64,000 bases of DNA, taken from NCBI GenBank assembly GCA_016184145.1, contig JACPDF010000023.1, positions 1,229 to 65,228 on the forward strand. Direction: 5' to 3'. The translations under genes were made by a program, and so were the position numbers. Positions 1 through 64,000 of this stretch are shown here, in pieces; within the stretch, counting starts at the first letter, position 1; each line of letters begins with the position of its first letter. Under the pieces are notes generated by a model. The model searched no databases and was not told the DNA's origin. It saw only the letters and a program-made list of their open reading frames with translations. The DNA comes from Candidatus Woesearchaeota archaeon (GTDB lineage: Archaea > Nanobdellota > Nanobdellia > Woesearchaeales > GW2011-AR4).

Positions 1-299
1 TTAAAGGCTTTTTTTGCCTCATTTATCGTAACTTCCTGCTTCTCAAACTTGTCCCATGTTGCGAGTATTTGCCTCATCTTCTTCTCTATTTCCCTAAGGC
101 TGTCATCAGAAATCGGCTCCTTAAACTCAAAATCATAATAAAATCCATTTTCAATAGCAGGCCCAATAGCCCTTTTGGTTCCTGGATACAATTCCAAAAC
201 AGCTGCAGCTAAAAGATGGGCAAGGCTATGACGGTAAGATTCCACGCCTGTTTTTTCATCTGCTTTTTCATTATCTTTTTTGTTTTTAGCCATTGGCAT
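1..299 (-). CDS. thrS: threonyl-tRNA synthetase-like protein, N-terminal part (partial, continues past window start); begins at the HxxxH second-additional-domain and has no TGS domain
   Basis: rc translation MPMAKNKK...RHSLAHLLAAAVLELYPGTKRAIGPAIENGFYYDFEF closely matches the bacterial ThrRS N2 region ([34 protein letters not shown]). Confidence 0.55.
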   Translation of the reverse strand, partial: MPMAKNKKDNEKADEKTGVESYRHSLAHLLAAAVLELYPGTKRAIGPAIENGFYYDFEFKEPISDDSLREIEKKMRQILATWDKFEKQEVTINEAKKAF

Positions 300-451
300 A
301 TAAAATTGGCATTTTGTTTAAAAAGATTTTGATAAATTAAGTTTAATAGAAAATTCATTAAAGGAACATTATGTGAACTTTTGTTGCGAAATTATATAGA
401 AACCGGCCTCACGACCGGGTAAAAGACCATTATGAGCGGGCGAATATTATC

Positions 452-1147
452 TTATTCTGACTTTGGTATGGAAAAGGAAGATATTAGAAGCGTTACTCCA
501 AGCAAAAAAAGAAAGGAAGCGGTTGAAACGAGAATGTCATCAATTAATCTCTGCATTGGCGTCATGAAGTCAAATGATGCTCTTACATCAAATACATAAA
601 GCTCAGATTGTTCCTCTGATAAGGTTCCAATGAATAAAAAGTAATAAACAAAATATACAATTTCCACTATTAAAAATAAAATCAATATAGCATATGATAA
701 TCTTCGAATTTTCTTCTTCTTTGGGAAGCCCTTTTTCTTTGCTACGCCATGACCATTAATTATGTATGGGATAGACGCAATAGTGGAAATTGGAATAACA
801 AGCCAAGCATATTCAAAAAATATATACTCTAAATCTATAGGCAACAGTAAATTACCCATGGAATATAGCACATTTAAACCTACAATTAAAAAAAGCACAA
901 TTGCATTTACTCGGTAATATTTATTTTCATTTAGAATTTTATAACCCCAATAGGCAACATAAAACTGCAGTATAAGAAAGAAAATGTAACCAATATCGTT
1001 TAAAAATGTGGTTTCTTGAAAAAATATTTTCTCAGCCGCTTCCTTAAAAAAAAGTACCATACCAAATGTCAGTAATCCTGTTATTATACCTAAATAACCT
1101 AACAACACAGAAATATATCCTGATATTTTACCATGATCCAACTTCAT
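452..1147 (-). CDS. hypothetical multi-pass membrane protein
   Basis: 231-aa ORF with several hydrophobic helices; no recognisable motif. Confidence 0.45.
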   Translation of the reverse strand: MKLDHGKISGYISVLLGYLGIITGLLTFGMVLFFKEAAEKIFFQETTFLNDIGYIFFLILQFYVAYWGYKILNENKYYRVNAIVLFLIVGLNVLYSMGNLLLPIDLEYIFFEYAWLVIPISTIASIPYIINGHGVAKKKGFPKKKKIRRLSYAILILFLIVEIVYFVYYFLFIGTLSEEQSELYVFDVRASFDFMTPMQRLIDDILVSTASFLFLLGVTLLISSFSIPKSE

Positions 1148-1324
1148 AATAAGGGTATAATTTAATGTTTATTTATAAAATCTCTCAATACTCGCCAGTT
1201 CATTCCCTTTTTCCTTTTGTATAATATCCTTACATTATACGGCTCGTGTATTTCATATACTTGTGTTACGCACTTTTTCTTCTTAATCTTTGTTAATGAA
1301 GAAAAAGCGTAACTTTTGGCAAAA

Positions 1325-1576
1325 TCATTCATAAGCATAATCGTGATGCTTAAACTTCAAGAAGACAATATCCTTCCCCTCAACTTCAAAAATAATAACA
1401 TAAGAACCTACATGAGCGCCTCTTTTGCCTTTCAAGTTGTACTTTTTAAGAGGGTAATGCTCCGGATTCTCTAAAATCTCATCTATTTTCTTCTTTAGCC
1501 TGTTAAACAGCACTTTGTCTTTTTTGATGTCCTTAACATCTTGAGAAAAAGACCTCGTAAATACAGCATTATGCAT
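1325..1576 (-). CDS. RelE/ParE-family toxin (type II TA)
   Basis: 83 aa, basic, C-terminal ...KGKRGAHVGSYVIIFEVEGKDIVFLKFKHHD typical of RelE/ParE; directly follows a 69-aa partner ORF with a 1-nt gap. Confidence 0.6.
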   Translation of the reverse strand: MHNAVFTRSFSQDVKDIKKDKVLFNRLKKKIDEILENPEHYPLKKYNLKGKRGAHVGSYVIIFEVEGKDIVFLKFKHHDYAYE

Positions 1577-1577
1577 T

Positions 1578-1787
1578 TTAAAGAGAATCTAAATATTTTG
1601 TGGCATCTCTGCTACTATCAAACCTTACAAAATCTCCTTTCCTGTACTCATCCTCAGCCTTCTTTACGTCCGCAATAAATTTTTTAGAGAATCTTTCCTC
1701 AAACTCAGCTTTAACAATATGCTTGCATTTAACTAGGAAGTCATATTCTTTCTTGGGAATTTCTATAGTCTCGCTCATTTCATTCAC
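1578..1787 (-). CDS. putative antitoxin partner of the RelE-like toxin
   Basis: 69-aa acidic/charged ORF immediately upstream of, and co-directional with, the RelE-like gene. Confidence 0.45.
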   Translation of the reverse strand: MNEMSETIEIPKKEYDFLVKCKHIVKAEFEERFSKKFIADVKKAEDEYRKGDFVRFDSSRDATKYLDSL

Positions 1788-2048
1788 CTAGGTCTATAGT
1801 GGAAACTTTATTTAAATATCTTTCTATGATTTTGCCAAAAGTACGCCGAGAACATTCTTATGTGGGTAAAAGGTGTTGAAGTAAACATGCATCACAATCT
1901 AATCCTCCAAATAACAACATTTATAAATAATAACTTTAATAATACTAATAATTTATAAATTTTTATCAAAAATATTAATATTAATAATCAAAACGAAGTT
2001 TTGATTCAGCGAATTCCCTAAGGGAATTTTAGCGTAATGAGGCTGTAA

Positions 2049-2246
2049 ATGAATGCAAAATTCATTGGAAAAGCGAAGATAACAAAACAAGGGCAGGTTA
2101 CGCTGCCATTCGAGGCGAGAAAGGACCTTAGCTTGGATGCGGACAGCGAAATATACTGGTATCTTGTTGACGACCATTTGGTTGTTGTAAAAGAGTTGGT
2201 TAGCGTCGAGGATTTAATAAAAATAGCAAATAAAAAGAGGAGATAG
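2049..2246 (+). CDS. AbrB/SpoVT/MazE-family DNA-binding protein
   Basis: 65 aa; KITKQGQVTLPFEARKDLSLDADSEIYW fits the swapped-hairpin AbrB fold signature; stop abuts the start of the vWA gene. Confidence 0.5.
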   Translation: MNAKFIGKAKITKQGQVTLPFEARKDLSLDADSEIYWYLVDDHLVVVKELVSVEDLIKIANKKRR

Positions 2247-2247
2247 A

Positions 2248-4116
2248 ATGCCGTTTTTGAACCAGTTGGGATTATTGGCATTATTAAGCCTAATCCCATT
2301 CATAATCCTGTACTTAAGAAGGCCAAAGCCGCAGGACAGGGTTATACCATCATTGATGTTCATCCTGCAGAACAAGAAAACCTCGACAAAAAACAGCTTT
2401 TTAAGAAACTTCCTGACAAATTTATTGTTCTTCATACAGATCCTTGCATTGATTGGCCTTTCTGTATCGGTAGCGCAGCCTTATGTAAAGCTCCCTTATG
2501 ATATTACTCTCGAAAACACCATAATCATTCTTGATGCGAGCGCCTCCATGCAAGCCGAGGATGGCGGCAAGACAAGATTCGAAAAAGCAGTTAAAGAGGC
2601 CAAAAGCGTACTGAGCGGAAAGAACAGCATCATACTTGCGGAGCACATCCCGCTAATAATCCTAGAAGACGAGGACCAGAAAGTCGCAGCTGACATCTTA
2701 GGAAATTTAAAGCCAAAAGCCACAGCCACAAATTTGAGGGACGCAATGCTGCTTGCAAAGGACATTTTGGGAGACAGGCCTGGAAGAATAGTGATAATAA
2801 GCGATTTCAGCAATGTTGATGTATCAGACTTATTGGTTGTGAAAAGGACTTTAAGCTCGGAAGAGGTTGTTGTTAACTTCATTGACGTCTCCAATAATGC
2901 GGAAAATGCCGGGATTGTTAATCTTGATATAGGCAAGCACAGCATAAAAGCCTCTGTAAAGAACTTCAACCCTGCAAGCAAGCAGGTAAACTTAAAGCTC
3001 GTAAAAGACGGGAAAACAATTTCAGAATCAGGAAAGTTCGATGTGCTGCCAAATTCCATAGAGACTTTTGTTTTTGATGATACTCCTGCCGGATTGAGCC
3101 AAATTGAGCTGGAGCCGAAAGATGATTTGATGGTTGACAACACCGTTTACATAAGCGCCCCAGTGAAGCAAAAGATCAACGTGCTCCTTATCACAAACAG
3201 CCACAATACATACCTCGAGAATGCGCTGCTTGCGTCAAGGGATGTGAGCCTTAATATCGTTAATCCGCCTGTGCTTACAGTAAACACCTATGGGGAGAGA
3301 ATAGAGCCGTTCAAGCATGATGTTATTGTTGTCAGCAGAATAAACAATGTAGGCGGCAGGGACGGCATTCTGCCGGGAACATTCCAGGACCTCTCAGCTT
3401 ATGTAAGGAGTGGAGGAAAGCTGGTGATAACAGCCCAGGATGATTTAACACAGTTTAATATGGCAGACCTTGGCATTGTCAGCTTGAATAAGCTTGTATC
3501 AGACACAAAAAGGGTGTGCATGGACACGATAAATGAGCTAACAAAAGAGTTCAAGAACAGCCCATGCTTTGCGACAATCTCAAAGTATTTTGATGCAGCA
3601 GCGGACAAAGATGCAAAGGTAATTGCCTCAGTCGAAAATACACCCATACTGGCGCTAAAGGACGCTACAAAGGGAAAAGTGTTCTATTATGGCATTTTTG
3701 ACGATGCCTCTGATTTTAAATCATTGCCCTCTTATCCCATATTCTGGAACTCATTGGTAAACTTCCTTGCAGAAACAGAGGACATAAGAGACTTCAACTC
3801 AAAGACAGGCAGAGTTGTGACTATAGGCGAGCAGCGCGTTAAAACACCCTCCTCTTCATTAACAACCTCAAAACTGATTTTTGACGAGGCTGGATACTAT
3901 GAGTTTGATGATAAAAAATTCGCAGCTAACTTAATTGACGAGACCGAGTCTGATGTCACGAAAGGAAGCACCCTGGAAAAGGAAAGCGAAAGCTCTGATG
4001 TGCTCAAGGAAGCAAGCACTGAAAGGGACTTTAGCATAAGCCCTTTGATATTGATAGCAGTATTTTTGCTCCTTTGCTTCGAGGTATTTTACATAAAGAG
4101 AAGAGGTGACCTATAA
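2248..4116 (+). CDS. vWA-domain membrane protein (BatA-like), N-terminal TM pair and C-terminal TM
   Basis: MIDAS motif IIILDASASM, N-terminal double-TM segment, C-terminal hydrophobic anchor. Confidence 0.7.
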   Translation: MPFLNQLGLLALLSLIPFIILYLRRPKPQDRVIPSLMFILQNKKTSTKNSFLRNFLTNLLFFIQILALIGLSVSVAQPYVKLPYDITLENTIIILDASASMQAEDGGKTRFEKAVKEAKSVLSGKNSIILAEHIPLIILEDEDQKVAADILGNLKPKATATNLRDAMLLAKDILGDRPGRIVIISDFSNVDVSDLLVVKRTLSSEEVVVNFIDVSNNAENAGIVNLDIGKHSIKASVKNFNPASKQVNLKLVKDGKTISESGKFDVLPNSIETFVFDDTPAGLSQIELEPKDDLMVDNTVYISAPVKQKINVLLITNSHNTYLENALLASRDVSLNIVNPPVLTVNTYGERIEPFKHDVIVVSRINNVGGRDGILPGTFQDLSAYVRSGGKLVITAQDDLTQFNMADLGIVSLNKLVSDTKRVCMDTINELTKEFKNSPCFATISKYFDAAADKDAKVIASVENTPILALKDATKGKVFYYGIFDDASDFKSLPSYPIFWNSLVNFLAETEDIRDFNSKTGRVVTIGEQRVKTPSSSLTTSKLIFDEAGYYEFDDKKFAANLIDETESDVTKGSTLEKESESSDVLKEASTERDFSISPLILIAVFLLLCFEVFYIKRRGDL

Positions 4117-4154
4117 TCGCATTTATTTTTCCTGATTTAAGAAGCGTATTCTGC

Positions 4155-6617
4155 ATGGGCAAATTCTGCCTTGCATACTCTTACGTAGCCCTATTGATAA
4201 TTCCCCTTGTGATCTTATTGTACTTTGCAATAAGGAAGAATTTCATAAATTTTGCCGACAGGGCGGAGCAGCAGAGCTATGAATCGGGAAAGAGGCAGCA
4301 GAGGCTCATCTTTTTTGCCCTAAGGTCATTAGTCTTCGCATTTTTGCTGATAGCGATAGCAAGCCCTTTCATCCTTGAGACAAAAACAGTAAAAGGCAAC
4401 CCAAGAATCACAATTTTAGTGGATAATTCCACATCAATGAACCTGTTCGAATATGGGATGGAAAAGGAGCTTGTTGGCAAATTAAAGGGCAGCATTCCAG
4501 TTACGGTAAGAACCATTGCCACAGGCGATAAATCAGCTATAGGCGATGGACTATTAAACAACATGGAACGGGATGAGAATGTGCTTGTAATAAGCGACGG
4601 CAGCAACAATGACGGAAAGCTTTTAGGAGATATCATGCTGCTCGCAACCTCGTTAAATTCAACTATAAGCACCCTGGACATGAAGCCTGTAAGGAGCGAT
4701 GTAGGTGTAAGCATAGAAGGGCCAAGCGAAGCCATAAGGGACACAGAGGAAAGCTTCATCATTAAAGTAAATAATGTGGGCAAAAATGTGCCTTACAATC
4801 TTGAAGTGAGGTTTGATGACGAAATAATTCTTGCCAAAAGCGACGACAAAAGCAATTCCTTTGGGATAAGAAAAAAATTGCCGGAAGGCTACCATAAGCT
4901 GACTGCAGAGCTTCAGAATGCTGGCAGCGACGATTATTTCAGCCAGAACAATATCTATTACAAAAGCATAAAAGTAGTTCCGAGGCCGAAAGTCTTGTTT
5001 GTATCGGAAAAAGACTCCCCTCTGGCAAACAACCTTGGCAGCATCTACGACTTAACAGCTGTAACCACAATTCCTGATGACTTGGATGATTACCTCGCAG
5101 TCATCCTTAATGATCTTCCAGCATCCAAGATAATGCCTAAGTTCAATTCATTAAACAGCTATGTGAGGGATGATGGCAACGGCCTCTTCGTAATTGGCGG
5201 CCAGGACTCTTACGACAACGGCAATTATAAGGGAAATTTGCTGGAAACTTTGCTTCCTGTAAAGATAGGCGCAGGGGAGGAGGAGGAAAAAAGCGATGTG
5301 TATATTGTAATCATAATTGATGTGTCCGGAACTACAGGGAAAGTTTACAATGTAAATACAGGACAATATGAGATAAGGGATTATGACCAGATAATAAAGG
5401 CACAGGCTGCAAGCGTGATAGACAGCCTTGACAAGAAGAACAATGTCGGAGTTGTGGTAATAGGGACGCGAAATCCAACAGGCACTGTTGTAACTCTGTC
5501 AGATATAGTCACTCTTGAAGACAATAAAAAGGAGATTATAGACACGATTTCCAGGATTGCAAGTGAAAAAGTAGGAGGCCAGAGCGATATCGATCTTGGC
5601 ATAAACAAAGCCAACCAGATGTTAAGAAGCATTTCAGGAGGCAAAAATATAATCTTGATTTCAGATGGCCGCGGCTTAACTCCTCTTGCAAAAAGCGAAA
5701 AAAAGGAGGCTGCCAGGCAGGCAGCTGACCGCGGCATTAAGATATATGTTGCAGGAGTAGGGGCAATAGACGACCAGGACAACGAGTTTTTGTCTGATAT
5801 CGCAATCATCGGAGACGGGATTTATTTCCCCCTAGACGCTTCCAGCAGGCTGAAGGTATTGTTTAGCGAGCCGGAAAGCAAGGAAGAGAAAGACTACCTC
5901 AACAGGCTTGTTTTATTGGATACAACCCACTTCATAACATACAACCAAAGTCTAGATGCGGTTGTCTCCGGCTATAACTATGTTATACCTAAGCCAGCCT
6001 CAAGATTATTGATAACGACAAACAAGAACATTCCAATAATGGTTGCATGGCGCTTTGGCCTGGGCAGGGTAGCAACTTTGGCAACAGATGACGGCAGCAA
6101 GTGGGGAGGGGAGCTTTTGACAGAAGAAAACTCAAAAGTGCTGACAAAAGCAATAAACTGGGTTATAGGGGACTTAAGCAGAAAAAGTAACTTTGATGTT
6201 AGCATAAAGGACACGGAGCTTGGAAGCCTTATGCTCATCAATGTAGTTTCTGATTCATTGCCAAAGCACGAGCAGCTTACCTTTGTAAAGACCGATGTAA
6301 ACCTGTACACTGCGAAATTCGATCCCACAAGAACAGGCTTTTACAATTTCCTGGGTGCAGATGCTGCTGTAAATTACAAGGAAGAATTTAATAACCTGGG
6401 AGTAAACAAGGACTTCATTAACCTGGTGGAGCAGACGCAAGGAAAGGTCTTTGACAGGAATGACATAGACAGCATCCTTGAATTCATCAAGGACAAGTCA
6501 AAAAGGATAAAAGTGGACACAACCGAGTTTAAGTGGCCTTTTTTGGTTGCTGCATTATTGCTGTTTTTGGCTGAAATAGCTGTAAGGAGGCTCTGGGAAA
6601 ACAAGAGCTATAGGTAA
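4155..6617 (+). CDS. vWA-domain membrane protein with two vWA domains (BatB-like)
   Basis: ILVDNSTSMN and IIIDVSGTTG DxSxS motifs, N- and C-terminal TM segments. Confidence 0.7.
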   Translation: MGKFCLAYSYVALLIIPLVILLYFAIRKNFINFADRAEQQSYESGKRQQRLIFFALRSLVFAFLLIAIASPFILETKTVKGNPRITILVDNSTSMNLFEYGMEKELVGKLKGSIPVTVRTIATGDKSAIGDGLLNNMERDENVLVISDGSNNDGKLLGDIMLLATSLNSTISTLDMKPVRSDVGVSIEGPSEAIRDTEESFIIKVNNVGKNVPYNLEVRFDDEIILAKSDDKSNSFGIRKKLPEGYHKLTAELQNAGSDDYFSQNNIYYKSIKVVPRPKVLFVSEKDSPLANNLGSIYDLTAVTTIPDDLDDYLAVILNDLPASKIMPKFNSLNSYVRDDGNGLFVIGGQDSYDNGNYKGNLLETLLPVKIGAGEEEEKSDVYIVIIIDVSGTTGKVYNVNTGQYEIRDYDQIIKAQAASVIDSLDKKNNVGVVVIGTRNPTGTVVTLSDIVTLEDNKKEIIDTISRIASEKVGGQSDIDLGINKANQMLRSISGGKNIILISDGRGLTPLAKSEKKEAARQAADRGIKIYVAGVGAIDDQDNEFLSDIAIIGDGIYFPLDASSRLKVLFSEPESKEEKDYLNRLVLLDTTHFITYNQSLDAVVSGYNYVIPKPASRLLITTNKNIPIMVAWRFGLGRVATLATDDGSKWGGELLTEENSKVLTKAINWVIGDLSRKSNFDVSIKDTELGSLMLINVVSDSLPKHEQLTFVKTDVNLYTAKFDPTRTGFYNFLGADAAVNYKEEFNNLGVNKDFINLVEQTQGKVFDRNDIDSILEFIKDKSKRIKVDTTEFKWPFLVAALLLFLAEIAVRRLWENKSYR

Positions 6618-6895
6618 AATAAAATGAATAGGATAGCAATATTAAATAATAATGCCAATAAGTTCACAAACAAGTGCTCAATTATTTGAGCAAAATAAAT
6701 ATGGCTTGCAAATTAATAAAAAACGCAATAAAAATGAAAAATAATTACCGAGCGTTTTTGCAATAAAAAAGCATGAAGGCAAAAACGCAGGCTATGATTA
6801 AATATTTTTTATTGCCCGAATGAGATAAATTGTGAAAGCAAAAAATGACAAAGCAAATGATTGTACAAAATACGTTAAAAATGGCTGAGGTGTAA
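6618..6895. repeat. intergenic repeat module family 1, copy 1 (reverse orientation); hairpin core 6749-6794
   Basis: AGCGTTTTTGC-N17-GCAAAAACGCAGG, plus more than 150 nt of flanking homology (e.g. aaaaatatttaatcatagcctgcgtttttgcc identical) to the 47162-47509 copy. Confidence 0.6.
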
Positions 6896-7396
6896 TTGAA
6901 AATGGCATTCATGAAACGGGACGTTAACATTGGATTGTTGATTCTGATAATAGCTGCTGTCATAGTATTCAGCAGCTTCAGCGTCTACTACCAAAGCACT
7001 TTCAAGAATGTTTCCCTGGAATACCAGAACAAGCTTGAGCAGCTGAGCCAGATAACAACAGAGCTGTCAAAGCAGAAGCAGGAGCTTAATCAGACCTACA
7101 CTTTAAGGACAAAGATAGAGGAGGATAAAAAGACTCTTGATGTTAAATACACTGAAGTCAGGGATGAGAATAATCAGCTCTCAAGCGACAATACAAACCT
7201 GCGCTTGGAGGTTTCAAGCGCAAAAAGCCAACTGGCGGAAGCGCAAATTGAGCTTGAAAACAAAAAAGTGCAATTGGCGCAGACGCAGGCAGATTTAGCA
7301 ACAGCTAACAGTAAAATAAGCAGCCTGAATAGCGATTTGGATGATGTATGTGCTGCTTTGATCGCTACAGGAGGAACGCACGACGAGTGTGATTAA
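6896..7396 (+). CDS. membrane-anchored coiled-coil protein
   Basis: N-terminal TM helix then heptad-rich Q/E/L/K sequence; C-terminal CxnC. Confidence 0.45.
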   Translation: MKMAFMKRDVNIGLLILIIAAVIVFSSFSVYYQSTFKNVSLEYQNKLEQLSQITTELSKQKQELNQTYTLRTKIEEDKKTLDVKYTEVRDENNQLSSDNTNLRLEVSSAKSQLAEAQIELENKKVQLAQTQADLATANSKISSLNSDLDDVCAALIATGGTHDECD

Positions 7397-7514
7397 AGTT
7401 ATGCCCAAAACAAGAAAACATACGAAACTTTCAAAACAAGAGAGAAAAAGATTGGGCTGGAAGCCAGGGAGCCGTCTCGGTGTTTCGGGATACCACAGGT
7501 ATCCCTAGACGCTG

Positions 7515-8312
7515 TTGTACGGGCACGTACAAATGAAAACCTTCATAAAAGTAGTAAAGGAAATCAATAATACTTTAAATTTCCTGATTATTTTCGAGAG
7601 CGCATTAAATGCAGCCATTTTCTTCCTTGTAGTCTATCTGCTCTTGTCGCTGATAAACCTTTACCCAATACTTGCAGTTATTCCTGCTGCAGTTTATCTT
7701 GCGGCAAGGATGTATGCAAACTCCAAGGCTGACAAAAGAGTTATTGTGGAAAATAAGTATGCGCCCCTGAAAGAAAAATTAAGGACTGCTGCGGACAATA
7801 TCAAAGAGGAAAACCCTGTTGTCAACGAGCTGCAGGAAGAGGTAATTTACGACCTTAAAAATGTGGGTTTGTCATCTTTCATAAACACAAAACAGGTTTC
7901 CTACAAGATACTTGCAACCATACTGCTGTCTTTTGCAATAGTTTTTGCGACAACCATGAACCTTTATATTGTTGACTTGAACCAGTTTCTGGGCAGTATA
8001 CCCGACACTATCAGCAAATTAAGCCTGATGAAAAGAAGCTCTAACACTCCAATAGGGGATGTAAATGAAAGCAGCGACATTTACGGTGACAGCAAGCTCG
8101 CTGTTTTAGGAGAGCAGCAGATTGACATACGGATAAAGCCCGTAAATTATGAGGTCAGCGTAAGGGAAGAAGGCGATGTTGAGCAGAAGCAGTTCGATGA
8201 GATTTTCCCGAGAGAGGTTGATATCAAGCAGTCATCTGCTTATGAGGAAAACATACCCCAAGAGCAGCAGGAGCTTGTCAAAAACTATTTTAACAAGCTT
8301 GCAGGAGGATAA
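7515..8312 (+). CDS. hypothetical membrane protein in the MoxR/vWA cluster
   Basis: 265-aa ORF with two hydrophobic segments and an acidic C-terminus. Confidence 0.4.
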   Translation: MYGHVQMKTFIKVVKEINNTLNFLIIFESALNAAIFFLVVYLLLSLINLYPILAVIPAAVYLAARMYANSKADKRVIVENKYAPLKEKLRTAADNIKEENPVVNELQEEVIYDLKNVGLSSFINTKQVSYKILATILLSFAIVFATTMNLYIVDLNQFLGSIPDTISKLSLMKRSSNTPIGDVNESSDIYGDSKLAVLGEQQIDIRIKPVNYEVSVREEGDVEQKQFDEIFPREVDIKQSSAYEENIPQEQQELVKNYFNKLAGG

Positions 8313-8530
8313 AATAAAGCAATGTATTTGTGCCAATAGTACATATTATTGCAAAAAACAACTGATTAAAAAGAAAAAATATAAATAGTGCAAAAGAGGT
8401 GAAATATCATGAAACACGAAAAAACTTCAAAGAAGTTGTTTGTGTCCCAAAAATCACAAAGTGATTTTTTAGGACAAAAAAAATTTGAAATACAAATTTT
8501 TGAGCTTCATAAAATCGCAGGGGTGATTTT

Positions 8531-9466
8531 ATGAAGAACTATAAGCATGTCTTTGATGCTGTTTTCAAGGAAACAAATAGGGTTATAGTGGGCCAGAATA
8601 ATGTCATAGAGCAGGTTCTTGTGGCTATCATATGCGACGGCAATGCGCTACTGGAAGGATACCCAGGCCTCGCTAAAACGCTGGTTGTAAAGACTTTGGC
8701 TGATATAATGAACCTGAAATTCAGCCGCATCCAGCATACTCCGGACCTGATGCCTTCTGACATTACAGGAACGTACATAATAGAGGAGACATCCGGAAAA
8801 AGAAACTTCAAATTCCAGCCCGGGCCCATATTCGCAAACATTGTTCTTGCAGACGAGATAAACAGGGCCACCCCGAAAACCCAGTCAGCTTTATTGGAAG
8901 CGATGCAGGAAAAGCAGGTTACAATAGGCACAAATACATTCAAGCTCGACCTTCCTTTTTTTGTGCTCGCAACCCAAAACCCGATTGAGCAGGAAGGAAC
9001 TTATCCTTTGCCTGAGGCGCAGGCAGACAGGTTTTTGCTTAAAATAAAGGTAGGCTATCCTTCTTTTGACGAAGAAATGGAAATTGTAGAGAGGTTTGCA
9101 TCAACGCGAACAGAGCAGAAATTAAAGACCATGCTTAACAAGAACCATTTGCTGAGCCTTCAGGCCCTGACAAGGCAGGTTCCGATTGCAAACGACATAA
9201 AATCACGGGCTTTGAAAATAATAGCAGCCACAAGGACAAATAAGGATGTAATCAATTACGGGGCTTCCCCAAGGGCATCCATAGGAATCATTCTTGCTTC
9301 AAAGGCGCTGGCATTGATAAAAGGCAGGAACCATGTGAGCAATGAGGACATAAACGAGATGGCCTACCCCATACTGAGGCACCGCGTCATACTTAACTTT
9401 GAGGCAGAGAGGAAGGGAATGACTACGGATGATGCCATTAAGCACATACTTGACAAGATTAAATAA
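8531..9466 (+). CDS. MoxR-family AAA+ ATPase
   Basis: VGQNNVIEQVLVAIICDGNALLEGYPGLAKT Walker A region, ADEINRATPKTQSALLEAMQE, typical MoxR length. Confidence 0.85.
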   Translation: MKNYKHVFDAVFKETNRVIVGQNNVIEQVLVAIICDGNALLEGYPGLAKTLVVKTLADIMNLKFSRIQHTPDLMPSDITGTYIIEETSGKRNFKFQPGPIFANIVLADEINRATPKTQSALLEAMQEKQVTIGTNTFKLDLPFFVLATQNPIEQEGTYPLPEAQADRFLLKIKVGYPSFDEEMEIVERFASTRTEQKLKTMLNKNHLLSLQALTRQVPIANDIKSRALKIIAATRTNKDVINYGASPRASIGIILASKALALIKGRNHVSNEDINEMAYPILRHRVILNFEAERKGMTTDDAIKHILDKIK

Positions 9467-9502
9467 AAACCAGTTTGATAGAATTGAGAAAAATCATTCC
9501 CG

Positions 9503-9666
9503 GGTTATTTAGGCGCCGCCAATACTGCGGCGCATTTATTGGGCAGGAAGAGTTCACAGCCGCCAAGCATAACGCGGCGGCGCTAAATGTTATCACAAAC
9601 GCCCCGTATTGTGGGCGGTTGATCACACTGGAGTCCAATGATGCGAGCGCGTAATGTCGCGAGCCT
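9503..9666. other. GC-rich structured intergenic patch, candidate small RNA
   Basis: three consecutive GC stem-loops (GCGCCGC/GCGGCGC; GCCGCC/GGCGGC; CGCCC/GGGCG) in an otherwise AT-rich region. Confidence 0.2.
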
Positions 9667-9716
9667 AAAATTAAACGGATTATGATTTTTAGAAAACTAA
9701 AATATTTATTTAAAAA

Positions 9717-10565
9717 ATGATTACCACTGATTTTCTCGACCAGCTGAACAGGTTCCATTTAGTGGTAAAGAAGAGGGTCACATCCAATTATGTGGGTCCC
9801 AGAAGGTCGATTGCGGCAGGAAGGGGCTTGACATTTAAAGAACACAGGCTGTATGCTCCAGGAGACGACATAAGGCTGATAGACTGGAGAGTATTTGCCA
9901 GGACTGATGACTTGCATGTAAAGACATTTGAGGAGGAAAGGAACCTTACAGTGCACCTTGTCATAGATGCAAGCGCCTCGATGGGATTTGGCAAGCCGAT
10001 AAGCAAGTTTGACTATGCCTCAATGATAGGAGTTGGCTTTGCTTACCTTTCCATGAGGGAAAATGAGAAATTCCAGTTCTCCACATTTAATGAAAAGCTG
10101 GACATATTTCAGTCAAGGAGAGGGATGTCCCAGCTTGCAAGCATGGTCTACCATCTCAACAACACAAAAACGCAAGGTACTTCAAAATTCATGGATGCAA
10201 TGCTGCAGTACAAGAAAGTCATCGGGACAAGGTCTCTGCTTGTCCTTGTGTCGGATTTTTTGGTTGACATTAATGAGATTATAGGCGGCCTTTACACTCT
10301 TGGAGACCATGAGATAAAGATAATACAGGTGCTTGACCCGATAGAAAAAGAGCTCAAATACCATGGCGACTTTAAGCTGATAGACAGCGAGACGCAAGGC
10401 AAGCTAAGGACTTTCATAAGCCCAAGATTAAGGGTAGAGTACCAGGAGATGCTGGACAGGCACGTCGCAAGATTAGAGGAAACGTGCAACGCCCTGGGAA
10501 TGCATTTCTACCAGATAACAACAGATACGCCGATATTTGACGCTTTCTATAGGGTTTTAGAATAG
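9717..10565 (+). CDS. DUF58-family protein (vWA-like), usual MoxR partner
   Basis: HLVIDASASMGFG motif; directly downstream of the MoxR gene. Confidence 0.75.
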   Translation: MITTDFLDQLNRFHLVVKKRVTSNYVGPRRSIAAGRGLTFKEHRLYAPGDDIRLIDWRVFARTDDLHVKTFEEERNLTVHLVIDASASMGFGKPISKFDYASMIGVGFAYLSMRENEKFQFSTFNEKLDIFQSRRGMSQLASMVYHLNNTKTQGTSKFMDAMLQYKKVIGTRSLLVLVSDFLVDINEIIGGLYTLGDHEIKIIQVLDPIEKELKYHGDFKLIDSETQGKLRTFISPRLRVEYQEMLDRHVARLEETCNALGMHFYQITTDTPIFDAFYRVLE

Positions 10566-10620
10566 AAAGCTACGAACGAGCGTAGCGAGTGAGTATGCTT
10601 TTTACAGGGTTTTGGAATGA
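10566..10620. repeat. mini-element (AAAGCTACGAAC...AGTGAGTATGCTTT) followed by a synonymous duplicate of the DUF58 gene's 3' end
   Basis: 10597-10620 re-encodes AFYRVLE* with 4 synonymous changes relative to 10542-10565; termini are shared with the 54519-54622 element. Confidence 0.55.
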
Positions 10621-11586
10621 CTATATCCATTCTTTTTTCTTGAAGTACACATAAGTTATAATTACAGAAGCCACCATTAACCCCAATGAAAAAAAATAGC
10701 CGTATTTCCAGTTAAGCTCCGGCATATTGAATATTGAGCTTGTATCAAAATTCATTCCATAAATTGACGCAATTAAGGTTGGAAATAAAACAAAAGATGC
10801 CCCTACTGTTAATGTCTTAATTGCTCTGTTCAGGTTGTTTGAAACAGCGCTCAAATAAATTTCCAATGTGCTGGTTAATATATCCCTATAAGTTCCAACC
10901 ATATCAATTAACTGCACAACATCGTTGTATAAAGTCCTGAAACGCTTTATATTTTTCTTGTCTATGTTGGCAACGTACTCCTTTTCTATAGATGCTATGA
11001 CATCCCTTGTGGCTGTAAGGGCTTTATGAAAAAATATGAGGGTTTTTTTAAGTGTAAAAATGCTATTCACTTTTACACTGCCTGGTTTTTCAATAATAAC
11101 ATCTTCCAAGTTGTCTATTTTTTCCTCCAAAGTGCTTAAAATTGAGAAATACGCATTAAAGACCTCGTCAAGGAGCCTGTAGGTAAAAAAGCTCATTGTA
11201 TGCTGTGCCATATCAATCTTTTTTGCCTCGATAAGCTGCATTATTTTATTAACGGAGCTTAGCTCTTTTAACGCGATTGTAATAACATTATTCTTGTTTT
11301 TGGAAATGAAAAGCGACAAAGGAGTTGTTGAAATTTCGTCATTCTCCACCCAAGGCGCCCTCACAACTATTAATGAATAATTGTCCAAATCAGAGACTTT
11401 CGGCCTTTCCTCTTCATCCAAAACCTCTTTTAGATCCTCCAAAGGGATGTTTGCTTTTTCAGATATCTCTATAAGCTCTTTTTCAGTTGGATTTATGCAG
11501 TGCGCCCAGCATTTTGTGGTTTCTGACAAGCCAACCAAAGAACCAAGCTTTACGCCTTCTTTCTGGAAATTATAGACATGAATCAT
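10621..11586 (-). CDS. corA: CorA-family Mg2+/Co2+ transporter
   Basis: YGMNF (GMN) motif followed by two C-terminal TM helices. Confidence 0.85.
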   Translation of the reverse strand: MIHVYNFQKEGVKLGSLVGLSETTKCWAHCINPTEKELIEISEKANIPLEDLKEVLDEEERPKVSDLDNYSLIVVRAPWVENDEISTTPLSLFISKNKNNVITIALKELSSVNKIMQLIEAKKIDMAQHTMSFFTYRLLDEVFNAYFSILSTLEEKIDNLEDVIIEKPGSVKVNSIFTLKKTLIFFHKALTATRDVIASIEKEYVANIDKKNIKRFRTLYNDVVQLIDMVGTYRDILTSTLEIYLSAVSNNLNRAIKTLTVGASFVLFPTLIASIYGMNFDTSSIFNMPELNWKYGYFFSLGLMVASVIITYVYFKKKEWI

Positions 11587-11682
11587 TCCAACTTGAGGTT
11601 AAGCTATATATATAAATTTTTTGCAGAATTATTTATGGTTTTCAGCAAAATGTATTTATACCTATTAAGTTAATTTGCCATT

Positions 11683-13452
11683 GTGAGGGTAAATAAAAAT
11701 CTGGCAATAGTATTTTTTTTGTTTGTTGTTGTCTTGATAAGCTATATCAATGTTTTCCGGAATGATTTTGCATGGGACGATAAATTCTTTATTGTGGATA
11801 ATACCCGCATAAGGGATTTGGGCAATATACCAAGTTTTTTTGCAGAACCGTCTCCAGGCAACTTGTACAGGCCTTTAAGGGAAGCATTTTACACTTTAAA
11901 TTACCAGCTATGGCAGCTTAATAAATTTGGCTACCACTTAAACAGCTTGCTGCTGCATTTTTTTGCTGCATTAATTTTGTTTTTTATAACGTTAAAAATA
12001 ACAAATAAGGCATTATTTTCTTTTGTTGCGTCATTATTTTTTGCTGCACATCCTATCCATACGGAAAGAATAACTAATATGACCGGAACTTTTGATGTTT
12101 TCGGCATTTTATTTTTCTTATTGTCGTTTTTATTTTATATAAATTATTCGAAAAAAGACAAAAAAAATTATTATTATTTTTCAATATTATTTTATTTATT
12201 GGCAATTTTCTCGACGGAGGAGGCAATAACATTAATTTTGATTTTATTTTTATATGAGTTCTCTTTCAATTACGAATTCAGCTTGGATAATATTAAATTA
12301 TTATCAAAAAAATACATCCCCTACATAATTGCAACAATTGTTTACCTGATGATCAGATTTTCTGTTGTGGGGCAGTTAGGCAGGACAGAAAGCTACTTTC
12401 AGCAGAGTTTTTTCGGAACTTTGCTGACGACAACAAAAATAATCGTTCTTTACATTGCAATGCTGTTTTTCCCTTCAAATTTAGTTATAGAAAGGTATGT
12501 AAAATTTGAAACATCTATTTTTAGTGCTGCTTTTCTGTTCTCGTTTATTATTTTATTATTGATAATTTTTTGCTTTATAAAATCCTATAAAAAATCAAAA
12601 ATCTTGTTTTTTTCAATAGGCTGGTTTTTCATAACATTGCTGCCGTTCACAAATTTATTTCCCCAGGTAACAATAATGGCAGAAAGGTACCTGTATTTGC
12701 CGTCTTTTGGTTTTGGCTTATTTTTAACAATTTTACTATTCCAGATAGATAAGGTAAAACAGATAAAAAAACACGGCAGAATTATAATAACTGTGTCAGC
12801 TATACTAATAACACTGTCTTATGCAGCTTTAACAATACAAAGGAATTCCGAATGGAGAGATAATTTTACATTACTAACAAAGGATGCTGAAAAAAATCCT
12901 TATGGCACAAGAATCCATCATGCAATTGCATTGCACTACAGAAATAATGGAGATTATGAGAATGCATTTAAATATGCATCAAGGGCAATTGAGCTAAGCA
13001 GCAAAAATTACAATGCATATGAAAATTTGGGGACAATCCTGGCGTATCAGAAAAAATATGACGAGGCTATAAAATTCTATAATAAGGCTCTTGAATTAAA
13101 CCCGAAATTTTATCTTGCAATGAATAATTTAGGCCTGGTCTATAGCTATATGGGTGATTCGAACACCTCTGTATATTACCTGAAAAAAGCAATAGAAATA
13201 GATCCAAAGCTGTCGAAGGCGTATAATGATTTAGGCACTGTTTACGCCCAGATGGGCGAATTTGATTCAGCAATAAAAGAAATGGAAAAGTCAATAGAAA
13301 TAAACCATTATAATGCTGACTATTATTATAATTTAGCTGTTATATATGAATATTTAAAAGATAAAGCGAAAGCGGCAGAACTCCTGGCAAAAGCATTGGA
13401 GATAGAGCCTGACAACAAAAAAATCAGGAATAAATTAGCAAGTATAAAATGA
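11683..13452 (+). CDS. GT-C-like multi-pass membrane protein with C-terminal TPR repeats (GTG start)
   Basis: about 12 TM helices, then TPR-type repeats (NAYENLGTILAYQKKYDEAIKFYNKALELNP...). Confidence 0.6.
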   Translation: MRVNKNLAIVFFLFVVVLISYINVFRNDFAWDDKFFIVDNTRIRDLGNIPSFFAEPSPGNLYRPLREAFYTLNYQLWQLNKFGYHLNSLLLHFFAALILFFITLKITNKALFSFVASLFFAAHPIHTERITNMTGTFDVFGILFFLLSFLFYINYSKKDKKNYYYFSILFYLLAIFSTEEAITLILILFLYEFSFNYEFSLDNIKLLSKKYIPYIIATIVYLMIRFSVVGQLGRTESYFQQSFFGTLLTTTKIIVLYIAMLFFPSNLVIERYVKFETSIFSAAFLFSFIILLLIIFCFIKSYKKSKILFFSIGWFFITLLPFTNLFPQVTIMAERYLYLPSFGFGLFLTILLFQIDKVKQIKKHGRIIITVSAILITLSYAALTIQRNSEWRDNFTLLTKDAEKNPYGTRIHHAIALHYRNNGDYENAFKYASRAIELSSKNYNAYENLGTILAYQKKYDEAIKFYNKALELNPKFYLAMNNLGLVYSYMGDSNTSVYYLKKAIEIDPKLSKAYNDLGTVYAQMGEFDSAIKEMEKSIEINHYNADYYYNLAVIYEYLKDKAKAAELLAKALEIEPDNKKIRNKLASIK

Positions 13453-15203
13453 GATACAAACAGGAGTTAGCAGCATTGATTATTTTTTTGATAATATCTA
13501 TAGCTTTTGTTTATCCTGTTTTCCAGAACATAAAAAATTGGGGCATACATGACTGGGACCAGCATTTAATGCTAAATGCTATGCCTAAAGAAACAATTTT
13601 GGAATTTGGGCAGTTCCCTTTATGGAGCCCTTATTATTGCGGCGGCAATGTCATGCTTGCAAACCCCCAAAGCAGCTTCTTAAGCCCATTGTTTGTTTTT
13701 GTCTTGATTTTTGGAGAGCTAACAGGGCTGAAATTATTGATTTTTATTTATTTGGTGACTGGCTTATTTGGGATGTTTTTGCTGGCAAGGCACTTAAAAA
13801 TCCCGCTAATCCCTTCATACCTAACCGCATTTTTATTTATGTTAAGCGGCTTGTATGCTATGCATATTTCTGTAGGCCATACTGTGTGGATGCAAATGGC
13901 CCTTATCCCTTATGTTTTTTTGTTTTATCTGAAAAGCTTAAACGACGCTAAATTTTTATTTCTCGCTGCCTTGTTCATGGCATTTATTTTCCTAGGAGGG
14001 GGAATTTACCCTTTGCTTTTAATTGCCTTATTTTTGGTTTTTTATTCTGCGCTAATCACCATAAAAGACTGGAGAAAATCAAAAGCAAAATACTTGCGAA
14101 GCATGGCTATTGTTTTTTTGCTGTTTGTTTTATTGGGTTCTGTAAAATTAATCCCGATGCTTGAGTTTGCAAAGGATCATTCTTATGTTAAAAAAGACGT
14201 GCAGGACAATGACATTGGGAAAATGATTGAGGCCTTAACTTTTAGGGATATAACATCAAGAATGGGTTATATGTATGATTACAGGATAAACGGCTATACA
14301 GAAGCAATATGGAATTGGCATGAATACCATGCGTATATTGGGTTCTTGCCTCTGCTATTGTTTTTAATGGCCTCTATTTTGCTGTTTAGAAAAGAATGGC
14401 CTTTGATAGTATTGGCAATTTTATTTTTCCTTATTGCGTGGGGCGACAATGCAATAATAAATATTTGGGGCTTATTAAGGCAGCTGCCGTTCATTTCTGA
14501 TCTGCACGGCTCATCAAGATTCCTGGCCATGTTTATATTTCCAGCGTCATTGATTATAGGAAAAGCTGCTGCAATTTTTGTGCATAAAAAAATGATTATT
14601 GGATTTAAAAATAAAAAATTCAATTTTTTGAAAATAATCCTGATTTTGCTTGTTTTAGCGGTTTTTATTGATTTGTTTTTGGTTAATTCCCAATTGTTTG
14701 CGCATTCTTTTGTTGTAAAGCCGATAAAAATAGAAAAACAGGAATTTGCGCAAGTTACTGGCGTAAAGGAAAAAACCCAATATCCCACGTTTTTAGCTAA
14801 TTTAGGCCTTGTTAATTGCTTCGAAAAGGTCAAGCCAGAGCTTAAGGCAATACCCAAATACGATACAAAAACGGGTGCTATATATACCAATTATATAGGA
14901 GAATCTTACATATTGGAAAGCAATAATACGCAGCAAATTACTTATTTTTCCCCAAATAAAGTAAAAGTAAAAGCAAATGAAAGCGGTACATTGGTATTAA
15001 ACCAGAACTATGCAAAGGGATGGAAAATTAAGGATGGCAAAACAAAAAATGTAAATGGGCTTATTGGGGCTATGGTTGAGGCAAACCAAGAGCTTACATT
15101 CTACTATCTGCCAAATAGTTTCCTATTAGGGCTATTTGTTTCTATGTTCACACTAATTGCCGCAGCATTTTATATTTCTAAAGCATCTAAGAAAAGGGGT
15201 TAA
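13449..15203 (+). CDS. large polytopic membrane protein (putative glycosyltransferase, YfhO/DUF2079-like)
   Basis: 584 aa, more than 10 TM helices, ATGA overlap with the upstream TPR gene, precedes the S-layer-like gene. Confidence 0.45.
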   Translation: MRYKQELAALIIFLIISIAFVYPVFQNIKNWGIHDWDQHLMLNAMPKETILEFGQFPLWSPYYCGGNVMLANPQSSFLSPLFVFVLIFGELTGLKLLIFIYLVTGLFGMFLLARHLKIPLIPSYLTAFLFMLSGLYAMHISVGHTVWMQMALIPYVFLFYLKSLNDAKFLFLAALFMAFIFLGGGIYPLLLIALFLVFYSALITIKDWRKSKAKYLRSMAIVFLLFVLLGSVKLIPMLEFAKDHSYVKKDVQDNDIGKMIEALTFRDITSRMGYMYDYRINGYTEAIWNWHEYHAYIGFLPLLLFLMASILLFRKEWPLIVLAILFFLIAWGDNAIINIWGLLRQLPFISDLHGSSRFLAMFIFPASLIIGKAAAIFVHKKMIIGFKNKKFNFLKIILILLVLAVFIDLFLVNSQLFAHSFVVKPIKIEKQEFAQVTGVKEKTQYPTFLANLGLVNCFEKVKPELKAIPKYDTKTGAIYTNYIGESYILESNNTQQITYFSPNKVKVKANESGTLVLNQNYAKGWKIKDGKTKNVNGLIGAMVEANQELTFYYLPNSFLLGLFVSMFTLIAAAFYISKASKKRG

Positions 15204-15472
15204 GTCAAGTTATGTGTGTTGTTAAATTTTCAATCCACCTTCGGCCAATATAGTCGCTCGGCTCGCTCCCTTGCCATACGCTCGCCTCGCGGATTTATTT
15301 CTAATCAATTATGCTCTTTCGACACTTAACTTGAAATTGCCTAAGAAAAGCCAAAAGCTTAAATAGCACCTTGCCTATATCTTTCCTATAAGTTATCATT
15401 AAGTTATCATTAATATAGGCATAACTTATATAATGAAATATATATATTCTACAAAATAACTAAATCGCAACA

Positions 15473-15573
15473 TTTAAATAGGATTAATTTACTTATACTG
15501 CAGAGAAACTCATAATCATGAGAGTTTCCTATATAAACAACAAAAAAACAAACACAAGGAGGTGTTTAGTCAG
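15473..15573 (+). promoter_or_regulatory. putative promoter/RBS region of the S-layer-like gene
   Basis: TTTAAATA box at 15473-15480 and GGAGGTG at 15558-15564, 9 nt before the ATG at 15574. Confidence 0.3.
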
Positions 15574-18183
15574 ATGAGATTTAACAAAACGATAAAGAGA
15601 ATTTCTGCTCTAGGTTTAGGAGCATCAATGGTTGGTGCAACAATCTTCGGCGCAATGGCCGCTGATTTGTCAAACTATCCAAGCCAATACATTAAAGACG
15701 GCAAGTTTACAGGCGTCCTAGTTGTAGGAGACAGAGCTGCAGCAGAAGACGTTATCGGTGTTTCTGACATCGTAGCAAGTTTGCAGTTCGCAGCGACAAA
15801 GCCAGCTGGGGATGTAGCAAGCACACTAACAGCAGAAAATGCCTGGAAAGTCGGAAGCAGCACTAAGATTTTGGAATTAAGCGAAAATATTGCAACAGGC
15901 GATAGCAGAGAAACATTAAGAAACATCACACAATTTGTTGATGATGGTGACTTGAATGCTTTAGCATCTGGAACAGTTACAAATGGAAAAGGAGATGCAC
16001 CATATAACCAATATCTATATCTATTAGGGCCAGGAGGAGGAAATCAAGTAAATACGGGGTATGTTGTCTACACAGAAGATGATAATTCTGTTACAGATAC
16101 GTTCCTATATTTTAAGTCAGGAACTGAAATAGGAAGGTACTTGCTTGAGTTTACAACAGCTCTTGAGTCTGATGTCGATGACAGCGCTGGCGCTGCAACG
16201 ACAACGGGACTTTACCTTACAGATTTTGAGGATACTGACCTCGAGATGTTTGGAAAGAAATATTCTATTGTTACAGCTAGAAGGACATCTTCAACAACTA
16301 ACGGAGGCAAGAACATCAAATTAACTTTGATGGGCGGGGCAGTAAAAGACACACTAGTGGAAGGAAGCACAAAAACCTACACAATTGATGGCAAAGACTA
16401 TGAAGTTACAGTGGATTTCGTAGACTCAAACAGTGCTAAGCTTACCATTAACGGTGAAGCTACAAGAGACTTGCTTGAGGGAGAGACAGACAAGCTTTCT
16501 GACGGAACTACAATAGGAGTCTCAGAGATCCTGTATCAGGACTATGCAGGCGGTGTCCATAATGTGGAGTTTTTCTTGGGAGCCCAAAAAGTAGAGCTGC
16601 AAGATTCAGATGTATCGGATGTTGCATCATCACATGCCCTCAAAGTGGGTGATGATACAATTGATGACGCATTTGTGATTATTGAAGGTACAAATGACAA
16701 CAGTTCATTCAAGATAAGCAGGATACATGTAAACATGACAGCAGATGACGACTTTTATGTGCCAGTAGGAGGCAAATTAAGCGAGAATTCAGATTTGGAT
16801 GAGCCAGAGGTGATATTTACCAATAACTGGGACTTTGAGTACAAAGGATTAAGTGATGAGCTAACAGAAACAATCGAGATAGAAACAAGCGGCAACAAGA
16901 GATACAACCTGAAATTCAAAGACGGAGACGGTGAGGATGTAACACTTCCTTTAATAGAAGCAACAGCTGCTTCAGTGCTGGAGTTCGGAGAAAAAGACAA
17001 AGCATTGATTAATGTAGAAAACAAGACAATAGCCAAAGATGACTACCTCATCTTAACTGACAACTCTAAAAACCGAGGGGAAAGAAAGAGCTATGTACTC
17101 CAATATAAGGGAGCAGATAAATTATCTTCAGATAGCCATGTAGTGAAGTTCAAAAACCTAGGCAATGGTGAAACAATTGAGCAGAGCTATACAAACTCTA
17201 CCCCATTGGCAACCTTAAAGATAGGCGGTGCCGATTACAGAGTTTATGTAGCAGATACTGAAATGGCAGGTCTTCAAGCAAACGATTTTGGCGTTTGGGT
17301 TGATTTAGATTCAAGTGGAGGCTTGGTAAATAACGCCAGCACAAACATTACAACATGGTATGGAATGGAGATAGGGATACAAAACGCTTCAATGATTGGT
17401 GGTTTTTCTGACACCTCGAATGGTGTGATTGTGTCATTTAAAACTCCAGACAATACCAGAGATGGAGGAACTACCCAGGATAATGTAGAGACATTGCAGG
17501 CTACAGATTATGCTGTCAACCTGACATCTGACTCCAGTACGAAGGTAGCGCTTGCTGTACTGACAGGCTGGACAGGGGGACAAAAAGGAACAGCTCTTAG
17601 CGAAAAAACACCTGATGGTGAGACTAATGTGCAGTATACCTATACAAGCTATGGCGCAAAAATAACAAGGAATTCGCCATCAAGCGAGCCAGGAACGCTG
17701 AAAATAGATTATCCAGAGAAGCAAACAGAAGCTTTAGTTTACGTAACTGCTAAAGGAGCAACATTCAGCAGCGTAGCAGAAGGCGGAGCTGTAACAATCC
17801 AAAGGATTGATGTCGGAGCTACAAAATTAGCTTCAGAAGTTGCAAACATCAACAGTGTTAACTCAATCCTTGTTGGAGGGCCATGCGCTAACGCAGCAGC
17901 TGCAGAAGTCATGGGCAACCCAGCAGATTGCACAGCAGGATTTACACCTGGCGTAGGATTAGTCCAGGTCTGGGATGTTGGAACAGGCAATGTTGCCATG
18001 TTGGTAGCTGGTTATGCTGCAGCAGACACAAGAAATGCAGCAGCAGTAGTCTCTAATTACCAGGACTACAAGAGCCAGTTCAAGGGAGCTAAGGTAGAGG
18101 TAAAGAAAGTTGGTTCAACCTTGACTGTTGCTGAGCCAAGCACCGCTGCACCAGCAATGGAAGAAGAAACAACAACTGAATAA
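15574..18183 (+). CDS. secreted S-layer-like surface protein
   Basis: signal peptide MRFNKTIKRISALGLGASMVGATIFGAMA, T/S/D/G-rich, acidic C-terminus, strong RBS. Confidence 0.6.
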   Translation: MRFNKTIKRISALGLGASMVGATIFGAMAADLSNYPSQYIKDGKFTGVLVVGDRAAAEDVIGVSDIVASLQFAATKPAGDVASTLTAENAWKVGSSTKILELSENIATGDSRETLRNITQFVDDGDLNALASGTVTNGKGDAPYNQYLYLLGPGGGNQVNTGYVVYTEDDNSVTDTFLYFKSGTEIGRYLLEFTTALESDVDDSAGAATTTGLYLTDFEDTDLEMFGKKYSIVTARRTSSTTNGGKNIKLTLMGGAVKDTLVEGSTKTYTIDGKDYEVTVDFVDSNSAKLTINGEATRDLLEGETDKLSDGTTIGVSEILYQDYAGGVHNVEFFLGAQKVELQDSDVSDVASSHALKVGDDTIDDAFVIIEGTNDNSSFKISRIHVNMTADDDFYVPVGGKLSENSDLDEPEVIFTNNWDFEYKGLSDELTETIEIETSGNKRYNLKFKDGDGEDVTLPLIEATAASVLEFGEKDKALINVENKTIAKDDYLILTDNSKNRGERKSYVLQYKGADKLSSDSHVVKFKNLGNGETIEQSYTNSTPLATLKIGGADYRVYVADTEMAGLQANDFGVWVDLDSSGGLVNNASTNITTWYGMEIGIQNASMIGGFSDTSNGVIVSFKTPDNTRDGGTTQDNVETLQATDYAVNLTSDSSTKVALAVLTGWTGGQKGTALSEKTPDGETNVQYTYTSYGAKITRNSPSSEPGTLKIDYPEKQTEALVYVTAKGATFSSVAEGGAVTIQRIDVGATKLASEVANINSVNSILVGGPCANAAAAEVMGNPADCTAGFTPGVGLVQVWDVGTGNVAMLVAGYAAADTRNAAAVVSNYQDYKSQFKGAKVEVKKVGSTLTVAEPSTAAPAMEEETTTE

Positions 18184-18200
18184 AGGAAGCTAAAACACGC

Positions 18201-18242
18201 AAAAATCGAAGATTTTTGGTGTCCTGAAAATCAAAGATTTTC
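18201..18242. terminator. two tandem AAAATC-N3-GATTTT hairpins downstream of the S-layer-like gene
   Basis: aaaaatcgaagattttt and gaaaatcaaagattttc; the second 17-mer is identical to one inside the enolase 3' end. Confidence 0.3.
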
Positions 18243-18309
18243 ATGACTTCCTTAATTTTTTCTTTTGAAGGAATTGTGGGACAATAAAGAAGATGAAGTG
18301 TGGGAAAAC

Positions 18310-19533
18310 TTAGGAACTTAACAATTCTCCAAGAAATATATTATGCTTTGTTCTCCTAATCTTCAGCTTAACAGAGCCTTCTTTTTTATCACAATTAGGC
18401 ACGGAAATAAGCCTGTCACGGGCTACAGCCAGCATTTCTCCCGGCAACCTTCCAGGCAGGACTATCTTAGCCTCTATAACCTCGCCTTTTTTGAAGGGCT
18501 TGGGGTATTCCCTGCAATCCTTAATCTTGAAGTCTTTAGCTTCAAAAAGCAGCTTTAAGCCGTGTTTTTTCTCCAAATCCTTCATCTTCTCAAAGAAAAC
18601 GTCTAAATCCATTGGTTTCATGGGATTTCGGCCGAATTTGTAAGGCAGGAAGTTCTGGATTCCTATAGCAGGCCCTGTCTTGCCAGCGCCTATGTCGCGA
18701 GCAAATTTAGCCAATTTGACAATCTCATCATCATTATAGCCTGGCAGCCATACAGGAGTCAAAATGAGGTCCATCCTCGTTGGAATATATTTAGCGATGT
18801 CCAAAACATGTTTTAAGGGGTACGGGCTTCCGTATAAGGTATTTGCAAGCTTCTGGTCAAGCGCATGCAGCGAAAGATTGACTCTAGTCAATCCAGCATC
18901 TGCAAGCTGATCAACCAGCTTTTTGCTCAAAAAAACGCCGTTTGTGTCTATAGAAATCATATTGACAGCTTTTATTTTCGCTATATCCCTTACCAGGGGA
19001 ACAATATCCGCATATAAAAGAGGCTCTCCCTGCGAGTTGATATGTGCATCTATTCCATCAATATTCTTGAATTCAATCAATTTCTTCAATTCCTGCATAA
19101 TATAGTCCTTCTCGACAACGAAATCAACTTTCCTTCTTGATTTTGGGCCTTCATCCACAGAGCAGAAAATACAGCCAAGGTTGCAGCTTGTTATGGGCTT
19201 GATCTCTATCAAATTTGTCCCTCTGTCAATAATGCCAAAATAATTGGTTCCAATTAGGGGTATTCCCGAATATTTATGGATATAATACGAACCCTTATTG
19301 GCTATTTTGTTTTTCAGCGATTTAAATGAGCTGGAAAGAAGCAGGGTAAATTTTCTTCTTGCCTTGCCCTCGTTAGCCTTGGAGAATATGATTTTTTTCC
19401 GTTCTATCCTGTATGGGCTTATTTTTTCAATCATTCCCTTGTCTACGTCTGTATAAAACAGGTTCATAAAGTATATCCTGACCTTTCCATCCCTTTCCTC
19501 AAATACCAAGTCCTCAAATTCAAGTTCTGCCAT
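18310..19533 (-). CDS. radical SAM domain protein with C-terminal OB/TRAM-like region
   Basis: CNLGCIFCSVDEG (Cx3Cx2C) cluster; 407 aa. Confidence 0.65.
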   Translation of the reverse strand: MAELEFEDLVFEERDGKVRIYFMNLFYTDVDKGMIEKISPYRIERKKIIFSKANEGKARRKFTLLLSSSFKSLKNKIANKGSYYIHKYSGIPLIGTNYFGIIDRGTNLIEIKPITSCNLGCIFCSVDEGPKSRRKVDFVVEKDYIMQELKKLIEFKNIDGIDAHINSQGEPLLYADIVPLVRDIAKIKAVNMISIDTNGVFLSKKLVDQLADAGLTRVNLSLHALDQKLANTLYGSPYPLKHVLDIAKYIPTRMDLILTPVWLPGYNDDEIVKLAKFARDIGAGKTGPAIGIQNFLPYKFGRNPMKPMDLDVFFEKMKDLEKKHGLKLLFEAKDFKIKDCREYPKPFKKGEVIEAKIVLPGRLPGEMLAVARDRLISVPNCDKKEGSVKLKIRRTKHNIFLGELLSS

Positions 19534-19594
19534 AGGTCCAGCAAAAAAAGGAAATTATATAAATATATCCCAATTTTGACAGCTTGGGTGTGGT

Positions 19595-20233
19595 ATGGAA
19601 GCCAAAGAAATAAACATTACTTATGAAACCCTTTTTGAGATACTGAAGAGAGAGAGGGATACCGCTGACCTGCAGAAGCTTGACATTAACTTCTTTGACG
19701 ATTTTGTGGACTATCTTAATGAAAAAAAGAAGCTGCTGGAGAAAGAAGACTCTTTGTTTTCATATGACGAGAAAAAAAAAGTAGAGAAGCAGATTGACAA
19801 CGCAAGAAGAATAATCAAGGACATATACGAAAGAAGGGAAAAGAAGATAATGGGCATAGCGCTCATAAAAAGCAGGACCAAATCAGATGTTATGGACAAG
19901 TCCGCTTTTCTGGAGCATGAAAAAAAGCTTTTCAATGAGATTGTAAGGACTATGGACAGCTTCAGGAAGAGCATTATCCACAATGTAACCCTGGGAAAAA
20001 AGCCTTCAGAGACAAAAATTGAAAATAAAGAAATGGGAAGGGATGAAAGCGCTGGGAAAGATGCCAAGCAGGACAGCAGCACTGCAAAACTTGTAAGGTT
20101 TTTGCATTCCGTGCCTAAATTTGTCGGCAAGGAATTGGAAGAATACGGCCCTTTTGAAGAAGAGGACATTGCAAATCTGCCGTCGGAAATTGCAGATCTT
20201 CTCATAGGCAAAGGGAGAGTAAGGGAGAGTTGA
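19595..20233 (+). CDS. GINS-like replication factor (Gins51/Gins15-like)
   Basis: N-terminus ITYETLFEILKRERDTADLQKLDINFFDDFVDYLNEKKKLL resembles the archaeal Gins51 N-terminal helix; length about 210 aa. Confidence 0.4.
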   Translation: MEAKEINITYETLFEILKRERDTADLQKLDINFFDDFVDYLNEKKKLLEKEDSLFSYDEKKKVEKQIDNARRIIKDIYERREKKIMGIALIKSRTKSDVMDKSAFLEHEKKLFNEIVRTMDSFRKSIIHNVTLGKKPSETKIENKEMGRDESAGKDAKQDSSTAKLVRFLHSVPKFVGKELEEYGPFEEEDIANLPSEIADLLIGKGRVRES

Positions 20234-20355
20234 AGAGATTAAAAGCCAATAGGCAGTCAGAAGTTAAAGGCGAATTGAAAAATTATAAAATACATCCAAC
20301 ATTAATTTAGTGCCGATAGAAACCTTTTTAAATTAACTTTAGATACCGTTTTCTC

Positions 20356-20664
20356 ATGAAACTTCCCAAAACTGCGAATAGGTACTGCCCTTATTGCAAA
20401 ATTCATACGCCGCACAGGATAGCTTTAAACAAAAAGAAGGGCGCAAGGACCATGACTTATGGCAGCAAGATAAGGGCAAGACGAAGAGGCTCTGCGAGAG
20501 GCCTGGGCAACATGGGAAGGTACAGCAAGCCAGCTATTACCAAGTTCAAGATGACCGGCAAGAAAATGAGCAAGAAGACTGATTTAAGGTATGAGTGCAC
20601 CAAATGCAAGAAGCAGCACATGAAAAACAAAGGCTTCCGCGCAAAAAAGATAGAGTTCAAATAA
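20356..20664 (+). CDS. rpl44e: ribosomal protein L44e
   Basis: MKLPKTANRYCPYCKIHTPHRI... C4 zinc ribbon, very basic. Confidence 0.9.
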   Translation: MKLPKTANRYCPYCKIHTPHRIALNKKKGARTMTYGSKIRARRRGSARGLGNMGRYSKPAITKFKMTGKKMSKKTDLRYECTKCKKQHMKNKGFRAKKIEFK

Positions 20665-20848
20665 AGTTTCATATTCCAATAATAAATAAGCGAAGCCGAG
20701 CGATATGCATGAAAGCGAGGCTTCGCAGTATATGTTGTTGCGAAGCAACCGAATGAAAAATAAAATAAACATAATTTAATCAAGAACTATAGTTGCGGAG
20801 CATAATAAATAATATTAAAAAATATTAAGTTTGATTTAAAAACAACAA

Positions 20849-21046
20849 TTGGTGATGTTAATGAGGCAAATCAGGGAATCAACAAGCAAATTTGTAAAGA
20901 TACGCTGCCCAAAGTGCAAGAATGAGCAGATAATGTTTGGCAAGGCATCCTCAAAAGTCTTGTGCCTAGTATGCGGCAAGACGCTGGCCGAGCCTGGCGG
21001 AGGAAAAAGCAGGGTAAAAGCAAGAATTTTGGAGGTTCTTGCGTAA
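20849..21046 (+). CDS. rps27e: ribosomal protein S27e
   Basis: KIRCPKCKNEQIMFGKASSKVLCLVCGKTL C4 zinc finger, 65 aa. Confidence 0.9.
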   Translation: MVMLMRQIRESTSKFVKIRCPKCKNEQIMFGKASSKVLCLVCGKTLAEPGGGKSRVKARILEVLA

Positions 21047-21060
21047 GGTTTATTCTGAAA

Positions 21061-21843
21061 ATGCTCTTAAAAAAGGAAGGGTTTCCGGAAGAAGATGAGT
21101 TAGTAATGTGCACTATAACAAAAGTGCAGTTTCATTCTGTTTTTGCGCAGCTTGATGAATATGATAAGAGCGGCATGATACATATTTCCGAGATAAGCCC
21201 GGGAAGAATAAGGAACATAAGGGATTTTGTTAAAGAGGGAAAAAAAGTTGTATGCAAGGTCCTGCGCGTAAATAAGGAAAAAGGCCATATAGATCTTTCT
21301 TTGAGAAGGGTGGCAGAAACTCAGAGAAGGAATAAGGTAGATGAATTAAAGCAGGAGCAGAAAGCGGAAAAAATAGTTGAATTTGCCGCAAAGGACATTA
21401 ATGTTCCGCTAAAAAATCTGTTTGAGGACATAACAAGCAATATATCAAAAAAATACTCGTCCTTGAATGAGTTCTTCCAGGCGGTTGTTGCAGACAACAA
21501 TGCCGTTAAGGATGCTGGCCTGGATGCAAAGGCTGCAAAAAAGCTTGAGGAAGCAATTAAGGCAAGAATAAAGGAGACAACAGTCAAAATTGAAGGGAAG
21601 CTAAAGCTGACAAGCTTTGCTCCCGATGGGGTGGATGTAATCAGGGAGGCATTGAAAAAAGCGGAAGAAGCGGCAAAAGGCAATATAACAATAAAATACC
21701 TGGGTGGAGGTTCCTATAATGTTGCCATTAATGCGAAAGACTATAAGGAAGCTGAGAAATTGCTTAAGGAAGCGACAGAGAAGGCAGTGGAGCACTTAAG
21801 GAAGAATGAAGGAAAAGGGGAATTTGTAAGGCTTGAGGCCTAA
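21061..21843 (+). CDS. eif2a: translation initiation factor 2 alpha subunit
   Basis: S1 domain (GMIHISEISPGRIRNIRDFVKEGKKVVCKVLRV) then the alpha-helical/C-terminal domain; start taken at MLLKKEG rather than the ORF-track extension that overlaps S27e. Confidence 0.85.
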   Translation: MLLKKEGFPEEDELVMCTITKVQFHSVFAQLDEYDKSGMIHISEISPGRIRNIRDFVKEGKKVVCKVLRVNKEKGHIDLSLRRVAETQRRNKVDELKQEQKAEKIVEFAAKDINVPLKNLFEDITSNISKKYSSLNEFFQAVVADNNAVKDAGLDAKAAKKLEEAIKARIKETTVKIEGKLKLTSFAPDGVDVIREALKKAEEAAKGNITIKYLGGGSYNVAINAKDYKEAEKLLKEATEKAVEHLRKNEGKGEFVRLEA

Positions 21844-21844
21844 G

Positions 21845-22018
21845 ATGAAAGGCATATTAAAATGCAGCAATTGCGGAAAATACACTATGAAGGAAACATG
21901 CAGCTGCGGCTCTAAAGCAATAACGCCTAAGCCAGGCAAATTCAGCCCGCAGGACAAATATGCCGAGTACAGGAGAAAAGCCAAGATTGATGATTTTAAA
22001 AAAAGGGAGTTAATATGA
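21845..22018 (+). CDS. nop10: H/ACA RNP protein Nop10
   Basis: MKGILKCSNCGKYTMKETCSCGSKAITPKPGKFSPQDKY zinc ribbon. Confidence 0.8.
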   Translation: MKGILKCSNCGKYTMKETCSCGSKAITPKPGKFSPQDKYAEYRRKAKIDDFKKRELI

Positions 22019-22812
22019 GCACATGGAAAATCGACCAGATAGGAAAAAAGCCAATCCTCAATAACCTTATATTTATAGAAGGGCTTCCCGGCATTGGAAA
22101 TGTTGGAAAGGTAGCAGTTGATTTTCTTATCGACGAATTAGATGCAAAAAAGCTCTATGAAATAACATCCTACTCGTTTCCCCATTCTGTTTTTGTGAAT
22201 GAGGACAATCTTGTGGAGCTGCCCATGATTGAGATTTTTTACAAAAAATTCAACGGCAAAAGGCCTGATTTGCTGTTAATGGGAGGTGATGTGCAGCCTA
22301 CTGACGAAGTAAGCAGCTATGAGTTCTCGGATAAGGTCCTTGACATGATAGAGCAGTTCAAAGGCAAAGAAATCATTACTTTAGGAGGCATAGGGCTTGC
22401 AGAAGTCCCAAAAAAGCCGAAAGTATACTGCACGGGAAATTCAAAAAAGATAATAGACAAATACAAAATGGACATGGTTGACAGCAAGCTTTACGGCGTT
22501 GTAGGGCCCATTGTAGGCGTTTCAGGATTATTGATGGGCCTGGCAAAAAGAAGGAAGATAGATGCCATCTCGTTCCTTGCAGAGACCTATGGTCATCCAA
22601 TGTACCTTGGCATCAAGGGCTCAAGGGAGATCCTCAAGGTCCTTGACAAAAAGCTGAACCTTAAAATAGACATGAACAGGCTTGACAAGGAAATAAAGGA
22701 AATAGAAGGGGACATAATCAAGAGGACTGAGCAGTTAAGCGAGGTTTCAAAGCAGGCTGCAATTAAAAAGCTTAGGAGCAAGTTCGGTGGGGAAGTTGAT
22801 TATATAGGTTAA
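22015..22812 (+). CDS. PAC2-family proteasome assembly chaperone-like protein
   Basis: EGLPGIGNVGKVA motif; conserved archaeal neighbour of Nop10/eIF2alpha. Confidence 0.7.
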   Translation: MSTWKIDQIGKKPILNNLIFIEGLPGIGNVGKVAVDFLIDELDAKKLYEITSYSFPHSVFVNEDNLVELPMIEIFYKKFNGKRPDLLLMGGDVQPTDEVSSYEFSDKVLDMIEQFKGKEIITLGGIGLAEVPKKPKVYCTGNSKKIIDKYKMDMVDSKLYGVVGPIVGVSGLLMGLAKRRKIDAISFLAETYGHPMYLGIKGSREILKVLDKKLNLKIDMNRLDKEIKEIEGDIIKRTEQLSEVSKQAAIKKLRSKFGGEVDYIG

Positions 22813-22869
22813 GCTCGCATTCCAAAATATTTATAAACGCATTCCAGACTTTTAACAAGGGGTGGTATT

Positions 22870-24186
22870 TTGCCTAAGATAAAAAAGATAACAGCAAGGG
22901 AAGTTCTTGATTCCAGGGGAAATCCTACTGTAGAGGCAGATGTTCTAACGGAAAAGTTTGTTGCAAGCTCTATTGTTCCTTCCGGCGCATCAACGGGAAA
23001 GCATGAGGCATTAGAGCTTAGGGATAACGATAAAAAAAGGTATGATAGAAAGGGCGTCTTGAAAGCTGTGGACAATATCAACAAAATTATTTCTAAAAAA
23101 CTGGTTGGCTTGGATTGCAGAAATCAAAAGCAGATTGACGAATTGATGATAAGCTTGGATGGAACAGAAAACAAATCAAAATTAGGCGCAAATGCCATGC
23201 TTGCTGTTTCCATGGCTGTGTGCAAGGCAGGAGCATTGCATAATAATGCGGATTTATTTGAATATATCAGAAGAATTTCAGGCTCAAAAGAGATTTCTTT
23301 GCCAATACCGCAGCTGAACATCATTAATGGCGGAAAGCATGCCGGAATGGAAAATGACATCCAGGAGCATATGATAATGCCATTTAATTTCAAAAATTTT
23401 AAGGATGCTTTAAGGGCAGGTGTCGAGGTTTATCACGAGCTAAAAAGCCTTTTGAAGCAAAGATACGGCGCCCAAGGCACCTTGCTTGCCGATGAGGGCG
23501 GATTTGCTCCAAAGGCAAATAACATTCATGACAGGCTGGATTTGATAAGCAACGCAATAAGAAACGCCGGCTATGAAAAGAAAATCAAGCTGGCCCTGGA
23601 CTGTGCTGCTTCTGAATTTTACTATGATGGCTATTATAAAGTTGGCAATGAAAAATATAATTTCCGGCAATTAATTGATTTCTATAGAAAGCTCGTCGAG
23701 AAATATGAAATAATATCGATTGAAGACGGCATGGCGGAAGATGACTGGCAGGGATGGCAGCAATTAACTAAAGAGTTAGGAAGCAGAATACAATTGGTCG
23801 GAGATGATTTATTAGTCACAAATACAGATAGGATTAAAAAAGCAATAAAAGAAAGCTCCTGCAATTCATTATTGCTGAAAGTCAACCAGATAGGCACTGT
23901 AACAGAAGCGATTGAAGCCGCAAACTTGGCTTTTAAAAACCGCTGGAAAGTAGTTGTAAGCCATAGGAGCGGTGAAACAGAAGATTCCTTTATTGCAGAC
24001 CTTGTTGTCGGCTTAAATGCTGGCCAAAGCAAGTTTGGAGCTCCAGCAAGATCAGAAAGAACTGCAAAATACAACAGGCTTTTAAGGATAGAGGAGATAC
24101 TCGAAAATCAAAGATTTTCGGTACCCCGAAAATCCAAGGGGTTTTCTAGGGTTTTGGGAAAGAAAGCAAAGCTTGCGAAATTCTAA
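22870..24186 (+). CDS. eno: enolase, with a 17-aa C-terminal insertion encoded by a palindromic mini-repeat
   Basis: [19 protein letters not shown]..., SHRSGETED; C-terminus RIEEILE[[17 protein letters not shown]]GKKAKLAKF. Confidence 0.95.
24103..24146. repeat. overlapping palindromic mini-repeat inside the enolase 3' coding end
   Basis: gaaaatcaaagattttc / ttttcggtaccccgaaaa / gaaaatccaaggggttttc; the first 17-mer is identical to 18226-18242. Confidence 0.55.
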
Positions 24187-24187
24187 G

Positions 24188-24934
24188 ATGATGAAGCTAG
24201 TACTTTTAAGGCATGGAGAAAGCGTCTGGAACAAGGAAAATAGGTTTACAGGCTGGACTGATGTTGGTCTTACGGAAAAAGGAGTGGAAGAAGCAAAGGA
24301 AGCAGCCAAGGTATTGAAAAAAGAAGGCTATGATTTTGATGTTGTTTTTACCAACGTATTAAAAAGGGCAACCAAGACAACAGAGATAGTTCTTAAGGAA
24401 ATGGGGCTTAAAATTCCCGTCCATAAAGCCTGGCAATTAAATGAGAGGCATTACGGGGCCTTGCAGGGCCTTAACAAGTCTGAAATGGCAGCTAAGTATG
24501 GTGAGGAGCAGGTGCTTAAATGGAGAAGAAACTATGACATAAGGCCGCCGGCATTGGCAAAGGACGATAAAAGATACCCCGGCAAGGACCCGATGTATGA
24601 AGGTTTAGATAAAAAAGATATCCCTTTGACAGAGAGCCTTAAGGATTGCGTTGCCAGAGTTAAGCCGTATTGGGAGAATTCTATCATACCCAAACTTAAA
24701 GCAGAAAAAAAGGTTTTGGTTTCTGCATCTGGAAACAGCTTAAGGGCTTTGGTAAAAATAATTGATAATATTTCCGACGAGGAAATCGTGCATTTTAACA
24801 TTCCAACCGGAATCCCATTAGTTTACGAACTTGACAAAAATTTCAGAGCTATAAAGCATTACTTCTTAGGCAATCCCGAAGAGATAAAAAGGAGAATGGA
24901 AGCTGTAGCTGCACAGGGCAGGGCAAAAAAATAG
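24188..24934 (+). CDS. gpmA: 2,3-bisphosphoglycerate-dependent phosphoglycerate mutase
   Basis: [29 protein letters not shown] histidine-phosphatase signature; overlaps the enolase stop. Confidence 0.85.
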
Positions 24935-24947
24935 CAGCTTTTTGTAT

Positions 24948-25415
24948 CTATTTTGCTTTCTTTAAATTATCTCTATAAAAACCAATTTCTTCTTCATTTA
25001 GGTTTGAAATAAAATTATCAAACTCAGAAATAAACGTTTTTGCTTCTTGAAGCATCCTTTCTACCTCCTCTTCCTTGCCTACTTTCATGTAATATTGCGC
25101 ATCAATTCTTTTGTTTTTATGCTCATTTATTATTTTTGTTTTTTCTTCTCCAAGGAGATGTGTTGCTGCTAAGATGGAACAAAAATGATTTTCACATTTT
25201 ATGCCTATCCTCTGAAGGAAAGAGTACAATGCATAATATTCCGCGTAATAAATTACAACTGTAGCCCAAAGCAGGTCACCATCTTTAAAATTCTTTTCAG
25301 CTCTTTTTAATGAAGACTTGCTTTCTTTAAGATAAGATTTTGCCAGTCTTTCATTAGATTCAAATATCCTTAGGCCATCTTTTAACTTAAAGCACCATCT
25401 TATTTTATTTTGCAT
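24948..25415 (-). CDS. HEPN-domain protein (partner of the adjacent nucleotidyltransferase)
   Basis: all-helical, about 155 aa, motif region KNKRIDAQYY; 11-nt overlap with the upstream MNT gene. Confidence 0.55.
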   Translation of the reverse strand: MQNKIRWCFKLKDGLRIFESNERLAKSYLKESKSSLKRAEKNFKDGDLLWATVVIYYAEYYALYSFLQRIGIKCENHFCSILAATHLLGEEKTKIINEHKNKRIDAQYYMKVGKEEEVERMLQEAKTFISEFDNFISNLNEEEIGFYRDNLKKAK

Positions 25416-25983
25416 TTTTCCTCCACATAGCATTAACATAAAAGGAATGGTTATTCAGGACTATATGATTTTCCGCAACCTCCTTAAGCAAGGTGTTATC
25501 GTCTTCGGATAAAAATTGGTCGTATGTCAAATCTATTTTATGTATCTTATAGGGGAGCAAATGAGACGGAATATCAAAGTTTCCATCAAGTTTTGATATG
25601 GCTAGAATATCTAAGTCTGAACCTGCTTTTGCAGCAAATTTGGCAAAACTGCCAAACACTATTAAAGGCATATTTGACTCCAATCCCTTAATAAATGTCT
25701 TGGATAGAGGATACTTACCCAAAAATAACAGGGTTTTATAAATCTCGGATTGCAGCAAATAAAATTTTGTTTCTATATTGTCTAGGTTTAGCCCAAAGTA
25801 TTTGTTCTTCCCCCTTATAGTACCCCTTAATATCTTGCTTTTTTCAAGTTCTGATAACAAATTTTGTGTTGTTTTTAGAGGTATTTTAGTTAATTCGCTT
25901 ATTTCCCTAAGATAAAACTGATTAGTATAACTCCCAAGATAAAGCGTCAAAAGTGCCAGTCTTTTGTTCCTTTTTTGATACAT
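25405..25983 (-). CDS. nucleotidyltransferase (MNT) with N-terminal winged-helix domain
   Basis: LIVFGSFAKFAAKAGSDLDILAI (GS...DxD) polymerase-beta NTase motif. Confidence 0.65.
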   Translation of the reverse strand: MYQKRNKRLALLTLYLGSYTNQFYLREISELTKIPLKTTQNLLSELEKSKILRGTIRGKNKYFGLNLDNIETKFYLLQSEIYKTLLFLGKYPLSKTFIKGLESNMPLIVFGSFAKFAAKAGSDLDILAISKLDGNFDIPSHLLPYKIHKIDLTYDQFLSEDDNTLLKEVAENHIVLNNHSFYVNAMWRKNAK

Positions 25984-26033
25984 ATGTATATATTTTGATA
26001 CAATTGTATATAAACTTTTCGGTTTTTAGCAAG

Positions 26034-26897
26034 TTATTTCTCCAAAGCCAAAGCAGCCGCTCCCAAAATGCCTGCATCTTTTAAATTTGATTTTGCAATG
26101 GGGCATGGCTTTGCGAAATATCTTTTTCTTATTGTCTCATCCATGCTTTTTGAGAAAAATTTCCATGAGTTAGATATTTTGCCCCCAACAACAATAATGT
26201 CAGGGTCAAAAGCGTATAATAAATTTGCCAGTTCTGCACCCAGATAATTTCCCATTTTTTCAAAAGCCTTTTTCGCTTTTTTATCCCCTTTCATGGCAAG
26301 CTGATATATAGAATAAGGATTATTTTTACCGTCATAAAGCCTTGTTATGCCTCTTGCTGCGGCATATTCCTCTATGTCCCCGTCATTGCCGCTTCTTGCT
26401 TTAATCCCGTCAAACTTTATCGTCATATGGCCTAATTCAGCAGCATTGCTCCTTCCGTGGAATATTCTTTTGTTGGTTACAAAACCTCCCCCAAGCCCTG
26501 TTCCGAGCGTAATGCCAATGATATTTTCATATTTTTTTCCAGAACCAAAAACTGCCTCTCCCAAGGCAAAGCAATTAGCATCATTATCCAAATAGGTTTT
26601 TATCTTAAATTTATTTTGAATAATGTTTTTTAATGATATATTTCGAAATGGCAAATTTACCGGATTGATTATTATGCCTTTCTTATAATCCATAGGCCCG
26701 GGGCTTCCGATGCCTATTCCAGCAATTTTGCCTGATTTTACTTCATTTACTGCTGATATTATGTTCTTTATTACCCTTTTTGCGCCTTTTTTTGCTTCCG
26801 TCGGCATTTCATATTTTTTTATTATTTTTCCTGTTGATGAGACTAATCCCGTTTTTATGCTTGTGCCGCCCAAATCAATTCCTATTATGTTTGCCAT
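26034..26897 (-). CDS. glk: ROK-family glucokinase
   Basis: MANIIGIDLGGTSIKTGLV ... GLGGGFV ... ELGHM typical ROK motifs. Confidence 0.8.
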   Translation of the reverse strand: MANIIGIDLGGTSIKTGLVSSTGKIIKKYEMPTEAKKGAKRVIKNIISAVNEVKSGKIAGIGIGSPGPMDYKKGIIINPVNLPFRNISLKNIIQNKFKIKTYLDNDANCFALGEAVFGSGKKYENIIGITLGTGLGGGFVTNKRIFHGRSNAAELGHMTIKFDGIKARSGNDGDIEEYAAARGITRLYDGKNNPYSIYQLAMKGDKKAKKAFEKMGNYLGAELANLLYAFDPDIIVVGGKISNSWKFFSKSMDETIRKRYFAKPCPIAKSNLKDAGILGAAALALEK

Positions 26898-26963
26898 TTT
26901 TGCAATGCCTTGTATAATATATTCTTTTAATTCATTTATAAGCTAATTGGTTTTTATAGCTTT

Positions 26964-27671
26964 TTGTTTTTCACAATCTTTAAAAATCAGCAGAAATTAT
27001 TTCAGGTTATGGACTTAAAAACGATAAAAAATAAGATACCAAAAGAGCTGTATAATATCCTTGAAAAAGAAATCAAGGCATTAAGGCCTGCCCAGACAAA
27101 AGCCGTGGAAAAAGGCCTTCTGGAAGGAAAAAATCTCCTTGTATGCACTCCTACAGCATCGGGAAAGACCTTGATAGCGGAATTAGCAGCATTAAAGTCC
27201 ATTTTGGAAGGCAGTGGAAAAGCCATATATATAGTCCCGTTAAAGGCGCTTGCATCCGAAAAATTCAGGGATTTTAAGCAAAGATACGGCCATTTGATTA
27301 AAGTTGCTTTGTCAATTGGGGATATAGATTCTGCAGATTCCTATCTGGTTGATTACGACCTTATCATTACAACATCAGAGAAATTAGATAGTTTAATAAG
27401 GCATCATGCTCCATGGCTAAGCCTGATATCAACAATAATTATAGACGAGATTCATTTATTAAATGACCCGGGAAGGGGCCCTACATTGGAAATATTAATC
27501 ACAATATTAAGGCAATTACTGAAAAAATCCCAAATCATAGGATTGTCAGCCACAATTGGGAATCCTGAAGAATTGGCAGAATGGCTAAAAGCAGAGCTGG
27601 TAATTGATGATTGGAGACCGGTAAAGCTGCAAAAAGGGATTTATTTGAATGGGGAGATTGAGTTTGAATAA
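26964..27671 (+). pseudogene. Hel308/Ski2-like DEAD/DEAH helicase, N-terminal RecA domain only (probable truncated remnant)
   Basis: Walker A CTPTASGKT and DEIH present, but the ORF stops after about 235 aa with no domain 2; the stop abuts the first 47-bp repeat of the hicBA cassette. Confidence 0.4.
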
Positions 27672-27781
27672 TTAAAGCCCCAGCCCCTCAACAACAAGCC
27701 TAGGCTCAAATTCCTTTAAGTACGAATGCTTTTGCCATTAAATACAAAAGTTTTAAAAACACCTTAATAATAGTATAGACT

Positions 27782-28045
27782 ATGGAAAAGAAATACTTTA
27801 TGGATATTGTGATTAATAAGGAAAAATTAAGCGATGGAAGTTCTGTTTTTGTAGCTCATTGCCTTACTTTGGGCATTGCCAGCCAAGGCAATGATATGGA
27901 CGAGGCTATGAAAAATATTAAAGAGGCCATTGAATTATACCTAGAAGAGCAACCAGAAAAATATGATATATTAAGCAACGAGCCCCCTTTATTTTCTGTT
28001 GTTGAGGTGACTAAGGGTGCCAAAGCTGCCAGTGTTATCAGGTAA
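27782..28045 (+). CDS. hicB: HicB-like antitoxin (UPF0150 fold)
   Basis: 87 aa, FVAHCLTLGIASQGNDMDEAMKNIKEAIELYLE; overlaps hicA. Confidence 0.55.
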   Translation: MEKKYFMDIVINKEKLSDGSSVFVAHCLTLGIASQGNDMDEAMKNIKEAIELYLEEQPEKYDILSNEPPLFSVVEVTKGAKAASVIR

Positions 28046-28244
28046 AGACATTATCAAAGTTCTTTCTAAAATAGGCTTTGAGCATGTGAGAACAAAAGGA
28101 AGCCATGCAATTTTAAATAAGCAAACAGAAAAAGGCAAGGTAACTGTGCCAGTTCCGTTGCATAAAGAGCTTGCAAAAGGGACATTAAAAAGTATAATGA
28201 AGCAAGCAGGATTAAGTTTAGAGGATCTTCTTAAATTATTATAA
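28017..28244 (+). CDS. hicA: HicA toxin (YcfA-like mRNA interferase)
   Basis: LSGKDIIKVLSKIGFEHVRTKGSHAIL signature, 75 aa. Confidence 0.7.
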   Translation: MPKLPVLSGKDIIKVLSKIGFEHVRTKGSHAILNKQTEKGKVTVPVPLHKELAKGTLKSIMKQAGLSLEDLLKLL

Positions 28245-29549
28245 CTAAAGCCCCAAGCTCTCAACAATAATCCTGGGCTCAAATTCCTTTAAATCCTTAT
28301 ATTCCTGGCCAACGCCCAAATACATTATCGGTTTTTTTGTTATGTAGCTTACAGAAATTGCTGCCCCTCCTTTCTCGTCGACATCGGCTTTTGCCAATAT
28401 TAAGCCGTCTATCCCTACAGCATCATTAAAGCTCTGGGCTTGCTCCACGCAGTCATTGCCGGTTATTGATTCCCCGACAAATACCTTTAAATCAGGCTTT
28501 GCAACTCTCATTATCTTCTTCATCTCTTCCATCAGGTTCTGCTGTGAATGCAGTCTTCCGGCTGTATCTATCAAAACAGCATCAGCATTCTTGGCTTTTG
28601 CATGCTTTATTGCATCGAAAGCTACAGCTGCTGGATCAGAGCCGTAATCATGCCTTATCATCTTCACCCCTAATTTGTCTGCATGCTGCTGCAATTGCTC
28701 AATTGAAGCTGCCCTGAAAGTATCGGAAGCTGCGAGGACAACAGAAAGCTTGTTCTGCTTCAGCATGTTTGCGACTTTTGCTATGCTCGTTGTCTTTCCA
28801 GAGCCGTTAATGCCAAAGAATGCAATAACAAACGGCTTTTCGCCTTTATTCTTGATACTTTTTATCAAATTTATTTTATCCACGTTGAATAAATCTTCTA
28901 TGGAGCTTCTTAATGACTCTTTTATTATCTCTTCAACCCTTGTCCTTTTGATGGGCTTCTCAACTAGATTTTTGGACAAGTCATTTTTTATTTTATCTAT
29001 CACTTCCATAGCAACATTATTTTCCATCAGTATCAGCTCAAGCTCGGAAAACAAACTCTCAAACTTCTCCCGGCTTATTTTTGTGGTTGTTATTTTTTCC
29101 GTTATTCTGCTAAAAAAGCCCTTCTTCTTCTCCAATGCCTGCTCTTTAATTTCCTCTTTTATTCCTGCCTGAGGAGCTTGCTCTTCAATAGCAACTTTTT
29201 TTACGTACTCTAATTCCCTTAGCTCTTCCTCAAGTATATTATCTTCTGCATGTTCTTCTTCAGCAGCTTTCTCTTCGCTTATTTTTTCTTTTATTGGCTC
29301 TGTTTTTTCTTTAATTTCCTTTGTTTTTTGAGTTTCCTTTTGAATTATTTTTTCCGTTTCTATTGGCTTTTCCTTGATTATTGGCTTTGTTTTTTCTTCA
29401 GTTTCTACCGTTTTTTCCTTTTTTATTTGCTCTATTGCTGGCTCTATTGGCTTTTCTTTTATTGGCTCCTCTGCCAGCTTTTCTTCTCCTATCTTCCTAG
29501 AAATCTTTGAGATAGCTCCTTTTAGCTTTTCTTTTAAAAATTTGAACAT
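28245..29549 (-). CDS. ftsY: signal recognition particle receptor FtsY
   Basis: FFGINGSGKTTSIAK, DTAGR motifs; repetitive charged N-terminal region. Confidence 0.9.
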   Translation of the reverse strand: MFKFLKEKLKGAISKISRKIGEEKLAEEPIKEKPIEPAIEQIKKEKTVETEEKTKPIIKEKPIETEKIIQKETQKTKEIKEKTEPIKEKISEEKAAEEEHAEDNILEEELRELEYVKKVAIEEQAPQAGIKEEIKEQALEKKKGFFSRITEKITTTKISREKFESLFSELELILMENNVAMEVIDKIKNDLSKNLVEKPIKRTRVEEIIKESLRSSIEDLFNVDKINLIKSIKNKGEKPFVIAFFGINGSGKTTSIAKVANMLKQNKLSVVLAASDTFRAASIEQLQQHADKLGVKMIRHDYGSDPAAVAFDAIKHAKAKNADAVLIDTAGRLHSQQNLMEEMKKIMRVAKPDLKVFVGESITGNDCVEQAQSFNDAVGIDGLILAKADVDEKGGAAISVSYITKKPIMYLGVGQEYKDLKEFEPRIIVESLGL

Positions 29550-29558
29550 CTAAGACAC

Positions 29559-29984
29559 CTATTTGTCCTGCAATGAAGAAGCAATCTTGTTCAGCTCTTC
29601 CTCAAGCTCAGCTGCTTTTGCAGTGCTTATCCCAAGCTCCTGTGAAAGGTTTTCCTGCAGCTTTTTAATCTCGTTAACCTGGTCCTCTATGATATTTTTA
29701 GTGGAAGCCGGACTCTTGCTCAATGCAATATTTGAGCCTACATTGACGATAAACTTGTCGCTTTCCTTTAGGCTTGCCTTTGCATAAATTCCAGCGCTTA
29801 ACGGAACAAGTATCTCTGCACCGGGCTTTATCTTCTCCATGTCATCCAGGCTTTGCTTTGTGGCCATAAGCTCTAAAAGATGGTTCTCTAAAGCAACGCT
29901 TTGCTTCTCAAGCTGCTGTATTGTGTTGCTTAGCACCTGGAATTCAATATAAATCTCCTGAAACCTTTTCTCTTTGTCTTTCAT
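29559..29984 (-). CDS. pfdA: prefoldin alpha subunit
   Basis: coiled coil - two beta hairpins (ILVPLSAGIYAKASL...KFIVNVGSNIAL) - coiled coil, 141 aa. Confidence 0.7.
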   Translation of the reverse strand: MKDKEKRFQEIYIEFQVLSNTIQQLEKQSVALENHLLELMATKQSLDDMEKIKPGAEILVPLSAGIYAKASLKESDKFIVNVGSNIALSKSPASTKNIIEDQVNEIKKLQENLSQELGISTAKAAELEEELNKIASSLQDK

Positions 29985-30961
29985 TTTAGCCTGTTTTTTA
30001 TTTTGGCATAAAGCTTCTCATAAACTACCCCCATCGAGGTGCCTTCATGCTGCCTCTTTATGGTTTCTGCCAGAAGCGGGGCAATAGAAATAACGCTTAT
30101 TTTCTTGATTTTCTTTTCTTTTGGCAGCTCTATAGTGTTTGTGGTTATTATCTCCTTTATGACTGAGTGTTGCAGCCTTTCAACTGCAGGTTCCGACAGC
30201 ACAGGATGCGTTGCAAGCACGTAAACATCCTTTGCGCCATGCTTTTCCAATGTGGAAGCTGCTTTTGTTATTGTTCCTGCTGTGTCTATCATATCATCAA
30301 CTAAAACAGCAGTTTTATCCTTAATGTCCCCAATAACATGCTCGACTGCTGCCACACCATGCTCTGGCCTTCTCTTGTCTATGATAGCTATTGGCGCATG
30401 CAGCACATTCGCCAATGCCCTTGTCCTTGCTACACCGCCAACATCAGGGCTTACAAAAACTATGTTTTTGAGCTTTTTATTCAATATATTCTCTGCATAT
30501 AAAGGTATTAAATCCAGATTGTCTGAAGGTATGTCAAAAAACCCCTGCAATTGGGGAACATGAAGGTCAAATGCCATTACAATATTAACGCCAGCTGTCT
30601 CTATCATCTTTGCTGCTAGCTTTGCGCTTATCGGCTCCCTGGATTTTGCCTTCCTGTCCTGCCTGCTATAGCCAAAATATGGTATTACCGCAGTTATCCT
30701 TGCGGGACTTGATCTTTTTAATGCATCAACTATGATTAAAAGTTCCATTAGGTTCGCATTTACATCAGGGCTTGTAGGCTGTATGATAAAAACATCGCAG
30801 CCCCTTACGCTTTCCAAAACTCTGGCATAAATCTCCCCATCGCTGAATCTATGTATCTCTATTGGAGTCAAAGGCATTTTTAGGTATTTTGACACTTCCA
30901 TAGCCAGGCTTCTGTTCGCAGTCCCGCTTATCAGCTTGATATGCTCCATATTATGCTCCAT
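29981..30961 (-). CDS. prs: ribose-phosphate pyrophosphokinase
   Basis: LISGTANRSLAMEVSKYL..., VLVDDMIDTAGT PRPP-binding loop. Confidence 0.9.
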   Translation of the reverse strand: MEHNMEHIKLISGTANRSLAMEVSKYLKMPLTPIEIHRFSDGEIYARVLESVRGCDVFIIQPTSPDVNANLMELLIIVDALKRSSPARITAVIPYFGYSRQDRKAKSREPISAKLAAKMIETAGVNIVMAFDLHVPQLQGFFDIPSDNLDLIPLYAENILNKKLKNIVFVSPDVGGVARTRALANVLHAPIAIIDKRRPEHGVAAVEHVIGDIKDKTAVLVDDMIDTAGTITKAASTLEKHGAKDVYVLATHPVLSEPAVERLQHSVIKEIITTNTIELPKEKKIKKISVISIAPLLAETIKRQHEGTSMGVVYEKLYAKIKNRLK

Positions 30962-31034
30962 ATTCTAAAACCCCCTAAAACTGGCATTTAGAACAATGTT
31001 TTGCTTTAAAAAGTTTTGGTTTGGTATTCGTAGA

Positions 31035-31793
31035 CTAAGCCTCACTATCCAATTCCTTATCAATTTCTTTCTTAGAAGCAAGCATTATCTCTATCTCTCC
31101 AAAATGCTCCTGCTGGTGCAAATCCACTTTCCTCTGGGTTGTCAGATGAAGCAAAGGAACAAATGTATACACTTTGTCTTCTTTTGCCTGGGAAGGCGTT
31201 ATTTGGGAAAAAAGCACCTTGTTGCTGTTGTTCTTGTAAAAAAACGATTTTATCCTTCCATAGACATCCCTTATTACCTGCGTCATGTCTCTGGTTTTTT
31301 TGGGCGCTTCCAGGTTCATTGGAGGTATGGAATTTAAAACGCGCCTTCTTTTCACCTCCAGCGCTTTTTCCAGAGCCTCAACAAGATCATATATGGACAC
31401 TTTCCTCTTCCTTGGCTGGGGTGTCCTTGGTATTAAGGGGTATTTTTCCCCTTCCCTTCTTTCAGGCAAAATTTCGTCAAAATCAAGCTCATCAGCCATC
31501 TCTTCTGTTTCTGTGAGCAGCCTGTCAAACTCGGATAAATCTTCATGAAGCAGCCTGCTAGACTTTATTTTGAGCAATATTGCTGCTGCCAGCAGCACTT
31601 TCCCCGATACCCTGAAATCAAGCTCTTTTAATTGCTTTATCCTCTCTATGTACTTCTTTGTAAGCAAACTTACATTAATGTCCCATGGGTCCATCTGCTC
31701 TGTTTTGACAAGCTCATAAACCAGCCTCTGCCACGTAACCTCATCTTCATCATGTATTATCTTGAAGATTCGTTCGTGCGCTTCCATAAGCAA
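31035..31793 (-). CDS. scpA: segregation and condensation protein A
   Basis: VTWQRLVYELVKTEQMDPWDINVSLLTKKYIERIKQLKELDFRVSGKVLLAAAILLKIKS matches the ScpA N-terminus. Confidence 0.8.
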   Translation of the reverse strand: MLMEAHERIFKIIHDEDEVTWQRLVYELVKTEQMDPWDINVSLLTKKYIERIKQLKELDFRVSGKVLLAAAILLKIKSSRLLHEDLSEFDRLLTETEEMADELDFDEILPERREGEKYPLIPRTPQPRKRKVSIYDLVEALEKALEVKRRRVLNSIPPMNLEAPKKTRDMTQVIRDVYGRIKSFFYKNNSNKVLFSQITPSQAKEDKVYTFVPLLHLTTQRKVDLHQQEHFGEIEIMLASKKEIDKELDSEA

Positions 31794-31823
31794 TCTATCG
31801 TGATGCTGCTATTTAAATTTAAT

Positions 31824-32004
31824 GAATAATCAGGCTCTGTAGAAAATGTAGGTTAGCAGCCTTAAGGTCGAATTTAATTTAAATGTACATCAAGCTGACA
31901 AGGGGGATGTCCCTTACGGGGAATGTCAGCAATCAAAATACACATAAAAAATTCGAAGCTGCTAACCCGAGCGAAGCGAGATTTTCTACAGAGCCGAATA
32001 ATCA
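31824..32004. mobile_element. MITE-like element: 163-bp body (31833-31995) with perfect 15-bp TIRs and a 9-bp target-site duplication
   Basis: TIR ggctctgtagaaaat / attttctacagagcc; flanking direct repeat gaataatca at 31824-31832 and 31996-32004; nested inverted repeats inside. Confidence 0.65.
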
Positions 32005-32052
32005 GCAGACAGAAATTATTGCTTAATCAATTATAAATAATACCGTTTTTTA

Positions 32053-32727
32053 TTATTTCTTCTTAACCGCAAACATAGCATGATCCTTTTGGTATGGCTC
32101 TAAAGTCCTGTAGTCAACAATTGTAACCTCATTTTCCAATTGCTCCCTTACCTCATTGAAAATCTGCTTTGGCTTTCGGGTAACGTCAATGCTTCTTGCC
32201 TTTACAGCCAACAATGCATAGCCGTCTTTTTTCAGGAATGCGCTTATGTTTTTCAGGAATATATCCACCTGGTTTTTTTGCGCAATATCCTGGTAAATAA
32301 CATCAACAATGCTTATCCTTTCCATCAATTCATTAATGTGGTTTGCGCTTTCCAGGATCGGGGCTGTATTTTTCCTTGCTTCCAGGTTAAAAATCAAGTC
32401 GCGCATGACTCTTGGGGCCAAATCAACAGCAAATACAAAGCCATCCTTGCCGACAATATCAGAAACATGGCTTACTGTAGTGCCTGTAGAGCTTCCAAGG
32501 TACAAAACAAAATCATTTTTCCTGATGAAGATATTTTGGCACTTATTCGCTATTAAAGCTGCTAATTTGCTGCTGTAGGGGTCCCATTCCCGGTATTCAA
32601 TATTATTTTGCGTAACTAAGGGCTCTTCATAAACTTTTTTTCCGGGAGTTAAGTTTACTGTAAATAGCTTATTTCTCGCTTTATCCTCGTAAACCTCAAA
32701 TATTTTTGATTTTGATATCATTTTCAA
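32053..32727 (-). CDS. flpA: fibrillarin (rRNA 2'-O-methyltransferase)
   Basis: KIFEVYEDKARNKLFTVNL...VLYLGSSTGTTVSHVSDIV SAM-MTase motifs. Confidence 0.9.
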   Translation of the reverse strand: MKMISKSKIFEVYEDKARNKLFTVNLTPGKKVYEEPLVTQNNIEYREWDPYSSKLAALIANKCQNIFIRKNDFVLYLGSSTGTTVSHVSDIVGKDGFVFAVDLAPRVMRDLIFNLEARKNTAPILESANHINELMERISIVDVIYQDIAQKNQVDIFLKNISAFLKKDGYALLAVKARSIDVTRKPKQIFNEVREQLENEVTIVDYRTLEPYQKDHAMFAVKKK

Positions 32728-32961
32728 TCAAATTCCTATACTCTAATTTTCACAATTATTTGTTATCTCATTATTTTATTGCAAATTTAATCTTTTAAGG
32801 CATTGAAATAAAAATGATATTTATCCTGCGTTTTTGCTATAATCCTTTTTAAAGGCAAAAACGCCGGGTTATATTTCATTTTTTATTTTATTGAATTTTG
32901 ATTTGTTTTGTCAATAATTATTATTGTCAATTTTGTTTATTGGAATTGTTTTTTCATTGGC
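32728..32961. repeat. intergenic repeat module family 1, copy 2; hairpin core 32825-32868
   Basis: CCTGCGTTTTTGC-N17-GGCAAAAACGCCGGG followed by a T-rich tract and ttattgg motifs. Confidence 0.55.
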
Positions 32962-33918
32962 TTAGTATTCTATCTTAAACTTTTCAATTAATTCCTTCTT
33001 TAATTTGTCTCCGATAAACTTGCCTTTGAAATAATCAACCCTTGCTGCAATGCTTGCCTTGTCGGCTAATGCCCTTGCCACTTTGCCATACATCTCTCTT
33101 TTTGATTTTTGAATTAGCTGATGCTCATGTATGAGCCCAAATTTTGGGGGCCTGTTCTTTTTGTTTCTCATGTGCCTGAACAATGCCTTTTCCGCGCCTA
33201 AAACCTGCAGTGTGGAAGCTGGCATCTCTGCAAGCCTCTTTAAGGAGCCGGTATGCTCTATGAGCTTTGCAGCCATAGCAACTCCAAGAATAGCGGCTAA
33301 ATTAGGGCAGGTTTCCTTTTCCAGCTCCTTAAGATAATTTTCATAATGGGCCCTTAGCGCATAGAGGCTGTTTATTTGCGCTGCGAGGGATAATATTGCA
33401 GAAATGTCCTTTTCCTTTAAATCAGAGCCAATGGAATCCTTTTCGTCAATATCAAACTCATCTAATAACTGCTTTTTTGACTTTTTTGCTATCAATGAGG
33501 AAAATTTCTCATGGTCCCTTATCTTATCGGAAGCCTCAGGGTTATAGAGGGAGTACCATTCCCTTAGCCTTTTTGTCAGTAGATTAAGGGTTTTGTCAAT
33601 TTCCCCGATAGCGCCTGCTGCCTGGACTATAAATAAATCATTATTCACAGACTCCTTTATTGAGTTTTTAGTCAGCTCAAGATTTTTTTTAAGGAATCCA
33701 GGAAAGTATTTCCTGTTTTTGAAGAACAGCAATATGTTGTGAAGGTCATTGTCTTCCGGCTTTGCAAGGTTTCCATGCTTTTGCCTTAGCTTATCCTCAT
33801 ATATTCCCTTTTCTTTAAACTGCCCAATATCCTTGAAAAGTATTTCTTCTACTGCCTTATAGTTTTCTGTAAAGACATAGCTTCCCAAGATGTTGGTAAA
33901 GATGAATTTTGATGGCAT
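32962..33918 (-). CDS. nop5: Nop5/Nop56 C/D box RNP protein (short form)
   Basis: NOP domain AILGVAMAAKLIEHTGSLKRLAEMPASTLQVLGAEKALFRH; 318 aa, apparently short coiled-coil region. Confidence 0.85.
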   Translation of the reverse strand: MPSKFIFTNILGSYVFTENYKAVEEILFKDIGQFKEKGIYEDKLRQKHGNLAKPEDNDLHNILLFFKNRKYFPGFLKKNLELTKNSIKESVNNDLFIVQAAGAIGEIDKTLNLLTKRLREWYSLYNPEASDKIRDHEKFSSLIAKKSKKQLLDEFDIDEKDSIGSDLKEKDISAILSLAAQINSLYALRAHYENYLKELEKETCPNLAAILGVAMAAKLIEHTGSLKRLAEMPASTLQVLGAEKALFRHMRNKKNRPPKFGLIHEHQLIQKSKREMYGKVARALADKASIAARVDYFKGKFIGDKLKKELIEKFKIEY

Positions 33919-34094
33919 GGGAAATGGTAGATATGGCTAATTTTTAAAGGTTTGTTTGTAAATAAGCACAGCGAAAAATTCAAGTTTTAGGTCAGGAAAG
34001 CCTATGGTAAGTGCAGTCAACACACGTGGAGATTTCCGTGCTAATTGACTGCATCCATCAAAAAGTTTTTATATAGGCTTATTTTTTTAAGAAT

Positions 34095-34346
34095 ATGGCA
34101 AGAGATTATGTTGTAGAATATGGATTGTTATTACAAGAAACGCTTAGAGGAGCAAAAGTAAGAGCATTTTTTCTAGGATACGGTTCAGAAAGATTAGATA
34201 GTTATCTTAATAGACGAAAACAAAAAATTTGGGTATTTCGGAATGAAGCTTATTTACAAGGACGAGAAATCCATACAAGCGAAAATGTTAAGTTGAATTC
34301 TGAATTATCGGGTTTAGAAGTTAAAGTTATGAGGGTCAAGCTCTAG
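34095..34346 (+). CDS. hypothetical small protein (orphan)
   Basis: 83-aa ORF with AGA/AGG-rich codon usage that differs from its neighbours; no motif recognised. Confidence 0.25.
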   Translation: MARDYVVEYGLLLQETLRGAKVRAFFLGYGSERLDSYLNRRKQKIWVFRNEAYLQGREIHTSENVKLNSELSGLEVKVMRVKL

Positions 34347-34625
34347 TTTGCTTAGTTCTTCTTGCGCGAAGCGCGAGGTATATGTTGGGGCTTTCCATTA
34401 AAAACCCAAAATTGCGACCAATCGTTTTTATGCACGCCCTAAAGAGATGAATGTCAATTCGCGATAATGCCAATAATAAAAACAGAATAGAATTAAAAAC
34501 AACAAAAAACCAATGATATAAACTGATAATAAGCAAAATTATAAAACTGATAATAAATCAAATAAAAAATAATAAACAAGGATAAAACAAATAATTTTAA
34601 ATAAAATAAAAGATTAGCATTTATT

Positions 34626-34931
34626 ATGGCTTTAATATATATAACGTGCAAAGACGAAAAGGAAGCAGTAAAAATTTCAAAACATTTGTTAAAAAAAAGG
34701 CTTATTGCCTGCTCCAATATGCATCCCATAAGGAGCATGTACTGGTGGAAGGGAAAAATTCAGGATGAAAAAGAAGTTACTATCATAGCAAAAACAACAG
34801 AAAAAAATTATGATAAAATTAAGGAGGAGGTTTCTAAGATCCATAGCTATGATGTCCCTTGCATCCTCAAGATTGATGCGGAAGCGAACGAAAGCTATGA
34901 GCAATGGGTTAACAAGGAAGTAAATCAATAA
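34626..34931 (+). CDS. cutA: divalent-cation tolerance protein CutA
   Basis: MALIYITCKDEKEAVKISKHLLKKRLIACSN...SMYWWKGKI typical CutA1. Confidence 0.85.
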   Translation: MALIYITCKDEKEAVKISKHLLKKRLIACSNMHPIRSMYWWKGKIQDEKEVTIIAKTTEKNYDKIKEEVSKIHSYDVPCILKIDAEANESYEQWVNKEVNQ

Positions 34932-34966
34932 TAAACTATATAAATACCAAATAAAATAAATCCTGC

Positions 34967-36643
34967 ATGGCTTTCCGCATAGTAAAAGATGTAAAGGACA
35001 TAAACAGGCTGAGGGAGATTCTTACAGTCCTGTTTGAGGAAGGCTTTGATTTTATACTGGAAAAAACGAAGCTTAAGCATAAAATACCTCTGACAAAAAG
35101 AGTCAAAGCCAGGATTGAAAAAAAGAAAAAGCATACTATTGAAAAAAGGCTTAGGCTCACACTTGAAAGGCTCGGTCCTACTTTCATCAAGTTCGGGCAA
35201 TTGCTAAGCGTAAGGCCTGATTTAATACCCAAAAGCTACATAAAAGAGCTGGAAATGCTACAGGACAAGGTGCCTGCCTTTTCTTATTCTCTGGTTAGGG
35301 AGCAGATAAAGAAAGAGCTTGGAAAGGAAATAGAGGATATTTTCTCAGGCTTTGACAAAAAGCCTATTGCATCTGCATCGATAAGCCAGGTGCATAAGGC
35401 AGTTTTAAAGGACGGAAGCAAAGTAGCGGTAAAGGTGCAAAGGCCCCATGTCAAGGAGATAATGGAAACTGATATTGACATCATGTTTTATGTTGCAAGG
35501 CTGCTGGAAAAGCATATGCCTAACATAAGGAAATTCAGCCCTGTAGGAGTCGTAGAGGAGTTCTCCAAGTGGACAGAAAAAGAGCTTGACTTCAAGAGGG
35601 AAGCTTTCAATGCGAAGAGGTTTGCAAGAAACTTTGCCAATAGCAAGACGGTAAAAATACCAATGATTTATGATAACTTTACTACTGAAAGAATCCTGGT
35701 GATGGAATTTATAGAGGGCGTAGAGCTGCACAACATCAAGCAGATAAGGAAGGAAAAGATAGACTTAATGCCCCTGATAAACATCGGCTTTGAAGCTATT
35801 TTAACGCAGGTTTTCGTGCATGGGTTCTTCCATGCCGACCCCCACCCGGGAAATATCATAATAATAAAGGACAGGAAAATAGCGTTTGTTGACTTTGGGA
35901 TTGTAGGCCATTTTGATGAAAATCTAAAAAACAAGTCCATAGATCTGTTTTATGGTGTAATTGGCAACGAACCCGGAAAAGTGGTTGATACTTTGGTTGA
36001 ATTAAGCAGAGCTGAGATAGAGAATAAGTACGAGCTGCAGGATGATGTAGGAGAGATTCTGGATTCTTTGCAGAGTTCTGACATAAGCAGGATAAAAGTA
36101 AGCTATGCTCTGGAAGAGGTAATGGATTTGGCTTTAAGCTATGGCTTAAAGATGCCTGCGCCTTTTGTCCTGTTTGGAAAGACCATAATCACATTAGAAG
36201 GCATAGCCCTGGAATATAATCCTGATTTCAGTTTGATTGAGAGCTCAAGGCCTTTCATTGAGAAGCTAATGAGGCAAAGATATAATCCTGTTGCAGTGTT
36301 CAATAGTTTCATGAAGAATATGCTGAAGTTCAGGAAGTTTGCTGATGAATTCCCTGATCAGGCATCAAATGCATTAAAAAGGATAGAGAGGGGAAGCATA
36401 AAGGTAAATATTGAGGATACCAACATAAAAGAGCTTTCAATGGAAATTGACAGGTCTGGAAACAGGGTTGCTTACAGCATGCTTATAGCTGCGCTGCTTA
36501 TTGTAGGAGCTTTAACCATAAATTACGGAAGCCCTGCATTACTGAATTTGCCCCCTATCCCTTTATTCAGCTTCATAGTGGCATTAATCCTGTCATTTGT
36601 TTTGCTGTTCTCTATTTTAAGGGAAAAAGAAATAATAAGGTGA
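34967..36643 (+). CDS. ABC1/UbiB-family atypical protein kinase with C-terminal TM segments
   Basis: IASASISQVHKAVLKDGSKVAVKVQRP, FHADPHPGNI motifs. Confidence 0.85.
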   Translation: MAFRIVKDVKDINRLREILTVLFEEGFDFILEKTKLKHKIPLTKRVKARIEKKKKHTIEKRLRLTLERLGPTFIKFGQLLSVRPDLIPKSYIKELEMLQDKVPAFSYSLVREQIKKELGKEIEDIFSGFDKKPIASASISQVHKAVLKDGSKVAVKVQRPHVKEIMETDIDIMFYVARLLEKHMPNIRKFSPVGVVEEFSKWTEKELDFKREAFNAKRFARNFANSKTVKIPMIYDNFTTERILVMEFIEGVELHNIKQIRKEKIDLMPLINIGFEAILTQVFVHGFFHADPHPGNIIIIKDRKIAFVDFGIVGHFDENLKNKSIDLFYGVIGNEPGKVVDTLVELSRAEIENKYELQDDVGEILDSLQSSDISRIKVSYALEEVMDLALSYGLKMPAPFVLFGKTIITLEGIALEYNPDFSLIESSRPFIEKLMRQRYNPVAVFNSFMKNMLKFRKFADEFPDQASNALKRIERGSIKVNIEDTNIKELSMEIDRSGNRVAYSMLIAALLIVGALTINYGSPALLNLPPIPLFSFIVALILSFVLLFSILREKEIIR

Positions 36644-36987
36644 TGCAGATGAGAGACATAGTAAAGAAAAGCTTTTTGCTTGGCCTGGGGGCTGCAAGCA
36701 TTGCTAAAAAGAAAGCGGAAAAAGCCGTAATGGAGCTTGTCAAAAAAAAGGCAATTTCCAAAAAAGACGGGCAGCAAATGCTTAATACAATAAGGAAGCA
36801 TGCTGCCGATGAAAGCAGAAGAATAGCAAGGTTTGCGGAGCAGGAAGCAGGCAGGATAGCTAAACAGCTTGGAGTTGCTTCAAAAAGCAAAGCCCAGAAA
36901 GCAAAAAAGATGCTAAGGGCAATGGACAGGCAGCTTACAGCAGAAGGGAAAAGAACCTTAAAGAAAATAATTAAGGAATTGGAATAA
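36640..36987 (+). CDS. small helical phasin-like protein
   Basis: 115 aa, A/K-rich helical; ATGA overlap with the ABC1 kinase gene. Confidence 0.3.
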   Translation: MMQMRDIVKKSFLLGLGAASIAKKKAEKAVMELVKKKAISKKDGQQMLNTIRKHAADESRRIARFAEQEAGRIAKQLGVASKSKAQKAKKMLRAMDRQLTAEGKRTLKKIIKELE

Positions 36988-36988
36988 A

Positions 36989-37498
36989 ATGCCTTTTGCA
37001 GTAACGCATGTAATTTCAACAATAATTTTAGTTGATTTATATAGGGATTATGTTGCAAAGCACAAGAAGTATTTCACGCTGCATACCGTCTTTATAGCTG
37101 GATTTGCAGGCTTATTGCCCGATATAGACGTGCCATTAAACTGGCTGCTTAATCTTATTGGCGCTGAATTAATACACAGGACAATAACCCACACAACCTT
37201 GTTTGGATTAGTTTTTTTAATACCTGCATTTATTTTATGGCACAATAAAAAGCATAAGGTTGCGATGTATTTTTTTGTGACTACATTCGGGATTTTATTG
37301 CACTTATTGTTGGATTATGCTTTTGTTGCAGATGCTGCAGGAGGAATAATGTTTTTTTATCCTTTTTCTACAGCAACTTACGGCCTCAACTTATTGCAGA
37401 ATGTGAGTGCTGGTATGTTCGCTGCAATGGACGCAATAATCCTGATGCTGTGGCTGTGGCACGAGGAGATGAAGCATAAGATAAGCGATTTTATCTAG
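36989..37498 (+). CDS. membrane-bound metal-dependent hydrolase-like protein (DUF457/YdjM-like)
   Basis: four TM helices with conserved His/Asp (LLPDIDVP..., HRTITHT); paralog at 62008-62466. Confidence 0.45.
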   Translation: MPFAVTHVISTIILVDLYRDYVAKHKKYFTLHTVFIAGFAGLLPDIDVPLNWLLNLIGAELIHRTITHTTLFGLVFLIPAFILWHNKKHKVAMYFFVTTFGILLHLLLDYAFVADAAGGIMFFYPFSTATYGLNLLQNVSAGMFAAMDAIILMLWLWHEEMKHKISDFI

Positions 37499-37579
37499 AA
37501 AAGCTTTAAAAAGGATATTCGCTTTTATATACTAAAAAGTGGTGGTTTTTGTAGTTTTTCGCCGCATGAGGCATTTTAA

Positions 37580-40500
37580 ATGAAAAAACCACTGTTATTT
37601 TTAATAAGCTGTACTTTGTTTTTGTTATTCTCCACAATATCTGTTACTGCACTTTTTGGGAGGGTTGCCTATAATCAGACATTTCATGATATTTGCTTTA
37701 AGATTAATGATGATTATTATCACTTCCTAATTGACCACACCCAGGCAGACAGCTGGCCTTGTGGTGGCATTGATATAACAGACGATTCCATAAGGCTAGA
37801 GTGTATAAGTGATTTTGACGGGGCGTTTCAACACCAGTATGCACCATGTAGGGTAAGTGGAGGTCAATCTTGCGGAAGGTTTAGCTTCTATTCAAACCAG
37901 GCCTATGGAGTACATACAAATTCTGAAGAGCCTAGCTGGGATCCCACAGGACTTTTTGATGGCACTACAACCATAGATGGATATCCTTACTCACAGTACC
38001 TTACAGAAAGCTTCCAACGGGCAAACAGCCCTGTTCCGCATAGATTTTATTCTGATGGCAATTCCTGTCCCTCAGCTATAATTCAATCCACTAGCCCCAA
38101 CAACGATTCATTTACGCACCAAAGGGAGAATACAATAACGATCAACACGGATGCTGTTTCTGAATGCAGGTATTCAAATGATTCAGCTTCAAACTTCGCC
38201 AACATGATATATTTTCAGAGTACAAATTCAAATGCTCACACATTTAGCTTTAATGCAACAGAATTGATAAATTACAGCTTCTATGTAAAATGCAACACTA
38301 CGCTTGGAGACGTGAATAATGAGCATTATATTTTTAGAATTAGAACTGAAAATTTTGCCCCAATAATTGTAAGATCAATCGGAACTTTAACTACTTTGGT
38401 AAACCAGACCTTCATTTATCACGTGTGGGCCTATGATCCGGATGGTGACAAAATAAACGTCTCTGATGATACTGATTTATTTGACATAGATAGCACCACC
38501 GGGTTTATAAACTTCATACCTTTAACAAATGGTACATACAAAATAAATATCAGCGTAAAAGATGACAACACCATAAAATCGTTGAGTTCGTATGAAATTA
38601 TGATGTTGGTTGTTCTTAATGAAAATGATACTATTGCCCCCAATATATCAATTATAAGCCCTCTGAACGGCTCGACAGTAACTACAAACTTCACATGGAT
38701 TAACGCAACCACGAATGAAAGCGCGACATGCAGTTACAAGCTTGAATACGAATGCAGCGACTGCGAGCCTGCTTTTACACAGATGAATAATACAGGAGGG
38801 GCTATACATAAGCATTATATCGATAATCTGGAAAATAAAAGCTATAATCTCACTGTAAGTTGCAAGGATGTGGCATTGAACAAAAAAAATGTTACAATAT
38901 CTTTTAATGTTGCCTTTCCTCAGCCTGCCTCTAGTGAAGGCGGTGGAGGCGGTGGAGGTGGTATAGCAAACATATCAAACCCCTACAACCTGACAATAAC
39001 TGTAAATTCGCCAACAAACAATTCAATAATCAATTCCATTTCCGTAGATTTAGACATTTCAACGGATAGATATGCTGTATGCAGATATAGTTTGGATTCC
39101 GGCATATTTAATTCTTTGGATAGAACAGTCGTGGTAACAAGTGACGCATGGAAAGTTGGAACCTCTACAAAAATATTGGAGATAAGCGAAGACCTTCTAA
39201 TTGGAACAAACAGGGAAACTTTGAGAAACATCACAACCTTTATAGACGATTCAGAGCTAAATGCCTTGGCATCTGGCACAGTTTCAAACTCAAAAGGGGA
39301 TGCTCCATATAACCAATACCTATATCTATTAGGGCCGGGAGCAGCAGCTCAAGTAAATACAGGTTATGTCATCTACACAGAAGATGACAATGACGTGACA
39401 GCAGATTTCCTGTACTTCAAATCAGGAACTGAAATAGCAAGATACCTTTTGGAATTTACAACCTCTCTTGAATCGGATGTTGATGACAATACTGGAACAG
39501 CAACAACAACAGGCCTTTACTTAACGGATTTTGAAGATGTTGATATAACTATGTTTGGCAAAACATATACAATCGTACAAGCGCAAAGAGTAAATTCAAC
39601 TGGAAATAATGTCAAATTAATTTTGATTTCTGGAGCTATAAGAGACACACTAGTGGAAGGAAACACAAAAACATACACAACCGATGGAAAAGACTATGAA
39701 GTTACAGTAGACTACGTAGACTCGAACAGCGCTAAGTTCACAATAAACGGAGAAAGCACAAGAGATTTGCTTGATGGAGACACAGATAAAATATCAGATG
39801 GGACCACAATAGGTGTTTCAGAGATATTGTACCAAGATTATGCTGGCGGTATCCACACCGTAACATTCTTCTTGGGAGCACAGAAAGTGGAGTTAACAGA
39901 TACGAACATAAGAGATGTTGCATCTTCCAATAACCTAAAAATTGATGATGAAACAATAGACGATGCGTATACCATCATAGAGGGAAGTGACAACAACAGC
40001 ACATTTAAGATAGGCAGGATACACGTAAACATGACTGCAGACGATGACTTTTATGTGCCAGCAGGAGGCAAATTAAGCGAGAATCCTGATATGAGTGAGC
40101 CGCAAGTTCTGTTTACGCAAAATTGGGACATAGGGTATTGGGGCTTAACTGACGAACCAATAGAAACTATTGAAATCGCAACTAGCGGTCCTAGTAGATA
40201 CATATTGAAGTTTAAAGATGGAGACGGAAGCGAAGCAAGCCTGCCTTTGGCAGAAGCTGTCGGGGCTTCAACACTAGAATTTGGAGAAAAAAACAGGGCA
40301 TTAGTCAATAGAGAAAATCTGGTTATAACCAAAGATGATTATTTAATTCTCACAGACAGCAGCGAAGAAAGAGGAAAAAGAAAAACATACGCATTGCAGT
40401 ATAAAGGCGCTGATAAGATCACTGCAGACAGCCACGTATTGAAATTTAAGGATTTGGGTAATGGAGAGACAATAGAACAGACTTATACAGACGCCAGCCC

Positions 40501-42799
40501 CTTAGCAACTTTAAAGTTAGGCGGTGCAGATTTCAAAGTCTATAAAGCGCCTGGAGCAAGTATTTCTGCTAATGATTTTGACATACAAGTTGATTTAGAT
40601 GCGGATAGTATTTTAGAAACCTCAGGAGAGTTTATATCAATAACTACTTGGTATGGCGCAGAAATAAACATAACAAATGAAACTGCCAATAGGATAGACT
40701 TCGCTGTTAAAACACCAGATGATGATAGAGACAGCAATGCAGAAGATAATGTCGAGACTTTACAAGCCACAGATTTAACCGGTTATGTATATGTGAGTTC
40801 TGATTCTGTTAACATTCAAAGGACAGGAAATTTGAATTTCAGGACTCCAGGTGGGGAGACTAATGTAGCTTATGCTTATACAAGCTATGGGACGTTTATA
40901 ACCCACAATATGCCATCAGATGAGCCAGCGACATTGGTAATTGAATACCCTGAAAGACAGAGAGAAGCGCTTGTTTATATTACAACACCCCAGCAAACAG
41001 AAAATACCTACAAAAAAACGTTAAATAACTTGGCAGAGGGGCAGCATACAATCCTGATAAACTGCACAGATTCGTTAGGAAAGCCATATACAGAATTTCT
41101 TGGCTTCGACACCGGAAAATTAATAAAAGACCAAAGTTTACAAATCACATTTAATAGCCCAATTAATAACTCGATTTTTTATGGCGATTATGTCAATTTG
41201 GATGTGTCTACGAACAAATCTGCGAATTGTTTGTATAGCCTTGATTATGGTACATACAACAACTTAACCAATCCCTTAATAATAAATGAAACTACCTTAG
41301 TCGATGTTAATGTTTCAATATTTGATGTACTAGTGGAGGGGGAGACTAAAACTTATTCAATAGGCAATTATGATTATGAAGTTACATTAAATTTTGTAAG
41401 TCCTACTGAAGCACAGTTCACAGTTAATGGTGAAACGATATCAAAGCTGGAAAATGGATTTATTGATTACCTTATAGATGGAACCATAATTGGGGTTGAT
41501 GAGATTGTATATGAAGATTTTGCTGGAGGTTTGCACTACGCATATTTCTTTTTAGGGACGGAAATTAACAGTACAACAATACTTAACATTACAAATTTTA
41601 ACACTATTCATTCGATAAACTTGACAAATTTGGATGAGGGTGAACATAATATTAAAGTCAAATGTAACGATATTGATGACAATTACAATAGTGATTTTTT
41701 AAATTTTAAATTTTTTAATAATATTTGCGTGACGAAATGGGAATGCTTAAATTTCTTGTGCGGTTCCGATGAAAGAAAAAGGTGCAACCAAGTTTTTGAC
41801 TTGAATAACTGTTATTCTAAAACTAATCTAGAGAAAGATTTGTACAATGGTGATTATAAAGAGTTTGAAGAAGTGTGTGATTATAATAATGATCACCTAT
41901 TTGGCAATTTTACAAATATTTCCCATAATCTTAATAACCTTAGCTTTGTAATAGAAAATGAAAGTATAAAAATATCAGAAGGAAACGAAACAATATTATT
42001 CTTTAATTTCAGTTTTATTAATTTTGAATTAAATTTTTTCAATATAACAATTCAAAAACAAAATAATCTTTCAACAAAAGGCTCAATTTTCATCTCCGGA
42101 ATAGATCTAACCTCCCAGAATAAAACTAAAACAGTTTATATGGACAAAATAAGCGGCAATAGAGTGTGCATTAAAGACGAAGAAGTTCTTTCAATAAATC
42201 AAATAACGTCTGATTGTTCTAATTCAAGCGAAATTTCTTTGATATGTGATGGTGCAACAAGGAGTGATTACGCATGCACCGATTTAGGAAACAAATATAA
42301 AATAGAAGGATTAATACACTCAGGAGCAATAGAATATACTTTCAATCCTGCACCAGAACCATCCCCACCATCTGGAGGCGGAGGAGGTGGTGGCGGAGGC
42401 GGAGGAGGTGGTGGTGGAGGTTCTGGGCTGTCTTACACCTGCAACATGGACTGGAGCTGCTCAGACTGGTCTGCTTGCGAGGCAGGCTGGGAAACAAGGA
42501 AATGTGATTTTGTAAAAGTTGCGCAGCACACACAGAGTGAAGAGTGCCCATCAATAGATAGTGTACCTGCTATGGCAAGAAAATGCGAAGTAATTCAAGA
42601 GTTGGAAAAAGAGATTAAGGGGGCAGAGGAAAGTGTAAATGATACAGCCAAAACTGAAGAAAGTAAAAATCAAATAACAGGAATGGCTGTTTCTGAAGTT
42701 GAGGGAAAACCAAACTTATTGGTTGGTATAGTATCTTTGATTTTAATAGTAACTATGGGGATTTTCTTGTATTATCGCTTATTTTTCAGAAAGAAATAA
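37580..42799 (+). CDS. giant surface protein (1739 aa): signal peptide, Ig-like/beta-rich domains, embedded S-layer-paralog block, poly-Gly linkers, Cys-rich stalk, C-terminal TM anchor
   Basis: N-terminal signal; residues about 520-1140 are about 75% identical to the 15574-18183 product; GGGGGGGGG and SGGGGGGGGGGGGGGGGSG runs; C-terminal LLVGIVSLILIVTMGIFLYYRLFFRKK. Confidence 0.7.
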   Translation: MKKPLLFLISCTLFLLFSTISVTALFGRVAYNQTFHDICFKINDDYYHFLIDHTQADSWPCGGIDITDDSIRLECISDFDGAFQHQYAPCRVSGGQSCGRFSFYSNQAYGVHTNSEEPSWDPTGLFDGTTTIDGYPYSQYLTESFQRANSPVPHRFYSDGNSCPSAIIQSTSPNNDSFTHQRENTITINTDAVSECRYSNDSASNFANMIYFQSTNSNAHTFSFNATELINYSFYVKCNTTLGDVNNEHYIFRIRTENFAPIIVRSIGTLTTLVNQTFIYHVWAYDPDGDKINVSDDTDLFDIDSTTGFINFIPLTNGTYKINISVKDDNTIKSLSSYEIMMLVVLNENDTIAPNISIISPLNGSTVTTNFTWINATTNESATCSYKLEYECSDCEPAFTQMNNTGGAIHKHYIDNLENKSYNLTVSCKDVALNKKNVTISFNVAFPQPASSEGGGGGGGGIANISNPYNLTITVNSPTNNSIINSISVDLDISTDRYAVCRYSLDSGIFNSLDRTVVVTSDAWKVGTSTKILEISEDLLIGTNRETLRNITTFIDDSELNALASGTVSNSKGDAPYNQYLYLLGPGAAAQVNTGYVIYTEDDNDVTADFLYFKSGTEIARYLLEFTTSLESDVDDNTGTATTTGLYLTDFEDVDITMFGKTYTIVQAQRVNSTGNNVKLILISGAIRDTLVEGNTKTYTTDGKDYEVTVDYVDSNSAKFTINGESTRDLLDGDTDKISDGTTIGVSEILYQDYAGGIHTVTFFLGAQKVELTDTNIRDVASSNNLKIDDETIDDAYTIIEGSDNNSTFKIGRIHVNMTADDDFYVPAGGKLSENPDMSEPQVLFTQNWDIGYWGLTDEPIETIEIATSGPSRYILKFKDGDGSEASLPLAEAVGASTLEFGEKNRALVNRENLVITKDDYLILTDSSEERGKRKTYALQYKGADKITADSHVLKFKDLGNGETIEQTYTDASPLATLKLGGADFKVYKAPGASISANDFDIQVDLDADSILETSGEFISITTWYGAEINITNETANRIDFAVKTPDDDRDSNAEDNVETLQATDLTGYVYVSSDSVNIQRTGNLNFRTPGGETNVAYAYTSYGTFITHNMPSDEPATLVIEYPERQREALVYITTPQQTENTYKKTLNNLAEGQHTILINCTDSLGKPYTEFLGFDTGKLIKDQSLQITFNSPINNSIFYGDYVNLDVSTNKSANCLYSLDYGTYNNLTNPLIINETTLVDVNVSIFDVLVEGETKTYSIGNYDYEVTLNFVSPTEAQFTVNGETISKLENGFIDYLIDGTIIGVDEIVYEDFAGGLHYAYFFLGTEINSTTILNITNFNTIHSINLTNLDEGEHNIKVKCNDIDDNYNSDFLNFKFFNNICVTKWECLNFLCGSDERKRCNQVFDLNNCYSKTNLEKDLYNGDYKEFEEVCDYNNDHLFGNFTNISHNLNNLSFVIENESIKISEGNETILFFNFSFINFELNFFNITIQKQNNLSTKGSIFISGIDLTSQNKTKTVYMDKISGNRVCIKDEEVLSINQITSDCSNSSEISLICDGATRSDYACTDLGNKYKIEGLIHSGAIEYTFNPAPEPSPPSGGGGGGGGGGGGGGGGSGLSYTCNMDWSCSDWSACEAGWETRKCDFVKVAQHTQSEECPSIDSVPAMARKCEVIQELEKEIKGAEESVNDTAKTEESKNQITGMAVSEVEGKPNLLVGIVSLILIVTMGIFLYYRLFFRKK
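39144..40990. repeat. about 1.85-kb paralogous block shared with the S-layer-like gene (15838-17745)
   Basis: DNA stretches such as gatgc(a/t)ccatataaccaata(c/t)ctatatctattagggcc are identical; protein identity about 75% over about 640 aa. Confidence 0.7.
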
Positions 42800-42805
42800 T
42801 AGTCA

Positions 42806-43486
42806 TCAATTCTCAATCATAGTCCCATTAAATTTCCTATCATTCAGCAAATTCTCAAAATTTCTTAAATCTTTGCCTATAATTATCACTTTTATTCCTG
42901 ACTTTTCGGCTTCTTTTGCCGCTATCGGGTCAAAAGGTGCGTTTAATCCGGCAATCCATTTGTCTCCTACCATCCTCCTATAGTGTTTCCAGCAGATATT
43001 TTTTATTTTTTTTGCATTTTTGTGCTTTTTAGGGTCTTTATCATAAACATAATCAACATTGCTCATATTGATTACTGTTTTTGCTTTAAGGTTCTTTGCC
43101 AACAAGACAGCATCATAGTCAGTTGACCATCCCGGCTTCCATCCGGAGGCTAATATTATTTTTTTATTGGAATCAATTTTTTTAGTCGGGTTTTGAATAA
43201 TGTTCTTATCAGCAGAATTCCCGAAAACCTGCTTGACAACATTTGCGTTTATCATGGTTGCGTATATGCCCAGCCAGTCCAAATCGCGGCTTGTAATGTT
43301 CTTCTTCCTGGAAGCTGCCTTTTGGAATTGCCTTGCTATTGAGCCTCCGCCGCATACAACAACAAAACGGTAATTTTTTTTAATATATTTTTCAATGGTT
43401 TTCCTGAAATTTTTTAGAAAAGATACATCTATTTTGTCTGGAGCAATTAATGAGCCGCCTAATGAGAGGATTATTGTTTTTGGCAT
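42806..43486 (-). CDS. pyrH: uridylate kinase (archaeal type)
   Basis: amino-acid-kinase fold: ILSLGGSLI, VVVCGGGSIAR, ILASGWKPGWSTDYDAVLLA. Confidence 0.75.
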   Translation of the reverse strand: MPKTIILSLGGSLIAPDKIDVSFLKNFRKTIEKYIKKNYRFVVVCGGGSIARQFQKAASRKKNITSRDLDWLGIYATMINANVVKQVFGNSADKNIIQNPTKKIDSNKKIILASGWKPGWSTDYDAVLLAKNLKAKTVINMSNVDYVYDKDPKKHKNAKKIKNICWKHYRRMVGDKWIAGLNAPFDPIAAKEAEKSGIKVIIIGKDLRNFENLLNDRKFNGTMIEN

Positions 43487-43557
43487 TGCTAGGATAAGCT
43501 TTATGTTTTTATATAAATGTTTCTACAGAAATATTGGAACTTCTGGCAGGTTTATAC

Positions 43558-44655
43558 CTAGCTTACAATAACCTTTGCTCTGGGGCTGTATTGCACTGAA
43601 AAAAGAGTGTAGGTTCCAGGCTCTTCCATAGCAACCTCGCTAGTATTGCCTATCGCTATCAATGGGCCTTTTATGGTCTTTTTAGGACTATCACTCATAA
43701 GCATAAACATTACCCCTTCCCATTTAGCATTTTCGTTATGAATCAAGATCTTTTCCCCTGCTTCTATCTCGACCTCTTCTGGGTAAAACCCTTCCCTCCC
43801 AAAGAAGATTATCTCATTATCTTTTAGCTCTAACGGCTCGGTTTGCTCTGAACATACCTTCAGCACTTTTTCGGCATCAAGAATGAGACGTTCTCTCTCC
43901 CCATCCATTAATCCCTCAATAAACTTCCTATTTGCCTCTATTGTGCTGCCAATATAATAATAGAAACCCCAGTGCTCATTGGGATAGACTTCAACAACAA
44001 GCTCAGGGGTGCACCATATATTAATGTTGTAGCTTAAATCCAAATCCAAAAGCGAGTCTTTTTTGTCGTACATTACCAGATGTGTTTCTATAAAACTATC
44101 TTTTCCAAATATATTTATTTTTTCCAAGTTGTGGTCGTAATGGTATACTGCTTCCCTCCATTCTTGATTTGTAAGGCCATTATAATCTATCCAGTCTTTA
44201 GAGTCAATATTCCAGTTCTTTACCATCAGATCGTATCTTCTTTGCACAAAATCAGTAAAGTTCCGCTCATTTTCAATAAAGTTATATTCTTTTTTAATCT
44301 TAAGGATATTAAATCTGGCAGAACCCCTGACATCAAAGGTGTTTTCTATTCCTGTCATATTAACCCTTTCCACATCTTCAAAACTATATTTTTTTAATGG
44401 ATAATAGCTTTCGTTGATGCCATCTTCAAGCTGAGAGATATTTATATACCTTGTTTCTTCAACTTCTTCTGTTCTGTCTTTTTCCTCCACTTCATTGTCC
44501 GCCAGCTCGATATTATCGCATATCGAATTCATGTTCTCATCTAAGCAACATTCTCCCCCTATTTCAATCATTGGAGGATTGCAACTGTTTACCTTGTTTT
44601 GCTGGCATCCTATTAAAACAATGAATACCAGTATGAAAAGCAGGCTTTTTCTCAT
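43558..44655 (-). CDS. secreted/lipoprotein-like hypothetical protein
   Basis: signal peptide with GC lipobox-like MRKSLLFILVFIVLIGCQQ; Cys-rich N-terminal region. Confidence 0.45.
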   Translation of the reverse strand: MRKSLLFILVFIVLIGCQQNKVNSCNPPMIEIGGECCLDENMNSICDNIELADNEVEEKDRTEEVEETRYINISQLEDGINESYYPLKKYSFEDVERVNMTGIENTFDVRGSARFNILKIKKEYNFIENERNFTDFVQRRYDLMVKNWNIDSKDWIDYNGLTNQEWREAVYHYDHNLEKINIFGKDSFIETHLVMYDKKDSLLDLDLSYNINIWCTPELVVEVYPNEHWGFYYYIGSTIEANRKFIEGLMDGERERLILDAEKVLKVCSEQTEPLELKDNEIIFFGREGFYPEEVEIEAGEKILIHNENAKWEGVMFMLMSDSPKKTIKGPLIAIGNTSEVAMEEPGTYTLFSVQYSPRAKVIVS

Positions 44656-45686
44656 TTTTCAACCTTCTCTCTTAAAGGTTTTGTCTCTTCCAGAAAATCA
44701 AAGTAGCCCATCCATTTAATGTCTTCAGCACGCTCATAAAATATTTTTAAATCATCATCTACTATCACCATCCAAACCCTGTAATAGGTATTTGGGACCA
44801 TGCCATCATCAAATAATCTTATAATATCTGTATCCGCCATCTCAGCCACGAATTGCCCATTCTGCGGTTCAACTAGCGTGCTGGATTTAAGGCTCTGATA
44901 TATATCCGATGATTTGTTTATTGGGTTTTCTGCCAGTGCTACAAGGCAATGCCCGGCATAGTCCTGCACAATCTTTCCTGGATCAAATGATCCGCAAATT
45001 ATATACATGTAAGTGCCTTCAATCTCTTTTTCCTCGGTTGTTGGAGTTATTTCTTCTCTCGTATAATTTACCAGGCATTCGCCTACAAGATAATTGTACT
45101 CTGCCCTGAACAATAGGGAGAAGTCTTCACAGTCCCCTCCTTTGTCATCATATATCAGGCTAAGATTTTTCAGAAAATCACTTTTTCCGGTAGATATCTC
45201 ATCTAGATAATACTTGAACTTGTTCTTAGCGTTGACTTCGTTTATGCATGACAAGTCAATTTCGCATGTATCTTTAGCTTTCATGCAACCTTTTAGCTCT
45301 TCTTTCATCCCGTCATAAATATCGAGATTTTCTAAGTTAATATTTTGTTTAAACCAATTAATAGAATCTTGGACTGTGTTTTCAAAATCATTCAATTTGT
45401 CCATTGTCTGGTCCATGCTAGTCTCTACCTCTTTCATTTTTTGGCTTATAGAAACAGATTCTTCCTTTACACCAATATTCTCCTCTTTTAATTTACTATT
45501 TTCTTTCTTTAACAACTCATAATTATTTTTTAATACCTTAAAATTCTCCTCAAGCTGTTTAGAGGAAGATTTTAGATTATTAAGGTCTTTTTTCAATCCT
45601 ATATAAGAATAAGCGGATAATGCAATGGTTATAAGTAAAAGTATGGACAACACAGTTATAGTTATCTTATCCTTAGGCTTTACCAT
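44652..45686 (-). CDS. membrane-anchored coiled-coil protein with a transglutaminase-like Cys/His core
   Basis: N-terminal TM, coiled coil, GGDCEDFSLLF and AGHCLVAL motifs; 4-nt overlap with the downstream lipoprotein gene. Confidence 0.4.
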   Translation of the reverse strand: MVKPKDKITITVLSILLLITIALSAYSYIGLKKDLNNLKSSSKQLEENFKVLKNNYELLKKENSKLKEENIGVKEESVSISQKMKEVETSMDQTMDKLNDFENTVQDSINWFKQNINLENLDIYDGMKEELKGCMKAKDTCEIDLSCINEVNAKNKFKYYLDEISTGKSDFLKNLSLIYDDKGGDCEDFSLLFRAEYNYLVGECLVNYTREEITPTTEEKEIEGTYMYIICGSFDPGKIVQDYAGHCLVALAENPINKSSDIYQSLKSSTLVEPQNGQFVAEMADTDIIRLFDDGMVPNTYYRVWMVIVDDDLKIFYERAEDIKWMGYFDFLEETKPLREKVEK

Positions 45687-45798
45687 TAAGTATTCAATAA
45701 TTAAAACAGTCTTTTAAATCTTTCTTATTATTTTCAACTAGACCACTTTAATGATATATATTTATATATACAAATATATATGAAATAACTTTGTTAAA

Positions 45799-46437
45799 AT
45801 GCTCTTTTCAAACAGGCGCGAAGCAGGAAAAAAGCTTGCGGAAAGGCTTAAAAAATACAAGGGCAAAAAGGATGCGATAATACTGGGCATTCCAAGAGGG
45901 GGTATAGAAGCAGCTTTTGAAGCAGCAAAAGAATTAAGAGTTCCTTTAAGCGTCCTGGTAACTAAGAAAATAGGCTATCCTTCCGACCCTGAGTTTGCCA
46001 TAGGCGCTGTAGGACCTGGAGGCCATTACAAAATAAGCGAGGGATACGCGGCAGAAGCAGGAAAAGATTACATAAAAAACGCTGTCAAGGAGCTTTCAAA
46101 AGAGATAGGAAGGAGATATAAAAAATATACCAAAGGAAAAATACCCGTGCTAAAAAACAAGATTGTAATACTGGTTGATGACGGCTTAGCCACAGGCTTT
46201 ACAATGATGGCTGCAATTGAGTATGCAAAAAGCCAGAAGCCAAAGAAAGTCATAGCAGCGGTTCCTGTTGCAGCGCAAGACAGCTTTGAGAAAATCAGGA
46301 AATCAGCTGATGAAGCTGTTTGCCTGCATATGCCTGTGTTTTTCGGCTCTGTCGGCTCTTTCTACCAGGACTTTGCGCAGCTGGAAGACAAGGATGTAAA
46401 GAGATATCTTGAGGAAGCAGAGAAATTTTCAGGCTAG
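45799..46437 (+). CDS. phosphoribosyltransferase-family protein
   Basis: type I PRTase PRPP-binding motif IVILVDDGLATGFTM. Confidence 0.7.
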   Translation: MLFSNRREAGKKLAERLKKYKGKKDAIILGIPRGGIEAAFEAAKELRVPLSVLVTKKIGYPSDPEFAIGAVGPGGHYKISEGYAAEAGKDYIKNAVKELSKEIGRRYKKYTKGKIPVLKNKIVILVDDGLATGFTMMAAIEYAKSQKPKKVIAAVPVAAQDSFEKIRKSADEAVCLHMPVFFGSVGSFYQDFAQLEDKDVKRYLEEAEKFSG

Positions 46438-46784
46438 CTTCCAAGGCCAATAAAGCTGACGCCAATAATAATCAATATGACGCCCAGCCATTTCAATTTA
46501 TTCATTCTTTCCCCTAAAAATTTAATTGACAATAAGCTGACCCATATATATGCCAGGGAAACAAGTGGGTATAAAATAGACAAGTCTCCGCCTTTTAGTG
46601 CAGGGATGAAAAGCATTGTTCCGATAGCATACAAAAAAACTCCCCCCATAAGATGGTAATTAGCCATCAATGATTTTATGCTGGAAAGCTTTTTAGCGGA
46701 TGCTTTTTTTAATAAAATAGGCCCAAATGCGCCTACAAAAGTGGCCAAAACCACCAGCCCAACAGCCCAAAGCTCTGTTGCCAT
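46434..46784 (-). CDS. small 4-TM EamA/SMR-like transporter subunit
   Basis: 116 aa, four TM helices; tandem with a similar paralog. Confidence 0.55.
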   Translation of the reverse strand: MATELWAVGLVVLATFVGAFGPILLKKASAKKLSSIKSLMANYHLMGGVFLYAIGTMLFIPALKGGDLSILYPLVSLAYIWVSLLSIKFLGERMNKLKWLGVILIIIGVSFIGLGS

Positions 46785-47161
46785 TACATTACCACCTGCC
46801 CTTCTGCCTTATTGCTGCCATAGCCTATCAAAATTATGCCTGACATTATTGTAAAAACACCTGCCCATTTGAAAAGATTCATCTCTTCATTTAGAAAATA
46901 AATTGACAAAAAGCTTACCCATATGTAGCTTGTTGCAATTATAGGATATAAAACAGATACTTCTCCTCCCCTAAAACTGAGGATAAGCAAAATGCCGCCA
47001 ACAGCATACAGCAAGACTCCCATCAGCAAAGGCAGGTTTGTTATTATGCTTAATAGGTTAAACTCAAGCTGCTCTGCCCCAAATTTGTAGAACAATTGGG
47101 CTGTGGAAGTGAGCAATGTGCAAAAAAGCACCATTCCCATTGCCCAAACTTTAGTTGCCAT
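46784..47161 (-). CDS. small 4-TM EamA/SMR-like transporter subunit
   Basis: 125 aa, four TM helices; 1-nt overlap with its partner. Confidence 0.55.
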   Translation of the reverse strand: MATKVWAMGMVLFCTLLTSTAQLFYKFGAEQLEFNLLSIITNLPLLMGVLLYAVGGILLILSFRGGEVSVLYPIIATSYIWVSFLSIYFLNEEMNLFKWAGVFTIMSGIILIGYGSNKAEGQVVM

Positions 47162-47509
47162 TTTTCAAACCAAAATTATTTTTATTTGAATTTTTCCAAT
47201 AATAATCAGTTTCTATCCTATGATGCATAACTATTTGCTATGGTTTATTTAATTTCACTTTTGATATCATTCTTGCATTGAAAAATATTTAATCATAGCC
47301 TGCGTTTTTGCCATCCTGCTTTGCTAAGGCAAAAACGCCGGTTATTATTTTTTTGTTTTTATTGGCATTGTTTTATTGATTTATTTGTAAACTATTGGAT
47401 TTAATGCCTTAGTTGTGCACTTGTTTGCGAGCCTTATTGGCATTCCTTTTTTTATTGCAGCTTTGTTTTGATTATTTTTTGGATTATTCTTTCTGATTTT
47501 CATACTATT
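47162..47509. repeat. intergenic repeat module family 1, copy 3; hairpin core 47299-47341
   Basis: CCTGCGTTTTTGCC-N16-GGCAAAAACGCCGG plus extended homology to copy 1 (gtgcacttgtttgcgagccttattggcatt versus gagcacttgtttgtgaacttattggcatt). Confidence 0.6.
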
Positions 47510-49225
47510 CTAATCCCTCAACAAAATCTCAATTACTCTTGCGAACACCGGCCTGGAAATAAATACCCCGATTGATGCGCCCAATATTGTTATGATTGCA
47601 AAGCCCTTTAATAATCCGGCTCCGGCAAATATCAGCGGTATTAAGGCAACAAAAACAGTAAAATAGGACGTCATTATAATTGAGAAAGCCCTCTTTATCC
47701 TTTCCTTCCAGTTTGCGGCAAATCTCTCCCCCCTTAAAGTCTCGTCGGTTATGACAATCTGGTGGTTTACCCCAGTGCCTACTGTTATTATAATTCCTGC
47801 CACTGCCGCCAAGTCAATATTCCATCCTATTAATGCCGCTACCCCCAGCAGCAATATAATTTCAGATGCCGAAACTATCACAATTGGAATTGAAATCACC
47901 AATTTTCTGTATCTTGCAAATATAACAACAGAAACAACCGCTAAAGACAAAACAGCCGCAATAATTGCATTCCTCAAAAATTCCTCTCCAAGCAATGGGC
48001 TGATTGCATCTATCTTTACGATATCCAGTTTGATTGGCAAAGAGCCGGTAATGAGGACTGTCTGCAGCCTTTTCATATTGCCCAATGCATCAAATACTGC
48101 CTGTTGCTGGTTGGAGCCGACACCGCTCCCTGAAATCTGTATCTCTGTTGTTGCGCTTCCCTGCAGCTCAACGCCTATGTTAAGCTCGTCAACTTTTGCA
48201 TCATCAAGATAAAGCTCCAATGGCTCAGATAAGTATCTTCCATCACCTGCCACCGGAATGTTCCTCGTTATGTCCGCCTGCCTTTGCGCAGCCTCCAGGG
48301 TTATTGAAATTGAGAACCTAAAGCGGCATAAGTCCTGGCTTCCTGAGCTTGAGCAGCCTGCATTTGGGTCTATGCCTGCGCAGTCAGCTGACCTGCATAC
48401 AAAAACAATGTCTTTTCCCCCAATAAAAACAGTCTTATTCGCGATTTTTGCCTCGAATTTTCCCTGCTTTGCAAGCAAAGTCCTTATTTCCTCCTCTGTT
48501 GCCCCGGCAATCTCGACAAGTATGTACTGGTTGCCAACCAAATCAGAGGCATCCCTTATTATCAAGTCGCTTAATCCGTAAACATTAAGCCTTTCCCCCA
48601 TATTGTCTATTAAAGTCTGCAAATCCTGCGTTGCTAATTTTTTTTCGGGCTGCAAAAGAACTCTTGTTCCTCCCTGCAAATCAAGGCCTTTTCTTATGTT
48701 TGTTTTAGGAGCCTTGAAAACCCTTACTCCAATGTCTTGCGGGCCTTTGCTTACTTGCTTTGTTTTTGGAACATCTATTATTCTCTTTACTGTCTCGTTA
48801 ATCTCCACTACAGCGCCATTAACTGTCCGGTTTTTTGCTGTTATTTCCTCTATTTCCTTTTTCTCTGTCTGATTTAATTTTATTGTTTCTATGTCTTCTT
48901 TTACTTTCAGCCTGTACAATGCCTTATTTGTTTTTATCTGCAATGACTGGTTTATTTTCAATGAGTTGGCAAAATTATAATAGTCCTCAACTGTTTTAAT
49001 CGGCACATTATTAATTTCCAATATTCTCTCCCTGTTGACAGGGCTTATTGTGGGGGTAGGCTGCTGGATGCCCGCTTCCATAGCTGCTGAATTTGAAACT
49101 ACGCTTCTTATTGCAACCCCTTCCACCCATGGCTTTGGATTGATTGAAACTATAGCCAATACTAATAAAACCAGGAAGATTATCACCCTGACATTCTTGA
49201 TTATTTTTTTAGCTTTGTAGTACAT
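47510..49225 (-). CDS. secD: protein-export membrane protein SecD
   Basis: large extracytoplasmic domain then six C-terminal TM helices; downstream of secF. Confidence 0.7.
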   Translation of the reverse strand: MYYKAKKIIKNVRVIIFLVLLVLAIVSINPKPWVEGVAIRSVVSNSAAMEAGIQQPTPTISPVNRERILEINNVPIKTVEDYYNFANSLKINQSLQIKTNKALYRLKVKEDIETIKLNQTEKKEIEEITAKNRTVNGAVVEINETVKRIIDVPKTKQVSKGPQDIGVRVFKAPKTNIRKGLDLQGGTRVLLQPEKKLATQDLQTLIDNMGERLNVYGLSDLIIRDASDLVGNQYILVEIAGATEEEIRTLLAKQGKFEAKIANKTVFIGGKDIVFVCRSADCAGIDPNAGCSSSGSQDLCRFRFSISITLEAAQRQADITRNIPVAGDGRYLSEPLELYLDDAKVDELNIGVELQGSATTEIQISGSGVGSNQQQAVFDALGNMKRLQTVLITGSLPIKLDIVKIDAISPLLGEEFLRNAIIAAVLSLAVVSVVIFARYRKLVISIPIVIVSASEIILLLGVAALIGWNIDLAAVAGIIITVGTGVNHQIVITDETLRGERFAANWKERIKRAFSIIMTSYFTVFVALIPLIFAGAGLLKGFAIITILGASIGVFISRPVFARVIEILLRD

Positions 49226-50222
49226 TTTGCCGCTTCCTTGCTTTTCTTTCCAGGTAAATCCTCAAAATTCCAACGTTTTGTATCCATGTGTTGATTAAAT
49301 CAACTAAAAGCCCGATTAGCAATATTATCATAATCTGCCTTATAACCTCTGATTGCGTTACCAGCAAAGCAGCTATTGCCGCTACAATAGCCGTAGCCGA
49401 CATCATCAAGCCCGTTTTAATTGCCCCATAGACTCTTTCCATTTCTGTTTCTTCTTTTCTTTTTAAGACCCTGGTTGACAGCAAGATATCAGTATCAACG
49501 CTGTAACCAATTAACATTAAGAAAGCTGCAATTCCCGCTGCGCTGATTTTCATGCCAAGCAAATTCACAATAGCCAAGGTTACAACCATATCAGAAAAAG
49601 CTGCAAGTATTACCGCCATAGAGGGCACAAAAGTGCGGAAAGAAATAAACACAACCAATGCCATGAAGACGAATGCAATTGATAATGCAATGAGCAATTC
49701 CTTGAAAAATGAAGCTCCCAAAGAGGGCCCGACAACCTCGACAGCATAATCCTGTGCTGAAAGCTTTTTGTTTAGCGCATTCCCGATTTCCTCTATCAGC
49801 TTGGCGGTTTGCTCCTGGCTAACGTCAGCCTCAACTATAAATCCTGTCTGCCTTCCAAACTGGCTTATCGAATTGGTTGCTATATCGTTGCCAGGGAACT
49901 TTGAAGAAATAGTTTTTTCCAATTGAATTATATCAATATTCTGCTGGGTTGATACTGTAACTGTAACGCCGCCTTTAAGGCTGATGTCCCTGTTTATGAA
50001 ATCCCCTGTTGTTGCGAAATTAAAGCCGATAAGAAGCATTGCTATCAAAAGAAGGGAAAACGGCAGTATTAGCAGCTTCTTGTACTGGCTTTCATAGAAA
50101 TGCTTAATGCCGGAAAACCTGCTCTTAGGGGCTTCTTCCATTCCTGAAAAGAAAAATAATGTTTTTATAAAGGTTGCGGAAAGAAGTCGGAAAAAGAGAT
50201 ATTGAAGTGATTGCTTAATCAC
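49209..50222 (-). CDS. secF: protein-export membrane protein SecF (GTG start)
   Basis: TM1 - about 100-aa loop - five TM helices; overlaps the secD start. Confidence 0.7.
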   Translation of the reverse strand: MIKQSLQYLFFRLLSATFIKTLFFFSGMEEAPKSRFSGIKHFYESQYKKLLILPFSLLLIAMLLIGFNFATTGDFINRDISLKGGVTVTVSTQQNIDIIQLEKTISSKFPGNDIATNSISQFGRQTGFIVEADVSQEQTAKLIEEIGNALNKKLSAQDYAVEVVGPSLGASFFKELLIALSIAFVFMALVVFISFRTFVPSMAVILAAFSDMVVTLAIVNLLGMKISAAGIAAFLMLIGYSVDTDILLSTRVLKRKEETEMERVYGAIKTGLMMSATAIVAAIAALLVTQSEVIRQIMIILLIGLLVDLINTWIQNVGILRIYLERKARKRQNVLQS

Positions 50223-50344
50223 TTATACTTCAATTTTAAAACCAGCAATGACATTGCCATTAAAAACTCTATTAAGGCAAAAATTCCCAATGGGGCAATC
50301 TTATTTGCAATTGCGTAAACTATCCAAAGCGCTAATCCCGACAT
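50219..50344 (-). CDS. putative 41-aa single-TM micro-protein translationally coupled to secF
   Basis: MSGLALWIVYAIANKIAPLGIFALIEFLMAMSLLVLKLKYK; its TGA overlaps the secF GTG; below the ORF-track size cutoff. Confidence 0.25.
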   Translation of the reverse strand: MSGLALWIVYAIANKIAPLGIFALIEFLMAMSLLVLKLKYK

Positions 50345-50608
50345 TAAAGTCAAGTTCCACAATATAGAAATATCCTTATAGTAAAGGACACAAATTTTTA
50401 GACATAAATATGTCCTTTACTTATTACGAACGGACAACTATTGGTTTGAATTTATGAAAACCTTGAAAATCTCTGATTTTCATTGTATAAAAATTTTTGT
50501 CCGGGAGTATAGTTGATTTTGTTTTCCATGCCTTTATTACTTGAGGGGACAAAGCTATTGCAACCAAAAAACCAGCCGTCCACCCAATAATTTCAAAGAT
50601 GTGGTCAT

Positions 50609-52330
50609 TTAATTATTTTTTGTGCTAGCCCTTACAAACCCATAAAACAAAGGGCTTGGATTGCCTAACCTTGACTTAAATTCCGGATGCGCCTGCGTTC
50701 CTATAAAGAAGGGATGTTTTGGCAGCTCAATGTATTCCATCAATTTTGTCTTGTCCTCCCTTAAATGATAACCGGAGAAAACCAATCCATTTTTTTCTAG
50801 AGTATTAATAAACTTGGGATTAACTTCATAGCGGTGCCTGTGCCTTTCCAGCACAATATTCCTCTCGTGGTCTAAAATCCCCAACCTAAATTCCTGTGAT
50901 TTGTCTTTCTTTAATTTGCCGATTTTTTCTTCATCCTCTTTCAGCCTTCCTGTTTCCTTGTACAATTTCAGAACCTGGCTTTTATCCTTTAAAACAGCAG
51001 CGTAAGCGCCTAGGCGCATTGTGCCTCCGTATTGCGATTTTTCCATAAGCTCTTTTTGTGTTGGCAGCATGTCAATTACAGGAGCGTTAGTCTTCTCGTT
51101 TTCCGCTGTGTTTGCATTTTTCATATTGCATACATTCCTTGCAAATTCAACAACTGCCAATTGAAGCCCATAGCACAAGCCAAGGTAAGGCATCTTATGC
51201 GTCCTTGCATAATTAATGGCTTTTATCTTTCCTTCTACTCCAGAAGCGCCAAAGCCACCTGGCACTATAATCCCATTGTACTCTTTTAGAATACCAATAT
51301 TCCTGCTATTATCCTCAAACCTTTTTGAGTCAACCCAGTGTATCTCCACCCCTGCATCCAAAGATGCGCCTGCATGTATCAAAGCCTGGTTGACGCTTAC
51401 ATAGCTATCAGCTAAATTATAGTCTCCGATGTCAACATACTTTCCCACAATAGCAACCTTAACTGCCTTTTTTGGATTCTTTATCCTGCTTACCAATTTT
51501 TTCCATTCATTCCAGTTTGGCTCTTTTTTCGGCTTCAATTCCAGTTTTTTCAGGATTTTGATGCCAAGCTGCTCTTTTTCCAGGTCTAAAGGTATAGAGT
51601 AAATGGTGTCTATGTCGGGCTCTGAAATCACATGCTCTGAGGGGATATTTGCATATGTCTCTATTTTCTGTTTCCTTACCCTGTCAAGGGCCTTTTTTGC
51701 CCTGCAGACAATGAAATCCGGAAAAATGCCATTTTCGCTTAGCAGCCTGATGGCCTGCTGAGTGGGTTTGGTCTTCATTTCCTCTATATGGGAGGGTATC
51801 GGAAGGTATGTTATAAGAATGTATATGACATTATCTTTTCCAAGCTCCCTTTCCATGCTTTTCATCGCAAAAAGGAAGGGTATGTTTTCATAGTCTCCAA
51901 TAGTGCCGCCAATCTCAACAATAGAAATATCATGCTCTTTGCTTGCTTCTGCTATCCTTCTTTTTATTTCATCAGGCACATGGGGGATAAACTGCACAGT
52001 TTTTCCAAGATATTTCCCTTCCCTTTCCTTGTCAATTATTGTCTTGTATATCTGCCCTGTGGTTATGTTGTTCTTTTTCGGGACCTCAACATCCAGGAAC
52101 CTTTCATAATTTCCCAAATCCTGGTCTATTTCGCCGCCATCATCAGTAACCCATACCTCGCCATGCTCTGTCGGCCTTAATGTTCCTGCATCATAATTAA
52201 TGTAAGGATCTATCTTTATTGTTGTTACCCTGAAGCCATGCTCTGAGAGAATTCTTGCTATTGAGGCTGTGGTAACTCCCTTGCCTACTCCGCTCATTAC
52301 TCCCCCAGCTACAACTATGTACTTAGTCAT
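50609..52330 (-). CDS. pyrG: CTP synthase
   Basis: MTKYIVVAGGVMSGVGKGVTTASIARIL N-terminus; C-terminal glutamine amidotransferase (LGLCYGLQ). Confidence 0.95.
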   Translation of the reverse strand: MTKYIVVAGGVMSGVGKGVTTASIARILSEHGFRVTTIKIDPYINYDAGTLRPTEHGEVWVTDDGGEIDQDLGNYERFLDVEVPKKNNITTGQIYKTIIDKEREGKYLGKTVQFIPHVPDEIKRRIAEASKEHDISIVEIGGTIGDYENIPFLFAMKSMERELGKDNVIYILITYLPIPSHIEEMKTKPTQQAIRLLSENGIFPDFIVCRAKKALDRVRKQKIETYANIPSEHVISEPDIDTIYSIPLDLEKEQLGIKILKKLELKPKKEPNWNEWKKLVSRIKNPKKAVKVAIVGKYVDIGDYNLADSYVSVNQALIHAGASLDAGVEIHWVDSKRFEDNSRNIGILKEYNGIIVPGGFGASGVEGKIKAINYARTHKMPYLGLCYGLQLAVVEFARNVCNMKNANTAENEKTNAPVIDMLPTQKELMEKSQYGGTMRLGAYAAVLKDKSQVLKLYKETGRLKEDEEKIGKLKKDKSQEFRLGILDHERNIVLERHRHRYEVNPKFINTLEKNGLVFSGYHLREDKTKLMEYIELPKHPFFIGTQAHPEFKSRLGNPSPLFYGFVRASTKNN

Positions 52331-52535
52331 GGACACCATCCCCTAAGTCAAAAAGAATTAAGTTTTTTACTCGTTGCATCAATAAGGTATGAAACAATCC
52401 ATATAAATAGTTTGCGGTTTTTTGCCATATAGTATAGCTTTCTGAAATCGTTAAATGCCTAAAGAAGATTTGCCAGCTTTTTTATGTCTTTGTTTCATTT
52501 CCTACATTCAGGCAACTTCGTTTAATTCTATAACT

Positions 52536-52778
52536 TTAGAATAATTTTTCTGCTAATAAGTATAAGCCATAAGCCGCTAGAGAATAAGCAGCAAGTTTTC
52601 CAACGTCATGTGCAGCTGCCATTCTATACATCCGTGGTTTGAAATTTTTAGGAACTAAGCCTTCTTTGTCCTCTTTTCTTGCAGCTAGTAACATAGATCC
52701 GGGAACAAGCAAAAATGCTAACCCTCCCTCTTGGCTTATTCTTTGGTACAATTGAGTTTCTAATGTTTCATATTCCAT
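52536..52778 (-). CDS. hypothetical small protein
   Basis: 80-aa ORF, somewhat higher GC than the surroundings; no motif recognised. Confidence 0.25.
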   Translation of the reverse strand: MEYETLETQLYQRISQEGGLAFLLVPGSMLLAARKEDKEGLVPKNFKPRMYRMAAAHDVGKLAAYSLAAYGLYLLAEKLF

Positions 52779-52881
52779 AACAAATAGTATAAACCTTATC
52801 TTTATAAATCTTCTGATTTATTTACTACTATAAAGTTAATATCAATAACGCCAAAACCTCAAATCATCTGATTCAGCTTCG

Positions 52882-53454
52882 TTACAAGAATGCCTGCGCC
52901 AAACCCAAAAACACCTTGCTGCCGTCAAAGCCGGGTATGGGCAGCATATTGAAGATAAACAGGAACATATTAATCCTTGACGTCAAAAATAAAGCTGCAC
53001 CATATTTTCTTGGCAATAACTTTTGCTTTATCATTAATAATGAGCCTAGCCATAATATCAAATTTATGGCAGGCCCCGCAAAAGCCACCAAAGAGGATTC
53101 CAAAGCAGTTGCCTGGCCCAATATGGATACATAGGCAGGGACAAAGAATATGAAGGGGAAATTCATTAATTTTAGAATCAGCCCCAAAGCAAGGAAAAAA
53201 TAAGCTGCTTGGAATTGTGCCTGCAAGCCAAAGCCCAAGGCAACAAACTTGTGGCCCAATTCATGCAATATAATTGCGGGAGCAGTGACCAAAGCTGCAA
53301 ACTTTAAGTCACTAAAGTCAAAGCCTGCCTTAAAGTGCTTCAAAGGATCATAATCCTCTGGAACAGGCCTCTTGAAAACGCCAGAGAATATATACCCAAC
53401 TGCCAAGGTCATTATAACCATATCCAATATCTCTGAAAAGGCAAAAAAAGGCAT
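52882..53454 (-). CDS. M50/site-2-protease-like membrane metalloprotease
   Basis: HELGH zinc motif in a TM helix and the downstream NMLPIPGFDGSKV (LDG-type) motif. Confidence 0.6.
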   Translation of the reverse strand: MPFFAFSEILDMVIMTLAVGYIFSGVFKRPVPEDYDPLKHFKAGFDFSDLKFAALVTAPAIILHELGHKFVALGFGLQAQFQAAYFFLALGLILKLMNFPFIFFVPAYVSILGQATALESSLVAFAGPAINLILWLGSLLMIKQKLLPRKYGAALFLTSRINMFLFIFNMLPIPGFDGSKVFLGLAQAFL

Positions 53455-53525
53455 TTTATCAGACTAAGTTATAATTATTTTTAATTCTATTGTTTTTGAA
53501 AACAATATGCCCGAGCATTTAATTT

Positions 53526-54356
53526 CTATTGCTCCATGATCTCATAGAATACATAAAGAACCCTGTCTATTCCCCTGACCAAGTCAAAGCCATTGCCTTC
53601 CACAATAATGCAGTTGCGGTCAAAAGAAACTTTGCTTTCATTCGCTTCCTTCACATATAAAACAAATTTATCTGTATTGTCGCATGTTATTATCGGCCTG
53701 TCCCTGCACGCAAAAGTCTCATTTCTGTCGCAGGCTGCTATAGGCTGCTTAAAGAATATATCTGCCATATGCCGTTCAAAGTCTGCAACTGCAAGAGCTA
53801 CACGCGAAAAATCCTTTCCAGTAGGGTCAAAAGTAACATAATAGTCGGTAGCGTTATTGAAAAGATTGAAATCCAAAGCACCGCTTATCTTAATATCCTC
53901 CACTTCCTTCGGCCCGTACCTGAATTGCACATTATACAATCTGGTCTTTTGTGGGCTTACAAGCTGAATATACCATAAATCCTCAAACTTTACGAAAGAA
54001 TAAACATCTTTGTACAAGTATCCCTGATCCGGCTTTAATTTTCCCTTGAAGTTGAGCTGATGCAGATCATCAATTGTCTTAGGCTGCTCCTGTGTAAAAA
54101 GCCTTATTCCGAATACAACAGCAAAAAGCAGCATCAATAAAACAGCGCCTATTATAAGAATTTTATCTGACTTGAATTTTGCCTCTTTAGGCTCTTCTTT
54201 TTCAGTCTGTGTTTTTTTCTCCGGTATTTCCTCTATTTCCTTTTTCTTTTTTTCATACTCTTCCCTGCTTATGACGCCTTCCTCAAAACTTTCCTCAAGC
54301 TTTTTTAATTTTATTTCTTTCATTGTCAAAAACCACCCATCATAGATGGGTGGCAT
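53526..54356 (-). CDS. membrane-anchored hypothetical protein (paralog of 54622-55284); the true start is probably the internal Met near 54323
   Basis: N-terminal charged SHOCT-like helix and TM; C-terminal region is homologous to the neighbouring gene (RPIITCDNTDKFVLYV.../APVITCSNSTNFVPVVY...). Confidence 0.45.
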   Translation of the reverse strand: MPPIYDGWFLTMKEIKLKKLEESFEEGVISREEYEKKKKEIEEIPEKKTQTEKEEPKEAKFKSDKILIIGAVLLMLLFAVVFGIRLFTQEQPKTIDDLHQLNFKGKLKPDQGYLYKDVYSFVKFEDLWYIQLVSPQKTRLYNVQFRYGPKEVEDIKISGALDFNLFNNATDYYVTFDPTGKDFSRVALAVADFERHMADIFFKQPIAACDRNETFACRDRPIITCDNTDKFVLYVKEANESKVSFDRNCIIVEGNGFDLVRGIDRVLYVFYEIMEQ

Positions 54357-54440
54357 GTAATAATTTTATTATGTATTATGGTGGTTTTTGACTAAGCGAA
54401 TTCCACCACTATTTATCCACCAATCATAGAATTGGTGGAA
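54325..54440. repeat. palindromic element family 2, copy X
   Basis: gtcaaaaaccacc ... ggtggtttttgac 13-bp inverted repeat; ccacccatc/gatgggtgg and ccaccaat/attggtgg palindromes; homologous to 58349-58478. Confidence 0.55.
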
Positions 54441-54518
54441 TTTTAGCGTATTAAACAAACCTTTTTATTATAAATATCCCATAGGGATACAGGAACGTAA
54501 GTGGCTGTATTTAAAATG

Positions 54519-54622
54519 AAAGCTACGAACCTTTGTTGATAATATGACTCCATCGTTCCGAGTCTCCGTAGGAGACTCATTGCATTGGAGTTTGCCTCAA
54601 GGCAAAATAGTGAGTATGCTTT
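54519..54622. repeat. small structured element, long form of the 10566-10596 mini-element
   Basis: same termini, AAAGCTACGAAC ... AGTGAGTATGCTTT, with an 85-nt interior containing gagtctcc/ggagactc and ttgcc/ggcaa hairpins; outer stem aaaatgaaagc/gctttcatttt. Confidence 0.5.
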
Positions 54623-55284
54623 CATTTTATTATCCCCAGAATGCCGTATACAAGCCTGTCCTTAAGCCTTATGACATCTGCATTGCTTGCTGCTTCTGCT
54701 ATAATGCAATTGCCCTGCATATAAATCTTGGTGGCATTCCCTTTTGTAAAATAAACTACAGGCACAAAATTTGTGGAATTGCTGCATGTTATTACCGGCG
54801 CATTATATTTTGTCTGGTTTGTAAAGCCGCTCCTTATAAAAACATTAAAGTTGCTTAGGGTGATGCCCATCTGGTATTGTGCAAGGGCAATTCCCTCCGC
54901 AAATGTATCGTTGATGTCAGAGGTTATGTCAATCTGCGGCTTGTTTTTCAGCCTGCTGATCGCGTTGTCGTCTGCTGGTATAGCCTCAATTTCCGAGGGA
55001 AAATACGTAAACATGGCCTCTCTTCCGTCTATATTAGTGGACCAGAAATCGCCCCTGTTGAAAAACTTAAAGCCGTTATATGCGGCGCTTGCCCTACTGG
55101 AGCCAAATCCAAAGAATATAACGCCAAAAACGCTGCTAATCATTATAAAGCCTATGAAGTAGACCATGAATTTTTTTGTCTTATCAGCCCTGTCGTGATG
55201 CTTTCTCATGAAAAAAAGTGGAAAACTGCTGTATTTAAAGGTTTTTGTAAGATATTTCCAAATGGAAACTGAGTTTAAAAACAA
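54622..55284 (-). CDS. membrane-anchored hypothetical protein (paralog of 53526-54356)
   Basis: N-terminal TM; conserved C-terminal ...ITC.N...F...Y......K.....NCII.E motif block shared with its neighbour. Confidence 0.45.
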   Translation of the reverse strand: MFLNSVSIWKYLTKTFKYSSFPLFFMRKHHDRADKTKKFMVYFIGFIMISSVFGVIFFGFGSSRASAAYNGFKFFNRGDFWSTNIDGREAMFTYFPSEIEAIPADDNAISRLKNKPQIDITSDINDTFAEGIALAQYQMGITLSNFNVFIRSGFTNQTKYNAPVITCSNSTNFVPVVYFTKGNATKIYMQGNCIIAEAASNADVIRLKDRLVYGILGIIK

Positions 55285-55383
55285 TAAAAATGAAGAATTT
55301 GGAAAGCAAAAAGGATTATTTTTTAGTCTTTATTTGAAAATAAAACGAAAAATATATAAACAGCTGTCTATTTAAATGCACAT

Positions 55384-55932
55384 ATGTCTAAAATAATAAA
55401 CATAGATTCATTTTTGGTGCATTTTTTTGAAGATGCAAATAGATGGTTTCATGTCAGGGAAATGGCCAGATTGGCAAGGGTAAATCCTACAACCGCATCC
55501 AAATATCTTATTAAGCTCCACAAGGAAAATCTGCTTATAAAAAAGTATGAAAAAGGGCATTTATTGTTTAAAGCAAACAACGAAAATGATTTTTACAAAG
55601 ACGCAAAGGTATATTTTAATATAAAGTTATTAAGGCATTCCGGCCTAATCGAATATTTAGACAAGGAACTGCATTATCCTGAAGCAATTGTGCTTTTTGG
55701 CTCTTGCTCTAAAGGAGAAAATGATAAAAACAGCGATTTTGATTTATTTGCTGTAAGCAATGTAAAAAAAGAATTGGATTTAGGCGTATTTGAAAAAAAA
55801 ATTAAGGCAAGAATACAGCTATTTATCAAAAACAAAAAAGAATTTATAAACCTTCAAAAGGAAAACAAAAATTTAGCTAACGGTATAATCAATGGCATTG
55901 TTATAAAAGGCTACATTGAGGTTTTTGCATGA
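55384..55932 (+). CDS. nucleotidyltransferase (MNT) with N-terminal winged-helix domain
   Basis: IVLFGSCSKGENDKNSDFDLFAV NTase motif. Confidence 0.65.
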   Translation: MSKIINIDSFLVHFFEDANRWFHVREMARLARVNPTTASKYLIKLHKENLLIKKYEKGHLLFKANNENDFYKDAKVYFNIKLLRHSGLIEYLDKELHYPEAIVLFGSCSKGENDKNSDFDLFAVSNVKKELDLGVFEKKIKARIQLFIKNKKEFINLQKENKNLANGIINGIVIKGYIEVFA

Positions 55933-56345
55933 GATTTCAGGATTTCATAGAACAAGGCAAAGCCAGGAAAGGAAGCCCGGACGTTTCTAAAGTTAAATCT
56001 TTACTGGAAACTTCAAATAATCATTTATTGTTTCTAGAAAATCAAAAAATCAATGAAGTAAGCGCAGGAAGCATTTTAACAACTTACTATGAGGCATTAA
56101 GGGAAATAGTCGAGGCTATTTGTTTAAAAGAAGGATTTAAAGTCTACTCGCATGAGGCATTTACTTATTTCCTAAAAGAGAAAAATGAGGATATAATTGC
56201 GATAAAATTTGATAATCTGAGAAAGCTCAGAAATTCCATAAACTATTATGGCGAAAAAATTAGCTATAAAGAGGCTGAATATGCAAAAGAAGAAGCACTA
56301 AAGCTGATAAGGCTTCTTAAAAATGCATACTTAAAAGGGTTTTAA
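55929..56345 (+). CDS. HEPN-domain protein partner
   Basis: 138 aa, helical; motif region LRKLRNSINYYG; ATGA overlap with the MNT gene. Confidence 0.55.
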   Translation: MRFQDFIEQGKARKGSPDVSKVKSLLETSNNHLLFLENQKINEVSAGSILTTYYEALREIVEAICLKEGFKVYSHEAFTYFLKEKNEDIIAIKFDNLRKLRNSINYYGEKISYKEAEYAKEEALKLIRLLKNAYLKGF

Positions 56346-56385
56346 ATCATTATTTTTATGGAAAGGCGATAAAACCGGTTAAAAG

Positions 56386-57069
56386 ATGATGAAAGACACA
56401 ATAATAAAGCTGGACAATGTCTGGAAGATATACCAGATGGGAGAAGTCAAGGTGGAGGCTTTGAGAGGCTTAAGCCTTGAGATAAGGAAAGGCGAGTTTG
56501 TAGCGATAATGGGCCCCTCTGGAAGCGGAAAATCAACCGCTGTCAATATGATTGGCTGCCTGGATGTACCTACAAAAGGCCATATATACCTTGATCAGCA
56601 CGATATCTCAAAGCTTTCAGAATCAGATTTAGCGCAGATAAGGGGGAGAAAAATAGGGTTCATATTCCAGCAGTTCAATCTGCTGAACACATTAACGGCA
56701 TTGGAAAACGTTGCGTTGCCCATGCTTTTTCAGAATACCGACAGGGAAAAAAGATTAGAAACGGCTAAAAAGCTTCTGGAAATGGTAGAGCTTGGAGACA
56801 GGATGCAGCATAAGCCGAATGAACTTAGCGGAGGCCAGCAGCAGAGGGTTGCAATAGCAAGAAGCCTTTCAAATAACCCGGAAGTTGTTTTGGCAGACGA
56901 GCCTACCGGCAACCTAGACTCAAAAACAGGGGAGATTGTAATAAGGTTTTTAGAAAAACTTAATAAGGAAGGAAAAACTATAATAATGGTAAGCCATGAT
57001 GCAAATGTCGCAAGGCATGCGCAAAGGATTGAGCACCTCAAGGATGGAAGGGTAGTGAAAAGAGGCTAA
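56386..57069 (+). CDS. ABC transporter ATP-binding protein (MacB/LolD type)
   Basis: GPSGSGKST Walker A, LSGGQQQRVAIARS signature, LLADEPTGNLD. Confidence 0.9.
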   Translation: MMKDTIIKLDNVWKIYQMGEVKVEALRGLSLEIRKGEFVAIMGPSGSGKSTAVNMIGCLDVPTKGHIYLDQHDISKLSESDLAQIRGRKIGFIFQQFNLLNTLTALENVALPMLFQNTDREKRLETAKKLLEMVELGDRMQHKPNELSGGQQQRVAIARSLSNNPEVVLADEPTGNLDSKTGEIVIRFLEKLNKEGKTIIMVSHDANVARHAQRIEHLKDGRVVKRG

Positions 57070-57076
57070 CAATAAG

Positions 57077-58324
57077 ATGAGAAAAGAATTGTCAGTATTT
57101 TTTATTGCATTGCTGTTTTTTTCTTCAGCTTTTGCAGTTTTAGCAGCACAGAAAACATACAGGCCTGCAAAGATATATGATATAGCTGTTACTTTGGTTA
57201 ACCAGGAGCCTGACCCTGCAGAGCCTGGAAAGTATGTTGATGTGAGGTTCAAGTTCGACAATAACGGCACAGGAGAGGCAAGAAATGTTATAGTGGAATT
57301 GCTGCCAGAATACCCATTCTCATTGGATACTGGAGTAAATGCTATAAGGAATCTTGGGACCATACAGAGCATGCAAAGAGGGGATGTAGGGGTTATTGTA
57401 AAGTACAGGCTGAGAGTTGACGAGAATGCTGTTGAGGGGGAAAACGACCTTAAGATAAGGTACAAGATAGAAGGATACTCGTGGATAGAGCCTGAAGAAT
57501 TCAAAGTTGATGTTCAGACGCATGATGCAGTTCTCTCTGTAAATTCCGTAAGCATAGGTGAAAAGATCCTGCAGCCAGGAGCAAGCAACACTGTAAAAAT
57601 AATGGTGTCAAATGAAGCCGACTCCGCATTAAAAGACATAAAGGCAAGGCTGGAGCTAGGAGGCCTGCCTTTCATACCGTTAGGCTCGACAAACGAGAAA
57701 AGCATCTACAAAATTGATTCAATGGAAAGCTATGAGTTTGATTTTGAAATACTGGCTAATCCGGAAGCCGCTTCAGGAGCCTACCAGGTGCCGTTAAAAA
57801 TAACTTACTCTGACGAGCTTGGAAAACCATATTCCAAAAACAGCACAATAGGGCTTATTGTAGGAGCCAGGCCAGATATAAGCGTCACATTGGACGCTAC
57901 CGAGGTTTATGAAACCAAAAAGCCTGGAGAGATAGTCATAAAAGTTGTGAACAAGGGAGTTACCGACATAAAATTTGCAAATGTAAAGCTCATGCCCAGC
58001 AAAGACTACAGGATATTGTCGAATGATGAGGACTATCTTGGGAATATAGACTCTGACGACTATGAAACAGCAGAGTTCAAGATTTATGTGGAAAATAAAA
58101 AAGACAAAAAAGTAATTCTTCCAATAAGCATCGAGTATATGGATGCGAATAATAATGAATACAAGACAGATATGAACATTGAAATGCCTTTATACAGCGC
58201 ATCAGAGGCCAAAAAGCTTGGATTAGCAGCAGGAAACGGAAAGATTGGCTTTTTTATTGTAGTTCTTATAGTTGCAGCAGGGCTGTTTGCCTACAGAAGA
58301 TGGAAAAGAAGCAGGAAGAAATAA
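57077..58324 (+). CDS. secreted beta-rich (CARDB/DUF11-like) protein with C-terminal TM anchor, ABC-associated
   Basis: signal peptide, repeated beta-sandwich-like segments, C-terminal GFFIVVLIVAAGLFAYRRWKRSRKK. Confidence 0.5.
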   Translation: MRKELSVFFIALLFFSSAFAVLAAQKTYRPAKIYDIAVTLVNQEPDPAEPGKYVDVRFKFDNNGTGEARNVIVELLPEYPFSLDTGVNAIRNLGTIQSMQRGDVGVIVKYRLRVDENAVEGENDLKIRYKIEGYSWIEPEEFKVDVQTHDAVLSVNSVSIGEKILQPGASNTVKIMVSNEADSALKDIKARLELGGLPFIPLGSTNEKSIYKIDSMESYEFDFEILANPEAASGAYQVPLKITYSDELGKPYSKNSTIGLIVGARPDISVTLDATEVYETKKPGEIVIKVVNKGVTDIKFANVKLMPSKDYRILSNDEDYLGNIDSDDYETAEFKIYVENKKDKKVILPISIEYMDANNNEYKTDMNIEMPLYSASEAKKLGLAAGNGKIGFFIVVLIVAAGLFAYRRWKRSRKK

Positions 58325-58348
58325 TGGCTTTTCCTGTACTAAAACAAC

Positions 58349-58478
58349 GGAATTCCACCATTGGTGGAATGAGTAGTGCTCAAAAACCACCATCATTGGT
58401 GGAATTCCGAGTATCAAAAACCATTGAATATGAAACTAATGAAAACATGCCACTGGTCTTTGACTGGTGGTTTTTGAC
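58349..58478. repeat. palindromic element family 2, copy Y
   Basis: ttccaccattggtggaa perfect palindrome; tcaaaaaccacca ... tggtggtttttga 13-bp inverted repeat; shares ggtggtttttgac and catgccac with copy X. Confidence 0.55.
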
Positions 58479-58480
58479 AA

Positions 58481-59704
58481 ATGATCAAAGATTATTTTAT
58501 TTTCTCTGTTAAGAACCTCAGGAACAGAAAGCTGAGGTCATGGCTGACTATGATTGGCATAATCATTGGCATAACAGCAGTTGTTTCGCTCATAAGCATG
58601 GGGCAGGGATTAAAGACCGCAATAAGCCTGCAGTTTGGAGACCTGGGAACGGACAAACTTGCTGTCCAGGCTTCTGGCGGCTTTGGACCTCCTGGCACAG
58701 CGGTTGTAAATCCTCTAACAAAAGACAACCTTGAGGAAGTAAAGAAAGTAAGCGGCGTAAAAATAGCTGCTGGAAGATTGATAAAGCCGGGAAAAATAGA
58801 GCAGGATGATCATGCCACTTTTAGCTATGTTGCAAGCATGCCTGACAGGGAAGCAAGAAAGCTGATCCATGAAGCGCAGAATCTGGAAGCAGAATCCGGA
58901 AGATTGCTTAAGGATGGAGACAAGGGAAAGGTCGTGCTGGGAAGCAATCTTGGAAAAAAAGATGCGGGCCTGGGAAAGCAGGTTGTTGTCGGCTCTAAGA
59001 TAATTATCGAGGGCAAGGAATTTGAAGTGGTGGGCATATTAAAAAAACTGGGAAGCTTTATTCTTGACAATGTAGTCTTTATGAATGAGGATGATTTAAG
59101 GGATGTGATGGACGTTCCTGACAAGGATTATGATGTGATTGTGATACAGGTGCAGCAGAACGCAGATGTAGCTGCTGTCCAGCAACGAGTTGAGAAAGTA
59201 ATGAGGAATGAAAGGGGTGTAAAGGAAGGGGAAGAGGATTTTACTGTGCAAACCCCGCAGGCGATTCTTGGGCAGGTAACTTCAACTTTATTTGCTGTCC
59301 AGCTGTTTGTCTACATAATTGCAGGCATTTCAATAATTGTGGGAGGCATAGGCATAATGAACACCATGTTCACATCAGTTCTTGAAAGGACCAAGGAAAT
59401 AGGGATAATGAAATCAATAGGCGCAAGGAACAGCTCAGTATTTTCCCTGTTTTTTATAGAATCAGGATTAATTGGAAGCATTGGCGGAATTATTGGAGCA
59501 GTTTTTGGAGTTTTGATGGCGTTAGGGCTCGCATTCATTGGAAAATCCCTTTTAGGCACTGATCTTATAAGAGCAGAGATAAGCCCCTGGCTTGTGCTTG
59601 GCTCGGTTTTAGGCTCATTCATATTGGGGAGCTTATTTGGGATTTTGCCAGCTATAAAAGCTGCAAAATTAAATCCTGTTGACGCGCTGAGGTATGCAAA
59701 ATAA
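58481..59704 (+). CDS. ABC transporter permease, MacB/FtsX family
   Basis: N-terminal TM, periplasmic domain, C-terminal FtsX 3-TM bundle. Confidence 0.8.
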   Translation: MIKDYFIFSVKNLRNRKLRSWLTMIGIIIGITAVVSLISMGQGLKTAISLQFGDLGTDKLAVQASGGFGPPGTAVVNPLTKDNLEEVKKVSGVKIAAGRLIKPGKIEQDDHATFSYVASMPDREARKLIHEAQNLEAESGRLLKDGDKGKVVLGSNLGKKDAGLGKQVVVGSKIIIEGKEFEVVGILKKLGSFILDNVVFMNEDDLRDVMDVPDKDYDVIVIQVQQNADVAAVQQRVEKVMRNERGVKEGEEDFTVQTPQAILGQVTSTLFAVQLFVYIIAGISIIVGGIGIMNTMFTSVLERTKEIGIMKSIGARNSSVFSLFFIESGLIGSIGGIIGAVFGVLMALGLAFIGKSLLGTDLIRAEISPWLVLGSVLGSFILGSLFGILPAIKAAKLNPVDALRYAK

Positions 59705-60926
59705 AATGCTGCAAGATGTAATAATTTATGTCGTGAAGAGCATGAAAAACAGGATGATGAGAAGCATCCTTACCATAGTTTCCATACTCATAGGCATAAT
59801 GGCGATTTTTGCTTTAGTAAGCTTTGGCCAGGGTTTAAGTTCATATGTAAACCAAATTGGCCAAGAGGCGGGAGCAGACAAGCTCATAGCCCAGCCAAGG
59901 GGCTTTGGACCTCCAGGAACATCCAGTACTCCTCTGACAAAAGATGACTTGGATTTCATCAAGAAGGTAAAGGATGTTTCTGAAGCCAGTGGCGTGGTAA
60001 TGCAGCAAGCAGAAATTTCTTTAGATGTTGACAAGCCGGGAAAATGGGTTTTTGTCATGGGGATGTCTACTATACCTTCTGAGCAGAGGCTGATAGACGA
60101 GTCCTTTGGAGGCATTGATATACTAAAAGGCAGGAATCTCAAGAGCGGAGACAAAAATAAGGCTGTTATAGGATATAATTACCAGTTTGCTGACAAAATC
60201 TTTTCAAAGCCTTTGAAATTAGGGGATAAGATATTCGTAAACGATGTTGAGTTCAAGATAATAGGTTTTTATGAAGAGATTGGAAATTCGCAGGATGATT
60301 CCAACTTCTACATAACGATTAATGATGCGGAAGAGCTTTTCAGCAAGAAGGATGAATATGCCTTTATCTACATAAGGGCTGACAAGGGTGTAAATCCGTC
60401 AGAACTTGCTGCAAAGCTCGAAGAGAAATTAAGGAAAGAGAAAAACCAGAAAGAAGGTGAAGAGACATTTTTCATACAGACCTTTGAGCAATTGCTTGAG
60501 ACCTTTGGCACCATATTGCTCGTGCTCAATGCTGTTTTGGCGATTATTGCAGGAATTTCTGTCTTGGTTGCTGCCGTCAACATAACGAACACAATGTACA
60601 CTGCAGTTCTTGAAAGGACCAAGGAAATAGGGATAATGAAATCAATTGGCGCAAGGAACAGCACAATACTTTTTATATTTTTCATGGAATCAGGCGCTAT
60701 TGGGCTTATAGGGGGAGCTATCGGAATATTGCTTGGCTATGGGCTTGCAAAATTAGGTGGCCTTTTTGCGGCATCTGCTGGATTCGCCCTTTTGAAGCCC
60801 GCATTTCCATGGTGGCTCATTGTTGGCAGCCTTATGTTTTCTTTTGCTGTAGGAGCTGCTTCCGGTTTCCTGCCGGCAAGGGCAGCATCTAAGCTGAAGC
60901 CGGTTGATGCTTTGAGGTACGAATAA
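59694..60926 (+). CDS. ABC transporter permease, MacB/FtsX family (paralog)
   Basis: same architecture; a 55-nt tract identical to its neighbour encodes VLERTKEIGIMKSIGARNS. Confidence 0.8.
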   Translation: MQNKMLQDVIIYVVKSMKNRMMRSILTIVSILIGIMAIFALVSFGQGLSSYVNQIGQEAGADKLIAQPRGFGPPGTSSTPLTKDDLDFIKKVKDVSEASGVVMQQAEISLDVDKPGKWVFVMGMSTIPSEQRLIDESFGGIDILKGRNLKSGDKNKAVIGYNYQFADKIFSKPLKLGDKIFVNDVEFKIIGFYEEIGNSQDDSNFYITINDAEELFSKKDEYAFIYIRADKGVNPSELAAKLEEKLRKEKNQKEGEETFFIQTFEQLLETFGTILLVLNAVLAIIAGISVLVAAVNITNTMYTAVLERTKEIGIMKSIGARNSTILFIFFMESGAIGLIGGAIGILLGYGLAKLGGLFAASAGFALLKPAFPWWLIVGSLMFSFAVGAASGFLPARAASKLKPVDALRYE

Positions 60927-60939
60927 AAAATTTTGTAAT

Positions 60940-61998
60940 GTGACAATGAAAAGAAAAAATATTGTTTTTTTGGCAATTGCCGTATTTCTTATTATTGCTT
61001 TTTATCTTATATTATCCAAAGATGGAAAAGAAGATTTGGAGGCGGAAATATTGGTTGAAAATTTAGATACTCCTTGGGCAATAGATTTTTTGCCTGATGG
61101 CAACATGGTTTTTACTGAAAGGCCTGGAAAAGTAAGCACTTATGATTTTGGCAAGAAAGAAAGGATTGTAATTGCAGAGATTCCAGCCAGCGAAATCTCG
61201 GAAAGCGGCCTGATGGGTATTGCTGTCGACCCTGAATTCGAAGAAAATAAGCTTGTTTACCTGTATTACACTTATGAAGATAATGGCACATGGAACAGGA
61301 TTTCCAGATACAAGCTTGAATCCAACAGATTAGTAGATGAGAAAATCTTATTGGACAAAATTCCTGCAGCAAGATTTCATGATGGCGGCAGACTAAAATT
61401 CGGCCCTGATGGAAAGCTTTATGCAACAACAGGGGATGCCACAGTGCCATCGAGTTCGCAGGACACAAATTCCCTGTCCGGGAAAATATTGAGGCTTGAC
61501 AAAGACGGAGCCGTTCCTGCAGATAATCCATTCGGCAACTATGTCTATTCTTACGGCCACAGAAATCCCCAGGGCCTGGCATGGAACGCCGACAAGCAGA
61601 TGTATGCTTCGGAGCACGGCCAAACACAAAATGATGAAATTAATATAATCAAGAAAGGGGAAAATTATGGATGGCCGACTGAATGCGATGAGCCTTCTGA
61701 TTACACATATCCTATAAGATGCTATACAGAATTCACGCTTGCACCTGCCGGCATTGCATTCTATAAAAATGATTTGTATGTAGCTGCTTTGCGGGGAACT
61801 CAATTAAGAAAAATTGTTTTTGATGAAAATTATGAAACAATCCTGAATGAAGAGGAATTGTTTAGCAATATGGGAAGAATTAGGGAAGCGGTTGAGTACG
61901 CTGGCTACCTTTATATTTCCACATCCAATAATGATGGCAGAGGAATACCAGCAGCTAACGATGATAGAATTATAAGAATAAGGATATTGCAAGGCTAG
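60940..61998 (+). CDS. PQQ-dependent soluble sugar (glucose/sorbosone) dehydrogenase-like beta-propeller
   Basis: NLDTPWAIDFLPDGNMVFTERPGKV..., GPDGKLYATTGD..., HRNPQGLAW motifs of the sGDH/YliI family. Confidence 0.7.
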   Translation: MTMKRKNIVFLAIAVFLIIAFYLILSKDGKEDLEAEILVENLDTPWAIDFLPDGNMVFTERPGKVSTYDFGKKERIVIAEIPASEISESGLMGIAVDPEFEENKLVYLYYTYEDNGTWNRISRYKLESNRLVDEKILLDKIPAARFHDGGRLKFGPDGKLYATTGDATVPSSSQDTNSLSGKILRLDKDGAVPADNPFGNYVYSYGHRNPQGLAWNADKQMYASEHGQTQNDEINIIKKGENYGWPTECDEPSDYTYPIRCYTEFTLAPAGIAFYKNDLYVAALRGTQLRKIVFDENYETILNEEELFSNMGRIREAVEYAGYLYISTSNNDGRGIPAANDDRIIRIRILQG

Positions 61999-62007
61999 GA
62001 TGGAAAA

Positions 62008-62466
62008 ATGGACACTTTAGCTCATGCGTTGTGGTCTTACATAATCTTCCATAATTACGAATTTGTATGGTGGGCTGTCTTGTTTGGAATGCTGCCAGAT
62101 TTGTTATCATGGACTGTGTTTATGTTTTTTCCAAAGAAGAACGGCTTTAACTGGAAGAAAAAACCAGACTTAAGCTTGATACCAAAATGGGTTTTCACTT
62201 TGTATGGGATAACTCACAGCATTTTTTTTATAGGGGCTGCTTTTTTTATTGTTTTTTTGATTTATGGTTTTTTGCCGCTGTTCCTATTGGCATGGCCGAT
62301 TCATGTGCTGATTGACATTCCAACCCACAAAAGGGATTTTTTGCCGACTCCGTTTTTGTGGCCTTTTTCCGATTACAAATTTCCTGGCATAAGCTGGGCC
62401 AATAAGTATTTTATGATCGCAAATTATTCATTGATAATATTTTTTCTCATTTACATTAATTTATAG
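62008..62466 (+). CDS. membrane-bound metal-dependent hydrolase-like protein (DUF457-like), paralog of 36989-37498
   Basis: four TM helices; LPDLLS, GITHS, IHVLIDIPTH motifs. Confidence 0.45.
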   Translation: MDTLAHALWSYIIFHNYEFVWWAVLFGMLPDLLSWTVFMFFPKKNGFNWKKKPDLSLIPKWVFTLYGITHSIFFIGAAFFIVFLIYGFLPLFLLAWPIHVLIDIPTHKRDFLPTPFLWPFSDYKFPGISWANKYFMIANYSLIIFFLIYINL

Positions 62467-63445
62467 AAATCAGATTATTTTTCTTCATTACTCTTAGGTA
62501 TTCTTCAATTTTATTTATTGTATTATTTTTTAATTCATTGCCTAAATCCAATTTTTTAATTTCATTGAAGTCTATTATCGGCATTTGTGTGAAAGTCCCT
62601 TCCAATTGGTAGCCGGAATTTTTTATTTCCTCCTCTATTGTTTTTGCAAAATTGGTGTTGAACAGCTTTATTGCAGGAAACTTTGTTATTGCATTTGCTC
62701 CTGCGCTAAGCATCGCGCTTATGTGGCCAACGCGGTTTACCCACGGCCCAGCAACAATATCCAGATTTGGAAATTCGCCTCTTGTCATTTTAATCCATTC
62801 CAGGTAATAATCGATTTCCGGGCCTTTGGACTCCTCAAACATTGTTCCCTGTATAGGGTTTAATGCATAGAAAACCACTTTATCAATTTTGCTTTTATTA
62901 ATAAAATTTTTTAATGAATCGAAGTCGTCTATTGTTTCTCCAATTCCAACAATGAACGTCATTGCCTTTTTGAGGCTGTATTTTTCGCATGTTTTGAACA
63001 TGTTTTCTATCGGCCTTAATGGCTTGTTTGGAGCTGTAATTTTGTGGATTTTTTCATTGGTTGTTTCAACGGCTCCATAAATCCCTTTAAGATAAGGCTC
63101 TAATACAGCTATTGTTTTCTCTGGAAGAACGCCAATATTGAGCCAGAATTTGTCCCCGTAGATTTCATATACGTTTTTTGCCAATTCTAAAATTGATTCA
63201 TGAGTGTAGCTTCCGTAGCCTGCTGCTAAATTTCCCAGCTTCCAGCCAAGTTTTTTGCACAAATAAGCTTCAGCTAAAATTGATGCCATGCTTCTTTTTG
63301 CTTTTTTGGGGTCAGAAATAAGGTTTTTCTGCGTGCTCATATAGCAGTAAGCGCAGTCTCCCAAAGAGCAGTACCATGAGATGAATATAGCGCGCTCAAA
63401 GCGGATTTTGTTTGTTTTATTTTTTCCTATCAATATATTTTCCAT
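62456..63445 (-). CDS. radical-SAM/biotin-synthase-like TIM-barrel protein with a non-canonical Cx4Cx2C cluster
   Basis: FISWYCSLGDCAYCYMS near the N-terminus; 329 aa. Confidence 0.45.
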   Translation of the reverse strand: MENILIGKNKTNKIRFERAIFISWYCSLGDCAYCYMSTQKNLISDPKKAKRSMASILAEAYLCKKLGWKLGNLAAGYGSYTHESILELAKNVYEIYGDKFWLNIGVLPEKTIAVLEPYLKGIYGAVETTNEKIHKITAPNKPLRPIENMFKTCEKYSLKKAMTFIVGIGETIDDFDSLKNFINKSKIDKVVFYALNPIQGTMFEESKGPEIDYYLEWIKMTRGEFPNLDIVAGPWVNRVGHISAMLSAGANAITKFPAIKLFNTNFAKTIEEEIKNSGYQLEGTFTQMPIIDFNEIKKLDLGNELKNNTINKIEEYLRVMKKNNLISIN

Positions 63446-63490
63446 GAATGCTTTAGAAAAAAATTATTGTTTAAAAAGGTTTAGAATAAA

Positions 63491-64000
63491 TTACTTGCTG
63501 GCTTCCCTTTCCCTCAAAACATTTTTCTGCACCTTGCCCATTGAGTTTTTCGGCAAAGCATCTATGAATTCGACATATTTTGGCTTTTTGTAGCTTGCAA
63601 GCTTTTCCTTGCAGTATGCTATTATCTCCTCTTCAGCTGCTTTTTTGCCTTTTTTCAGCACAACAAAAACCTTGACAGCTTCCCCGAAATACTTGTCAGG
63701 CACGCCAATAATAGCGCTCTCCAAGACAGCAGGATGGGAATTGACAACTTCCTCAACTTCTGCAGGGTAAATATTCAAGCCGCCGGAGATTATTAAATCC
63801 TTGCTTCTGCCAAGAAAAGTAATATATCCGTCGTTGTCTATTTTTCCCACATCTCCGGTTATAAACCAACCGTCATGAAAGCTTTCCTTTGTTTTTTCAG
63901 GAGCGTTCCAATAGCCTTTGAAAACGTTAGGGCCTTTGATCAGTATGTCCCCTTCCCTGCCTTTCGGAACTTCCCTGAAATTCTTGCCTACTATCTTTAC
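63491..64000 (-). CDS. AMP-dependent synthetase/ligase (acyl-CoA synthetase-like), C-terminal part; gene continues past the window end
   Basis: GDVGKIDNDGYITFLGRSKDLIISGGLNIYPAEVEEVV...MGKVQK AMP-binding C-terminal motifs; the reading frame stays open to position 64000. Confidence 0.8.
   Translation of the reverse strand, partial: VKIVGKNFREVPKGREGDILIKGPNVFKGYWNAPEKTKESFHDGWFITGDVGKIDNDGYITFLGRSKDLIISGGLNIYPAEVEEVVNSHPAVLESAIIGVPDKYFGEAVKVFVVLKKGKKAAEEEIIAYCKEKLASYKKPKYVEFIDALPKNSMGKVQKNVLREREASK

Follow-up and report, generated by a model that had tools for sequence, protein, structure and literature searches.

The central region of an S-layer protein nested in a giant surface protein of Woesearchaeota, and a record of concerted evolution between the two genes

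Introduction

It is largely unexplained how accessory proteins cross a closed archaeal S-layer or become fixed in it, and equally how the unanchored S-layers of the Methanococcales type hold to the membrane. Because DPANN archaea live by cell-to-cell contact, these questions matter especially for them. They are raised in a concrete form by a stretch of 64,000 nucleotides from Candidatus Woesearchaeota archaeon (assembly GCA_016184145.1, contig JACPDF010000023.1, positions 1,229 to 65,228; hereafter the window), in which a gene for an S-layer-like protein and a gene for a giant protein of 1739 residues share a long tract. A sequence-only reading had taken the two tracts as substrates for homologous recombination or gene conversion, and had proposed a mosaic or exchangeable surface layer in which a major S-layer protein is joined by a tethered giant variant. 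We asked what exactly the two proteins share, how the likeness arose and was kept, and what the giant may do with it.

Results

The upstream gene encodes a Woesearchaeota member of the Methanococcales-type S-layer family. Its protein is 869 aa long when read from the ATG at 15574, directly 5' of which lies AAGGAGGTG, a strong ribosome-binding site (RBS); the ORF list gives 873 aa from a GTG at 15562. The N-terminus resembles a signal peptide and a transmembrane (TM) anchor is absent. PF05124 (S_layer_C) was matched with 45.7 bits against a cut-off of 23.9 (E 7e-12). More than 479 orthologues were found, each of about 870 aa and 54-76% identical, and PF05124 was present in all of the 120 listed ones save two fragments. 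The gene occurs as one conserved copy per genome, accompanied by a radical SAM gene in 41 of 53 loci and by Gins51 in 37 of 53, while a homologue of the gene for the TPR membrane protein lies upstream of it in 36 of 53. The upstream membrane proteins had been suggested as putative glycosylation machinery: the one with TPR repeats is matched by TPR models only, and for the second (584 aa) neither Pfam nor NCBIfam returned a match. The tRNA and Rfam scans of the window came back empty. Woesearchaeota S-layer genes rank among the top-expressed genes (PMC11606122). The features of this gene and its neighbour are as follows.

11683..13452, + strand: membrane protein with C-terminal TPR repeats, 589 aa, upstream neighbour of the S-layer gene (matched by TPR models only)
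15574..18183, + strand: canonical Woesearchaeota S-layer protein gene (PF05124 match, orthologues, RBS, synteny)
15664..15783, + strand: N-terminal half of PF05124, taken as anchor/dimerisation domain (aa 35-74 in the 873-aa numbering, profile positions 1-40)
15838..17763, + strand: shared block, 642 aa, presumed lattice-forming central region (aa 93-734 in the 873-aa numbering; BLASTP, AF2)
17791..18048, + strand: C-terminal half of PF05124 (aa 744-829, profile positions 87-172; 9FSA match)

As the list indicates, PF05124 is split. In the Methanococcales-type family the N- and C-terminal segments make up one small alpha/beta domain, with a long beta-rich region between them. Once spliced together, the two halves of the window protein aligned end to end with residues 13-143 of PDB 9FSA (E 0.0057), a construct that joins aa 24-75 and aa 484-576 of the M. 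voltae SLP and is described as a 'dimeric anchor' (PMC11410804). The shared block is everything that lies between the two halves. A structure prediction, which had been suggested for the shared module, was in keeping with this division: the AF2 model of the S-layer protein (mean pLDDT 83) is all-beta over aa 83-735, with low-confidence linkers at both borders and alpha/beta ends.

The block itself matched no Pfam family, similarity to PF05123 and PF07752 was not detected, and sequence and profile searches against the PDB gave no match. Foldseek with the AF2 model against the PDB returned only low-TM beta-propeller noise. Neither a PF05123 (S_layer_N) nor an MSTP-like central region was recognised by sequence or fold. 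Since such similarity is lacking, we call the block lattice-forming by analogy with M. voltae and following a preprint, according to which Nanoarchaeota SLPs are beta-sandwich lattice proteins orthologous to class I methanogen SLPs (bioRxiv 10.1101/2024.05.28.596244). By that analogy, the central block presumably forms the lattice.

Of the S-layer protein, the giant carries precisely the central region; the anchor domain is wholly absent. There the block sits as an insertion nested within a loop of one Ig-like domain, here termed the host domain, and the chain as a whole runs from a signal peptide through a Cys-containing head, Ig-like domains, a block-bearing and a sub-module-bearing Ig-like domain, a Cys-rich stalk, poly-Gly and a TSR-like module to a TM helix. 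All of its features lie on the + strand.

37580..42799, + strand: giant modular surface protein, 1739 aa (ORF; N-terminal signal/TM segment aa 4-27; C-terminal TM anchor)
37661..38359, + strand: conserved Cys-containing N-terminal head (about aa 28-260), 40-54% identical to that of giants P0121, P0123, L061 and L062
38612..38935, + strand: unsplit copy of the Ig-like host domain (aa 345-452), to which the spliced host halves align (E 1e-10 and 2e-06)
38939..38962, + strand: poly-Gly linker 1, 8 G
38963..39142, + strand: N-terminal half of the block-interrupted host domain (aa 462-521), motif SP.NNS...C.YSLDS
39143..40999, + strand: embedded S-layer block, Cys-free (aa 522-1140)
41000..41137, + strand: C-terminal half of the interrupted host domain (aa 1141-1186), motif L.NL..G.H...C.D
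41138..41734, + strand: second Ig-like host domain (aa 1187-1385), aligning to the first when both are spliced (E 3e-19)
41315..41623, + strand: single beta-sandwich sub-module of the block (aa 1246-1348) within the second host domain (BLASTP)
41717..42796, + strand: generic C-terminal stalk and anchor module (aa 1380-1739; homologue search, E<=1e-3)
42374..42421, + strand: 16-Gly linker
aa 1617-1670: thrombospondin-repeat-like CxxWxCxxWxxC module (weak spondin-TSR match in the PDB)
42707..42787, + strand: C-terminal TM helix (aa 1710-1736; hydrophobic segment)

PF05124 was found neither in the whole giant nor in its N- and C-terminal parts when these were scanned separately. Therefore the giant is regarded as a carrier of the S-layer central region and is not filed as an S-layer protein. 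The N- and C-terminal parts matched nothing in Pfam or NCBIfam, the head included, and apart from the weak spondin TSR match the PDB search gave poly-Gly linker artefacts. AF2 on the N-terminal 344 aa, run with a 3-sequence alignment, was unusable (pLDDT 36). All 33 cysteines of the protein lie outside the block. About 330 aa of Cys-rich, beta, poly-Gly and acidic segments precede the TM helix: the C-terminal module consists of a Cys-rich segment, a beta-rich domain, the 16-Gly linker, the TSR-like module, an acidic linker, the TM helix and an RKK tail. This anatomy, a central region freed of PF05124 and provided with a C-terminal TM anchor of its own, agrees with the idea that a tethered giant variant exists beside the major S-layer protein. 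The Cys-rich stalk and TM anchor had likewise been read correctly, and both poly-Gly linkers are present, with runs of 8 and 16 G. The stalk and anchor module is, however, generic, occurring in 1657 representative proteins (E<=1e-3) at the C-terminus of proteins of 136-3084 aa. A terminal hydrophobic helix is found in 110 of 148 representatives, but the block in only 12 of the 148; the passengers are otherwise many and unrelated.

BLASTP aligned aa 93-734 of the S-layer protein with aa 522-1140 of the giant at 66% identity over 645 columns (837 bits, E=0), so that the reported reappearance of some 640 S-layer residues in the giant is borne out. The shorter repeat near residue 1250 proved equally real: aa 260-362 of the S-layer protein match the 103-aa sub-module at aa 1246-1348 with 44% identity (E 2e-22). 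In a global codon alignment of 616 codons the two blocks are 69% identical in both amino acids and nucleotides, and blastn gave 71.9% over 1470 nt. The identity of about 75% over 1.85 kb given earlier is thus a slight overstatement for the whole block, although the best ungapped 300-nt stretches do reach 76-78%. The longest exact run is 22 nt, with an estimated chance probability of about 0.16 for such a run. Synonymous sites are saturated (dS about 2; pS 0.70, ranging from 0.36 to 1.0 along the block), and dN/dS is about 0.12.

Among 62 S-layer orthologues, 72 columns are at least 95% conserved, and the block of the giant retains 71 of them. Its mean identity to other S-layers (0.542) equals that of the window S-layer protein (0.538). 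The conserved columns rule out that the likeness stems from low complexity or a T/S/D-rich composition, and the motifs GDAPYNQYLYLLGPG and IGVSEILYQDYAGG occur, as quoted, in both proteins. The block of the giant is a mosaic. Over block aa 1-250 it is 72-86% identical to the window S-layer versus 62-78% to the giant P0121, while over block aa 451-619 the values are 46-54% and 72-76%, respectively.

At least 12 further block fusions were found in Woesearchaeota. Among GTDB species representatives they account for 12-13 of 79 block-bearing loci (about 15%) and are absent from most genomes; therefore the giant is no universal anchor. Protein search yielded the related giants P0121, P0122 and P0123, all of which have unsplit host-domain copies (HMM matches) and lack the second insertion, the sub-module. 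The motif SP.NNS...C.YSLDS stands directly N-terminal of the block in 12 giants, and L.NL..G.H...C.D follows the block in other giants too. The C-terminal module is common to L021, L023, L044, L048, L061, L062, L073 and L082. P0122, in GCA_016180235.1, is a positional orthologue of the window giant, placed between the same ABC1, YdjM and amino-acid-kinase genes; the flanking genes are 75-90% identical but the block only 54%.

In block phylogenies from two data sets, built by neighbour-joining on simple distances rather than by maximum likelihood, the giant blocks were monophyletic in 0 of 100 bootstraps. On the strength of these trees we reject one ancient duplication with no later exchange. 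With the contigs of each metagenome-assembled genome assumed to come from one genome, the block of each giant ranked the S-layer protein of its own genome at 1, 1, 1, 1, 2, 2, 4 and 5 of 62 in the eight genomes. L082 and L068 are sisters with 100% bootstrap, and L044 and L043 with 74%; the L082 block has 75% identity with the S-layer of its own genome, and no other giant exceeds 45%. Discrete tracts of high identity accompany this own-genome affinity. L044 and L043 share exact runs of 100, 60 and 32 nt against a background of 75%, L082 and L068 agree at about 90% over some 1.3 kb, beyond which identity falls to about 50%, and P0123 and P0097 reach 95% at the 3' end. In the window, the giant ranks its own S-layer second of 62, yet the two are not sisters in the tree (0/100); exact runs above 22 nt are absent, and no fresh conversion tract was seen.

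Taken together, these data strongly support that the giant architecture is an old gene family in Woesearchaeales, and that gene conversion from the resident S-layer gene has repeatedly replaced its block, completely or partially, with the result that every giant follows the S-layer of its own genome. For the window pair they argue strongly for a last exchange that was old and partial: the block resembles the S-layer over its 5' 40%, and its 3' third is closer to the P0121 block than to the S-layer of this genome. The window pair is thus a record of concerted evolution and not a present-day recombination switch. As evolutionary history, gene conversion between the two kinds of gene is supported by the polyphyly, the own-genome affinity in all eight genomes, the tracts of the relatives and the mosaic in the window. 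With 69% identity, a pS of 0.70 and a longest run of 22 nt, the two tracts are not supported as present-day substrates, and the exchangeable layer is not borne out for the window.

Three other accounts of the locus can be weighed against these results. A chimeric giant ORF made by assembly or binning can hardly be the explanation. The window does come from a metagenome-assembled genome and no identical giant was returned by protein search, but independent assemblies and samples show the same architecture (P0123 lies on three contigs, each from a different sample; P0122 lies on a contig of 132 kb with the same synteny), and the reading frame of the giant is unbroken across all junctions. The search with the whole giant gave only 8 matches without a self-match, and was probably swamped by poly-Gly and low-complexity words. 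A surface-variation system still active in present-day populations, in which the two tracts recombine and swap or mosaic the S-layer like silent cassettes, is very improbable. Paralogous tracts on the same strand and the evolutionary conversion documented in the family would suit it, while the divergence of the pair speaks against it. Moreover, both genes are complete, each with its own start and export signal and under purifying selection, and neither an invertible element nor a promoterless cassette was seen. Since the tracts are direct repeats 21 kb apart with the GINS, aIF2-alpha, enolase, fibrillarin and Nop genes between them, crossing-over would delete these housekeeping genes.

It is also rather improbable that each lineage duplicated the central region of its own S-layer into a surface-protein gene, giving several recent origins. 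The block does occur in other contexts: directly after the signal peptide in L082, after a Cys-rich domain in L059, and in a different host domain in L076 and the third copy of L021; P0122 is the only giant syntenic with that of the window. On the other hand, in 12 giants both the Ig-like host domain and the loop that holds the block are the same, the two domain halves flank the block and the common C-terminal module is present, even though these blocks fall in different S-layer clades. The window giant and P0122 are positional orthologues, yet their blocks belong to different clades. Mosaics within a gene and short exact tracts point to conversion rather than to the duplication of whole blocks.

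Discussion

What the giant might do with the block can be approached from its conservation. Because it keeps the conserved positions of the S-layer and evolves at the same rate, it would probably make the same lattice contacts as the S-layer protein. The giant would then take the position of a protomer in the S-layer sheet, or dock to it, with its own stalk and TM helix replacing the soluble anchor domain. In this way it would link the lattice to the membrane, or position its head and Ig-like domains at the envelope, and conversion together with selection would keep its block compatible while the S-layer diverges. We infer that the giant may be a membrane-tethered subunit that joins the lattice. 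The whole account, namely an old family, block conversion and a tethered lattice subunit, is in our judgement probable, if narrowly so. The wider claim, that mimicry of S-layer protomers by a copy of the lattice region, nested in an Ig-like stalk domain and kept fit for assembly by recurrent conversion while the S-layer rapidly diverges, inserts large membrane-tethered proteins into the Woesearchaeota S-layer, is put forward tentatively and is somewhat doubtful.

The block might instead be a reused beta-sandwich array that works independently of the lattice, be it as a spacer, as a surface for ligand binding or as a decoy for S-layer-recognising viruses or partners, with conversion arising merely from sequence similarity and no need for compatibility. 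We consider this unlikely, though it deserves serious attention. The place of the giant in the lattice is a prediction, most genomes are without giants, and the same C-terminal anchor bears many passengers unrelated to the block. Tandem blocks (L021, L044, L073) and the isolated sub-module are also what a generic building block would give. Nevertheless, the block of the giant is as constrained as that of the S-layer in conserved columns, mean divergence and dN/dS, and what the two proteins share is the complete central region, precisely without the anchor domain. The tracking of the own-genome S-layer holds in all eight genomes even at pair identities of 58-69%. Passive conversion should have stopped at such identities, which suggests that selection helps to maintain the similarity.

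Compared with known systems, the 869-aa protein resembles the Methanococcales/Thermococcales-type SLPs (PF05123/PF05124; M. voltae, PDB 9FSA, SymProFold, PMC11410804) in its signal peptide, split PF05124 and beta-rich middle. It differs from the M. voltae SLP in a central region of about 640 rather than about 400 aa, without a PF05123 match, and the giant differs in having the central region without PF05124. In Methanosarcina, the domain of the S-layer tile protein (DUF1608/MSTP) reportedly also occurs in other surface proteins. The present case is similar in that the presumed lattice domain of the major S-layer protein recurs in larger surface proteins of the same genome. The block, however, shows neither a sequence nor a Foldseek match to DUF1608, is nested in an Ig-like domain and evolves in concert with the S-layer gene; to our knowledge, neither concerted evolution nor Ig-nesting has been described for MSTP paralogues.

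The S-layer of Sulfolobales is built from the lattice protein SlaA and the membrane-anchored stalk protein SlaB. The window likewise has an unanchored, presumed lattice protein and a giant with a C-terminal TM helix and an extended stalk, but SlaB is not known to carry a copy of the lattice region of SlaA. Furthermore, slaAB are, as far as is known, adjacent and universal in Sulfolobales, whereas here the genes lie 21 kb apart and only a minority of genomes has a giant. Campylobacter fetus varies its S-layer by recombination among sap homologues. Here, too, recombination between genes with long homologous tracts shapes the surface layer; the sap tracts, however, are near-identical and recombine at high frequency around one promoter, whereas the window genes are 69% identical, independent units and exchange on evolutionary time scales only.

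C. difficile CWPs share CWB2, and B. anthracis BSLs share SLH, with the major SLP. These accessory surface proteins are also joined to the envelope through a module shared with the S-layer protein, but what they share is the wall-anchoring domain. In the Woesearchaeota pair the anchor domain is unshared and the presumed lattice part is shared. DPANN archaea possess further giant surface proteins, such as the SPEARE proteins of Nanohaloarchaeota. The window giant resembles them as a very large, modular, secreted or anchored protein with Ig-like repeats from a small-genome episymbiont. Unlike in SPEARE-type proteins, protease, nuclease and lectin domains are not detectable in it, and its defining feature is the embedded S-layer module.

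A TM-anchored, stalk-nested central region with the anchor domain excised offers a concrete and testable candidate for both problems, the fixing of accessory proteins and the holding of the lattice. Should protomer mimicry be true, it would be a general and previously undescribed way to functionalise or anchor an archaeal S-layer, and could bear on host attachment in DPANN episymbionts. Independently of function, the family shows cleanly, in nature, how a structural gene and a domain lodged in a second gene evolve in concert, with tracts ranging from fresh (100 nt exact) to eroded (this window). It also draws attention to a block of about 640 aa without a Pfam model, although it belongs to proteins that are among the most conserved and probably the most abundant of Woesearchaeota.

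The orientation of the giant deserves a separate remark. If the ends of the block point towards the membrane, as they do in M. voltae, the N-terminal 460 aa of the giant would begin beneath the lattice, a position that sits awkwardly with an outward-facing adhesin role for the giant.

The block shared by the S-layer protein and the giant

Both open reading frames (ORFs) singled out in the sequence-only reading were found as described, and its DNA coordinates for their shared block agree with ours:

15574-18183, + strand: S-layer protein gene
37580-42799, + strand: gene of the 1739-aa giant
15838-17763 and 39143-40999: the block in the S-layer and giant genes

The DNA is archaeal, with genes for Gins51, fibrillarin/Nop, aIF2-alpha and SecDF. 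For the S-layer gene, the likeliest start is the ATG at 15574, which follows AAGGAGGTG and gives an 869-aa product; residues are numbered here on the 873-aa version, from the GTG at 15562 in the ORF list. It is an ordinary PF05124-type (S_layer_C) family member. P0001, a Candidatus Woesearchaeota MAG protein, is 100% identical, and the orthologue family is tight (>479 members of ~870 aa, 54-76% identity), with PF05124 in nearly all members. Conserved neighbours at S-layer loci include radical SAM (41/53), Gins51 (37/53) and the upstream TPR-membrane protein (36/53). Upstream of the S-layer region, a Bat/MoxR-type cluster (2248-10565: BatA-VWA-DUF7408, VWA protein, DUF7502, MoxR AAA+ ATPase, DUF58) shows partial synteny in the relative L011.

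BLASTP paired residues 93-734 of the S-layer protein with residues 522-1140 of the giant (645 columns, 66% identity, 837 bits, E=0), and a second segment matched residues 260-362 to 1246-1348 (44%, E 2e-22). The similarity reported earlier is real, although its figure of ~75% was somewhat too high: identity over 616 aligned codons is 69% for both amino acids and nucleotides, the blastn HSP gives 71.9% over 1470 nt, and only the best 300-nt stretches reach 76-78%. Of the 72 block columns conserved at 95% or more in 62 S-layer orthologues, the giant keeps 71, which rules out low-complexity composition, the named refuter, as the cause of the match.

PF05124 gave one match in the S-layer protein, at residues 35-829; when the ends were scanned separately, profile positions 1-40 fell on residues 35-74 and positions 87-172 on residues 744-829. 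As the domain is matched in two separate ends, the shared block is the whole stretch between both halves. This central region has no family model, and searches of the block against Pfam, NCBIfam and PDB returned no match. The AF2 model (mean pLDDT 83, 112-sequence alignment), with small alpha/beta ends, an all-beta region at residues 83-735 and low-confidence linkers at both junctions, agrees with a block placed between two PF05124 halves. Once spliced, the two halves aligned over their whole length with PDB 9FSA (E 0.0057), the 'dimeric anchor' of the M. voltae SLP (residues 24-75 and 484-576). In the M. voltae model, the region between these segments forms the hexagonal lattice (PMC11410804), and a preprint reports that the S-layer proteins of Nanoarchaeota build their lattice from beta-sandwiches and have orthologues in class I methanogens (10.1101/2024.05.28.596244). 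From the homologous topology, the block would be the middle of the protomer, presumably the part that forms the lattice, and the ends without counterpart in the giant would be the anchor domain.

Architecture of the giant

PF05124 was sought in the giant and is absent; the giant is therefore not a PF05124-type family member. Just 5' of the block it reads '...NSPTNNSIINSISVDLDISTDRYAVCRYSLDSGIF...' and just 3' '...YKKTLNNLAEGQHTILINCTDSLGKPYTEFLGF'. When spliced, the flanking pieces aligned with another Ig-like domain of the giant, which is uninterrupted (residues 345-452, E 1e-10); hence the block is a domain nested within an Ig-like loop. They also aligned with a second interrupted copy (residues 1187-1385, E 3e-19), which contains a 103-aa sub-module. 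A host-domain HMM placed N-halves right before and C-halves right after the block in the three relatives from the protein search (P0121, P0122 and P0123), and in 12 giants of different genomes the two half-motifs border either a single block or tandem blocks.

The N-terminal ~260 aa are conserved in several giants and gave no usable AF2 model (pLDDT 36). The last ~360 aa form a generic module, in the order:

Cys-rich segment, beta domain, 16-Gly linker, CxxWxCxxWxxC unit, acidic linker, TM helix, RKK tail

Features proposed earlier were borne out: runs of 8 Gly (nt 38939-38962) and 16 Gly (nt 42374-42421), a TM helix at the C-terminus (residues 1710-1736) and Cys-rich flanks (33/33 Cys outside the block). 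The module matched 1657 representative proteins (E<=1e-3) and is the C-terminus in proteins of 136-3084 aa. A terminal hydrophobic helix is present in 110/148 C-terminal-module proteins, and the block in only 12/148. The CxxWxCxxWxxC unit, a thrombospondin-type-1-repeat (TSR)-like Cys/Trp module, YTCNMDWSCSDWSACEAGWETRKC (residues 1617-1670, window 42428-42589), lies right outside the membrane anchor and gives a weak spondin-TSR match in PDB (E 0.003); 80/148 representative proteins with the common anchor have a comparable C..W..C..W..C motif within their last 200 aa.

Scanning one genome per species gave 79 block-bearing loci. Fusions make up 12-13 of them (L021, L023, L025, L031, L044, L048, L052, L059, L061, L062, L073, L076, L082); they range from 750 to 4628 aa, and some contain two or three blocks in tandem. 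Nine assemblies hold a canonical S-layer gene together with a giant. The 4628-aa protein of L021 (JACPJQ010000006.1, 1037-14920) carries two full blocks and two partial segments, and head-to-tail blocks occur within one host domain in L044, L073, L025 and L052. P0123 (2180 aa; L001, 10001-16543) has an uninterrupted PF05124-like domain at residues ~700-870 (weak match, 20.4 bits, below cut-off), so the anchor domain can occur unsplit, separate from the block.

Concerted evolution of the giant's block and the S-layer gene

Neighbour-joining trees of 123 and 73 blocks (100 bootstraps each) recovered giants as monophyletic in 0/100 bootstraps in both cases. Giants instead fell within the sub-clade of their own genome's S-layer, the window giant (winB) lying beside the clade of the window S-layer protein (winA), outside it. 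P0097 was paired with P0123 because both were found in the same three metagenome assemblies.

Rank of the own-genome S-layer among 62, for each giant's block
Giant; own S-layer; rank
L023; L028; 1
P0123; P0097; 1
L044; L043; 1
L082; L068; 1
winB; winA; 2
L062; L037; 2
L048; L057; 4
L021; L078; 5

L082 has 75% identity to L068, the S-layer of its own genome and its sister at 100% bootstrap, but at most 45% to any other giant; the nucleotide profile of L082/L068 shows ~1.3 kb at ~90%, then ~50%. In L044/L043, runs of 100, 60 and 32 nt match exactly on a 75% background (chance probability ~1e-9 by our estimate), and P0123/P0097 reach ~95% in the last 150 nt. P0122 (GCA_016180235.1) shares the synteny of the window giant, ABC1-YdjM-giant-amino-acid-kinase, with flanking proteins 75-90% identical but blocks only 54%.

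One might propose that the block was captured many times independently, lineage by lineage. The nested architecture is conserved, however, while the blocks are polyphyletic and own-genome-like, and this combination argues for an old gene undergoing conversion by the resident S-layer gene rather than for many captures. Independent origins are possible for a few fusions in which the block has another setting (L082, L059, L076).

The window pair fits old, partial conversion. Synonymous sites are saturated overall (pS 0.70, dS ~2; dN 0.23, dN/dS ~0.12), and within the 5' 60% of the block pS is in places as low as 0.36-0.46. WinB groups with P0121 (86-95% bootstrap), and by identity profile its block is a mosaic: the first ~250 aa are 72-86% identical to winA versus 62-78% to P0121, and the last ~170 aa 72-76% to P0121 versus 46-54% to winA. 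The two tracts had been proposed as recombination substrates of an exchangeable surface layer. An active recombination system is not supported, given the pS, a longest exact match of 22 nt (estimated chance probability ~0.16 at such identity), and the expectation that crossing-over of direct repeats would remove 21 kb with housekeeping genes.

Between the window and GCA_016180235.1 (L004/L057), housekeeping proteins are 75-90% identical but S-layer blocks belong to different clades; thus the S-layer diverges or gets replaced far faster than the genome background. That assembly's S-layer is ~49% identical to winA at block level and absent from winA's best 120 matches (all at least 54%).

Possible role and known systems

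What the two proteins have in common is exactly the S-layer protomer without the anchor domain. The giant's block is under the same constraint as the S-layer itself: the winB block has a mean identity of 0.542 to other S-layers, versus 0.538 for winA. On the simplest reading, the block would make S-layer-type contacts and the giant would be a substoichiometric, membrane-tethered 'protomer mimic', which might fasten the lattice to the membrane or position its other domains at the envelope; the main rival is that the module is used independently of the lattice. If the block termini face the membrane as in M. voltae, the giant's N-terminal 460 aa would start under the lattice, a position that does not readily suggest an outward-facing adhesin.

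The giant partly resembles several known systems: Methanosarcina DUF1608 paralogues, which reuse the S-layer tile domain; SlaB, a TM stalk partner of the lattice protein; the CWB2 and SLH families, whose accessory proteins have a module in common with the SLP; and, as a pair with the S-layer gene, sap-type systems, in which S-layer homologues recombine. However, none of them has a lattice module that is nested, has had its anchor domain excised and evolves in concert with a resident S-layer gene, and literature searches turned up no account of such a combination.

Other features of the window

Neither tRNA genes nor Rfam families (gathering threshold) were found across 1-64000. The following were observed:

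6752-6788, 32828-32864 and 47302-47338, + strand: intergenic hairpins
27668-27719 and 28241-28292: 52-nt direct repeats, 87% identical
27782-28045 and 28017-28244: ORFs of the repeat-bracketed cassette
26964-27671: adjoining 235-aa ORF
58481-59704 and 59694-60926: adjacent overlapping ORFs (407 and 410 aa)

The hairpins have an identical 10-bp stem, GCGTTTTTGC ... GCAAAAACGC, with variable loops, extra flanking pairs and a T-rich tract downstream. Such a stem set arose in 0/100 shuffles, i.e. none is expected by chance, and + strand folding z-scores were -2.2 to -4.1. Though all are on the + strand, two of three lie between minus-strand genes. They may represent a conserved element, either terminator-like or protein-binding. 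By eye, the cassette looks like a putative HicB/HicA antitoxin/toxin pair and the 235-aa ORF resembles the N-terminal region of a DEAD/DEAH-box helicase, which suggests that a toxin-antitoxin insertion may have disrupted or truncated the helicase gene. The 407- and 410-aa ORFs have a 194-nt tract in common (59315-59508 / 60543-60736, 75% identity) and are thus tandem paralogues.

Follow-up and report, generated by a model that had tools for sequence, protein, structure and literature searches.

The two palindromic regions of the window (the whole 64,000-nt stretch of DNA that was analysed), referred to here as X and Y, belong to different subfamilies of one mobile DNA element, which is small, rich in hairpins and non-coding. 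The element is probably a PATE, a non-autonomous, transposase-less derivative of the IS200/IS605 type that is widespread in Woesearchaeota and Nanoarchaeota. Both copies end at a start codon, both are missing from close orthologs of the genes that they precede, and relatives of both are found at unrelated loci of many DPANN genomes. The element is common to dozens of DPANN species and does not appear to have been described so far. Our literature search returned no paper joining Woesearchaeota and miniature inverted-repeat and nothing on DPANN MITEs, the element sequence occurred in unrelated papers only, and Rfam 15 contains no family that matches it.

Results

Two homologous copies in the window

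All sequence blocks that a preliminary description had listed for X and Y were found again in both copies. The reverse complement of copy X aligns with copy Y at 77% column identity, and a repeat search of the window matched 54323-54365 with 58438-58480 over 43 nt (79% complementary). When up to two mismatches were allowed, the window contained 8 occurrences of GGTGGTTTTTGAC, a count reached by none of 100 shuffles (1.6 expected), and every match with 0 or 1 mismatch falls within X or Y. We built a profile HMM and a covariance model from relatives of X and Y and ran them on the window, where each found exactly two copies. The model match to Y covers 58340-58479 on the plus strand (105.5 bits) and that to X covers 54324-54453 on the minus strand (101.9 bits); with the covariance model, the antisense strands of the two copies reached just 35-37 bits, compared with 102-105 bits for the sense strands. 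Folding, which had been proposed as a check, showed that the X and Y regions fold far better than shuffled sequences (z = -5.1 and -5.7).

The elements themselves are as real as first described. Their extents, given earlier as 54325-54440 and 58349-58478, were corrected to 54324-54448 (-) and 58345-58479 (+), because empty orthologous sites define the boundaries (Table 1). The end of X directly adjoins the ATG at 54323 (0 nt), the end of Y lies 1 nt before the ATG at 58481, and the two copies are oriented alike relative to their downstream genes.

Table 1. Positions of copies X and Y, their parts, their target motifs and the adjoining gene starts in the window.
Feature	Positions	Strand	Basis
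Copy X, whole element, 125 nt, CGCTAAAATTCC...GGTGGTTTTTGACA	54324-54448	-	empty site L126; covariance model
X left flank / target motif TTAATA	54449-54454	-	empty-site comparison
X right hairpin P5: CCACCCATC-TAT-GATGGGTGG	54333-54353	-	
X tail, sense-strand T5 then GACA	54332-54324	-	
True start codon, SHOCT-like/membrane protein gene 53526-54323 (265 aa)	54321-54323	-	ortholog lengths
Spurious 11-codon N-terminal extension MPPIYDGWFLT, element read-through	54324-54356	-	
Copy Y, whole element, 135 nt, CAACGGAATTCC...GGTGGTTTTTGACA	58345-58479	+	empty sites L122/L123; covariance model
Y left flank / target motif CTAAAA	58339-58344	+	A-rich tract also in empty sites
Y domain 1, long stem P1 and left palindrome	58345-58413	+	fold, family covariation
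Y stem P1: CGGAATTCCACCA pairs with TGGTGGAATTCCG	58348-58360 with 58397-58409	+	fold
Y left palindrome GGAATTCCACCATTGGTGGAAT, enclosed by P1	58349-58370	+	
Y domain 2: TCAAAAACC (58414-58422) pairs with GGTTTTTGA (58469-58477)	58414-58479	+	
Y right hairpin P5, preceded by CATG: CCACTGGTC-TTT-GACTGGTGG	58450-58470	+	
Y tail after P5: T5, then terminal GACA	58471-58475, 58476-58479	+	
True start codon, first MacB/FtsX permease gene 58481-59704 (407 aa)	58481-58483	+	
Spurious 70-aa ORF through copy Y	58300-58512	+	

Several other relationships were considered for these regions. The arms of X and Y had been likened to those of a "family 1" with three copies in the window (~6726-6845, 32822-32889 and 47245-47364). 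These copies are missed by both the HMM and the covariance model, their hairpin is different in the alignment (CCTGCGTTTTTGC...GGCAAAAACGC followed by a T-run), and the likeness comes down to the A5/T5 run, so the proposed kinship was dropped. The 168-nt spacer beside X (54454-54621) was tried as a further repeat; blastn finds it in L126 only, apart from one weak 40-nt match in L011 at the E-value cutoff. Rfam searches of the window and 16 loci, at gathering and at permissive thresholds, gave noise only, and a tRNA- or tmRNA-derived origin was rejected, no tRNA or tmRNA being found in the window.

Gene starts and spurious reading frames

The start at 54356 is an artefact, as had been suspected: the NCBI protein has 265 aa and about 120 orthologs have 262-295 aa, mostly 263-270, which points to the ATG at 54323. 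The permease, which matches Pfam MacB_PCD and FtsX, has no exact match in the gene index, and comparisons therefore use its orthologs; most of the 120 listed are 407 aa long, which places the start at the ATG at 58481. The 70-aa ORF spans the end of the CARDB gene, the entire copy Y and the start of the permease gene in a different frame, and its MPLVFDWWFLT segment is out of frame with the permease. The likeness between this segment and MPPIYDGWFLT at X is, in agreement with the earlier interpretation, a by-product of DNA homology and not coding sequence, and the orthologs lack the sequence. The sole ORFs across the elements are thus read-through artefacts. These results correct two gene starts and account for one kind of spurious ORF extension found in these MAGs.

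Empty sites and the target motif

A comparison with orthologous ABC operons, also suggested earlier, showed that operons with 76-86% protein identity have only 15-25 nt at the position of Y. Besides the window, a 93% ortholog (L001) carries copy Y, which is missing from the 86%, 81%, 78%, 77% and 76% orthologs; X is missing from the 84% and 87% orthologs of its adjoining gene. Since close orthologs of both genes lack them, X and Y represent a repeated element rather than conserved coding sequence. The observation that was named at the outset as speaking against an element, namely that X and Y are the only copies and that the orthologs carry conserved coding sequence here, is clearly not what we found.

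At Y, the empty sites L122 and L123 read cctgtgctaaaaa followed directly by ATG, and the window reads cctgtactaaaa, the element and aATG. At X, the empty site L126 reads aaaaaggtttgtctata followed directly by ATG, and the window reads aaaaaggtttgtttaata, the element and ATG. These two independent comparisons of empty and filled sites show no target duplication, except perhaps of a single "A" (1 nt), and a family-wide scan at any offset detected no flank k-mer match of at least 2 nt outside the element ends. Insertion is precise and occurs 3' of an A/T hexamer, TT[T/A/G]A[A/T]A, with T at 86%, T at 89%, T/A/G, A at 96%, A/T and A at 91% in flank positions -6 to -1. The motif is one-sided, the right flank not being conserved, and the hexamer is ancestral DNA outside the element.

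In 91 of 103 copies the base at flank position -2 is complementary to the one beside the left hairpin (MI 0.53 bits). Where this putative guide ends in T, the flank has A in 65 of 69 copies; where it ends in A, the flank has T in 23 of 24. Position -3 and guide base g2 are complementary in 94%, and AATT pairs in order with TTAA. The covariation may reflect as few as two to four independent subfamily switches, and copy X violates it (T with T).

Distribution and recent copying of the family

We searched beyond the window with the pattern TCAAAAACCAN{30,60}GGTGGTTTTTGAC, and more than 118 stretches match it exactly, which bears out the earlier expectation of further copies. Among the matches listed, these span about 65-70 DPANN assemblies, nearly all of Woesearchaeota or Nanoarchaeota; viral contigs searched with the same pattern gave 0 matches. 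None of the 122 copies listed lies inside an ORF, and all are intergenic. The element occurs in both orientations, with the downstream gene co-directional in 68 copies and convergent in 41 (n = 109), and the genes beside the copies are unrelated housekeeping genes. Copies at different loci of the same genome are 96-100% identical (L012/L116 100%; L004/L047/L114 98-99%), and identity of this kind at unrelated loci of one genome indicates copying rather than conservation. Neighbouring copies have the same orientation in 5 pairs and the opposite orientation in 5, a small sample of local pairs only.

Hairpins, domains and covariation

The element is 125-170 nt long, or up to about 270 nt with nested modules, and is modular, consisting of at least one "domain 1" stem and a constant "domain 2". 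Both ends bear a similar subterminal hairpin on the same strand, CCACCnnTC-TnT-GAnnGGTGG, which is set back by about 10-14 nt at the left end and by 9 nt at the right. The right end is nearly invariant, GGTGGTTTTTGACA, a conservation that is partly by construction because the search pattern fixed that end. A rule for the right end that pairs CATG with GACA fits at two positions and has about ten exceptions, the end again being fixed by the search pattern. In roughly 10 copies CATT replaces CATG beside the right hairpin and GACA is retained. Subfamily b has a 9-nt terminal inverted repeat (TIR), TGTCRAAAA / TTTTTGACA, and subfamily a, which includes both X and Y, has none.

The structure is conserved family-wide. 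In the family alignment 96.9% of cells are paired, and cells with double changes number 175, compared with 48.8 in shuffles (0 of 500 shuffles as high). The long stem P1 covaries with double changes at 10 of 10 pairs, and P5 is kept between Y and X through G-U and compensatory changes; P5 of X was also flagged as terminator-like on the minus strand. The TnT loop is found on the sense strand of the right hairpin in 68 of 92 copies and in exact form on the left hairpin in 38 of 92, besides register-shifted variants, and an AnA loop was seen once. This placement at both ends indicates that the hairpins are in direct and not in inverted orientation. Mismatches of the G.T type outnumber those of the A.C type (83 vs 32). 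The helices covary like single-strand hairpins, and the suggestion that an AbrB-like protein reads CAAAAAC half-sites received no support.

Search for a transposase

No cognate autonomous IS with the same ends was detected in about 0.94 Mb of DNA around the copies, which holds one Y1 TnpA (L025) and one TnpB (L117), neither with element ends. The TnpA was the one homolog found (L025, 3950-4570) with an approximate IS608 TnpA sequence as query. It was rejected as partner: its flanks carry different conserved ends with no covariance-model or motif match, and its 27 metagenome relatives likewise have their own, different conserved ends and 0 model matches. The TnpB (L117, 1343-2539, minus strand) has no matching right end. 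A recurrent neighbouring transposase was also sought among 632 ORFs around 120 copies, which cluster into housekeeping families only; ORFs ending beside the element encode GlyRS, GatA, radical-SAM proteins and similar proteins. Finally, pairs of ends 0.4-5 kb apart were considered as possible autonomous elements, and all proved to be two small copies flanking ordinary genes.

Discussion

A probable mobile element of the PATE type

If the element is a PATE (for the definition and the TAM/TEM concept, see PMC3119063 and PMC10055086), it would move as single-stranded DNA ("peel and paste") and depend on a Y1/HUH transposase provided in trans. As in IS608, the four bases that directly precede the left hairpin would then be a DNA "guide" recognising the target motif by base pairing, and the covariation with the flank suggests that these bases might determine the landing site. 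Copies X and Y both landed on the A-rich tract that directly precedes a start codon, with the side effect that each gene now has a structured leader that ends in a hairpin and T5 and carries a Shine-Dalgarno-like GGTGG 9-10 nt before the ATG. Judging from its position, GGTGG-N9 before the ATG may serve as a ribosome-binding site, and this may be the reason why such insertions stay tolerable. The element is probably not a dedicated regulator.

PATEs have been described in Haloquadratum walsbyi (PMC3119063), and PATE-like elements in Geobacillus stearothermophilus (PMC10055086). Like the X/Y family, PATEs are too short for a transposase gene, have palindromes near both termini, cause no target duplication, are intergenic and multi-copy, and adjoin a short conserved motif (TAM). 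They are of IS200/IS605 (IS1341-type) origin, whereas for the X/Y family no parent IS or TnpA/TnpB with its ends was found. The X/Y family further differs in its DPANN hosts, its longer, 6-nt A/T TAM, its modular build and the short TIR of one subfamily, which is atypical for PATEs. IS608 and ISDra2, which use a Y1 HUH TnpA, share with our family the same-strand subterminal hairpins at both ends, insertion 3' of a specific short motif without duplication, and, putatively, bases 5' of the left hairpin that are complementary "in order" to the target. In IS608, the foot of the right hairpin is about 10 nt from the end (9 nt here), and guide and target are TTAC and AAAG. The X/Y family differs from these elements in having no transposase gene, in a one-base shift of the putative pairing (-5 to -2) and in the even local orientation of its copies (5:5, a small sample), where lagging-strand targeting would predict a bias. 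TnpB omega-RNAs (reRNAs) are structured RNAs at the right end of IS200/IS605 elements that end at the element boundary, and PATEs "often encode omega-RNAs" (PMC10055086), but no TnpB linked to X/Y-family ends was found in the DNA around the copies.

Among other small, intergenic, structured and multi-copy repeats, pneumococcal BOX, enterobacterial REP/BIME and Neisseria Correia elements resemble the X/Y family; they have variable internal modules and often lie beside gene starts, altering expression, and they have no sequence relation to it. Correia elements, like typical MITEs, cause duplication of a TA target, and REPs consist of one 20-40-nt palindrome and are associated with RAYT genes. 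To our knowledge, none of these repeats is known from DPANN archaea.

Other explanations

The family might instead be a TIR element (a MITE or a Haloquadratum-type "small mobile repeat") that moves by double-stranded cut-and-paste, with its internal palindromes as protein-binding sites. The two halves are indeed roughly mirror-symmetric, [TGTCRGAAtt-CCACC-hairpin] and [hairpin-GGTGG-TTTTTGACA], one subfamily has the 9-nt TIR, local orientation is unbiased, and SMR-A elements have TIRs and no target duplication (PMC3119063). We nevertheless regard this as unlikely. The left terminal 4 nt vary (CATC, CAAC, CGCT, TGTC), so that the TIR is not general; the TnT loops on the same strand at both ends denote direct orientation; stem bases covary rather than being conserved, with G.T exceeding A.C; and the target motif is one-sided and covaries with an internal base. 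The absence of target duplication also sets the family apart from a classical MITE. Even less can be said for an array of operator sites read by a transcription factor (the AbrB-like protein, for instance), or for a shared N-terminal peptide, both of which are extremely improbable. The many CCACC/GGTGG motifs and the alike translated peptides had favoured them, but a base-reading protein does not require variable stem bases to covary, and the peptide is refuted by the starts that ortholog lengths set, by the frame of Y and by its lack in orthologs.

A cis-acting translational or transcriptional leader (Shine-Dalgarno-sequestering hairpin, attenuator or thermometer) selected before particular genes would account for the GGUGG held in the hairpin just 5' of the ATG, kept between X and Y by G-U and compensatory changes, and for the terminator-like hairpin plus T5. 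Of the 116 unique copies, 9 adjoin an ATG-initiated ORF at offsets -1 to +2, compared with 8 across offsets 3 to 30, and genes inside the window are served by GGTG/GAGG motifs 6-9 nt upstream. About one third of the copies, however, face the 3' end of the next gene (41 of 109 convergent), the neighbouring genes have no common function, the element is missing from close orthologs of the two genes in the window, identical copies occur at unrelated loci of one genome, and Rfam holds no matching family. A riboswitch or leader would be expected to show a coherent gene set, a fixed orientation and ortholog conservation, which the X/Y family does not have, and we consider this explanation highly unlikely. 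There is just as little probability in a family of stand-alone small RNA genes (for example guide-type RNAs) that duplicates by another route. The conserved structure is strand-specific, bordered by a TATA-like hexamer on the left and ending in a T5 run on the right, but the hexamer is ancestral flank outside the unit, and a transcript starting about 23 nt downstream of it would lose the 5' strand of P1.

Wider implications

The tiny genomes of DPANN archaea host a highly successful and structurally constrained mobile element, and the flank-to-guide covariation provides a signature of putative transposon-directed target choice that can be tested from sequence alone in an uncultivated lineage. 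A wider reading, to which we assign a rather low probability, is that the family serves DPANN archaea as a mobile "expression cassette" or as a carrier of guide RNA, and that its guide bases would program where it lands. Such a cassette would home to TATA-like A/T hexamers, often the A-rich tract before leaderless start codons, and would make a leaderless gene leadered and dependent on a Shine-Dalgarno sequence (GGUGG-N9-AUG), with a switchable hairpin/T5 attenuator in front of it. The element might also, or instead, supply an omega-RNA-like guide from captured TATA-like flanks, with TnpB acting in trans. Discovery of a partner TnpA or TnpB would make the family a possible source of compact archaeal guide-RNA scaffolds. 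The copies that abut start codons are natural experiments on the way in which leaderless archaeal genes adjust to a newly gained structured leader with a ribosome-binding motif.

Copies X and Y adjoin two gene starts

The preliminary description had reported a palindromic element lying on two gene starts, and all of its sequence blocks were found in the two copies, X and Y. The reverse complement of 54300-54460 aligned with 58330-58500 at 77% column identity; because X (sense minus) aligns as the reverse complement with Y (sense plus), each copy is oriented in the same way towards its downstream gene. They share the 3' end ...CATG-CCAC(n5)-TnT-(n5)GTGG-TTTTTGACA, followed by ATG in X or aATG in Y, and the small hairpin right before the ATG (CCACCCAUC/GAUGGGUGG in X, CCACUGGUC/GACUGGUGG in Y) differs between them by compensatory and G-U changes. 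The 13-mer of the preliminary description is enriched in the window (8 matches vs 1.6 expected, a count reached in 0 of 100 shuffles), and the predicted folding of both regions is far better than that of shuffles (z about -5 to -6). X and Y are the only family copies that a profile HMM and a covariance model found in the window. One weak covariance-model match (15.4 bits, E 0.29), which contains GGTGGTTTTTGTA and lies just upstream of a 1739-aa ORF, is probably due to chance, or possibly a decayed right end.

Most orthologs of the permease are 407 aa long, and most of those of the SHOCT-like protein (annotated 265 aa) are 263-270 aa; these lengths place the real starts at ATG 58481 and ATG 54323, in agreement with the earlier suggestion that the start at 54356 is an artefact. 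The 11-codon extension up to 54356 and the 70-aa ORF 58300-58512 are both read-through artefacts, and the Y "peptide" resembling that of X is out of frame with the permease. Besides the SHOCT-like gene, the neighbourhood of the two copies contains a nucleotidyltransferase gene with a small unannotated ORF after it, then genes for an ABC ATPase, a CARDB/NPCBM-associated secreted protein and two MacB/FtsX permeases. The protein from the first permease gene is 100% identical to an NCBI protein of a Candidatus Woesearchaeota archaeon. The nucleotidyltransferase (Polbeta/NTP_transf_2) and its 138-aa partner stand between X and the ABC operon both in the window and at L125, an orthologous locus; at L003 they are found elsewhere, downstream of the operon, so that the pair behaves as a movable two-gene (toxin-antitoxin-like) module.

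Coordinates of the features in the window and at loci (L numbers) of other genomes
Feature	Locus	Position	Strand
Copy X	window	54324-54448	minus
Copy Y	window	58345-58479	plus
SHOCT-like/membrane protein gene	window	53526-54323	minus
First permease gene	window	58481-59704	plus
Hairpin-rich spacer beside X	window	54454-54621	minus (sense)
Same spacer	L126	1-166	
Corresponding short spacer	L125	2480-2500	
Nucleotidyltransferase and partner	window	55384-56345	
Same pair	L125	774-1735	
Same pair	L003	14767-15773	
Weak covariance-model match	window	37525-37627	
Genes with TATA-like box (examples)	window	42806-43486, 49209-50141, 32962-33918, 54622-55209	
Mini-hairpin modules	L001	972-1077	
Mini-hairpin modules	L022, L023/L027/L094, L035, L097, L101-L103, L121		
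Family 1, three copies	window	about 6726-6845, 32822-32889, 47245-47364	
IS200-like element, Y1 transposase	L025	3950-4570	minus
TnpB-like gene	L117	1343-2539	minus
Paralogous stretches	window	15841-16605 vs 39146-39901; 17191-17310 vs 40487-40600	
Very large ORFs holding these stretches	window	15574-18183 and 37580-42799	

Empty sites define the insertion

Comparison of orthologous ABC operons, proposed in the preliminary description, found Y missing in five permease orthologs (L122, L123, L124, L002 and L003, with 86%, 81%, 78%, 77% and 76% identity), in which the gap between the upstream gene and the permease is just 15-25 nt. Y is present at L001 (93% ortholog), together with an extra 105-nt block of nested mini-hairpins. 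The empty Y sites read 'cctgtgctaaaaa|ATG' and the filled site of the window 'cctgtactaaaa[CAACGG...TTGACA]aATG'. For X, the empty site at L126 (84% ortholog) reads 'aaaaaggtttgtctata|ATG' and the filled site 'aaaaaggtttgtttaata[CGCTAAAA...TTGACA]ATG'; L125 (87% ortholog) also lacks X. These comparisons set the tabulated limits of both copies, and they show that the A/T hexamer on the left is ancestral flank rather than element and that there is no target duplication. None was found in the scan of family flanks either.

Between X and its upstream gene lies a 168-nt hairpin-rich spacer, including GAGUCUCCUACGGAGACUC, which is common to L126, where two nested hairpins are added; L125 has just 21 nt in its place. 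Here the same intergenic spot shows a further insertion/deletion polymorphism, independent of the first; blastn matched the spacer only to L126, plus one weak 40-nt match at L011.

A large family in Woesearchaeota and Nanoarchaeota

The pattern TCAAAAACCAN{30,60}GGTGGTTTTTGAC, searched in a species-representative genome collection, gave more than 118 stretches among the matches listed, which takes the family far beyond two copies. The reading of X and Y as an element in the preliminary description is borne out. The matches listed come from about 65-70 assemblies, nearly all from Woesearchaeota/Nanoarchaeota; the outliers are one from Aenigmatarchaeota and one bacterial chance match. L008 (Magasanikbacteria) lacks the element architecture and is a chance match. 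Many element-bearing MAGs (L004, L007, L009 and others) are titled 'uncultured Methanosarcinales archaeon', and L035 is titled 'Gammaproteobacteria'; since the copies in the Methanosarcinales-titled MAGs match Woesearchaeota/Nanoarchaeota copies, these record labels look unreliable. The pattern had zero matches in the viral contigs scanned, Rfam has no matching family, and in the literature searched the element sequence appeared in only two papers, both unrelated to the element.

No copy lies within an ORF (0/122). The gene that comes next is co-directional at 68 copies and convergent at 41, and the genes nearby are housekeeping genes unrelated to one another. Copies at separate loci of one genome are up to 96-100% identical, and several subfamilies, common to different genomes, occur side by side.

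Element anatomy and covariation

The left flank, TT[T/A/G]A[A/T]A, is followed by domain 1, in which a long stem P1 (for example CGGAATTCC.../...GGAATTCCG or TCGAAAATATACC/GGTATATTTTCGA) surrounds the left hairpin CCACCnnTC-TnT-GAnnGGTGG and a variable insert. After the linker GAGCATGC, domain 2 comprises TCAAAAACCAC, a variable hairpin, CATG, a right hairpin of the same CCACCnnTC-TnT-GAnnGGTGG form and TTTTTGACA. In an alignment of 66 family sequences, 96.9% of cells were paired (32-55% in slid controls), and the 175 double-change cells, against 48.8 in shuffles, were reached in 0 of 500 shuffles. P1 covaried at 10/10 pairs, as did the inner pairs of the right hairpin (for example AU 25 / GC 25); in domain 2, the outer helix was fixed by the search pattern and so could not vary.

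Mini-hairpin modules in tandem, each about 20-25 nt long (nnAAAATc-loop-gATTTTnn, such as cgaaaatcgaagattttcg and aaaaatgcatagcattttt) are nested within family members, mostly between the two domains, and are akin to stripped-down domain-1 stems. They represent either a modular build of the family, like that of BOX elements, or second-order small mobile repeats.

A probable single-strand mobile element

The TnT loop lies on the element sense strand in 68/92 right hairpins and, exactly, in 38/92 left hairpins, plus register-shifted variants, with a single occurrence of AnA; the hairpins are therefore direct, not inverted, repeats. The strand was also marked by the mismatches (G.T 83 vs A.C 32) and by the covariance model (about 103 bits on one strand vs about 36 on the other), and flank conservation was confined to the left side. 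In 91/103 copies, flank base -2 complements the last base of the guide, directly 5' of the left hairpin; the mutual information between them (0.53 bits) was the top value in the table. With the guides GAATT, AAATT, ATTTT and ATATT the flank base is A in 65/69 copies; with ATATA, GAATA and two single-copy guides ending in A it is T in 23/24. The AATT guide lines up in order with TTAA at flank positions -5 to -2. If the transposon directs the choice of target, host DNA and an internal base are expected to correlate in this way. In its structures, IS608 pairs TTAC with AAAG, in the manner proposed here for guide and flank. The features fit the TAM/TEM logic of IS200/IS605 (PMC10055086) and the published definition of PATEs, which lack TIRs, have palindromes near their termini, make no target duplication and are too short for a transposase (PMC3119063).

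Several points weigh on the other side. No partner transposase was found: the sole Y1 TnpA in about 0.94 Mb (L025) and its 27 metagenome relatives have different conserved ends, and the sole TnpB there (L117) lacks a matching right end. Neighbouring copies stand in the same and opposite orientation at 5:5, one subfamily has a 9-nt TIR, few independent switches underlie the flank-guide covariation, and X breaks its rule. Taking both sides together, we therefore regard the family as very probably a non-autonomous mobile element, and a single-strand, IS200/IS605-like mechanism as somewhat more likely than not. The family is a new addition to the PATE/MITE class, DPANN-wide and of moderate interest; its target-selection signature can be tested, and it may have a side role in translation initiation.

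Placement at gene starts

Among 116 unique copies, nine, from eight independent insertions, lie at offset -1 to +2 from an ORF of 80 aa or more that begins with ATG, and the whole range of offsets from 3 to 30 accounts for only eight. Target availability may account for this placement, and so may tolerance of insertion. Most first genes in the window have an A-rich tract at -1 to -5 resembling the target motif and a TATA-like box at about -33 to -22, a leaderless-type layout. In many of the approximately 55 window genes surveyed, an (A)AACCTTTAAAAA or CATTTATATAA box is centred about 25-30 nt ahead of the start codon, which points to mostly leaderless transcripts; within operons, genes have GGTG/GAGG motifs 6-9 nt upstream instead. 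The element end puts GGTGG 9-10 nt ahead of the ATG, a spacing judged within the range of those motifs; thus a gene that had been leaderless or tightly coupled would keep a putative ribosome-binding site. On the sense strand the end also forms a hairpin with T5, which in X was flagged as terminator-like, and it could therefore attenuate read-through, for example within the ABC operon at Y.

Other repeats and transposase genes

The proposed kinship with family 1, another repeat of the window, did not hold. Family 1 has a different hairpin of 12-13 bp, CCTGCGTTTTTGC(C)...(G)GCAAAAACGC(CGG) (core also given as CCTGCGTTTTTGC...GGCAAAAACGC), followed by a long T-rich run, and was unseen by the X/Y HMM and covariance model. 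Its copies near 6.7 kb and 47.3 kb have up to 120 nt of flanking similarity, and the repeat resembles a terminator-type element or another small mobile one. Recognition of X/Y by the AbrB-like protein found no support.

The 206-aa Y1 (HUH) transposase of the IS200-like element at L025 comes from a Nanoarchaeota MAG that also bears the hairpin element; its 27 metagenome relatives include L129-L149. The ends of this group (...gattctcagaacataaatttttccc... upstream, ...ctaccccactatcgtgggaaggtttaagcccacagattctaa downstream) are conserved within it and unrelated to X/Y. The TnpB-like protein at L117 (398 aa, RuvC motif and zinc ribbon), from Woesearchaeota isolate ARS74, is possibly encoded by a decayed solo copy. 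Finally, stretches about 23.3 kb apart in the window are 76-78% identical and are paralogous parts of two very large ORFs.
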